The notes beneath the pieces are model-generated. The model made no database searches. It saw only the letters and a list, made by a program, of their open reading frames with translations, and was not told the origin of the DNA. A stretch of 60,944 nt of DNA, counting the filler, from Sphacelaria rigidula (taxonomy: Eukaryota), in NCBI GenBank assembly GCA_964200075.2. It is 9 parts of 9 records of this genome, joined end to end, with 100 filler letters (N's around TTAATTAATTAA, not from the genome) between each part and the next. Parts side by side here need not be neighbours in the genome. Positions count along the whole stretch, not along the records: positions 27,133 to 33,815 come from CAXNAA020018655.1; 8 more parts are not named here. The stretch is one strand, 5' to 3'. Made by a program: the position numbers and the translations under genes. Positions 1-60,944 of this stretch are shown piece after piece; the first letter of the stretch is position 1; each line of letters starts with the position of its first letter.

Positions 1-11992: not shown

Positions 11993-13597
11993 GTGTCCTT
12001 GGGGGGGAGAACATGAACATGCGGTTGATTGGCTAGTGTATTGTCGCACGGTAACGGACTCGCTACCAATCCACGCGTGGCCATAAGGTCGGCGTCCCCG
12101 AGAACCATAAACGAAAAAAATCGCTGACGAGACTCAAGAAAACAGGGAGCGAACGCAAAGAAAAAAGGAAACGCAGACAACGGATGCTGAGAAGGGAAAA
12201 ATGATGAACAATACTAGTACACATGAAAATGGGAAAAATGAGAAGACGCCAGGCTAAAGTGTAGAACCGAACCCGCGAAACGAATCCGATTGGGCCCCTG
12301 CGAGGGCTTGACTGTTAAGGCTCGCGGTGAGGAGGTCATACAAAACGCAACGCCGTGGTAGCAGGTTACGGTTCAATTATCTGAAACCGAAATGTGATCT
12401 CCGGAGAAAAGGCTCGATACTACACTTTCATGTGATCCTGTCCACCGAAAGATCTCAACAATGTATTGAAAGCACCATGTTTTGGCGGCGCGGCCGCTCA
12501 GCATATCAGAAGATTGAGCGTGGATTTTTTTCCGACTGGGGTGAAAAAATCTTGTGACGTTCGTACGACAGGAACGATGAAACTTCTGTCGGAAACTGCA
12601 GATGTAATGTCGGTTCGGTGTCGAATGCGGCTCCGTTGTTACAATGGCTAGGAATGAGCGTTCTCTGCCAATCCCTGTTCTTCGTTTTTTTACCGGAACA
12701 ATCGCGCTGCTTGCTAAAATTAAGTGGGACTCACACTTCGGTCCTGCTGGTATGGACAAGACATAGATCATGACCGAATGGCGCGCGTGAAGTGTTGGGG
12801 AGAGAGGTGGTGGACATGGCTCAACAGATGGTTATAGAGATGATTATAGAGATGGTTATAGAGATGATTATAGAGATGATTATGATCACGTCTGTACGCC
12901 GAGTGTGTAGCGAGAGTTGTTTTGCTTCGCGCGTCATACTTTCATTCTCGCCCCCCCCCCCCTGCGTTTTTTTGCGGTAAGCATTATGGTGAGCGACATA
13001 GATTATATTGTACAGGATGGGAGAGCCTCAACCCCGCGCAAAGGGGATGGTGGTCCTACGCAGTGTTTAAATAGTGAAGGAAGATTGGGGCAGTTTAGCC
13101 TGTGGCTGTCTCTGGAAGCCACGATACCAGAAAATAAAGCATTCATAGGAGGCTGCCATCCGCATGCTAGATGATCAGTACGCTTCGAGTCGAACGATCT
13201 CAGCAGCACGCAACTCATCCCTCATGCGATTCGCCGAACACATCACGGCACTTCACGCTTCATGATTGCGAGCCTGATCCGGCGAAACCCGGCGTGCTCC
13301 GTCCCGGCTTCGTTGGGATACAAGGCCAATGGTCTTATGACTACGGCATGCAAGATCATTAGTACCCCCCCCCCCCCCCCCCCCCCCCCCCGGGGTTGTC
13401 TGTCCTGGTGGAATGACATACCTCCCCCACGCCCACCCCCCCCCCCCTTTTCTTCGGTTTGTGGTCNNNNNNNNNNNNNNNNNNNNNNNNNNNNNNNNNN
13501 NNNNNNNNNNTTAATTAATTAANNNNNNNNNNNNNNNNNNNNNNNNNNNNNNNNNNNNNNNNNNNNGGGCGACGGTCCCCAGTGGGGGGGGGGGGGG

Positions 13598-13631
<34 letters not shown>

Positions 13632-14862
13632 AAGCGATTCCGCCGCCGCCGCCGCAGTAACATCAATGTTGAGAAGTACATGTTACCATGCATTTCTTCC
13701 GACAGGAAGCAATGACCGACCACCCCAGCAAAAAAAACGCTGTCTTACAGCACCCCCGACCGCGATTTGTAGCAACAATGACCCCACAAAGTTTCCAACG
13801 ATCACCATCGAGCCATTATGTTGACATCTCCATGCTAATGTCAAGTTTTGTCAACGTTGTAAACGTATCTCACCACATGCTCACCCAAGGTGCTCGGAAG
13901 GACGATGATGGATGCAGAATGACAATCTCTCCGCACGGTTTGAATCATTTGTGGGTGCCAGTGTTGTTCTCTACTTGCCACGTGCCACTCTTCTTTTTGT
14001 ACTTCGGACTGCCTTAACCAGCCGTACTCAAAATCGCTCGTTTTTCGTGTAGTTCCCGTCGGAATATGGCATCGGGGACCGCATCCTACGATGGCACGTA
14101 CAAATGGTGAGGCGGCTTGTGAACCGATCTTATCGTATCCAAAGCACGCTCATGGCGTTCCTGACGTTCTTCCAATCCTGTCCCCTACACTGGACATCCA
14201 GCCTAAGGTCGCCACTATAGAATTCTTCGATCGCCCGTCAGATAGCTTGGCCACCCAAAAGAATTTTCCAGTTCAAGCTCGCGAGAGTTCAAGATTGTTA
14301 CTGTAGACACAACCCGACACAAGAGCACTACTTCGTAGACAAAAGGCGGTGCATTGGCATACATGGACTCGTGCAGATCGCTTTGCAACGGTTTTCAGAG
14401 TGAAGAGGTGCAGATGGCACTCTGATGTGACGCTGAAAAAATCGCTCTAAAAAAATCAGGGTGAAACGTGCACCGTTACCAGCTCTTTTCCTGAAACTCT
14501 GACACCAAAATGGGGAAAAGGTTTTCCCGAAACCCGATATTCTCCACACAAGAGGGAATGAACCAAACTCGGCAAATGTCTTCAATGTTTCACCTATTGG
14601 GATTTTACTGTTTGCTTCAGTACGATTCTAGTATGTGTTGCCAACCCGAAAAATTAAGTTGATCATGGAGTAGGTCACCGCATCAGTCTGATTGAGGCAC
14701 GGCGTCAGAGTGTGTCACGGACTGAGTAACGACAAAACCCGCTTCAACATTCCTCCCGTCGAAGGTGCACATTACTTATCTCAAATGGTGTCGCCATTCT
14801 AGGGTATCCTCACGAATGTACTGATTGTTGTACGCAGCTGTAAGTCGGGATCACTTGTTTAA

Positions 14863-14960
14863 CCCTTAGACCGCGAGGTTAGTCTTCTGTTGAATCGGCA
14901 TCAATTTCAAGTGAGAAAAAGTGTGCATGATCCAGAAAGACTAATCTCGCGGTCTAAGGG
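14863..14960. mobile_element. 98-bp piggyBac-type MITE
   Basis: TIR CCCTTAGACCGCGAG(G/A)TTAGTCTT at both ends; flanks TTAA (14859-14862) and TTGA (14961-14964). Confidence 0.75.
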
Positions 14961-17900
14961 TTGAGCCGTGTAGAAGACGGGGAAGTTACTACAACAGCTT
15001 CCATTGCCTCCATACATGCTTCGAGCACTCAGGCCAGTCACCATGTATCAATATTTACCGTCCTTCCACGGCGAATCGGAAGAAATGGATACACTGGGTG
15101 AATGCGGCAGGGAGAGGGGGGTCGGGGGGATTGGGGGTTCGAATATACTCATGTGATCGAGAAGCCACCGTGCTATAGCACATTTCGAGAGGGAGGATAT
15201 CGTGGTGAAAAAAATTACAAATACAAGGAAGAATACACCGAACTGTACATACAGTACAACAGGACAGTGCAGGCAGGGCAAATGCGGGGAAAGTGTGCAG
15301 ACAGACTGGACATACCGACCGCTACGTAGTCAGACACAAGAATATTACGGCATTTTGTATTGGCTTCACTCGAAGGGAATAATAGGCGGGACTGAGCGGA
15401 ATCCGCAGCGTGACCAAGGTGCACCAGTAATGCCGTCGAGTCGGTAGGATGTTGCACGGAAAGTGGTACAACATGTACAACACACGTGACTGGCGGTACA
15501 ACATGCATGTCTGGCGAAAGGCAAAATAGCACTCCATAACGGTACCGCCTGTCGTGTCCATCTCCTGGGCAGATGACTTGGACACGAACATGCACTTTTT
15601 ACGCGTTGTTCAAACAGCAGCAGTTCGAACAGCGAACGGACCTTGTACAGACACATCACCAACATGATATCGGCGCCTGGTACAGCCGCAAATCGTACAC
15701 CAAATAAGTTGTAGAGTCAGCCAGGATACGTCGTTCAGAGGGCACAGACAGGGCAGTCGGTACAACAGTAAAGAACAGCACCGTAGTGCCGTGTAGTGCA
15801 GTGCTTCAGTACAGATATCAACTAACATCTGCACAGCGTCATCTACGTTCCTGATGGATGATATATTTCCACTTCTACTCTACTTGGGATGCTCTACTCA
15901 ACAAAGTTGCACTGCTCGATTTCCTTTTCACATATTCTGTTTTGTCCCATCTCTGGTATCGCACTTGTGCAGTCGAATGATGTGTGCGGTTCAGCCCATT
16001 ATACAACCTCGAGTACGCTCCAGAGAAGCCTCTTGGATCTACAGTTGTTTTGTACAGACTGCTGCACACCTGTGCTGACTTACAAAAATACTTTGCCGCA
16101 ATTACAGCACTACTTGTACCGACTGTACCGTAGTATCGAGTATTTGCTTGGAATGAAGAATAAAGTAACAGAGTACAACATGGCCCTAAAACACAGCCGC
16201 ATTGAGCAAAAACACAACAGCCCCACATTGTTTACACCACCACGATGAAACGGTTATCAAGCGACAACAGAAGCTGGGCAACAGCACGATAGTACAGACC
16301 AGTACCGTTGAGTCAGCGTCTCCACACCCACACGCACCGTCCAGCTCCTGTAAAGAGATTGTGCAATCGGCGCACGATGCACTCACGAACAAAAGCTCCC
16401 TACCCCCCCCCCCCCGCCCGCCGCTTCTCTGGTTTCAAATCTACCAACTCACAGCGTGGTCGAACTTTTGAACGCCTCCAACGGAAGGCTTCGGCTGAGC
16501 CACGCCCGCCACCATCTCCCCTCCAGAAACTCCTTTGCGAGTATTTTTAGTAGCTCCTCCACCGCCCACGGCATGAGGCGTCTCTGTCGATTGAGAAGAA
16601 AAATTGCGCAATGTCAAATATTCGGGTATCCAGTAGGCATCGGAAAACGGTCACAAATATCGCACGAGGCGAAAGAAGGGAATTAGGGGGAAGTTCATGT
16701 ACTGGGTTGGGGTACGTAATGCCATACGCATCCAAGAGGTAGGGTGGGGGTAGATATCATGTGTCTCCTACGTGTGGCAGTGTTGCTGGTTGCTGGGGCA
16801 CCGATGAATTGAGAAGTCCTAAAATAAAATAAAAACGAGAAAGAGATGGATATCGGGGGGTGGTTTGGTGCGTTTTGGCGTGTGAGGATGTGTTGGCTTT
16901 GGCGTGCTCAGCTGCTCGTTGTGGGCATAACGGGAAGGAGGACTTGGCCAACCCCTCGGGAGGCCTCTTAATCTAGCATCGAATATACTACCGGGAGCTT
17001 TTGCGTATCGAGTTTTCTGCATGACATCACATCGCACCACTGCGTCCCCCATTCATCCCCGGTGACCAGCGTTGTGTCCTTCATCTGCCGAAGAAACGAG
17101 CACTTGGAGCCGCTCGCTTTGGTACCACAGCGAAGAGAGACTCCAATTCAATCCGCCGTACATTTCATTTTCGTAGTTTGGCCCGAAATTCGTCTGACAG
17201 TTGTTCATGGGCTGCACCCGGGGAACAACGCGACTCTCCCCTCCCTCAGAGGGAACCCATCGGCTGACCTCATAAGTACATCGCAAGCTGTTGACCGTAG
17301 TACAGGGGGGAACAGTAGAGTCAGCACTGGGACAACGAAAATTCAAAGAAGACAGCTATACCCTACACAAGAGACAGACACACAGCACAGCCGCCCGAAA
17401 GTAGCAGCAGCAGTGTCTTGCACATCACGTAGTCACAGAGAGACCCTCTCAAAACCAACAACACACCAAGCACAGGTAGGAGAACACAGCGCGGGGCGTA
17501 TCAAGTCGGACATGCCCCATATCCTTACTTCCTCCCGTGAACTCACGCTTCTTTCCACCAGCTGCCGCTGCGGCGGGCATAGCTGTCGCCGTGGTGGGAG
17601 TAGCCACCACCGCTGCTGTTACATTGGCTCTCGTTTTCGCCACACCAGCAGTACCAGCCGGCTGGGGAACGTGGGGCGCTACTGCGTTTTTAGCTGCTAT
17701 CGTCGAACCGCTGCCGCCGCTGGCTGTGGTTACCGTCTGCGGAATGCTTTGTGAGCCTGCATCGGTACCACAGCTCGACTGAGAAGACCTCAGTGACATA
17801 AGATGATAGATGGGGATCTGAGCCTACCCCTAGGGCGAAGAATGTACCCTAGCTTGGGCACCTCTGGAATGATGTATGGCTTGACAATAATGTAATGTCG

Positions 17901-18680
17901 TTTTCCATATTGCGTTGGATAACACCAGGTGCTTGCCAGGTGGCGCAAGTCCTTCGAATATATAGTTGTTTCTGCTGGTGCATCAGTGATTTGGATCTCT
18001 TTCCTAGAGACAACTACGCAAGACATCGTTTCAAATTTATACAAGCACAGAGTGTATAGTTGAACACAGGACCCCGTGTTTCTCTTCCAGCGTTCAGCAT
18101 ATATTTATAGCTTTTTGTATTTAGTGTGAAGTCGGTGTAGAGGGAAAAAAAGAGGAGCTGCGTTTGTGTTCCAATTTACGTGCGTTCAATTATATGTAGC
18201 GCAACGGCGTGGGTTTCACATCGTACTATAAAGGGCATAGTGTACACAAAAATTCCAGCTCGAGTTTTGACCGTGGCTAACTTTCACCTCGTGTCTTCTC
18301 AGCTGCAGTCAAAATATAATGCTTCGGAATAAACCTTCTTGGTGTCGTGAACCAACAAGGATATACGGGATAATGAGAGTCCCGTGAATGTCATATGTAT
18401 ACTACTTATTATACCGCTTACAATGTACAGTACATTTTTTTACTCGAATACTGAATGCACTGTAGTACGAACATTTTCTAGTGCTAGTTGTCTGCATATT
18501 GCAGTCGTATGATGTATTACACCGTCCGTGCAGCACAGTGTAGTACACTGTAGGTGAGGTAGTTTGAGCGCAGCAGCAGCAGGCAGCAGTCTACATCTAT
18601 CTTGATGTTTTGTCGATAGGAAATTACGTCATTACAGAGTATTATTTGAAATGGGATATTTATGTAGTTTTGTCGTAGTC

Positions 18681-19009
18681 CACACGCGGCCATTCGACTA
18701 CCCCCATAAATATCGTCTATCGCGATTTTCATCCTCTCGAGGGTAAAGTGATGAAAATACCATCTAGAGAGTATTTCATTCTCAGTTCCGGTCATGAAAC
18801 GAATCCTCTGGAGTAACAAAAAAAGATGGTGCTCTGGAGGGCAGCGCATCCTCCAAGTTCCTCCAGAGGGTGCGCGGCCCTACTCTGGAGGCGTTCGATC
18901 ACACCCCTCTGGAGGGCCGCGCACCCTTTAGGGGCGTTTAATTCCTCTGGAGGCTCGAAAAGTTGACCGGGACAGAGTATTTTTGGGGGTAGCCGAATGG
19001 CCGCGTGTG
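18681..19009. mobile_element. MITE with CACAC-starting TIRs and internal CCTCTGGAG motifs
   Basis: CACACGCGGCCATTCGACTACCCCCA versus TGGGGGTAGCCGAATGGCCGCGTGTG; a second right end at ~20769-20790. Confidence 0.75.
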
Positions 19010-20074
19010 CCTGGGATATTCGAAAGTATTTTCGCCTGCCACCGCTCATCCGAGTGAATGTTTGATCCCAAACTTTGGGGATCGGGAGATACTAGGCATC
19101 CCCCCACATTCCGAGGTCAGATCACATATACGCTCATTATTGAACGACTTACAGACCGACCGGTTTTCGGAAGTCCTGAGACTATCCAGCCCCAGATTCT
19201 GACCCTTGAGTGTTTTTGCTCGATCGAAGCAATGCCAATCATTTTCATGAACAAATCAGAAGGGTTGCTTTTTTGTCAATTTTTGCCTATTTGTTGCGGT
19301 AGAAGAGCGGGAAAACTGTGTTTTTCGGACCAGTGACGGTCGCTAACACCCCCTGATGAACGAGGTATACTTACTCCTCATCACCCCGAAAACACCAATT
19401 GAGGATCGTGTGCTGAGCACGACCTGCTTCTCTTCCCAATATCTATCGACGCTAGGGTTTTTAAGCGCCAAGGACGGATACTACACGAGAAAAATTGAAA
19501 AAACAACCCAAATGTCAGGATCAAGCGCTCGCTGGGATGAGCGGTGGTACGCGAAAGGAACCACTGAAAATCGCCGGTTGGCTACGAAAAAATTACAAAA
19601 ATCTCCTATTAGCAGCCAATCATCTATGTTGAGGATGGTGCTTTTGATTGAGGATGAGAACCCGGAGGATTAAAATCTTCGTANNNNNNNNNNTCCTAAA
19701 AATTTGGATGTCAATAACCGAAATGTTGGGGTCCTACGGGAAAATCCAATTTCAGGGTATTTCGGCTAAGACTACACAAGCAGAATTGCTAAGTAACCCG
19801 AAAAAAAGTATTGACTATCCGATTTCCCTGCATGGGGATTCGGCTCAACTAGTACAACACATGCACGTTGATGCCCACTCTTGTCCCAGTTCTTCCAGAT
19901 CATTACTATTATCAGTGGTCATCCAGGAATCGAGCTTTGAGCTTTTCCTTCCTATCCGAGGGTACCATAACTGATACTGAAGGTCACTTCGAAATTTCGT
20001 GTTTGGCCTTCCACTTGTTCCCGTATTGATGCCACGCACCGTATGAAGCCCCCGCCCCCCCTCCGACACGTTGT

Positions 20075-20202
20075 GAGCACCTAAATGTCGGAGGTGTCTT
20101 TATTGGGAGTAGGAATAGTGCTCCGTCTCGAAAGCGATGTGTGATCAATGGTCAAACGACTAGGACAAGCAACAAATGAGCACCCCCCCCTCCCCCCCCC
20201 CC
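20075..20202 (+). mobile_element. LINE ORF2 3' fragment with C-rich tail
   Basis: AATGTCGGAGGTGTC...AATGGTCAAACGACTAGGACAAGCAACAAATGA then C runs. Confidence 0.7.
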
Positions 20203-20349
20203 TCTCTGAAAAAAGTGTAAACAGAGTAGAAAAATCTGCCGCGTGACATNNNNNNNNNNNNNNNNNNNNNNNNNNNNNNNNNNNNNNNNNNNNTTAATTA
20301 ATTAANNNNNNNNNNNNNNNNNNNNNNNNNNNNNNNNNNNNNNNNNNNN

Positions 20350-20424
20350 AGATTCCAGATCGCTCCGGGAATCGAACCCCCCAACTCAACCATCAGAAGG
20401 TTACGAGGTTACCAACTGAGCCAC
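20350..20424 (-). mobile_element. tRNA-derived SINE head; a second head starts at 54141-54162 (+)
   Basis: Minus strand GTGGCTCAGTTGGTAA (A box) and GGTTCGATTCCC (B box); no complete acceptor stem. Confidence 0.7.
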
Positions 20425-20495
20425 TTATTGGCGGGCGAAATGGGGATATATTTCGAACAGTCTTTGGTGTACAAATTCCATTTGCGAGTGTATAT

Positions 20496-20597
20496 GGGGT
20501 TTGCACAGCCTCTGCTGTTCGAAATTGAAGTCCTTTTTGCCCGATTCTGAATTTGGAATTAGGATTTATTTCAAACAGCAGAGGCTGTACGAATTCC
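20496..20597. repeat. Short palindrome/hairpin
   Basis: CAGCCTCTGCTGTTCGAAAT versus ATTTCAAACAGCAGAGGCTG. Confidence 0.8.
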
Positions 20598-23224
20598 AGA
20601 TTCCCGTAGCACCTATTCCTTGAAAAATCCAGGAGATTTCAATATTGACACAGACCTTCGAGGCCCCAAAATTCACAATCCTCTAGAGGATTGCGAATTT
20701 CGAAGATCCTCTAGCGGGAATTTCAAAACGGACGGAACCGAGGATGACGTTTGGAGAATCCTCTACAAGGTAGCCGAATGGTCGCGTGTGCAAGTTTCGA
20801 AACAGAACTTTTAACGTTGAGCTAAAAAATTGAGATGAGGTCCAAGAGCAATGTTCATTTCTCCTCAAACCTCCCCCCAAAAAACGAAAAAAAGGAAAAA
20901 ATGAAAAAAATGAAAAAAAAAAAAGAGCTTCTATTTTCTTCAAAATCCACCAGCGGTTCTCCATACCAAACTTAATAGCACAACTCTCAGAACCTGAGAC
21001 GCGATATCCATATTTAGTTCATCTATTGCCTCTGCTCGCAATATCGGTTTTAGTATGGAAACTTATGTGCGCCATATCTCGAGATAGATTACAAATTGGG
21101 TGTAGGTGAGGGTATGCCTATCGTCTTCCTGTGTTCCAGGGAAGGTCCACACCGAAAATCGCCATCATCCGATTAATGTATCGTTCGGGGTTTCACATAG
21201 ATTTTAGTGTGGGCGCTATCTTCGCACGGTATATAAATTACTAGACATGGGGTTTAATCAACGAGAAAAAATCGACCCAGATTTTTCAGCAGATGGACAC
21301 CTTCCCCTTGAGTAGACGGTTGATACGATATGCGGATCATGGCCCAACTCGTCTATGTCGATGAGAGATTGCTTTGAGAGCTTAAATCTGTTTATAGGCT
21401 GGCCCGAGCTCGTAAGAAATCGTGGATTTGGTGATTCGAATCGGCGATGATTCGTCCGAACCGTGGAAGATGGATATTACACAACAATTAACGGGCAGAC
21501 CTTTGCATTTTAGAATAGAAGGGCCCAGCCAAGACCACTCCGGTTTCATCGCCGAAATCCGAGACGTCAACGTCACAAACACCGAAATAAATGAAAATTA
21601 TTGGAAGCGCCCTGGACACAGGGTCATCTATACAGGATACATAACAAGTACGGATAGGGTAGGGTTATCACCCCTTGCATGTCAGCTTCACATAGAGGTT
21701 GAGGTCTCGTGGTGAGATACCCGTAAAAACTCACCGGTTCTCATCGGATGGTGGAAGTCTGGTCAGCCATTTCCAGAAATTTCCGACATTAGGTGCAAGA
21801 GGCGCCTAATGAAGGCAAGGGGTGGATAATGCATGACATGAATGCCAAGACCTACTGCACTCATGAAACAAACACCTTGCCGACGACCGACCACATGACC
21901 TACGAGAAGGAGCACCAAGCGGTACGTAGACTTCTTGAGATCTTGGGGGATAGAAGCCGGTACACAGGGTGGCGAAATCGTTGGCCAAGCTTTCGGCAGC
22001 GAAGGTCTACTCGGAAGCATTAGTGGAGTAGCGACCCGTGGTGAACCGTACACGAAGTGGAAAAGTGATGTACGGGATATCTCGATGTGAGTCAGACCTT
22101 GTGTTATGCGAGCCGCTCTTGAACCTTACACAGTGAAAATGACCTCCCAGGAGGGAAGTATCCAGTAGAGCAGCGGAGCAAGAAGATAGAAGATACGATC
22201 GTGGGACGCCTAGATGGTATACCATGAAAATCGCCGGGCACAAACATGGGGTACTTGTGTCAAAGGTGTTGAACTTGGCTTCAGGCTACGAAGCCATGTT
22301 GGAGGCATTATTTAGTGTCGGGGAGCCAGAAAAAAGCTGAAAGGCACCAGACGCCCAACAAGCACCAGGATTGGGATATCCCAGTACGCTGACTAGATCC
22401 CACCAATACATATGAAACGAACACAGCTGGAGATTCTCTCGAAAGTTGTCAAGAGAGAGACGGTAAGGAAGGGTGGATGGAGAAGTCAAGAGTAGCCGTG
22501 GCAAGTACTAGTAGTGCTGGTATTCGGAGTACGTAGCGACATGACGAGAATAGAGTTTGAAAAGAAATGCGACGAATTTGGATTATAATGTACGGTAACA
22601 GGAAATGTAGAAAGGTAGGAGGAACACTTCCGAGTCACACTAAAAGAAAGCGCGAGCAAGGAGTGGGAAACGATAGAAATGATGAAATATATATGGCTGT
22701 CGTGGCTTGTGTATAATATACACAACGTTCAACTGTCAACCTGACAGGAACAGTTGGTTCAAGTGATGAACCCGGCCCTGGCGAGAGAGCTCGCAAAGGC
22801 TGTACAGTGTTGGTTAAACACTTGTTTGTGCAATGAGAGAAAGATGTTTAAACTTGGCTCTTCATCTGGCCTTAACCCAAATCAAACACAATCAGTCTCT
22901 ACTCCACAGAATACTGATGACAAGCAGGTAGGCTTACGTGAGGTGAGTCGCTTTGGAGAGTGGTAGCGTAAGGCTATCTCACTCTGTCGACAAAACTCTT
23001 GGACACTGTTGTTGACACCTTAGACTCGTCGTACTCAACTCTTCAATATTCTGATCATATGCTGACTCTCTGTGTACGAGCTATTTATTCATTATTCTAC
23101 GACGAATATCGTACTTCTCCGTGTATTACTACGATCTTTGTTACAACGATGAACCGCAACCGGTTGTACCGCTAATCTCGAGTATGTATATTCGGAACTG
23201 TTGTTTCTTCAATTCCAGCAAGAA

Positions 23225-24115
23225 ACGAGTAAGGTATCGGCATGGAATGGAAGAGTAGGATGGAGAGTATGTATTACTAACGGAACAACAAACCTAGGAT
23301 GTAGTGAACGGGCGAACGGAGGGAAAGCGAGGTACAAACAGGAGAATGCCCGCGAAGGGAAGAGGAGGAGATGCAGCGGCCCGAAGCAACTAGACGAAGA
23401 CCAAACCGGCAAGGGGCACAACAATCAAGCAAGGCAAAGTAGGAGTAGAAGACACGGAAAGAGGATAGGAGACAACACGAGAGCAGATAATGATTCGAGA
23501 AGGAAGGTGAGAATAGGATTGTGGAACGTGTGTGGATTCGCCACAGACGTGAGAATTGAGATAGCCCAACAAGTAAGCATTCTCGATCTAGATATAGTAG
23601 GAATTCAAGAGTCATGGGAGAAAGACGGCGCGGAAATAAGATGTAAAGTTGAAGGGTACGCTTGGATAGGGAAGAAGCGGCAGGAGAAGAAGCCGAAGAG
23701 GAGGGGGGCGGGGGGAATAGGATTCTTAGTCAAGGAACACCTGTGTGACATTATAAAAGTGATCGACGACACGCAATTCGACGAAAGCATACGGATAAGG
23801 GTACCAGGAGAGCGGGGAAGGAAGGACTTCTTCGTGGGGAACATCTATACATGCCCACATGATCGAAGAGTAGGGATGCCCCCATAATCGAAGAGTAGGG
23901 TTAACGATACGCAGCGGAGGTTTGGAGAGATAGCAGCAGATGTGCATAAGTATGAAATGCAAGAAGAGGTAATGCTAGTGGGAGATTTTAGTGCAAGGGT
24001 AGGAAAAACAGGTCAACCGCATGATGTGATTGGGTAATATGGGGGAGATAAAACGAACACGAATGGGGTAGAAATGCTGAAGGTTCTTGAGCATAACGAG
24101 ATGAAGACGCTGAAC
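23225..24115 (+). mobile_element. Decayed LINE, apurinic-like endonuclease (APE/EEP) domain
   Basis: IGLWNVCG, DIVGIQES, GAGGIGFLV, FVGNIY, VMLVGDFSARVG, NGVEML motifs; frameshift from a local duplication at ~23851-23900 and a stop at ~24036. Confidence 0.9.
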
Positions 24116-25554
24116 GAATACATGCTCGGTTACTGAAAACCCAACCCCGGGCTACCAATGCCGATATGATCTGCTGAGATAAGATTCATGCAACAACAGA
24201 GTTCGTCGCCGTAGTAGTCCGTTCCGGACCATTTCGGATCCCATCCTTGTAAGAGTATTGTGCTCGAATGCTCAACAGGGGTGTGTACTCATGCTTTTGC
24301 ATGCCGTGGTCGTGTAACCATTGACCTCGCATCCGTACAGAGGCGGCACGGAGCACGCCGGATTTTCGTCCACTGTCATGAAGACAAGCAGCATCGATCT
24401 TTCGATGTTTGGATTTTGGATAACGGGTCTGATCGGAGGGTCAGATATAGTGTGTACACCTATAAAAGGGTATCATTAGAGCTTGAGACAGCACATGGAA
24501 GCTACTGCTGGGCTCCCCAGGAAAGAGCATCTGACTGTTGCCTGATTGGTGAGACATAAGCGTGGAAAAGCATTGAGCAAGAAGAAAGTGAGCAAGACAA
24601 AGAGCATATCTTAAACAAGAGCCTTGAGTCAAGTAGTTATTAACCTATTGTGCGTGAACCCGTCACGAGTTGTATCCCAGACAAGTGATTGCACTGTTGT
24701 GCTTAGTGTGTTCCTGCACTACAGTGAGGGTTTCTGTGATAAATCCTTACAGCCTCGTGACACCACCAGGCTCCCAATCAATCACCAATCGCGAAGCACC
24801 GTGATGTGTTCGGCGAGTCGCAAGTAGGGTGAGCTGCATGCTGCTGAGGTTGGTCGGCCCGAAGCGTACTGATTATCTTGCACATGAATTACAGACCGTA
24901 GTGATTTGCTTCATGTTCTGATATCTGCACTTCCAGAGACAGCCACGATTTACACACTGTCTCACGGATTTCGTACCATGTAGACTACGTATTTGTAGTG
25001 AAATGGTCCCTATTACGTTGAGATCGAGTTTTCCACCGCGCACAATATGATCGAGCTCGACCACCATCACTGTTAGGGCAAAACAAATGCGAACGAAAAA
25101 GCGTTCAAGACAGAAGTAGGCGACTCTGTTTCCCCCTCCTTTGTGTTCTTCATATGTCTACACAAGTATGACTAGAATCTGCCGTCGTCACCTTAGGTCA
25201 TTTTGGGGCGTGTTCAAGTGATCGCATTCGCATACAGCAGCAACGGAACCCCCCATAGACGCCGTCGGTACATTGTAGATATACTACTGCAAGTTACCTG
25301 AACAGAATAACGCGCGAGTGAGGGATGCCGTTGTTAAAATGGAAGGAATGGAGGCGCCATACGAGACATGCGTTGACGGACTTCACCGAGGGGAAACTGT
25401 GGAACTTCGCATACCTTTTGGCCATCAGAAGAAAATGTTTCATACGATGCGCTGACGTATACAGTAATAGTATGGTCTGGAGTGAAGTACAGTATTGTTG
25501 TAGTGAAACATACTGCAACCGCAAACTCTGAACTTTCTGAGGCTAGCCACAAGC

Positions 25555-26330
25555 TACAATGGCAACGAGTACACACGAAATCATGTCTGTTCAGTTATTG
25601 TTTTCGACAAGGGGGAGCAAACTCGTCTTCATGGGACCTTCTATTTCGTATCCCGTACATGAAACTGCCGGCTTTACATTGAGGGAGCTTTGGCGCAGCT
25701 CCGGAGAAATGGTGTTATAGTATCAGCACCGTTCTGCACCAAGTTGAAGCGTATCTCTTGAGGGAAGTCGAGCATAGAGAGACGTGGTAGAGCACACATC
25801 CAAGGTGGATTTTGTTCTGACATCATTTCATGGCCTAAACATTGTCGCCTCCCGCAGCATTCGGTTCTACAAAACTGCACTTACTGGGCTTTCCTGCGAG
25901 TCAAGGTGTCAGCGGTCAGTCCGTTTTTGCCTGACATTCACCAAAGAAATCTAGATTCATTCCCTACTATATTCCTTGTGCGTGTACGTACAAATAACCG
26001 AGCTGTTTGAACCCAGGATCATATTTGGAACATTGCCTGAAATATTTACATAAGTTGTGACAAATGGACATTCTATTCGCAAGCGCTTCATGATGTGGTA
26101 TGTGGTCTCATAGGCTACATGCGTCCAGTATTCAGTCGTTGCTGTGGTGATGCCCATTTGACATGAGAAACTTCATACACCCGTTCTACTCCAGTAACGC
26201 GAGTCTAGAGTAGTGTACTCTTGAAGAAAATTACATCTCCCCCCATTTTACCGGGCTTGCGATCTCTTTGCTCGCCACTTGATCCTCTAACATACAGACC
26301 GACTCGCTGGCCCAGTGCGCTCGAGGAGTC
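25555..26330 (-). pseudogene. Highly decayed PIF/Harbinger (ISL2EU/DDE_Tnp_4-like) transposase remnant
   Basis: LDFPQEIRFNLVQNGADTITPFLR...SRQF...DT resembles the D.GF.I...L...G....IPPF....QF block; many stops and frameshifts. Confidence 0.35.
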
Positions 26331-26710
26331 GATATTAGTGTATACCCCGACTGCCGTATCACGGCTCTTTCGGACTAAAGGAAGCAAATGGCCACCTATA
26401 GCACAGACTAGTAGTGTAGACGTTTCGCTGTGGACCGCATCGTGAGGATGACGATCGTGCTGGGATGAAACGAAGACATTCATGGATGGGAGGGGGGGTA
26501 TGGGATACTTGCCACGGGAGCATCTGGGGATAATATTCAAGTACACCCCATTCACAGGGTGCGCGCTTGCCATCGACTGTCGACGGGCTTGTGCTCCTCC
26601 ATAGTGGACCGTTCTTTCCGGTCACGAAAACGTTTCGTGACAATTAAAAGCTGTGACTTCCAAACTACATACGAGCTGGGCCAGCCGAGAAGCGATTCTG
26701 CAGTTTGCAG

Positions 26711-26981
26711 GCCGATTATACAGCCAACACTTGGAGTTGGACCCTGAAATTTGGTGTGGACAATGAGTAGGGCATAATAGAAAAAAATACTGGCGTACAC
26801 AAGGGATTTGTTTTTTTCATGAGTTAGAGGCATTTTACCGATATCTGAAAACTGATTATTGCCCTTAACTCATGTATAAAAACAAAAACCCTTGTGTACG
26901 CCAGAATGTTTTTATTATGCCCTACTCATTGCCCATACCAAATTTCAGGGTCCAACTCCAAATATTGGCCGTATAATCGGC
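26711..26981. mobile_element. Foldback/MITE palindrome with ~120-bp arms
   Basis: GCCGATTATAC.GCCAA.A.TTGGAGTTGGACCCTGAAATTTGGT.TGG.CAATGAGTAGGGCATAATA...CTGGCGTACACAAGGG present in inverted orientation at both ends. Confidence 0.9.
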
Positions 26982-27180
26982 TGTTTAGTGACATGGTTAG
27001 AATAAATTCTGAACAGTATTTTGCAGGCCATTNNNNNNNNNNNNNNNNNNNNNNNNNNNNNNNNNNNNNNNNNNNNTTAATTAATTAANNNNNNNNNNNN
27101 NNNNNNNNNNNNNNNNNNNNNNNNNNNNNNNNTGTTTGTTTAGTAATAGCAGTGACGGTCTTGGTTAGTCGAGCCTACGT

Positions 27181-27245
27181 CTGTGACCACGGGTTCGCGA
27201 GATCGGACTAATGTGCGGAAATAATAATAGAAATGATGATAATAA
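27181..27245 (+). mobile_element. Retroposon 3' end with short ATA tail
   Basis: CTGTGACCACGGGTTCGCGAGATCGGACTAATGTGCGGAAATAATAATAG. Confidence 0.65.
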
Positions 27246-27668
27246 CTACATTGTTGTATCGCCAACTATGTAGGGTAACCTGTTGTGCCGCCCCCGTTGT
27301 GTGAACATGATCCTGTGTGCCACCGTCGTATGACAATTGACCTCGCTCCCTTACAAAGCCGTGACGAAGCACGCCGAGTTTTCGCGGGCCCGCGCTCAAG
27401 AGGGGGGGGTAGAGACTCTCCAAAGGTGTGTGCCGCTTCGAGAGTCGCAACCTTCAGTGTTTTTTGTGTTGAAGCGGAGGCGGAGGAGAGGATTTTGTAC
27501 TGTGTGGACCCCCAGCATCGCGGTTGCCGGTGCAGTATAACGACCGCACGAGTGGGGGAGAGAGAAGCGCTCAGCCGAGTCGATTTCCAAGAGTATTTTG
27601 CATCATAGCATATTACCATTGATCCACATCCCCGTTCCGCACTCCTACTTTGCCTCGATTACCCGCAG

Positions 27669-29574
27669 GTGTCCGCGGTTTTCTCCTCGACCAAAAAACA
27701 GACGTGAAGACGCATCTCCTCGCGCTAAAGCGGTTTCGGCCTCATGGATCTTTTGACAAGCACGGCGGTGACGTGGTCTTCAGGTGGATCATACAAGTGC
27801 TGGCGCAGCATGGCATACGCCATGAGGATATCGCCGGCGCGGTGGCGGATGCCGTGTCCGACGTCCGGAGTGGGGTGGTGTTGGCTTGGTCTTGGGAATG
27901 GTGCTTTGCCCACCTCCTGAACCGCGCGACCATTGACGCGACGGGAATGTCGTCCGCGAAGGATCGATCCAAAAATGTTCAGTGTCGCGAACAACTCGAG
28001 CTGATGAAAGGGATGGTGGAGCACTTCAACAAGTCCGCCGTTGATAAGGTTAGATATCATGAAATTTGGATAACGACCTGAGTGCCCCATGTACCTGTGT
28101 CATCTTCAGCCGCTGGGAAGTCACGTTTATTCGTGCATGACTTGTTGTTGCATTCGTAGTCGACACCTCCGACTACTCCTTTCATCGTTTTTCGTATGCG
28201 AATGGTGATTACAGTAACATCCGCGAATTACAGATCGTTCTTGGTCTGCGATGCGTATGCACAACCTCATCACTAAAGTTGCCTCGACGCTGACCCGTCT
28301 ATTTTTCTTGGAAATCCTTTGCGCGTAACCACTGTTATGAGCAGATTGCCCTGGAGGATATCATCCACGAAATGTCGGGAGAAGAGGGCTCCAAGGTAAA
28401 GCTGTCGCAAGCCGTTGCCCAGCGCTGGATAAGCGTCTGCCAGATGCTGCTGCGTTTCCTGGAGAGATGTGACGCCCTGAGGACATTTTACTTAGCCAAG
28501 GGGAAACACTTCCCCTTGACGGGCAAGAAGGACGAGGTGAGCCGAAGGTCAGTGTGTTGTTGCCTGGTGTATCGGCGGCGCACATACCAACTTGCTGTTG
28601 CAGTGCTTCGCGGACGCTGGCCGCTATAGATTGACAAAGCGTGATCAATGTGGCCCGTGATTCTTGGAAAACCCCCACCCACCGTGGTGGCGAAATTCTC
28701 ATCCTGCCCCTCTCCTTGATTGAGTCATGACAAGATTGTCGTCTTGTTCGAGCGTCACTGAACGCCTGTTTAAACCGCCTAAAAACAATGTTACGTTTAT
28801 AGGTCGAGGAGGTATACAGTATCGTCAATGAGGTGAAGGGGGTAATCGTGTACTCAAAAACCACGTACGAGTCAACCGCGCAGGGTGGGCTTCAATGCCT
28901 GGTCCTGGTCGCCACCACCCCCGTGGACCCGGAAAAACCATTCAAGGTGAGGCATGTGCGGGCAGTCGGGCAGGGTAAAGAGGACGTGGAACCGGAGGAG
29001 GTACGACCCTCCGCCGACTTGACAAGTGTCGCGAAAATCACTTGCGAGGCGTTTGAACGAGGCGTGGCCAGGCGGTTGTATAACCTCGTTATGGGAAAGG
29101 CCTCTCGTCTCACAGCTACAGGTATGACATGGCCATTTCACTCCGGGCGGGCGTGCTCTTAATTGTCTCAAGAAGCTGAAGAACTCGACCGTCGAAACGC
29201 TGGGAGGCTTCACAAAGTCGGTAGAGGATGTGAGGACAGTACTTATTGGCCAGGTGAGGGATCTCGTCGCGGGAGCGATCACTAAGAGCAGGGCCAGGCC
29301 GAAGACGGCTCCCGTCGTGGATATGTTTCTGTCCCGCAAGCGCGGTGGCGTCGACCCCGCCAATCTCGAAATGGCCTTGTATCTGCGGGGCCAGTTCGAC
29401 AACATCCCTGTAGACATCCCACAGCTAACGCATGAGCAAGCATCGAAAGCCTTTACCGACAGAAAAATGCTAGAAGAGGTTGAGGTGTTGAACGTTTCTC
29501 TCGAGCCCGAGAGTGATATGGGGGAGGAGGAAGATGTTTCGTGGGAGAACGAGTACGGAGCGGTTCCGAATTAG
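27669..29574 (+). pseudogene. Spliced hAT-superfamily transposase, decayed (exons 27669-28048, 28345-28536, 28803-29574)
   Basis: WCFAHLLN (CxxH), QRWISVCQMLLRFL (RW.S...ML.R) and RGGVDPANLEMALYLR (dimerisation-domain end); GT-AG introns 28049-28344 and 28537-28802 preserve frame; stop/frameshift at ~29160; catalytic ERxFS segment missing. Confidence 0.82.
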
Positions 29575-30256
29575 CTTGTTGGAATTCGTCTGACCCGAAC
29601 GTGCAGTGCATGGATTCATTATCATTTCGAATGGAAAACTAGGGGTGTCGCGCCCTGGCGGTCCAGTGTCACCATTAGGGTGCAGATAACGAGTGTTGGA
29701 ATTCCGATGCGTTGAGCTTCTCCAAAATAATTGATTTCCACCGTGGAAAGCGTGAGAACATGAGCAAACAGAGTAGTTGACTGAGTTTGTTTGACGAGAG
29801 TTGACGCGGGGCGGAAGTGCTGACCCAATACGCAGAATCAACATGCAAGGTGTGTGACGGGGGGAAGTGGGTTGATCCCTCGAGACCGGACTGGTCACGC
29901 AGAAGGGGCGAGGTTCGAACTGTGACAATACGTAAACTTGGGGTACAACACAACGTGACATATACTGTAAAAAGTGATGGTGTGCTGATAACGTGATAGT
30001 TGTTCAGAAACAGGTCGTAATGAAGAATGCTCCTGCGGCAAGTGTCTTTGATGGTCTAACACACACTGGATATCGATGAAGTCCCGTAGCACTAGACGGC
30101 TTGTCGTCCCTGGGAACGGCGATGGACAACAAATATATCATGTTGGTGCTTTGCCGATGCCATCAGTCGCCACAACTTGAAATCATTCCCGGTCCGCATG
30201 GGTCATCATGGAAATTGGCTACCGTGTCCGATGTTCTCGCATGTTGTCATCTACAG

Positions 30257-30720
30257 CAGTGTACATTGACGGAACCTCTTGAAATCTATTGACATGAACC
30301 ATGCATATTGATGGAAAAGTCCAAAATCTATCGCTACCGGCCATGTCTATCGGTGGACAATGCCAAAACCTATTGCCGTTGGCCATGTATATCGATGGGA
30401 TGTTTCGAAAATTCATTGCCACTGACCACTTATATTGATGGAATTTTGCGGAATGTATGGTGAAGGACCATGCGTATTGACATCAATTTTTCATTGTCTA
30501 TTTCCATGAATGATGTGTATCGATGTCATGAACCAATATTTATCGTTACCGACAAGTGTAAATCGGTGTAATATTTCACGCAACATTGCCAGTAAAGATG
30601 TATATCGATGAGAACATTACCCAGTACATTGTCACCAGCAATGGATATGGCCAAAGATATGTTGGAGTCATTGTTCTCCGTAATGGATATCGATATGATC
30701 ACCACCGTAGCTATTTGTGC
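30257..30720 (+). repeat. Degenerate tandem array of 11 units, 42-43 bp, two conserved boxes per unit
   Basis: Box 1 AT(C/T)G core at 30265, 30307, 30349, 30391, 30434, 30476, 30519, 30562, 30604, 30647, 30689; box 2 at +23 or +24 in each unit. Confidence 0.88.
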
Positions 30721-30929
30721 AGCAATAGATCATTACCATGTCTATTGTCCAGGGTGTGTGCATTTCCCGCGCACGATGCTGACCGTGGCCCTGGAATTCT
30801 CCTCCCGCTAACCCTTGTCCTCCAATCTCGTCCCCATATGGAGTCCACCCGATCCTCAAGACCCCACGTGCCCCCCCCACCCGCCCCCCTCCCGCCTGCG
30901 ATACATGACACGCATATTCCGAAAAACAG

Positions 30930-31630
30930 GAGGCCATAAAAAACGAGATGGCGACATCACATAGACTTCTCGCAGCGAAAGGTTCTGTACCTTGGAGCCT
31001 CCCGTGTCACTGGCTCATGCGCAAAAACGTACATCCGTCTGGAGGAGCACGAGAGGCGGTGGCAGGGGCTATTGGGGGTGCTAGTGTAGATGAGAGGTCC
31101 GGGGGTGGACTGGAGTCGTCTCTCAGTGAGACGGCGGGGAAAGTTGGTGTTGATGAGTCCCTTCTAGGTGATGGGGGCGACGGGGGTGGCGGTCACGGGG
31201 GGCACGCCGACGGGGACGGCAGCGCTGACATCTTGCATGTCCCCTCCTTTACCAAGGGAGACTTCGTGTTCTTCCTCGGCGACAAAGCCCCATTTCTTGT
31301 AGGAAAGGTGACTGGCAAGCAGTTGGGAGTCGATGGCGAAGCTCAAGTCGACGTGCGCTGGTGGTTGCCTGCCACATCCGCAATTCGAGAGAGCACGCCT
31401 CCGACTACAGCATCGGAGAGTACGGAAGGGGGAAAATCACGGCAGACTACAAGACCGGGAAAGACGATAAAGGCGGCCCTACAAGTGGCAAGGGCAAGAA
31501 GCGTAGGTTGGTGCCGGATGTGGAGTGGATGCAGGCAGAGTTGGTAGTTGCCTCGTGCGGGAAGCTCAACTCTGGTGACAAGATTCCCAACGGAGTATTG
31601 GATGCCATAGATAAGAGGGCGAAGGGTTGA
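30930..31630 (+). pseudogene. Terminal exon of an unknown, probably TE-borne protein with an SH3/Tudor/PWWP-like C-terminal domain; one frameshift
   Basis: AACAG|GAG acceptor; KGDFVFFLGDKAPFLVGKVTG..VDVRWWLP joined over a 2-nt (GA)n slip at ~31387-31393 to HASDYSIGEYG...KLNSGDKIPNGVLDAIDKRAKG*. Confidence 0.55.
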
Positions 31631-31934
31631 TGGTCAGTGCTCCCGACCTTCCGCAGTAAAGACAGGGACGCCAGCGGCTTCGACAAAGCTTGCCATCGGA
31701 GAGTGTGAGCGTTACAATACAATTGAAACTTTGTAGTCTAATGCATGGCGTGTTGTATTTGGGAAGCCAGGAGGTGCCATGTTTGACCGCTGCTGGATCC
31801 CGGAGGGATCGCTAAAAATGCGAAAGCCGACAAGTAAAAACTCGCGTGCCCGTACGGGAGAGGGGAGCATGACATTTTTGTGCGCGGTGCGTCTTTTTGT
31901 GCGAAGAGGGCTGTTCATGAGCTAGATCATGATA

Positions 31935-32837
31935 TTAAAAGATTGTCGAATTGGAGTGGACAATGCCGATGTGCGGCGAAGAGTGACGAGCGTGCTGATG
32001 CCATCGGCATGGTCTCTGCCATCGCTGCCGAGTGTTCGCCAACGGTGCATCATACATGTTCGAACCGGGTTGAAGGGCTCGACGGATGCTCGCGGTACTG
32101 TCTGCGTTTGATAAATAAATGTTGTGTCCCTTGTGCAAACACGCTTGAAACGAGAAAATCCATGCTATCCCCGACATGTTGGTGACCAACGATTTGGTAT
32201 CCCCCCAAGATGTCACTGCGGCAACAGTCCATCCTTCCTTCAACACGCCACTGGAGAGCAAACCAGCGCCGGAGATCGTCATTCTCACACTGGCCTCGAG
32301 GCACGTAACAGCGAGAAGATCGTCACCCACCTGTTTCATATGGGACAAACTATTGTTGGATCGCTGTTTTTTCCCCAGCCCATGGTGGCATTTCACGCCG
32401 CCGCCGGCCGCAGACAAACAAGAACAGTCGAAAGATGGTAAGTTCAGCCACCGACACTTGATTTCCCTCCACGAAAATGATCGAGGGCACGCGCGGATGG
32501 TACTTCCCCCGGGTTTTGGCGCACACAGGCGATCCTCCTCAAACCTCATTTCATTGATCAACCTCATTTTATAGAACCCCTTGTTAGTAAATGGAACGTT
32601 GAACCACCTTGGCATCCATGTCGGTACAGGGATAACGGCCGAAACTAGGGACTCTGAGTTGCCGTGCGGCATGTTCTTGCATTGTTCATACTCACAAACT
32701 TCGGTTCCTGCGGAGGTATTCTTAATCAAATAGGATGCACAACACCGGGAGGCCGCGTGTTGTAAGGTATACACGGTGCAAGGAGTACAGCCGACTATGC
32801 CGAGGTCCCGGAAGGCGCTACCAATGTTGACAATGTT
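31935..32837 (-). pseudogene. Cys-rich ORF with SWIM-like CxC-x8-CxH motif, probably decayed TE protein
   Basis: ~300 open codons including FDCSCLSAAGGGVKCHHGL; a single stop separates it from the in-frame ORF 32838-33302. Confidence 0.3.
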
Positions 32838-33915
32838 TTAATATGCATGCGAGGGAGAACACGCTGTAGGTTGAAAAACGAAAGCGGAAACACACGATCC
32901 GCTGCGCACTACCGCACGAATGGTACGCGACAACTGCGTTTGTGCGTAACGGTGCGTATGACCGCGCATCGATTTGGCACCTCTGGATATTTCAAGAGAT
33001 TTCCGCCCTCCCAATCGCCGTATCGATAGCGCTGCACATATCGCTTGGATGAAAACCGCCCTGGGTGATGTAATGAAGGGAAAGGACAAAATGTATTGCA
33101 GTTGTCTTCCACTATCTTGTTGTACCCATGTTGCGAAACATATTCTGGCAAGCCGACGTCGGGAAATAAAGCTTTTCTGATGCAGTGCGACGCGATCAAG
33201 CACGAAACAAGTAACGTGAATGCCGGCCCCGTAGGCACGGGGAGACAACACGTCCATCCCCCCGCCAATTCCTTTCATTTTCATGGATTGAAAATGCGTC
33301 ATCTAATATTTCATAAAGTGAACAAGTACGCCAAGGATCCTTGTTGTGTGAGGGGGTGGGAGGGCATCCGATTGTACAGCATACCTGATCAGATTCGGAC
33401 GTGTTCTTCTTTCAATCTGGAATCGAGTCGTCGGTGATCTTTGTCTACGATCCGCAAATTGAACATCCCGCGACCGGCTAGTGTTCGGTGTGGTGACGTC
33501 AGATGATGCCGTTCAGGGAGGCCTGTTTCCCAGATGGTCGGAAAAAATGGCTGACACGAATAGTGAGGCGCTGATAACAGGCTTGGGCATAATTGTTCAA
33601 CCATATGATTATGAAACTAATGGTTGACCGTCTTTTCGGATCTTGTGATCGATTGCTGTTGGCAAGAGGCTGATCATTGTGCAGGTACGACCACACCACT
33701 ATGGGGACTTGACTGAGTTGGTTCAGAACCAAAGCAAAGATGAACTAACAGCCGATTTTCGAAAAATGAGGTTGAAAACAAAATGAGGTTCAACTCAAAA
33801 GCCGTGCTTTCCCTGNNNNNNNNNNNNNNNNNNNNNNNNNNNNNNNNNNNNNNNNNNNNTTAATTAATTAANNNNNNNNNNNNNNNNNNNNNNNNNNNNN
33901 NNNNNNNNNNNNNNN

Positions 33916-33983
33916 CACTCTGTGATCACGGGTTCGAGAGATCGAGCTAATGTGATGGATATAATGATAATCATAATAATAAC
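33916..33983 (+). mobile_element. Retroposon 3' end with ATA/ATG tail
   Basis: CACTCTGTGATCACGGGTTCGAGAGATCGAGCTAATGTGATGGATATAATGATAATCATAATAAT. Confidence 0.7.
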
Positions 33984-36171
33984 TACCGACTGTACTCTGG
34001 GTTGGGTGTGCCGGTTGCGGTTGAAAGTGTGATCCAAGTCATCACGGTCGGGGCGGCGGTCATGCCGCACCGAGTAGCTGCACGTGCTTTTGCCACTATC
34101 TGAGGGTGCACACGAGTGCACATATAATCTCGCAAATGATTATAATTTTCCCCATAACTTTTCCGAAGCAGCAGTGTCCCACAAGTGAAAGATCGGAGCG
34201 TAGCGGGATCTGCTGTTTGTGGAACGGGTACGAATGTCAACAATCTAGGCTAATGTGAGGGGAATTGTGGAACGGTTGATGCAAGCAAACATGTCAGTCA
34301 CGGAAATTGAGATTCAAGCTTGGGGCAACGGGGGAAGATGGTGCGGCAGCTTAGTTTGAAGTATTTCTGTCGGGTTTAAGTTGGGGTATGTTTGGATCAC
34401 ATTGGGTATTCACGATCGGGGTAAATAATACGTTAATACCGTAGTCGGACCGGGAGGGACAGGCTTCGGGCATCGCGTATGGCACGATTTCAGAGGAAAT
34501 GAGAAGGGGCGTGTAGCAGGGATTGGGATAGCAGAGATGCAACATGCACAAAAATGTGCATGTTACGGTCTGGCTTGGTTCTGCATTGCATCACATCTGA
34601 TATATTCTTATAAATAACAAATATTCCACATTCATGAGGGGAGCAAAAAGTTGTAAGCGCAGCCCAATTTTACGAGGTCCAAGATCTGAGTCGACATTTC
34701 ACGAGGATCTTCTACGCGAAAGCGAAAAGCTCCTAACCGAAGTAGCGGTTGTTCTTCCTTGGCTCATTTGCTGAAGCAAGAGCATCAGCTAAATTTTGGT
34801 GAAATTTCAAATCGCTCCTGCTTCTTTTTGTTTTTGGTTGCTCCAGAAATATTCCGCATGTTGACAACACACATCTCGTGCCAAAATTTCACCGCCTACA
34901 TCCTCAAATTATGCGCAGTACCGACAGTCGCCAGCAGGAACTCTACGTTGGCCCAGCTCGTACACAACCGTATCGTACAACAGTAACGGTGCATACGATA
35001 CATCTGTAGAAAACAGGGCGGCGTTACCGGTTATCGGCTCCACTTCACACTCCACGATGTTTTCACCATTTGTTTCACCGCAAGCACCAAAAGATGCTTT
35101 GACGAGACGAAAAGACGAAAATTCCTCCCGGAAAGAGATTCAATCTACTGTACTTACTGCTGGTTGTACAGCGAACGAAAGGGGCAGAAACGAACATGTT
35201 GAGCGAACGAACTCGGCTTCAGCCAGGTTTTATTCGACATTTTGATGTCACCCTATCCGTCCGATGAAACAGAACAAAACCATTTGTTCAACATCTCGAT
35301 TCCGTGAACCCAATCGTGTTTAGTGGCGAGTCATATCCTCACGTACGCGGACTGTCAACTCTTCCAGTACGACCACGCGACGGTGTAGCACAGTGTACCC
35401 GATAGCATGAACGCAACGAGTTTCAACAGCTCGGGGGGATGGGGTAAATGTATGGAATCACGCCGGAAAAGCTATACATGCAGGGGCGGCCTAAACAAAA
35501 CGAGCAGAAGAAGTGAAATGCCGGCCATGTACCCACCTATCGCAACTAGCTGCTGGGAACATTGACGTATGTCTTGCGAAAACTGCGGTTCGTCTGCCGT
35601 CTCGACACAGAGAGAACACAATCACCCGTCTCGACTACGGCGGTCTCCTTCCAATCCTACAACCCCAATTTCATTTGGCTTCACAGAGGGTTGGGAGGTG
35701 CGGTGGTGCACGAGCCGCGTCACAGATGGCAGATTTGCAGATTAGAGAACAAAAGAAGGTTCCGCATAAGTGGTTGCGGACATCTCGGATCGGTTGGATG
35801 CAGCGGGTAGGTCTCATACAGGTGACCAGCACGGATGGCTGTATGGACGTGTGCGACCTGCTGTGCGCGCTGGGAAAATGAGAACATAAACCATCACCAA
35901 CATCTCGTGACTGTATCATCATATATTTTGGACACGTTCATATGCTCAGCCTCGGCTCAGCCTTCTTCCGACAACGGTAATCTTCATGGCGTGGACTACG
36001 ACATAATACAAAAGTCAAGAGATGTCAGTACCGCACACCAGCGGTCTGAATGGCGACGACACCATCCATATGGTACAGCTACTGACTGCAGCTAATAGCC
36101 TGTAAAGTAAGCACAGTTCATCTCCAATTCGTCGGACCGTTGCTCGCTGCAGACAGTACAGCACCGCTCAC

Positions 36172-37154
36172 CTTCCGTCATCGCAAGCCCCGTCTTCACA
36201 TGAGTTTAAATTCACATCAAATGACCCCGCACCATTCCCATCCCCGTCATCATAATCCCATCGCGCCGTGAACGCATCTCCTGGCTCGAAACCAGCAACA
36301 GGCGCATCAACCTCCGCGGAAGTAATATACGCGCTCCCAGGAGCAATCGCCGGATCGGTGACATTAAAAGCTGTAGAACAGGCAAACACATCTTCACTCA
36401 AAGTTGCAGAGGAGACCGTGGTACCTGTTGGTCCCACGTATGTCACACGTAACGTGTACTCCCCCGCAGATGTCGTCGAGGGCATTGTGACGTCCACGCT
36501 GCCATCCGAGTCCATGCAAACGCCCGTGCCCGCTGTGTCCGCGTCATCGCACAAGTTGTGGAGTGTGGAGCTGCCGCAACCCCCGCTTCCGCAGTCCACC
36601 CCGCCCTGCCCACAAGTTCTTACGTGAATTTGAAACGGGTAAAGGTCGCCCGTGGTGCCCTCCGAGCGCGTGGGATCGTCTGTAGAGTAAGTCCACTCGA
36701 CCGTGAAAGTGTCGCCCGCGGTGATATTATCGCCTGGGGAAGCCACGGATATACTGTCCGATGCTGAAACGGTTGATACCATCAGTAGCTCCAAGAACAC
36801 CAGCAGCGCCGATAACAACAAGAACGACGACACGACAACGGCAGGGCGCCTGCGCGATGGCGCCGATCTGCCACTACTACTTGTGCTGTGCTCGTCATAG
36901 GAACACCGTTTTCGTCTCGAGGTGTTTCTTCTGATGGATTCCATCATCGCTGTTGATGGCTGTGGCGCCTGTACGCGAGAAGATTGGGGTCTTGGTCTTC
37001 TGCGAACTTCGGCCTTCGAATTGGCAGCACCCATTGCAAGCATTAAGCCGTGTAGGCAGTGACGGCTCGGTGGTGCTCGTTGGTTGCGCATCGCTACGGC
37101 TTTTGTGCCGTTCCCACTTGTTTCTTCAGCATGATGGATCTTGATGTAGGACAT
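36172..37154 (-). CDS. 5' exon of a secreted/surface protein with repeated Cys-rich Kre9/KNH1-like Ig-fold domains (start may be the ATG at 36947)
   Basis: Hydrophobic FLLLSALLVFLELLMVSTVSA then ISVASPGDNITAGDTFTVEWTY...VTMPSTTSAGEYTLRV; second repeat FEPGDAFTARWDY; donor AG|GTGAGC at 36171. Confidence 0.8.
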
Positions 37155-38643
37155 TCTCAGGTGTTGCCGAGATCAATCTTGGGCCGCAGTGCAGCTGCCG
37201 AATTTTAATTCCGGCTAGATTTGCCTTGGCTACTCACGATCAATGTTCTCTCTCGGATGACAGATGCTGATGATAGTGCGGACGCTGGTGGCATGCGCAG
37301 GACGTCCTCTCGCGAACTATGGCCGGCAACGGTGCTTCCGTAATAGAGTACGTCAAGGCCAAGGCGATTTGAGATGTAGAAGAAATTTCAACGCGAATAT
37401 GAATCGATCGAAATGGGAGGCGTAGGGATCTGGGACTGTCTGTCTCCCCTGCGGCTAGGTGTCACTGTTGCTTTCTCCTGGAACACCGGATATACGCTCT
37501 CAGTGGCTGACTTTGGACCCGGAAACCTCAGGCGGCCAGTTTTGATCCCCTGCAATTCACTGTGCTGAACTGGTGATGTTGTCCAGCACCCTTCTGTATT
37601 CGTACGGCGAAAGCCAACGGAAAGACGCTGAGAAGGGTACTCTTCGGCGACCGCGGGGCTGTATGCAGTGTGTCGTGAAACTGTACACAGTAGTATATCG
37701 TATCTCCCGCCAACGTTCGTTTACTGTGTAGAGCTTACGCACCGGTCGTAAGAATGGTTGACTACTTGATTTTAGAACAGATACCGATGCTTCGGATCTC
37801 TCGAGTTGCTGACAGTCCCAATTGCTCCCAATTGCTCCTAGCTTGTCCACAGTGTGTTATTATCCAAATCGGCGACGCCGATTTGAGGTCCGCGCGGTCC
37901 GCGAACTGCCAACGCTCAATTTTTCAATTTTTCTAGAGCAATATCCGCATCTCCATCGTACCATAGTTCTCGTATGGCTTGGTCAGCGTCAGGGTAAAGC
38001 GTAAGTAGCCCTCTATAGCATACACGTATGGTACTAGACTTTTTTTTCGTTTTCGTAAGAAAATCTGAGGTGTTCAACATGCTTGCGACTCTAAACTGGT
38101 CATGCAGATCATGATTTTACGAGAAGATCTCTACACAGGTACTCGACTACACAAAGTCATGAACCATCCGTAAAAATCATGACCGATAAAATGTATTCTT
38201 GGTCATCACGTCACACCCCTTTTACTAAGACAGTGCCCGGTACTACGGCAGGTCCCAGACTAGAGATAAACCTGAGTCCGCAGGATCTAGACTTAGAAGG
38301 GCTGGGGACAAGAAGCGAGATCGTGTTGTCAAGTTGGACAAGGCGCGTCCTTTGCTCTCGATATTACACGGCGGCAGCCCTGTTTATCTGACAAGAATTG
38401 AATTGCTTCCAGCCTAAGAAAGCACACGACATCGCAAAAGCGAAAGATTTTGGTGGAAACCACACAACAATTGCTGTTGTGGCGTCCAGCACCTGAGGAA
38501 GGGCGGGGAGCTTGGGTCGCTGATACGCAAGAGGGCTGTGGGTGTGTCATTATCAGGAGAGCCGGGGCGGAAGGGCGGGGGAAGCTGTGCATATCGTACA
38601 ACCCAAGCCGCGGAACGAAACGCAGTTTTCATCTGAGAGAAGC

Positions 38644-38783
38644 ATGGCACACCAGCTCTCGGTAGCAAGACCGATGAAGTCCAACCTGAGGTCGCACTGC
38701 GCCGAACTTTTCGTCTTGACTCTTCTCGGGATGATGGCCAACATTGCGTCTGGAGCCGTGTTGGAAATCAGCAGCCCTACGAG
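38644..38783 (+). CDS. Probable first exon of a secreted protein (signal peptide), divergent from the 36172-37154 gene
   Basis: MAHQLSVARPMKSNLRSHCAELFVLTLLGMMANIASG-AVLEISSPT then GAG|GTGATG donor. Confidence 0.5.
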
Positions 38784-40698
38784 GTGATGTGCTTCCCATA
38801 GCTGAATAAAGACACGCTCCCCACTCGTATATATGTCCGTTGTCACGGCATTGTATCACCTAGTGTCTAACACACTTGGCTCTACCCGCGTGGGCAGGGT
38901 ACACCCGCCGTCCCCTGGGCGTTCTTTGTAGGACTTGGTCGCCGTCAGGTTTTGAGTCGGGCTCAGTGTCAGTTTGGGTTCGGTTATGTTGTCTGAGATC
39001 ATGGATTTCAAAAAGTGCGAACAAAATGCTGAGTATACACAAGCATGGTCTCCCGACTAGGAAGTTAGCCGATCCCTTTTATGTTCGTTGGGGTTCCTGT
39101 TAACGTCATCAGCATTTTAGTCGCGCGGTGAGCGTGTCCCTCGATGTGCTTTTTGTTATCCGTCGACGTGAGGTCAGTCTCACTCGTTTCCCTGGCGATG
39201 AGGTTACATTCACAGTCAAGTGATACCGTCTCTGATGTATCGGCTGTGTACCGCGTTCCTGCACACACAGCTGACGTTTGTTTACGCGTCGTGAAAAGCG
39301 CGTGTGCTTTTGCTCCAGTGCGCTCAAGGTCTCACGTTGTTTCTCAGTGTATTGGATCGCCCTCAACATCGAGGATCACATTCGTCGCGCATTCGATAAC
39401 GCGTCACGTGATGCGAAACAACGGAAAGTAAATGTTGAGAGAGGACACGTCCGTAGATATGCCGAGGAATGAAATGTTCTTCGGGTCGGAGGTGGGTTCG
39501 ATCGCCTTCTCGCGTGAGAGCGTCGGAGTTGAAGAGAAAGAGGGGCTTGCTTTGCGTCCACTGTTTGCCAGCGCTCCTGTGGTGTGTGAAAGTATAATTC
39601 ACGATATCGCTCGGGTACTTGTTTGTGTTTTTGACATCCTAAAGGGGAGGGGTGAACGATGGAGGAACAAGCGCCGTTGTAATGATGAGGTGAAGGCCTG
39701 TGTGATGAAAGTAGCTCGGTGTGTGGTCTTGAAGTTTTTTTCATGGAACACCGAAGTTTTGGATATTTTTTTGGGAATAATGCCAAGACTCTCACTGCTG
39801 TAGTGCTGTCGTAGTTACTTGATGCGTATCGCATCAACGCTCAACGCAGTAGTCAGTACAAAACAGTTTCTGCGCGGTTCCATACTGATCGCTTCTCCGA
39901 CGGCCACATTCACCGTCGTCCATTGCGTCAAGACAGGCAGTATTGAGCCCCCTCGCACTCGTGCTGTATTTCACGCCCTTCGCCTAGAGCTTTTTGTGAG
40001 AGGAGTTACGGATGCACTGCCCGTACATGCGGGTACGCTTGAAGGGGCGAAGCTGGTACTATTTTATGTAGCCCAGCTCACCGCTGAACCTCACTGCACT
40101 AGACTTATGATAAAATGGATTCCGTATCCCTACTCTTTGTTTAGACGGTATAACAGTGGCGCGCCAAGCCGAGTGGTGGATTTTGTATTTGCCGGCATTT
40201 AGTTCAGAATTCAGAGGTTATCACACGGGAAGAGACGAGACATCCCGTCGTCGCGAAGGCTACAGGATGGGGCGAGATGATTTTTCCTCTCCGCATCGTC
40301 ACAATCCGACGGGGATAGGATTGAACACTCTGGGAACGAGCGGGCCAAGGGTTCCTGGCATATTTTCACGGGAACGTTTCGTTTAGATTTACCGTCGCTT
40401 CATGTCCCCGTTCCGTCCCGTTCGACCCTCACGGCCCTTCTTGAAGAGGGAGATTTCCCCACTTTTCAAGATCCCCTCCCTGAGGAACGACTCTTGGTTG
40501 ATCGCTGCGATACCGCGTATCCCCTTCCAAAAAAAAAAAAAGCTCTACCCTGGACAGCAAGACCCATTATAAAAGACCACACCCCCCCACATCAACAGNN
40601 NNNNNNNNNNNNNNNNNNNNNNNNNNNNNNNNNNNNNNNNNNTTAATTAATTAANNNNNNNNNNNNNNNNNNNNNNNNNNNNNNNNNNNNNNNNNNNN

Positions 40699-40755
40699 AA
40701 GATTGTAGAGGGATGGGAGCAGCTGGTCAAGAACACAGCGAGTAAAGTAATAGGG
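40699..40755 (+). mobile_element. Short LINE ORF2 fragment
   Basis: KIVEGWEQLVKNTASKVIG, resembling the linker between endonuclease and RT. Confidence 0.4.
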
Positions 40756-43700
40756 CTGTGGTACGTACCGGTGTACTCATCGTTTTTCTTTGCGACTGGT
40801 CCATCTCATCATCCATCGAAGCGGCAGCGATGCTGCCTGCGTCCGTTGCAGCCTCAAGCTGCGCTGCTCAGACCGGTACGTCCTGCACAAACGAGATCCA
40901 ATCCGTAGTAACAACGTCGAAGGCACAGGCCGCCCGCCCATGATTTGAAATCGAAACACAAAGCATGCTTCATTGCATTCGTGAAGACGTAGGGCAGCGC
41001 GGAGAAAAACGAGAGACACACGAGTCAGAGCTAGGGCAATTTTCTGCGAGGATCCCGTGATCTCGACTCTGAAATTTGGACTATCCAATCGGAGCACCCC
41101 GAACAATTGCGACGTTAGGCATCCTCCATACTCTCGGACAAGTGTTTGTCCATACTATCCAACGCATTTTCAAGCAAGTTCGACAACATCTGGCGAAGTA
41201 AACAAGCACGGTATCGGTTCTCCTGACTAAATTCGTTGGTGTTCCGGATTCACTTGAAGGAGGGGAGGACAGCACATTGTGATTACAGCCTCAAGGCTCG
41301 CGAGGCACACCTCAACAGGTCTGTGTCATCAAGGACTCACATTAACGCCGCTCCCGAAGCCGTGCCGGGCCTGGGCAAGTTCATGCGATATCGCATCTAC
41401 GTGGCGGTTGAGACGCTTAGTGTCGGCCTCCTGAGCTCGTACATGGCCCCCTGCTCCTCCACGAGCGCGGTAAGCACATTTTCAAGCCTTGTCGCTGTTG
41501 CTTCACACCCCTTTACGCGCTCCGCTACCGTCTCGTCGGACATCGCGTGTCGCTCGTTTTGGGTCATGTTGACACCTTTAGGTGGACATTTCCAGGCGCA
41601 GAACGTATGAGATTCGACATCGTTTGCGATGCACAGTACTACTCTACGAGTTGGTCGAATATTCAAATATTCAATGCCTTGGATTGGGTGCATCTCCTGT
41701 ACTGCGTTTGTAAGTCTAAGGGACCGCATCAGCGTACATACTGGTGCATGGCGGTGGTCTTGTGTGATGTTGTCGAGGGGTGTGAACCATGGCTGCTCGT
41801 GTATCGGGCTCAAAGCGCGGTGGGCCGTGGGAGATCCGTATGCCCAACGCGGTACGCGACGCCCCTCATATCACCTTCGAATGGAACCCGCACATTCTCG
41901 AGTAGCCTAGCGTGCGTTGGTGAGACAGAAGCCGGCGTAACGCCAGCGGGAAAGACCTACATACGGCGGCGTAAATGACCATAAATGGTCAGTAATGCCG
42001 TTTGTGCTTGTATTTGCACTATCTATAGGATGTAACGTACTGTCAACAGTTTCTGCGTACTGGATGCATCGTAGTTCAGTCACAGACGACCACCGACACA
42101 CATGCCGAAGATCGACGCACATACACTGATATACCCTAACACGCAGTGCAGTTATTGAGCACGACTATTGTTTTGATATCTTCGTACCGTAAACGAGTAT
42201 AGGTGAGCAGAGCGATGGTGTCGTCGTCGGCAGCAGCAGCTAGCTGTCGCCTGGTCTCTGCACGTACATGTTGCAGGGAGAGGTCGTATTGAAATGCGGC
42301 GGAATCGAGAGGGTATGCCGACCATATGCTATAGATTGTCACAAACACACACCGCGGAAAGTTAACATCTGGCTTGTGCAGATTTGAACGTCAACTTCCG
42401 TATTGAATATTGATTTGTGTAGCAAATGTTGCGCGGTCGTACTGGACTATATCCTAGAGATCTATCTTTGTGCACAAAAAACCTTTTCCCTCACACGTAC
42501 GTGCACCCGTTTTTCACATTTTCACTTCTCACGAGGGGCGTAGAGGACTAGACTCCCCCCTCCCCCTGAATGCCATGAGACTCCTTTACACCGATCCCTT
42601 ATTCCGTACTAGATCATATACAAAACAAGGCAGCGTCGGAGGTGGGGCACCCCCCCCCTTATGTGTGTGCGGGGGGTAGCATGCGAGCCACGTACCCGCC
42701 CTGATACGGAGGTGCGGAAATTAAATACAAGTAGAACAAGTAGAACGGATGTAGAAGCGAAAAAGTAAAAGATAACACAAGTCGAATAGTAGACAGGCTG
42801 GTTCACGCTTATCACCCACAATGATGTCATCAGCCAATGCCGTTCGCAATACCTGCTCAAAAGTCGCATACATGATATTTTGCTGACCGCCATTGACATG
42901 TGAAGAGCGGGATATAGCCGTATTTGTGTTTAGGGCTAGGGCCATATTGGTAGCTCTGAGGGCGAAAGGTACTTCGACAAATCAGCGCCCTTGAAGTTGT
43001 TCTGAAACTGAAAGCACGAATTCCAAGCCCAGTTTTATCGGATCTACACGTGCTTCAAATCGTTGTGACCGCCATCAGCTCGGGAATTCAATATGAAAAT
43101 AGTTTTGAAAATGGTGACAACGGGGTAGAATTATCCCCGAAACCGTGCTGTTGAAGAATTCTTTTTTTGACTGAGTGATATGACTTGAGAGGCAAGATGG
43201 CGAATTTCGAGTAATCTCTGCCGTTCGAATCTCATGCGCTGACTACGGTACCGTAAGTGCGGTTTTAACATCAGAGGCTGACCGCAAGTCCTCCTTTGGC
43301 CCAACTTCAGGAAAAATTGGCGGGGAGAATGAGAACTTCCGAGCACCCTCTGCGGTGCGAATCCCATTTTCCGGTGTTTGGGATTTGTACAGTGGAGGAT
43401 CTTCGAAGTAAGTCCGCGTTTCGCCCAATTTGGAAGTGCCAAATCAGGCAAAACAAGGATTTACTTGACGTACAGCCTCTGCCTTACAGATTCCAAATCT
43501 GATTTGATTGATTTTGACTGTCGCACTTTAACTTTAAATATGATGAAACAAGTATAGGATTCCCACAAAACGAGTGCCTTTAGAAACAATTCAGAGGATT
43601 GCGATGTAAGTTTCGCCGTTTTCTACCGGCTTCCGGGGGCCCTAGCATGATGCCCCGAAGGCGGTACAGAATGCCTAGAAAGAAGAGGATAGATATATGC

Positions 43701-45360
43701 ATCCCGGGATAGCCCAAGCATAGCATGTACTGAGTTTGGTCGAGAAACGCGAAAACTTTATACTGTTTTTCTTGCCTTGAGCAAGGATACACCCCAATAA
43801 GGCGTTCATATACTGAAACCAAGAAGTTAGCAATTTGCACGTTTCAAGCTCACGGCCTCGCACAAACGCGCGAAACTTGACGCCGTTTTTACAGTAGGAG
43901 TTGGACCCTGAAACTTTGCACAAATGTGCTATGGGTCACTACACGAGTCGCGATGGACGAGAGGTTTATACTTTTTGACCTTTTCCCACGTGTATTTTCG
44001 GGGGCACGACGGGATCCAAGCATTTTTTTCGAGATATAGTATCCATTCTTGGACCCCGGAAAACCGGAACTACGACTTTTTTTTTTCAGTTCTTTCGCAG
44101 ACGCCCTGTCGCCGCGTAACCCAAGGAAGGGCCTCAGACCACTTTGTATGGCAGTCGAAAAAACGGATCTGTACGCAGATTAGGGGACCTCACATCCGGA
44201 AACGCATTGTATGGACCCCAATTTGGCCTAAATCGGGGAAGCTTAGATTCGTTTGTCATGACTTGAGAACGGTTTTACGCGAATCTGAGCTCAGATCCGT
44301 GGAAAATCGAGGTCCCCCGAATCTGTAGCAACTGACGTACGTATGTTGACGTACAATGATAGGGCAACAGGCGTTTGGTATTTTTGCAGCAACAGCAGCA
44401 GACGGTCTCGTGACAGCACAGACAGTGCCTGCGAGCTCCGGCTGCTGGAGCAGCTCCGCACGGGGTTTAACAAGCGGATGAGAAGTGTTGACGCCGTACC
44501 TGCTGTGATGGAATTTTTTTATGCTGCACTGTTCTGCTGTATGTATCATCATAACGAACGATGCTGTACTATCCTACACTCTGCTGTCGAGGTACTTGCA
44601 GGGTGATGAATGACACTGCACTTGTGAACTCTTGCCGCAGACTGTGCACTGCTCTCGTAATACCGACTGTACCATCATGTATTACCACAGGGCATTATTG
44701 TGTACTGTGATCGTGCAGTATATATTGATTATGCAGTATATATACTTCACAACATTATACCACAGGGTACCACGGTACGACGCTGCTCATGAAGGATGAT
44801 TCCCTACCTCCCTGTTCTTCGGCTTCACTGCGATACCACACCCGCCCAGAAAATGACCGTTAGTGTACAGAACAATTTCAACAAACCTGTGAAGCCACAC
44901 AGGGGTACACACGAACTCGAGTTTCACGAATCTGGGTCTCCCCGATTTGGCACATTCGGGTCCCGCCAGATTCGGGATTGGCTGCCATACAAAGTAGTCT
45001 CACAAAGTTTCGCGGTTGAACTCGATTAGGTACTGTGCTGGAATTTTCATGTTGACGTCAAAGAAGGTTCAAAAACGCCACTTTGATACTAAAATCAAGT
45101 AGTTTGCGGTTTCACCGTGGCACGGAAAAGTTCCACACCCTGTACAGCTAGCTATGACTAACAATTAACTTAGTTGTTCGTCGACGAATTACCGGCTAGT
45201 TGTTTCCAAAAAACTTGTTGCGCACGATTTCTGAGAGATTGGTTATTTGGAAACAACTAGTTGCACACGATTCTGAACAGTTCGTTGTTTGAGAAACAAC
45301 TACCAACTTTATTAGGTGTGCGGGGTGTGAAAGTTCATCACACAAACGTGCCAAACTCCA

Positions 45361-45626
45361 CGCCGTTTCCAGGATTTAGATCCTGAAATTTTGCGCAAAT
45401 GTGCAATGGGTCATCGCGCATCTTTGGATGAAGTTTTTTTTTTTTTTCACTTTTTTCTGTTTCCGTTTTTCGGGGGTCCGACGGGATCGAAATTTTCCGG
45501 GAAAACCTGGGACCCCGAAAAAATAGTGAACGAAGTACAAACAAAAAAGAAACGGACTTCGAATTGTGAGTAATAATCCATAGCACATTTGTGCATAAAT
45601 TTCAGGGTCTCACTCCTAAAATCGCG
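45361..45626. mobile_element. MITE with ~50-bp imperfect TIRs; related end at ~43860-43940
   Basis: AGGATTTAGATCCTGAAATTTTGCGCAAATGTGCAATGG versus CCATAGCACATTTGTGCATAAATTTCAGGGTCTCACTCCT. Confidence 0.7.
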
Positions 45627-45869
45627 TTAAGCTTTGCCAATGAGTATTTTGAGTTTGATAAGCGTGAACCAGCCTGCAATATTATAAATTAAATAAAGCG
45701 AAAATGAAGTAAAATAAATGGGGTAAAAAAGAGGAAAGAGTATAGAGAATAAACTGAATACAAATGATATACAAAAAGAGAATGCGTATAAAACAAGGAT
45801 AATAAAATACAAATAGTGAAAATGGTGAGAGCATAATAAATAAGCTGTAAGTTTACTAAGATTTTTTCT

Positions 45870-46130
45870 CACACCTTGCCCAACAGTGGAGAGCGACTAT
45901 GTCGTAGGTACACAAAATTCGACTTAACGGTAGACGAGGGAATGGGACTGCTGAAGCCTCTTGCGATGAAACAAAATGCAGAAGGAAGGTGGAGTACTAA
46001 CAACAAACAAAACAACAGGAAGAACTCCTGTGTTGACCTTCCTCCTGTGTGACCCCGGCTGGTGCGCCCACATATACCGAAATGTGTAGACCGGCGTCCA
46101 GAATAGATGGGACGACAACACAACACGCAC
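45870..46130 (-). repeat. Dispersed SINE-like repeat; second copy at 60862-60944 (+)
   Basis: GTGTTGTGTTGTCGTCCCAT.TATTCTGG..GCC.GT.TACAC.TTTCGGTATATGTGGGCGCA.CAGCC shared by both. Confidence 0.75.
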
Positions 46131-46730
46131 AAAAATAAGCGAACAAAAACCAAGATTCTATTCGGCATGCCTTTTTGAGGTTGGTGACGTCTGCCACGGT
46201 ATCCAGACATGGCGGTAATGCACGGCAAATTTTGGATGGTAACTGATCACCCTGGTACTCATCGGTGAAGGAATCAGGCACCTTGAGAAGATTATCCTCG
46301 GAAAGGAGTCCACTGTATGCCGTACTGAATCGTATATGTTGTTTCGTAAACCGATCTGATACTGAATTATTTGGTACAAACTGCCACCGTTGTAGGCTCA
46401 TCATGAGTCCCTCCCGTTATCACCGATTTGCACAAGCTTAGATAAAATTTGTGTGTGTGTGTGTTTCTTCAACTTTTGTCGAAGGTTGCCACCGCAGGGG
46501 ATGGTGTTGGTGGGGAACACGACCATGAAATAAACCCAACAAGCCAACCCACAGCAGCTTGTAGGTGTTTCCAACAACGAGGTATTGAGCACGCTTTTGA
46601 GGGTAGCGTACATTGATTGTACACACGAATCGAGAGGGGAAAGGCGGAAGGAAGAAATGTTTTTTTTCGGCCCTCTTGAGGGGGAGGGGGGGCGTTGCTC
46701 TTGCGTGCCGTAGTCCAAAGGCCATCGGGG

Positions 46731-47201
46731 GCGTACTCATTTGTTGCTTGCTTTGGTCGTTTGACCATTGACCACGTATTCCTTTTCGAGACGGAGCACC
46801 GTCCCCACTCCTAATGAAGACACATTTCGGGGCTCTTTACGGTTCTTCCATACATTACGCAAAATATTTCTACGGCATATCTTACCCCCGTCCTGTTTCG
46901 CCGTCTGTGGCCACCGTCTATCTCCTAGTATAGCCATCGTTTTCTCCCTACTGTCCAGTGCATCAAACGATTTCACGCCACCTTCGTTTACTTCCCACAT
47001 TTCTCCCACTAGCACGTCCCGTTCCTCCTCGTACAATTCACATTCTGTCACTATATGAGTTCTTCTCTCTATTGCTTCACCACAGGGGCAGTCATGTGCA
47101 TCTACTTCCTCCTCTCGACTACCGGTGTATCTGTTTCTTCTCTTTGGCAGATCCAGGTCTCCCACCAGAAATCGCAGCTTCAATTTATTCGCGGAGTCCA
47201 C
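46731..47201 (-). mobile_element. LINE ORF2 C-terminal fragment
   Basis: KLKLRFLVGDLDLP..CPCGEAIERRTHIVTECELYEEER..ILGDRRWPQTAKQDG..VVNGQTTKASNK*. Confidence 0.8.
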
Positions 47202-47206
47202 TAGGT

Positions 47207-47380
47207 CATTATTATTATTATTATTTCCATCACATTAGCTCGATCTCTCTAACCCGTGGTCACAGAGTGCAAGGAGCATACCACCCAAAAAGCCCGCAGA
47301 AGAAGACAAGAAACAAACATTTACACGAAAAAAGGGCACCCGCACTACGAAAGATCCGTGTGAGACCGATTGAACTACAG
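47207..47380 (-). mobile_element. Retroposon 3' end with ATA tail
   Basis: Reverse complement matches 5960-6125. Confidence 0.75.
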
Positions 47381-47531
47381 NNNNNNNNNNNNNNNNNNNN
47401 NNNNNNNNNNNNNNNNNNNNNNNNTTAATTAATTAANNNNNNNNNNNNNNNNNNNNNNNNNNNNNNNNNNNNNNNNNNNNATTCGGGAAACTGGGGAAGC
47501 TGTGGTGTGAGCAACTTTTAGTAGCTTTGAA

Positions 47532-47736
47532 GCTGGCCCAGCTCGTAATGATTGGTTGAATGATTGATTGTCATACTTCAACTGACCCCCCAGGGACCCA
47601 GCTGTGGTCACATAGAAGACGTACCCGAGACAAGGCAAAACTGAAACACTCGCTGAAGAAAAAAGAAGAGACAGAAAATGTGGAACGGAACAGAATGAAT
47701 CGTACGTGGGAAATCATATGTTCGAGCTGGGCCAGC
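47532..47736. mobile_element. MITE with 14-bp TIR GCTGGCCCAGCTCG
   Basis: Perfect inverted 14-mer at 47532-47545 and 47723-47736; related motif at 21397, 26671 and 34949. Confidence 0.6.
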
Positions 47737-47919
47737 AGTAAATCCCGCATTTGCATGTCTCACCAGAACTTATCAACTTCACCCAATCAGCCCGACTTGA
47801 GTATATCGGTGTGACCTGCAGATCAACGTAGTAGCGCACGCAACCGCCCCTGAATGAAAGCAAAATTGGAAAAAAAAATGTACTACATGATGTATTACCT
47901 TACGGACGGAACAAGAAAA

Positions 47920-48005
47920 AGGAATCCGTCGGGATTCGAACTCGTGACCTCCATAACTGGAGTCTCCTAAATCACTTGGATTGAAGGGGCGCAGCGGTGT
48001 CACAC
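47920..48005 (-). mobile_element. tRNA-like SINE head (second family)
   Basis: Minus strand ...TCCAAGTGATTTAGG...GGAGGTCACGAGTTCGAATCCCG; good B box and T-arm, degenerate D-arm. Confidence 0.5.
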
Positions 48006-48368
48006 AAAAAGTGCCCTGCTGCGCCCAAATTGAAGTATTTTCGGCCGAAATTGCATCAGGATCTCCTGCACACAAGTACGCACAACCACCCTAGGGATGT
48101 CGACGTATTTATTTTTTATTTTTCACGGAGTTGTAGCATTAGATTTTGCAGAAACTTCATATCACCCTAAATTTCTGTTTTTTGCGGTTTTTGTTGCATC
48201 CCCCGGAAGGTTGTGCGCATTGATAATAAAAGTGTCGTGTCAAAATTTCAACGCCAAACTTCTCGAATTACCCACAGCCGGGCCCGGAAACACTAAAAAG
48301 TCGCTGGCAGCTGACCCAACTCGAATATGTTTTGCTTGTTCCTCCCCCCTTCCGTCCCGCCTATCTGA

Positions 48369-48782
<414 letters not shown>

Positions 48783-49496
48783 TAACCCACCTGTAAAGAA
48801 TATTGGATGACTTTCGGGCCGAGCGGTCATCGGGGACCCTGCCGCTTTTCAGCCCAGATTCTGACTCTTCGGTATTTTCAGTCGATCGAGCCTGTCCCGA
48901 TCGTGTTTGTGAAGAAATGAAGAGGCTATTGTTTTCGAAATTTTACCTACTAATTGCACAAGAGGCGAATAACTGGGTGTTCACGCTCAATAAAATATGA
49001 AAACGGAGTAAACTGGATACGAGCAAAAGAGACGCGAAACGAAACAGAAGAAATAGCGTGAAAAGTAACGAGATCGAACGAAGGAAAAAACCATTGGAAC
49101 ACGAATAAATCGGTCCCGATGAAAAAAAAAAGATGGAGATGAATATACACACTAGGGTATACCCTATTTAATTATGAAACAGCGGGGCATACACACCCTT
49201 TTCTGTATATCCCACAAATAATGGAATAAACAATAGACGAGGACCAGAGAAATGGCCGGCCCGTGTAACATGGGTTCCAGTTGAACGGTCGTGAGAAAAA
49301 AAAGAAAAGAGGAGAGGATCGAGATATAATGGATGGGGTTCCAAGCTACTACATTAGAACCGGCCGTATAGCCGTTTGCAATAGAATTCATGTACCCTCG
49401 TTCGCCTCCGAAGCAATTATTCACGGTTGATATTTCTTGATTTGAGTTTCATAGTTTATCTCCGAATCTTGACTGAGGCCGCCAGTCCCGAGTGCT

Positions 49497-49532
<36 letters not shown>

Positions 49533-49792
49533 GTATACTTGTGGTCAACATGTTTTGGTGGACCGTGTATTACGAACAGAGAGTGGTGCCACGGTAGGGG
49601 TACACAAAAACTTTTCGAGGCTCTTTCCTCACTTCAGGAGCTCCTCAGTGAGAAACATCTGGGCCCCAGGTGTGGAACCTCGGGGCAATTTTTGGCCTGA
49701 AAAGTGCACCCCTTCCATGGCACCACTCTAATAAACACCTGTGTACACTTGTGTTTCTGGTCCCATGCTGCCGCTGCTGCTGCTGCCTGTAG

Positions 49793-50095
<303 letters not shown>

Positions 50096-50785
50096 TGATC
50101 ATGTTCCAATCCGAGAGTTGATGAATAAAAAAAGAGGTTCGAAGAAACAGAGCAAAAAAGTTGCGTTTCGGAGATATAGAAGAAAACATGTTGAAGTATT
50201 GAGTGATTGAGTGATTGTCGCACATTCATTGATATCCTGAGAATCCAGCCGTGGTAGGGTTGAGCCGATTATGCTCGTACCGAACGTTTCTATACTCTAA
50301 TGACATATCAAGCGGGGGTATTAGCATAATCGGTGTAAGCGTTGGCCATGGCCACTGTATGCAAGATATACGTACCCAAAATGTAAACGAAAACGGAAAA
50401 AGTGGCACGCTAGCGTCTGCACGTTTGCGCACAGTGACGACACGACGCTCGGAAGCCTTGGGCGCCATATGCCACACACATGGGTCCCAGGGTGACCGCT
50501 GAAACATTTCGTTCGATTGATTGGTGGGCTGGTTGGTCATTTGTTTGTTTGATTGGTCTGATTCACGCACACCCACTGATCCCCCGAGATATGTACCTGA
50601 GGTAAACGAAGGAGAAAACACTCGCTCGCGAAAAAAAAAGAAGAAATGTAGCGAAATGGAGAAAGATGAACAAATGGAGCGAACTGGCCAAGAATGAGAG
50701 GTACACGAAATAGCAGGGAAATTAACAAAAAAAAGAGTGAAGAAAATGAAAGGGGAACAATCGGTTTGGATGGAACGATCCGCAT

Positions 50786-50981
50786 CCTGGACAAAATATG
50801 GTCATAATTTGCAAAAAAAAATATTGTACTGCGTGGAGTATACAGGCCTATTCCAACCCCATTGTCGGATAATATGTGGTCAATAGTTGGATATGTAGGG
50901 TCAATGGTGGTTGGAAAAGGCCTATACTCCACGCAGTACGTTTTTTTTTCTATTGCAATGATTGACCATATTGTGTCCAGG
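50786..50981. mobile_element. Palindromic MITE-like element
   Basis: CCTGGACA.AATATGGTCA...GTACTGCGTGGAGTATA..GGCCT.TTCCAACC in inverted orientation at both ends. Confidence 0.85.
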
Positions 50982-51457
50982 GTGTGAAACAGTTCACGGG
51001 TCGGACGAATAATCGCCGGTTCGAATCACCAAATCCACGATTTTTCAGGCCTGATTGCTCGAAAGAGGGAAAAAAGTCGACCGATGGTCTACAGGGTTCT
51101 CACGCAATTTTCGCGCGATTCCACGTGCCTGGGCTGCGCGTACCTGGGCTGCAACTCTGAAAACAAAGCCCAAGGAGGATTGATTTGTACCGTACGAATC
51201 AATCACACTAAAATCAAGTAATTTACGGACGAATCATTTATTTCGTCCGATCCGTGAAACCATGATAACAATTAATCAACAAGGGCCTTGAAAAAAAAAT
51301 GTGACGAATTTAACACAGTAGTGGGTAGTTTGGTGTGAAATAACGGAATTCACGGAGTGGTGTCGTTAGGGGAACGGTGCTCGCAAATAGAGAGAGGAGC
51401 TGGTCAGCTATATAGTGCCGCCTGGCGTTGAACGTCGGGGGGAGAGACACAATGTTC

Positions 51458-51668
51458 CAAGGGCGTGTGGGGGTAGGGTATACCCGATATTGTGGTATCT
51501 TGAAATTATGGGAGATCGGACCCATATACACAGCAGCAGCCAGCCCAGTGCTGTTGTCTGTCCCCTCTCCAAAGCCCATACACGTCATTGTGACTGGCTT
51601 TGGCACGTTATGTGCGACTTGATAAATAAAAAAACAATATCGGGTATACCCTACCCGACACGCCCTTG
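51458..51668. mobile_element. hAT-like MITE, ~34-bp TIR
   Basis: CAAGGGCGTGT.GGG(G)TAGGGTATACCCGATATTG inverted at both ends; 8-bp flanks CAATGTTC/TATTGGTC match 5/8. Confidence 0.75.
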
Positions 51669-52974
51669 TATTGGTCCGAATTGAGGTTTGACCCCGAAGG
51701 AGCTGAAACGGTAGTGACTGGTTACTTCTTGACATCTCTATGCTTTTTCACAAACATTGCTACATGGTAGGTCAAGTCGCGAACGTTCGCATCGGAGCAC
51801 ATGGAAGTCAACGGAAAATGACCACGTACCTTGCTGTCAAAGGCTTTGAAGAAGAAGCGTCAGTTCCTGGTGTAGCCCACCCGGCATGCATAAACTCGTT
51901 CACAAGGCTCACGGCAATTGTGAGTGGGTGGATCAGTACGGGGCCTCACCTGTAGGAGTCAAGGTCTTTCCCGACATTGGTAGAATGATCTAGTCTTTGG
52001 GTGAGATCCTGTTGGAAGGCTGCTGGTGTGTGTTACTATTCCGTGATAGTTCACAGAGGGTGCCTGTGGGGATCAAGTCTGCTTGCGAAGCTCAGCGAAA
52101 GGCAACAGTTGAAAGTTTCATTGGGCGCTTAGGGGTCTTCCGTAACGGAGCTATTTTTCCGACTTTTCGACCTGTCCCGATTATGCTTTTCTCCCGACTT
52201 TTGCACAAAAACACCCCCCCGCCCTCGCCCCCCAAAAACGACCGTCAGAAACGGTCCCAGTCTTGAATTGATCCATTGCCTGGCCTCGTAAGGATATCTA
52301 CTCTCGCATTCGTCGGAGATGAGCATGTTTCCCCCGAAGAATTCGGAGATTTCGTGGAAGAAATAGACCCGTTACTAAGGTCCCCTCACTGGCCAAGAAA
52401 AGCAAGGTAAAAGGAGAAAGGGACAGAGGCAGGGACAACAACGAAGACGAAGACAAGGACACAAACACGGAGACATGGAGACAGTCGGACGCACACACAC
52501 ACAAGCGCGCACACAGGGAGAGACACACACATACGCAGAGACAGACAGAGACAGAGAGCGACGGGATTGAGAGATCGTGGGGCCCTTGGTGTAATCACTC
52601 TTGTAATAGAATCCATTGTGCGTCACCAAGGACGCGCGTAGTGTAGTCAATCTAAGACCGCGCCACCTCTGCTGTAAGAAAAGCTCACAAGGTGATGGCT
52701 CGCTAGTCTCTTGTCAAGTCTGATCAAGTGCAACCCCAGGTGGCCTACCTTGAGTCACCTGGCTTCCGTATCCCACTGTATCGTATGTAAACAAGCTGTG
52801 GCGGCACGTTTTCATATTTCAATCGCCCAGTGTAGCTATCATACCAACACGTTGCCGCGTTCATTCGAAAATAATCCGCGATCCAACATACTGTGTGTAT
52901 GTAACTTTGTCCTTTTTCTAGCCATCCTGTCGGGGGCCGACCATTTTTATGTATGCATATATATACAAGGGGTT

Positions 52975-53602
52975 CGGCGGCTTCCGCCGCCACGCTCAAT
53001 AAGATCGGTAGCCAAGGTACATGAGGACCGGTCATCGTTGCTCACATTAGGTAACGGTAGGAACCCGATACCCGGGGACACAAAGACTTGCGACGGACAC
53101 ACACGATTGTTCGCAACCATGAGTTCAGTACTAAAGCACCGCAGAAACGCTCATCGTACGGAACAGGGTCCAGAAACAGCAACTGGAAAGGCGTAAAATA
53201 TTCATTCCCCCTCCTTCGTGGGCAACAACGAAGCAGGCAATACTCGCAATGTAGTGGATATATAAGAGAAACGGAAGAAGTAAGACAACAATCGACCAAC
53301 AGTAGCGACCCATATCCCCCAAAACACGGTAAACGACGACCACGGATTCAACATGACAGACTATCCCGTCGTGCGAAAGTCGTCCATAAACAGCAAAGAA
53401 CACTCGACCAACAATAGCGACCGATATCTCCCGAAACATGGACAACCCCGGATTCAACATCACAGACATAACCCATTATACGAAACAGGCTCCAGAAATA
53501 GCAGGACAGTTGAGCACACGACAACCGCAACGTGGCGTTTCTCCGGCTTCGCCGCCACGATCAGTGGATCGACAGCCAAGGTACATGAGCACCGGTGATG
53601 GC
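52975..53602 (+). repeat. Complex modular direct-repeat region
   Basis: Module A at ~52978 and ~53544, B at ~53157 and ~53479, C at ~53293 and ~53405. Confidence 0.75.
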
Positions 53603-54344
53603 TGTGTGCGTTGTGTAAGCTCATGGACTGAGCACAGAAGCAAAGCTGGATCATGAACATTTTTATTGAGCGAAATTGATGCCACTTCAACAGATTGCCT
53701 AACTTTCGCAATCAAATGGTTGATGGAAAGCGGCGGGAAAAAATTGTCGTGTCTCCTGAGTGTTTCATGAGCATGATGCCGGTTCGATTTTCAAAAAAAC
53801 TGTTTGTTTCGTTTTCAGGCCGAAGAGCAACATGGATGATGACTATGTACGAAGGCTCAAAACAACGCATCACAATCAAAAGTGAACCTGAGGAACTGAC
53901 CGCCCCCGCAAACCAAGAACCCATTTAGTGGCAACGAATTTGACCATTTGACCGCCATGATAGGTTATCTGTCGTTAAATCGCCATCAGTTACTTGGACT
54001 TTACAATTTTCAGCGTGGTCCAGATGACCTACCCTACCAGTCAAAGGATTATCCATGTTGTGACGAGATCCCCAGAAACATGTGATATGCACGCAGGGGC
54101 CCTTGTATGAATCGACATGATTTTTAATCGTTTCCAACTGCCGGTCGCCCCGGTGGCTCAGTNNNNNNNNNNNNNNNNNNNNNNNNNNNNNNNNNNNNNN
54201 NNNNNNTTAATTAATTAANNNNNNNNNNNNNNNNNNNNNNNNNNNNNNNNNNNNNNNNNNNNCAGGGATGCGAGGTCAATGGTCTTCTGACTATGGCATG
54301 CATGATCATGAGTACACCCTTGGTCAAAGCATCGCTCATCATGT

Positions 54345-54905
54345 GTCCTGCGATCGGTGGTGGTATGTGTGGCGATATTTAGGTCGTAGGCTATCTCTAC
54401 ACCCCACGGGTATATCCATGTACTCCCCCCTCCCTCCCCCCCCTCCCCCCCCGGCCGCAGCAGGAAAAATAGTGTTCTTTTTGTCAAGGGATAGGTTCCT
54501 AAATAGCCTCGTGCCATAGTATCGCAAAATTACGTGCTCTGCAACCTGTGGTGGAAAGTGTGGCGAGATACAGGCGGCTGGGGTATATAAGCTTGATACC
54601 CCACCGCTGTGTGGAGTCTTCGCCCCACCGCGACCCTGACCAGGCCAAAAACTGGGTTGTTTCGGCCAAAATATTGGCTCCTGGATAGCTCTGTGTCAGG
54701 GGGAATACGCGGCCGCGTACTCTGTGACCTGTCGTGGCCCTCGTGGCGAGGTGCCGGTGGTCCGGGTATATAAGCTCATGTACACCATCGCTGTGTCCAT
54801 GAACTATCCACCCCATTTGCGGCAGTAGGCCAAACACTGGGCTGTTCTGGCCGAACGATAGGTTTCTGGATAGCCCTGTGTCAGAGAAACACGCCACCGT
54901 GTGCT
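54345..54905 (+). repeat. Degenerate ~183-bp tandem repeat (about 3 units)
   Basis: GGGTATATAAGCT at 54581 and 54764; GGATAGC.CTGTGTCAG at 54683 and 54868; weaker first unit upstream. Confidence 0.8.
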
Positions 54906-57900
54906 CCGCATTTGCCAGACTCGCGGTGGATCGCTGGGAATCATGTCGGCGACCAGGGCACCTGGTGGAGGAACTCAAGAACCCGGTCATCAGTATCCAG
55001 ACGTCACCATGCGAACGCTGGGGTTGCGTATGTTGAGGCAGCAGCCATCGCCTCGAACGGTGGAGTGCCTGCTGTGGGGATGCTGCCATCGGCGGGATCT
55101 TCACGTCTCCTGAAAAATAGCGTAGAGAGACGGGCCCCACTGGATTCCGGGGAAAGAACTCCTAAGAACTCCCTCGTATCGTATCAACATTGAGACGACA
55201 AAAAAGTGGGAAAATATCATCCTCGATCTGCCGGTCAACGTGAACGGAGCGACGGCTCCAAACATCCGTGGTAGACTGGGGCCGTGAGACGAGCAACACA
55301 CTTCGGCATTGACGCATATGAATCGGGAGAAGAATGGTCAGGTGAATAACTACAGTCGCCTGGGGTTGCCCGCACCAGCTTTCCAACACCCGGCACCTGT
55401 GCACGGTACGCCAGAATGGAAGATGACCCCTGGATTTGTACAAACTTGAAAAAATTAAGTATTGAGATCTATCTGACCATGCCACCCTTGTACCACCCTG
55501 TCGTCGAGAAAGGTACCATACTAACCCATCATCACATCAGCAGTTCGTCTGCATTTGACCATTAGTATACGCTATGACAAAGCTGAACTTTTTCGGTAAT
55601 GTCGATACGAACGTGGAAGGTGATAGAAGTGGAGTACGCAGATTCGTTGTGATTACTTCTTGCTTGCACGATCGGTTCTGTTAAGCCGCCGCGTGAAGAT
55701 TGCGCCGCATTTTTTCCCCTGCAGCACCTGTGCCTAACTTCCCTGCTGCGTGCTGCGTGCTGCAAAGAAATGGATCTGGTGGGCACAGGATGGCGATGCT
55801 GCCCTCTTCACAGTCGAAAATTCATCGGCAAATGAACTCTTACAACCAGCATCCGAGCACGCTAATAGAGTCAGAGGGGCAGGTAGTCGAAGTCGAAGAA
55901 ACGCGGTATCCACACTTTCTTCCCTTCCTTCCAGCTTTTTTACGCAACGCCGTCTTGCAACTGCAGTAGCTTGTTTTCCGCGCGCGGGGCAATTTCTTCT
56001 TGTGAGCCCTTGTGTGAGTCCCCACTCTGACTTGGCAAACAACAACACTTACAACGACCACCGCACACACGCTAAACCTGCAAGAGGTCGACTCATTAGA
56101 AACTTCCAAGTGATGGATATTTTCCCACAAGACTGTGATGCATGACGTTCAATTTTGAAGAAACGGTATCCAAACTTCGGTAAACTTCACTGTGGCTTTA
56201 AAATGTTCCGAAGTGAAGCTTCCGCACAGCGCGCAGGGTGCGGGCCGGTACTCACGACACACCGAAGAAGACATGAATGCTGTGGCTTGCTTTTTCGACA
56301 GGAGAAAAACATTGAGCATCGTTAGCACACGGATTGAGTCCGGGTTTGGAGCACACAGGAGCTCATCATAGGAGAAACAGCAGCAGCAGCAACAGCAGCA
56401 TCCGCGACGTGTATCAAACGCAGCATCGGTACGTGCAAGGGTGTGGACGGCATGGCACTGCCCGCGTCTCTGTACCCCTGCGGTATAGCGAATCACGGTG
56501 ATAGGATGGAGTGGTGCGATAAAGACCGCCATATTTTACGCCTTTTGCGATTACGGATATTTTGTGTGTGGCAGTCGATGGCTGACTGCACGTATGCGTT
56601 TTATATTACCCTGCTTCACCGTTGAATCGAGGGCCGAATGACGTTGCAGGCTTGACGGGTCCGTTATGTTGTACTGGCAGACGAGTTTTGTGTGCCACAC
56701 ATGCGTACCTACACGCGCAAGCGGCAAGTTTGCCGAGTAGTGAACCGTTCTCATGGCTGGGGCTAGGTTCAGGTAAAGCAACCCTTCAAACCTCGCATAA
56801 GGGTATGCAGAGCAAGCAAGATTTGTGTGCCATGCGACGACAGGCAAAAGTGAAGCCTATACGTTCAACACAATATCGCCCCCTGTATGAATCAGGAGTA
56901 TAGCGTGCGGTGTGTGTAATCGGGAAGGCATGTGGCCGTGTGGTTGCAGGCGGGATACCGGCTACTCTGTGCTGTATCATTTGATCTCTGAGTGTACAAG
57001 CTTAGTCAACGAGGAACATCAAATCATGCGCAAGCTCTGGGTACTGAGTGCAGTAAAACCCAAAGTTCAAGTCCCACTTCTCCGCCGTCTGCCGTAAAGC
57101 TCTACTCTCTTAGGGGAGGCCCTGAGTTTACATTTAACAAAACAAAAGAGCAAGTCAATACGGCAGGAAAGAATCAAGGGGTTGATGACTTAACTTAGCA
57201 TGCAGGAGACAGCCATGGCGTGCCGTAGCGGACGCGTCAGGCATGCAATCGTCGAGTTTTTGCGCCTAGTGTTTCACGAGTAGTTTTGCCAGGGCGTCAC
57301 CGCTCATACGCATGCGCTCTAGCTAGGCGTCGCGTACGTGCAGCATAGCCCACATTCTTGCATGCATGAAGGGTCAAACTAAAGATATATTTCCATGTCA
57401 CTCTACGTCCGCATGATAGGAATCAATTCACGAGCCAATGAACGTCTCATTGTCTGTACGCACGCACCGCTGTTTTTTCTCTACCAGATTGCACGTACAA
57501 CGGACATGCAGTCGCTCATTCACACGAGCAAAATACGACCACCCCTACATTGACGTCAAAGATTTTTCGGACGTACAGCTCTTTCAATAGAAGTTCGCTG
57601 GCCTACATCTACACGCCCTGTATACCGAATATGCGATACTTCCTTGCAGGCTCGCCCAACAACAGTAGCGGTCTGTCATCATATATACAGCAGTGGGCAG
57701 TCTGACTATTCAGCGGGGTTTTGTGGTTTTCCTCGCGTACTACTCTTCGATAAAACTCGAAATTGCTAGCGCCGGTAGATCTGGTGCAAAAAACATATCA
57801 TCTTCAGAACACAGGGCCCAAGTCGGTGCTAGGTGGTGTTATCAGGCGAAACGAGTAAATACCCCGTTCATCAGGAGGGTGTTATTGACAGTGAAACACA

Positions 57901-60900
57901 GTTTTTCGGCTCGAGTTCAATGAGTAGCCTGAATTTCAAAGAAATAAAACTGTACAATTTTTTCGAAATATGATCCGGACAGGCTCGATCGACAGAAAAT
58001 ACTCAAGAGTAAAAATCTGGGCTGAAACGTCGCAGGACCCCCGATGACCGGTCAGCCCGTAAGTCACTCCATATTGAGTACATATGTTTTTTTTTCTTGG
58101 GACGTGGAGCGGATACAAATATCTTCAGATCCGCAATGTGATAAGCGGTGGCAAGCAGAAAGAGCCCAAGAAAATCGTAAATACGAAGGTATCATAAAAT
58201 GCCTCAAAACGAATAGTTGGAGCGCCCGCTACTGTAGTTCACATCTGGTCTGTTCCTCCACATGTTTTCTCTCCCACTGAATATTCTAGCGCTCCCTGGT
58301 ATGTATAATCTCACACCAATTCGTTATCCAAGAATTTTAGTACATAATAGCGTCATGCCACGGTGGGGTTGCACAAACAACACATCGGGTTTGTATTACT
58401 AGGAGCCCTTTATCTCGTCTGAAAAACGGCTTATTATGGGATATGTGAGAGCGCGCCACGTTTAGTATTCCAATGGACTAGGGATATCTCGAATAATTTT
58501 TTCAACATAAATGTCGTGGCCAATATTTCTCGTGCGTTGTAGCTCTTAACACTAGGAGCTACTCAATGAGAAACAGGTAGGTCTGAATGCGCAACCCCTA
58601 CCGTGGTATGATCTAGTATATCACAGGCATACACATACTAGTATATTCATTTACGCTGTGCGCATCCACGCAGAGCCATCTTACCACGGGGAATTGAAAA
58701 CTGGAGAAGAGTATACATGATCTCCACGTGCGCTGAAGAGTCGCGCCACGGTAGGTGCACATTTTCCGCCCCAGGCTTGAATTGTTGGGAGGTTTTTATC
58801 TCGGCCAAAAACGACTTATGGAATACAGAAGTCAAACTTGATGTATGTATACTTCGAAGTAGTGTTCACTCAATCAGGAGTTTTTCAAGTAATTTGTCAC
58901 CTTCAGTCTAGAGTTTGAGAGCCGATGGGCGTTGGAAAAAAAACAGGCCATTCTCAGACCATGTTTCCCGCTGTTGTGTTGTCGGAACGATACGGGGTAA
59001 AACCCCGTTTATCGACGGGGGGACGTTGACCGCATGCGACCCAAATACACGGTTCTCCGACCGTCGCGTTCTGAATGTCGACAGAATGGGAAAACTAAGG
59101 GTATGGAGTTGTTTATGACGGTCCGGATCGGTTCGGTCGAGCGATAATATCAAAGAGCGAGAACCTGGGGCTGTGCACTCGTAGAACCTCCACAGACTAG
59201 TGAGGCCATATCTCGTTCACAATTGATCGCAGATTATTTGTGTTGAAAACTGTGTCAGGTACTCATATCTCTCGACCCCCAAAGTTTGGGATCGTCAAGA
59301 AACCCTGATGCGTCGTGGTGACCAGAAAACCTGAAAAAAACGCTCTCAATCGAAATATTTTGCTAAACGTTTGACTACAGTATGAGAGCACGCAACAGCT
59401 AGCATCCCAACGGGCTCGGGATGTCTCGCATGAATACGGCTCAGTAGCTGTAGTCAAAATTTCATTACTCGATTTGAGTGTGAACAACGAGAATCGGATC
59501 TTTAGTGGGGCTTGACTGCTGCGTGTGCTCGTAGCGTGCGCAGAAAACGCTTTCGTCCGAATCGGCGCAGATCAGCGCCATAGGCGCCGATTGATGTCTA
59601 CCAACGCCACACTTAACCGGGGAACACTATGCCCCCCACTTGCCCCAGGGTTCTCGGCATGCCTCGGGCTGGGGTTAGTGTTAGGGTTAGCGATAGTTGC
59701 AAAACATGTCAACCATGTATAGAATGTAGCCCAACTCCGGTTAACCCACCTCTATTTATTCGACCGGTCGTTACAGGCTGTTCTCCGATTCCCTGCGTGC
59801 TTATGGCGTATCTCCATTGAGACGTCAAACGGCCGAGTGTCAACGATGGTAGTTTCTTTGTTCATCTTTGTGTGTCGCGACAGACGTACAGAGTGCGGTC
59901 CCACAAAATACCGCCGACGATTTGTTTGGGGGGTGAACGTGAATCATCGCAGGTGACCTAAGGCTACACCGCTGTCCCACCCACATTGGATTTCTCCTTC
60001 AGCAAGCGGTGAACATTCGCGGCAGTTGACCTGCGCGTAGCCACCGAAGGTACGTATACACATGGCAGAGAATACTTCGCATGCTTGTACATACCATTGT
60101 CCAGTTCACCCCCTGACGAGCTGGAACATCAAAGTCGTCGATTTCTCACGGGAGCGTTATCACCCTGCTTTACCTTTTGACAGTGGCAAACTCGTATTAG
60201 GAATATCGGAAATGCAGAGAAATAAAGATCTAACTGGTTGACACGTCGAATGGCAGACCGGAAGTCGTGTAATGTACGGAAGTACTTGATCAACCAAGGG
60301 GTAGCATATATCTCAGTCCACGTACCACACCCATTATTTTTCTACAAGCCCAAACCCGGTAATCGCGCGGGGGTCGAGGGGCGGGGACTTCAACTCCAGG
60401 TGATAAGCTTGTCCAGGTCGTGAGAATTCTGACGGTAAAATTGGTTCACGTGTCGAAAATACGTCCATGGACTCGAAGCAGGGGCGTACACTCTTTTTTA
60501 GAGACTGGTACGAGCTGATCGCGAGTCAGAAATATCAAAGATGATGTGGTGATTTGAGAAAGCACCAGTGAGATGGCTGATTATTTCTTTTATCCTGCGA
60601 AGGTGCACGCCGCCCCCTGTAGGAGAGATGTAGGAAATCATCAGCTCACGTGTCCGGTTGTCCATGTACTGTAAATCACGCCTGCAGCGAATGCAGAGAC
60701 CTTCGCATTGGTTCTGATGCGATCTCCTGCCGATGTCTGGGTATATTTCGAGATCAAGAGAGCGACGGGAATGGGGTTGGGTAGGTATTGACTGGGAGAT
60801 CTGGCATCCCTTGAGTCAACTCGAAAACACTCTCCGGAAATTAAGCACATTTCCCTGATCTACGTGTGTTGTGTGTGTTGTGTTGTCGTCCCATTTATTC

Positions 60901-60944
60901 TGGGTGCCAGTTTACACCTTTCGGTATATGTGGGCGCATCAGCC

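What the first reader, a model, noticed from the sequence alone, without database searches (positions are those of the whole stretch)
30257..30720. Phased 11-unit dual-box, dual-variable array (42-43 bp) downstream of a hAT transposase
Seen: each unit has box 1 (ccATGTATATCGATgg-like), ~10 variable nt, box 2 ((c/t)AT(T/C)G at +23 or +24) and a short variable stretch. Period (42,42,42,43,42,43,43,42,43,42) and box spacing are tightly kept, while the intervening sequence differs between units. That is unusual for a simply decaying minisatellite. 42 bp is about four helical turns. Inferences, most to least likely: (a) helically phased subterminal transposase-binding sites, since hAT elements have subterminal repeats and a candidate TIR end GGCCCTG lies at ~30787-30793; (b) a fossil 14-aa coding repeat (MHIDGKVQNLSLPA/MSIGGQCQNLLPLA), though the 43-bp units break the frame; (c) speculatively, an array processed into unit-length small RNAs, architecturally like dual-repeat/dual-spacer guide arrays.
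Basis: partly seen in the sequence, partly recalled or inferred. Interest (0 to 1): 0.72.

Follow-up and report, generated by a model that had tools for sequence, protein, structure and literature searches.

The report
Repeat array at hAT transposon end
The regularly spaced 42-43 bp repeats are real and sit near the right-hand end of a worn-out copy of a very abundant "cut-and-paste" (hAT) transposon, probably of a brown alga, where they most likely serve as docking sites for its transposase, which is an ordinary transposon feature.

Summary
Eleven head-to-tail units at 30253-30718, plus a degenerate twelfth, repeat every 42 or 43 bp. The periodicity exceeds that of all 1000 shuffles. A 13-column core (ATGTATATCGATG-like) is more conserved than any of 800 neutral-decay simulations gave.

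The upstream ORF pieces are a frame-broken hAT transposase. Its closest relative is a partial protein of the brown alga Sphacelaria rigidula.

Public assemblies laid on the stretch show that about 27245 to 30800 is a high-copy repeat family. Summed depth is 10,000-30,000 there, against about 65 for single-copy contigs. Other copies run colinearly from hAT sequence into the array, and depth collapses just right of the array. The array is therefore the 3' subterminal region of the transposon.

Conserved boxes with kept spacing fit transposase-binding subterminal repeats. These are known for Hermes and for Muta1 (passages read in PMC10368747 and PMC5499845). Binding itself is inferred, not shown.

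The "variable" segments are decayed homologous sequence that other copies keep by position. They are not spacers. The coding-repeat and guide-RNA readings have no support.

Verdict: a new member of a known kind, of modest interest. The 5' end, the BED domain and the target-site duplication are not in the window.

The parts
27668..29571 (+). Frame-broken remnant of a hAT transposase (about residue 240 to the C-terminus). The N-terminal ~240 aa, including any BED finger, are absent from this piece of the window.
   Evidence: phmmer of 27623-28078 gave 210 proteins at E<=0.001. Eight of 9 long hits carry Pfam Dimer_Tnp_hAT. tblastn maps residues ~240-378 to 27668-28072, ~370-414 to 28390-28524, and C-terminal residues (P0048 722-765) to 29338-29463. 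The open frame ends at 29571. Pfam directly on the window's ORF pieces gave nothing.
28040..28356 (+). Intron or insertion inside the transposase remnant.
   Evidence: P0001 (86% identical partial protein) aligns residues 2-114 to 27701-28039 and residues 115-163 to 28357-28503.
29732..29972 (.). Approximate extent of a nested, very high-copy short repeat inside the 3' non-coding part of this copy.
   Evidence: The depth bin 29586-29808 reaches 285,519 in X1. Loose ends lie at 29732, 29772 and 29823. One contig of X6 replaces 29763-29971 by 27 letters.
30063..30080 (+). Isolated box-1 copy about 190 bp upstream of the array.
   Evidence: Matrix score 16.5, within the range of the array's own boxes (13.4-23.2). 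Exact TATCGATG at 30071.
30253..30718 (+). Array of 11 head-to-tail units of 42 or 43 bp. Each holds box 1 (ATGTATATCGATG-like core, a quasi-palindrome within CCATGTATATCGATGG) and box 2 (TATTG-like) 23-24 bp further on.
30719..30761 (+). Twelfth, degenerate unit that ends the array.
   Evidence: in register. MAFFT aligns only its box-2 part.
30778..30793 (-). Candidate terminal sequence of the element (reads CAGGGCCAC... on the - strand). Unverified.
   Evidence: Unique in the window at up to 3 mismatches. Summed depth falls from 29,579 (30478-30700) through 6,628 (30701-30923) to 664 (30924-31146) in X1, which places the end between about 30735 and 30890. No partner end is available.

Best explanation
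The array is the 3' subterminal repeat region of a hAT-superfamily DNA transposon that is present in hundreds of copies in the source genome, most likely a brown alga. The window holds an old, 5'-incomplete, frame-broken copy. An ancestral 42-bp unit was multiplied to about a dozen copies just inside the right end of the element. In the lineage of active elements the core of each unit stayed conserved and the spacing stayed within 1 bp, while the rest of the unit drifted. The core is a quasi-palindromic ATGTATATCGATG-type box, with a second TATYG box 23-24 bp on.

The most likely function is a row of same-oriented docking sites for the N-terminal DNA-binding (BED-type) domains of the multimeric transposase. 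These sites would raise its local concentration and help assemble the transposition complex at that end.

Shown: the array is real, it lies in the transposon near its end, it is shared colinearly by other copies, and its boxes are conserved beyond neutral expectation.
Inferred: transposase binding and its role in transposition.
For: 1. hAT identity of the neighbouring gene: 210 hits; 8 of 9 long hits carry Dimer_Tnp_hAT; the remnant maps from about residue 240 to the C-terminus, ending at 29571.

2. Same element and high copy number. Contigs of 4 public runs laid at >=80% likeness give summed depth of 10,900-29,600 across 27579-30700 in X1, including 21,544 and 29,579 in the two array bins. 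Depth is 179-263 in 32708-33376, where single perfectly matching contigs have depth about 65.

3. Linkage in other copies. X1 record 3 covers 30061-30642 (100 other letters, 1 gap). X4 record 19 covers 30061-30471 (64 other letters, 0 gaps; possibly the same copy). X6 record 26 runs from 28801 (transposase C-terminus) to 30418.

4. Subterminal position. Depth drops about 45-fold from the 30478-30700 bin to the 30924-31146 bin.

5. Constraint on the boxes. The variance of column conservation is 0.0402 and the best 13-column sum is 10.55. In 4 neutral models of 200 MAFFT-realigned simulations each, the variance reached the observed value in 0-0.5% of runs and the 13-column sum never did (maximum 10.45).

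6. Kept spacing. All 10 intervals are 42 or 43 bp, although units are only about 50-70% alike.

7. All boxes share one orientation. No - strand match reached matrix score 11 anywhere in the window.

8. Precedent, from passages read. Hermes BED domains bind short subterminal repeats, a quasi-palindromic pair is bound cooperatively, their phasing is critical, and about 220 terminal bp are needed in cells (PMC10368747). Muta1 has 9 tandem 12-bp subterminal repeats with variable 3-4-bp linkers, and these increase transposase binding and excision (PMC5499845).
Against: - No binding data exist. The BED/N-terminal part of the transposase is not in the window, so no protein-DNA reasoning is possible.
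- The 5' end of the element is absent. The presence of the same boxes at the other end, the terminal inverted repeat and the 8-bp target-site duplication are all untested.
- The exact 3' end is not resolved (30735-30890).
- The hAT subterminal repeats read about here (Hermes; passages in PMC10368747) are 4 bp and irregularly spaced, not a 500-bp regular array. A regular array can arise by slippage without any function.
- The conservation test assumes equal mutation rates per site. The alignment register was defined on the boxes. The simulations realign with MAFFT, but their units are cut at the true boundaries.
- At least one contig lacks exactly one unit (30559-30601 replaced by one letter). 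Unit number is therefore not fixed, as in an ordinary minisatellite.
- No copies could be fetched as sequence, so box-versus-spacer conservation between copies was not measured directly.
Confidence: 0.55

Rival explanations
1. Passive transposon-borne minisatellite. A 42-bp stretch of the 3' non-coding region was amplified by slippage or unequal exchange in an ancestor of the family. It has been carried along and decayed without any role in transposition. The better-kept boxes reflect uneven mutation rates or chance.
For: - It is a plain head-to-tail array whose units are 50-70% alike.
- TRF recognises only its best part.
- One contig differs by exactly one unit (table 5c).
- Differences between copies and the window are mostly transitions, as in neutral decay (table 1).
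- The array shows no RNA structure, no coding capacity and no curvature signal.
Against: - Box conservation and its clustering exceed 4 neutral models of 200 simulations each.
- Spacing is kept to +/-1 bp over 10 intervals despite heavy substitution.
- Its position directly inside the element's end is where cis-acting sites are expected.
- An isolated box also occurs outside the array, at 30063.
Confidence: 0.33
2. Fossil of a 14-amino-acid coding repeat, either a former exon of the transposase or of a captured gene.
For: 42 bp equals 14 codons. The + frame from 30301 is open for 45 codons and repeats M-x-I-x-G. The - strand has an 87-codon open frame at 30219-30482.
Against: - There are five stops in the remaining 95 codons of the + frame.
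- The 43-bp units are shared by another copy, which aligns with 0-1 gaps.
- The transposase homology ends at about 29463-29571, some 700 bp upstream.
- Pfam gave nothing on two ORFs that overlap the array, 30562-30939 (+) and 30219-30482 (-). The - strand ORF has no homologues among 5.8 billion clusters.
Confidence: 0.04
3. An array transcribed and cut into unit-length or phased small RNAs, either guide-like or feeding transposon silencing.
For: A contig of a run guessed to be RNA (X6, depth 214) runs from the transposase end into the array. This is a weak hint only, because the run's type is a guess. In Ectocarpus, small RNAs are enriched on intact transposons (passage read in PMC12477816).
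Against: - There is no excess secondary structure on either strand (z 0.00 and -0.47) and no Rfam family.
- The 'spacers' are diverged copies of one another, not unique inserts.
- Their 12-14-mers match the rest of the window at chance level: 5, 1 and 0 found against 3.6, 0.9 and 0.2 expected.
- Other copies keep them by position.
Confidence: 0.03

Closest known systems
Subterminal repeats (STRs) of hAT transposons, best studied in Hermes (Musca domestica)
   Same: Both are short motifs repeated inside the terminal few hundred bp of a hAT element. In Hermes they are bound by the BED domains of a multimeric transposase. A quasi-palindromic pair is bound cooperatively, exact phasing matters, and about 220 terminal bp are needed in cells (passages read in PMC10368747). 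Here there is likewise a hAT, a repeated and partly palindromic box, kept spacing, and a position next to the end.
   Different: Hermes STRs are 4-bp motifs (AAGT/AAGC), irregularly spaced, in both orientations, and densest in the first 55 bp. Here there is a regular tandem array of about 12 units of 42-43 bp with a 13-16-bp box, all in one orientation, spanning about 500 bp. Binding is not shown here.
Subterminal tandem repeats of the Mutator-like element Muta1 (Aedes aegypti) and other foldback-type elements
   Same: Both are a tandem row of conserved boxes separated by linkers that vary. In Muta1 more copies give more transposase binding and more excision (passages read in PMC5499845). Architecturally this is the closest 'box plus variable linker' precedent.
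   Different: Muta1 belongs to a different superfamily (MULE). It has 12-bp boxes with 3-4-bp linkers, 9 copies, and the repeats lie within long terminal inverted repeats at both ends. Here the period is 42-43 bp and only one end is visible.
Transposon-internal minisatellites (tandem repeats carried in non-coding parts of DNA transposons)
   Same: Both are a head-to-tail array inside a transposon, with a unit-number difference in at least one copy and decay between units.
   Different: Here the boxes are more conserved than neutral simulations allow, and the array abuts the element's end.
hAT families of brown algae
   Same: The transposase remnant's closest relative is a partial protein from Sphacelaria rigidula: 86% identity over 113 residues, species name.
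   Different: In the curated Ectocarpus transposon library hAT is rare: 4 families, 128 copies, 0.05% of the genome (table passage read in PMC12477816). Here the family's summed depth is 150-450 times that of single-copy contigs. I did not find a description of this family or its array.

Membership tests
hAT superfamily DNA transposon | Transposase homologous to hAT transposases (catalytic core plus C-terminal hAT dimerisation region) | tested here: met
   phmmer gave 210 hits at E<=0.001. Eight of 9 long hits have Pfam Dimer_Tnp_hAT. The window aligns to their residues ~240-414 and to C-terminal residues (P0048 722-765, E 1.3e-5; P0045 857-890, E 7e-4). Pfam directly on the window's broken ORF pieces gave no hit, so membership rests on the homologues.
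hAT superfamily DNA transposon | Short terminal inverted repeats at both ends | not testable with these tools
   Only the 3' side is in the window. The piece starts at 27133, after an N/TTAATTAATTAA linker. The candidate end at 30778-30793 has no partner in the window.
hAT superfamily DNA transposon | 8-bp target-site duplication | not testable with these tools
   The 5' junction is absent.
hAT superfamily DNA transposon | N-terminal BED-type zinc finger | not testable with these tools
   The part of the gene upstream of about residue 240 is not in the piece.
Transposase-binding subterminal repeats | Repeated motif concentrated within a few hundred bp of the element's end | tested here: met
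   The array is at 30253-30761. The depth of the repeat family collapses between 30735 and 30890. Six of 11 window-wide TATYGATG matches lie in 30071-30610.
Transposase-binding subterminal repeats | Motif conserved more than the sequence around it | tested here: met
   Within the array: variance 0.0402 and best 13-column sum 10.55, against 800 neutral simulations. Between copies: not measured.
Transposase-binding subterminal repeats | Motif also present at the other end of the element | not testable with these tools
   The 5' end is not in the window. No other copy could be fetched as sequence.
Transposase-binding subterminal repeats | Specific binding by the element's transposase, and an effect on transposition | not testable with these tools
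   Needs EMSA or footprinting and excision assays.
Minisatellite / tandem repeat | Head-to-tail copies with a significant period | tested here: met
Minisatellite / tandem repeat | Unit-number variation between copies | tested here: inconclusive
   One X1 contig (depth 71.7) replaces 30559-30601 (43 nt) by one letter. Another joint skips 65 nt at 30643-30709. Records 3 and 19 keep the unit number.
Coding tandem repeat | Open reading frame through the units | tested here: not met
   45 open codons, then 5 stops. 43-bp units shift the frame.
Repeat-spacer guide-RNA arrays | Near-identical repeats separating unrelated unique spacers, with a structured or processed transcript | tested here: not met
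   The boxes are not identical. The 'spacers' are homologous to one another. There is no excess fold and no Rfam hit. Processing itself was not testable.

The most novel reading that the evidence does not exclude
The array is a purpose-built, helically phased landing strip. It places one quasi-palindromic box every four turns of DNA, so that a dozen BED-domain pairs of a ring-shaped or filament-forming hAT transposase load on one face of the 3' end only. This would be a regular, solenoid-like transpososome scaffold, unlike the irregular subterminal repeats of Hermes or Ac. It could explain how this family reached hundreds of copies in a lineage where hATs are otherwise scarce.
Probability: 0.12. 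Interest if true: 0.55.

Novelty: new member of a known kind. Interest (0 to 1): 0.3.

Why it matters
If the boxes are transposase sites, this would be a clean natural example in a hAT element of regularly phased, tandem subterminal sites. It would come from a little-studied lineage (brown algae) and a family that reached very high copy number. That would make the element a candidate for working out the cis requirements of an algal hAT, and possibly for a brown-algal transposon tool. If the array is only a passive minisatellite it has no wider importance. In either case the 'guide-array' reading that made the finding look exciting is not supported.

Tried and rejected
- Whole genome: none is held for this window, so other copies could not be collected and aligned.
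- Self-comparison: 26000-32500 against the window shows no second copy of the element or array.
- Metagenome scan with a box1-box2 pattern: 8 loci, each with a single match and no array. I estimated chance matches of this order but did not compute the number. The viral scan gave 1 locus, on a contig already hit in the metagenome scan.
- Protein searches: `search for homologous proteins` on the hAT piece with 'longer' lengths gave none. The exhaustive HMMER search then found the family. The - strand array ORF has no homologues.
- RNA: no listed holder is on record as RNA. X6 is only guessed to be RNA.
- Rfam at E<=1 on 29500-31200: none. RNA folding of both strands is no better than shuffles.
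- Intrinsic bending: power of A/T and AA/TT/AT signals near 10.5 bp is at or below the 95th percentile of shuffles.
- Higher-order 85-bp dimer: rejected. Mean unit identity at distance 2 (0.589) is not above distance 1 (0.601).
- A 13-mer shared between the last unit and 50974: chance level, E 0.75.
- Inverted-repeat partner for the candidate end: none.
- Earlier findings of this scan: nothing on this genome, sequence or these words.

Full report
**1. The observation**

Reading 29900-31100 and locating the ATYGRT core gives boxes at 30265, 30307, 30349, 30391, 30434, 30476, 30519, 30562, 30604 and 30689, with a weak one near 30647. The intervals are 42,42,42,43,42,43,43,42,43,42. Laid out in register, the units show box 1 (consensus close to CCATGTATATCGATGG) and box 2 (TATTG-like) 23-24 bp later.

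Base-identity autocorrelation of 30253-30761 is 0.446 at lag 85, 0.403 at lag 42 and 0.393 at lag 43. In 1000 dinucleotide-preserving shuffles the highest value at any lag from 10 to 139 was 0.366. Among 500-bp windows of the whole sequence, only microsatellite regions score higher.

Lag 85 is highest because 42 and 43 alternate. Unit identities do not show a dimer pattern: mean 0.601 at distance 1 and 0.589 at distance 2.

Tandem Repeats Finder reports only 30299-30398 (2.4 copies, 74%), because units are only about 50-70% alike.

There is a degenerate twelfth unit at 30719-30761 and an isolated box at 30063-30080. Six of the 11 exact TATYGATG matches in the 60.9-kb window lie in 30071-30610, all on the + strand.

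**2. The 'variable' segments are not spacers**

In units 2-5 the stretch between the boxes is visibly the same sequence with substitutions. At purine/pyrimidine level much of the unit is conserved. The array is one 42-bp unit multiplied and then decayed unevenly.

The unevenness is real. The variance of column conservation is 0.0402 and the best 13 consecutive columns sum to 10.55. I simulated neutral decay under 4 models: two star models and two duplication-tree models. Each had transition bias, five random 1-nt insertions, MAFFT realignment and 200 runs. The variance reached the observed value in 0, 0, 0.5 and 0% of runs. The 13-column sum never reached it (maximum 10.45). The simpler simulations agree.

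Caveats: equal per-site mutation rates are assumed, the observed register was chosen on the boxes, and the simulated units were cut at their true boundaries.

**3. What surrounds the array**

The window is made of pieces of about 6683 bases separated every 6783 bases by 44 N, TTAATTAATTAA and 44 N. The piece holding the array is 27133-33815. Its contiguity with the sequence to the left is not assured.

Pfam found nothing in the ORF pieces upstream of the array, and a word-indexed search for longer proteins found nothing. The exhaustive HMMER search with 27623-28078 found 210 proteins at E<=0.001, of which 50 are at E<=1e-10. Eight of the 9 long hits that I scanned carry Pfam Dimer_Tnp_hAT. The ninth (P0039) and two short fragments have no Pfam hit.

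tblastn of these proteins on the window maps as follows:

| Protein residues | Window coordinates |
|---|---|
| ~240-378 | 27668-28072 |
| ~370-414 | 28390-28524 |
| C-terminal (P0048 722-765; P0045 857-890) | 29326-29463 |

The frame closes at 29571. The best hit, P0001, is 86% identical over 113 residues. The source names it a partial protein of the brown alga Sphacelaria rigidula. It skips 28040-28356, which is an intron or an insertion.

The gene is therefore a hAT transposase remnant on the + strand, broken over three frames. It lacks its first ~240 residues within this piece. The array lies about 700-1200 bp downstream of its stop.

**4. Other copies**

No genome is held, so I used public runs. 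Six runs hold part of the stretch. Their labels are a coded organism and 'algae metagenome'. I laid the contigs of four runs (X1, X2, X4, X6) on 27133-33815 at >=80% likeness. The results:

- Copy number. 11,282 contigs of X1 alone were laid. Summed depth in X1 is 10,900-29,600 over 27579-30700, apart from two higher bins caused by a nested short repeat. It is 179-263 over 32708-33376, where perfectly matching single contigs have depth about 65. The element is thus present in the order of hundreds of copies' worth of depth.
- The array bins (21,544 and 29,579) are as deep as the rest of the element or deeper. This could reflect non-autonomous derivatives that keep the ends, or simply contig fragmentation.
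- Right boundary. Depth falls to 6,628 in 30701-30923 and to 664 in 30924-31146, with the same pattern in X2 and X4. By interpolation the family's right boundary lies between about 30735 and 30890.
- Colinear copies. X1 record 3 covers 30061-30642 (100 other letters, 1 gap). X4 record 19 covers 30061-30471 (64 other letters, 0 gaps; probably the same copy). X6 record 26 covers 28801-30418 apart from a replaced nested repeat.
- Position of the 'variable' segments. If records 3 and 19 are one copy, the array-only stretch 30472-30642 differs at 36 of 171 places. That is too few if the inter-box segments had turned over, so the 'variable' segments are kept by position.
- The 43-bp units are shared by that copy, so the frame shifts are shared by it.
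- Unit number. One contig replaces 30559-30601, exactly one unit, by one letter. Unit number therefore varies a little.
- The window copy is diverged. Many positions, and 11 indels between 27404 and 30245, show a high-depth contig (about 6,000-7,000 in X1) that differs from the window.

**5. Interpretation**

The array is the 3' subterminal region of a high-copy hAT transposon. That much is shown.

The proposed function, transposase docking sites, rests on four points:
- box conservation beyond neutral models;
- spacing kept to +/-1 bp;
- a single orientation;
- position at the end.

It also rests on what is established for related systems, from passages I read. In Hermes, BED domains bind subterminal repeats, a quasi-palindromic pair is bound cooperatively, phasing is critical, and about 220 terminal bp are needed in cells (PMC10368747). 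In Muta1, nine 12-bp subterminal tandem repeats with variable 3-4-bp linkers increase binding, cleavage and excision (PMC5499845).

Box 1 is itself a quasi-palindrome: 6 of 8 base pairs of the 16-mer consensus are self-complementary. This is my reading of the sequence and, after allowing for choice of centre, is not significant on its own.

The main rival is a passive minisatellite carried by the element.

The helical-phase argument is weak. 42.4 bp is about 4.04 turns at 10.5 bp per turn. The two TATYG boxes within a unit are 23 and 19 bp apart, and no intrinsic 10.5-bp A/T periodicity exceeds shuffles.

**6. Readings rejected**

There were no Pfam hits and no homologues.

Guide or small-RNA array: there is no Rfam match and no fold beyond shuffles. 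The array's k-mers match the rest of the window at chance level, and nothing array-like was found in the metagenome or viral collections. Transcription could not be assessed, because no listed run is on record as RNA.

**7. Novelty**

Subterminal repeats of DNA transposons are well known. A regular array of about 12 units of 42-43 bp in a hAT is an unusual layout, but it is of the same kind.

In Ectocarpus the curated library lists only 4 hAT families with 128 copies (table passage in PMC12477816), so a high-copy hAT in a brown alga is of some note. My four literature searches turned up no description of this family or array. That is a limited search, and supplements were not examined.

Verdict: a real feature, a new member of a known kind, interest about 0.3.

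Noticed in passing
window 6684-6783, 13467-13566, 20250-20349, 27033-27132, 33816-33915, 40599-40698, 47381-47480, 54163-54262: There are 100-base blocks (44 N, TTAATTAATTAA, 44 N) every 6783 (or 6782) bases. The window therefore looks like nine equal pieces of about 6683 bases joined or masked by a six-frame-stop linker. Neighbouring pieces may not be contiguous in the genome.
   Followed up: partly
window 26711-26981: A 271-bp near-perfect palindrome (arms 73 nt at 92%, further nested arms; 83.6% self-match on the opposite strand). It is foldback- or MITE-like and lies just left of the linker that precedes the hAT piece.
   Followed up: no
window 27133-27355, 29586-29808, 32485-32707, 33600-33815: Short stretches with enormous summed depth in the public assemblies (140,000-414,000 in X1, against about 65 for single-copy contigs). 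Loose ends lie at 27170, 27229, 29732, 29772, 29823, 32576 and 33763-33781. This points to one or more very high-copy short elements, one of them nested in the hAT's 3' region.
   Followed up: partly
window 23153-23887 (+): An ORF with a Pfam Exo_endo_phos match (E 4.2e-6). It is probably the endonuclease of a non-LTR retrotransposon remnant.
   Followed up: no
window 45208-45302: Another tandem repeat with a 43-bp period (2.2 copies, 81% matches). Its sequence is unrelated to the hAT array.
   Followed up: no
window 6123-6683, 2144-2434, 13365-13391, 13584-13630: Long microsatellite-like tracts (TAATAATGATAA-type for 340 bp, then TTA x71; CAA/ACA x49) and homopolymer runs (C27, G47). Several of them abut the linker blocks.
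   Followed up: no
window 27404-30245: The dominant high-depth contig of the family differs from the window copy by 11 indels, at 27404, 27460, 27474, 27536, 28189, 28301, 28994, 29075, 29667, 29850 and 30245. Some may account for the frame breaks of the window's transposase remnant, which hints that less-decayed copies exist elsewhere in the genome.
   Followed up: no
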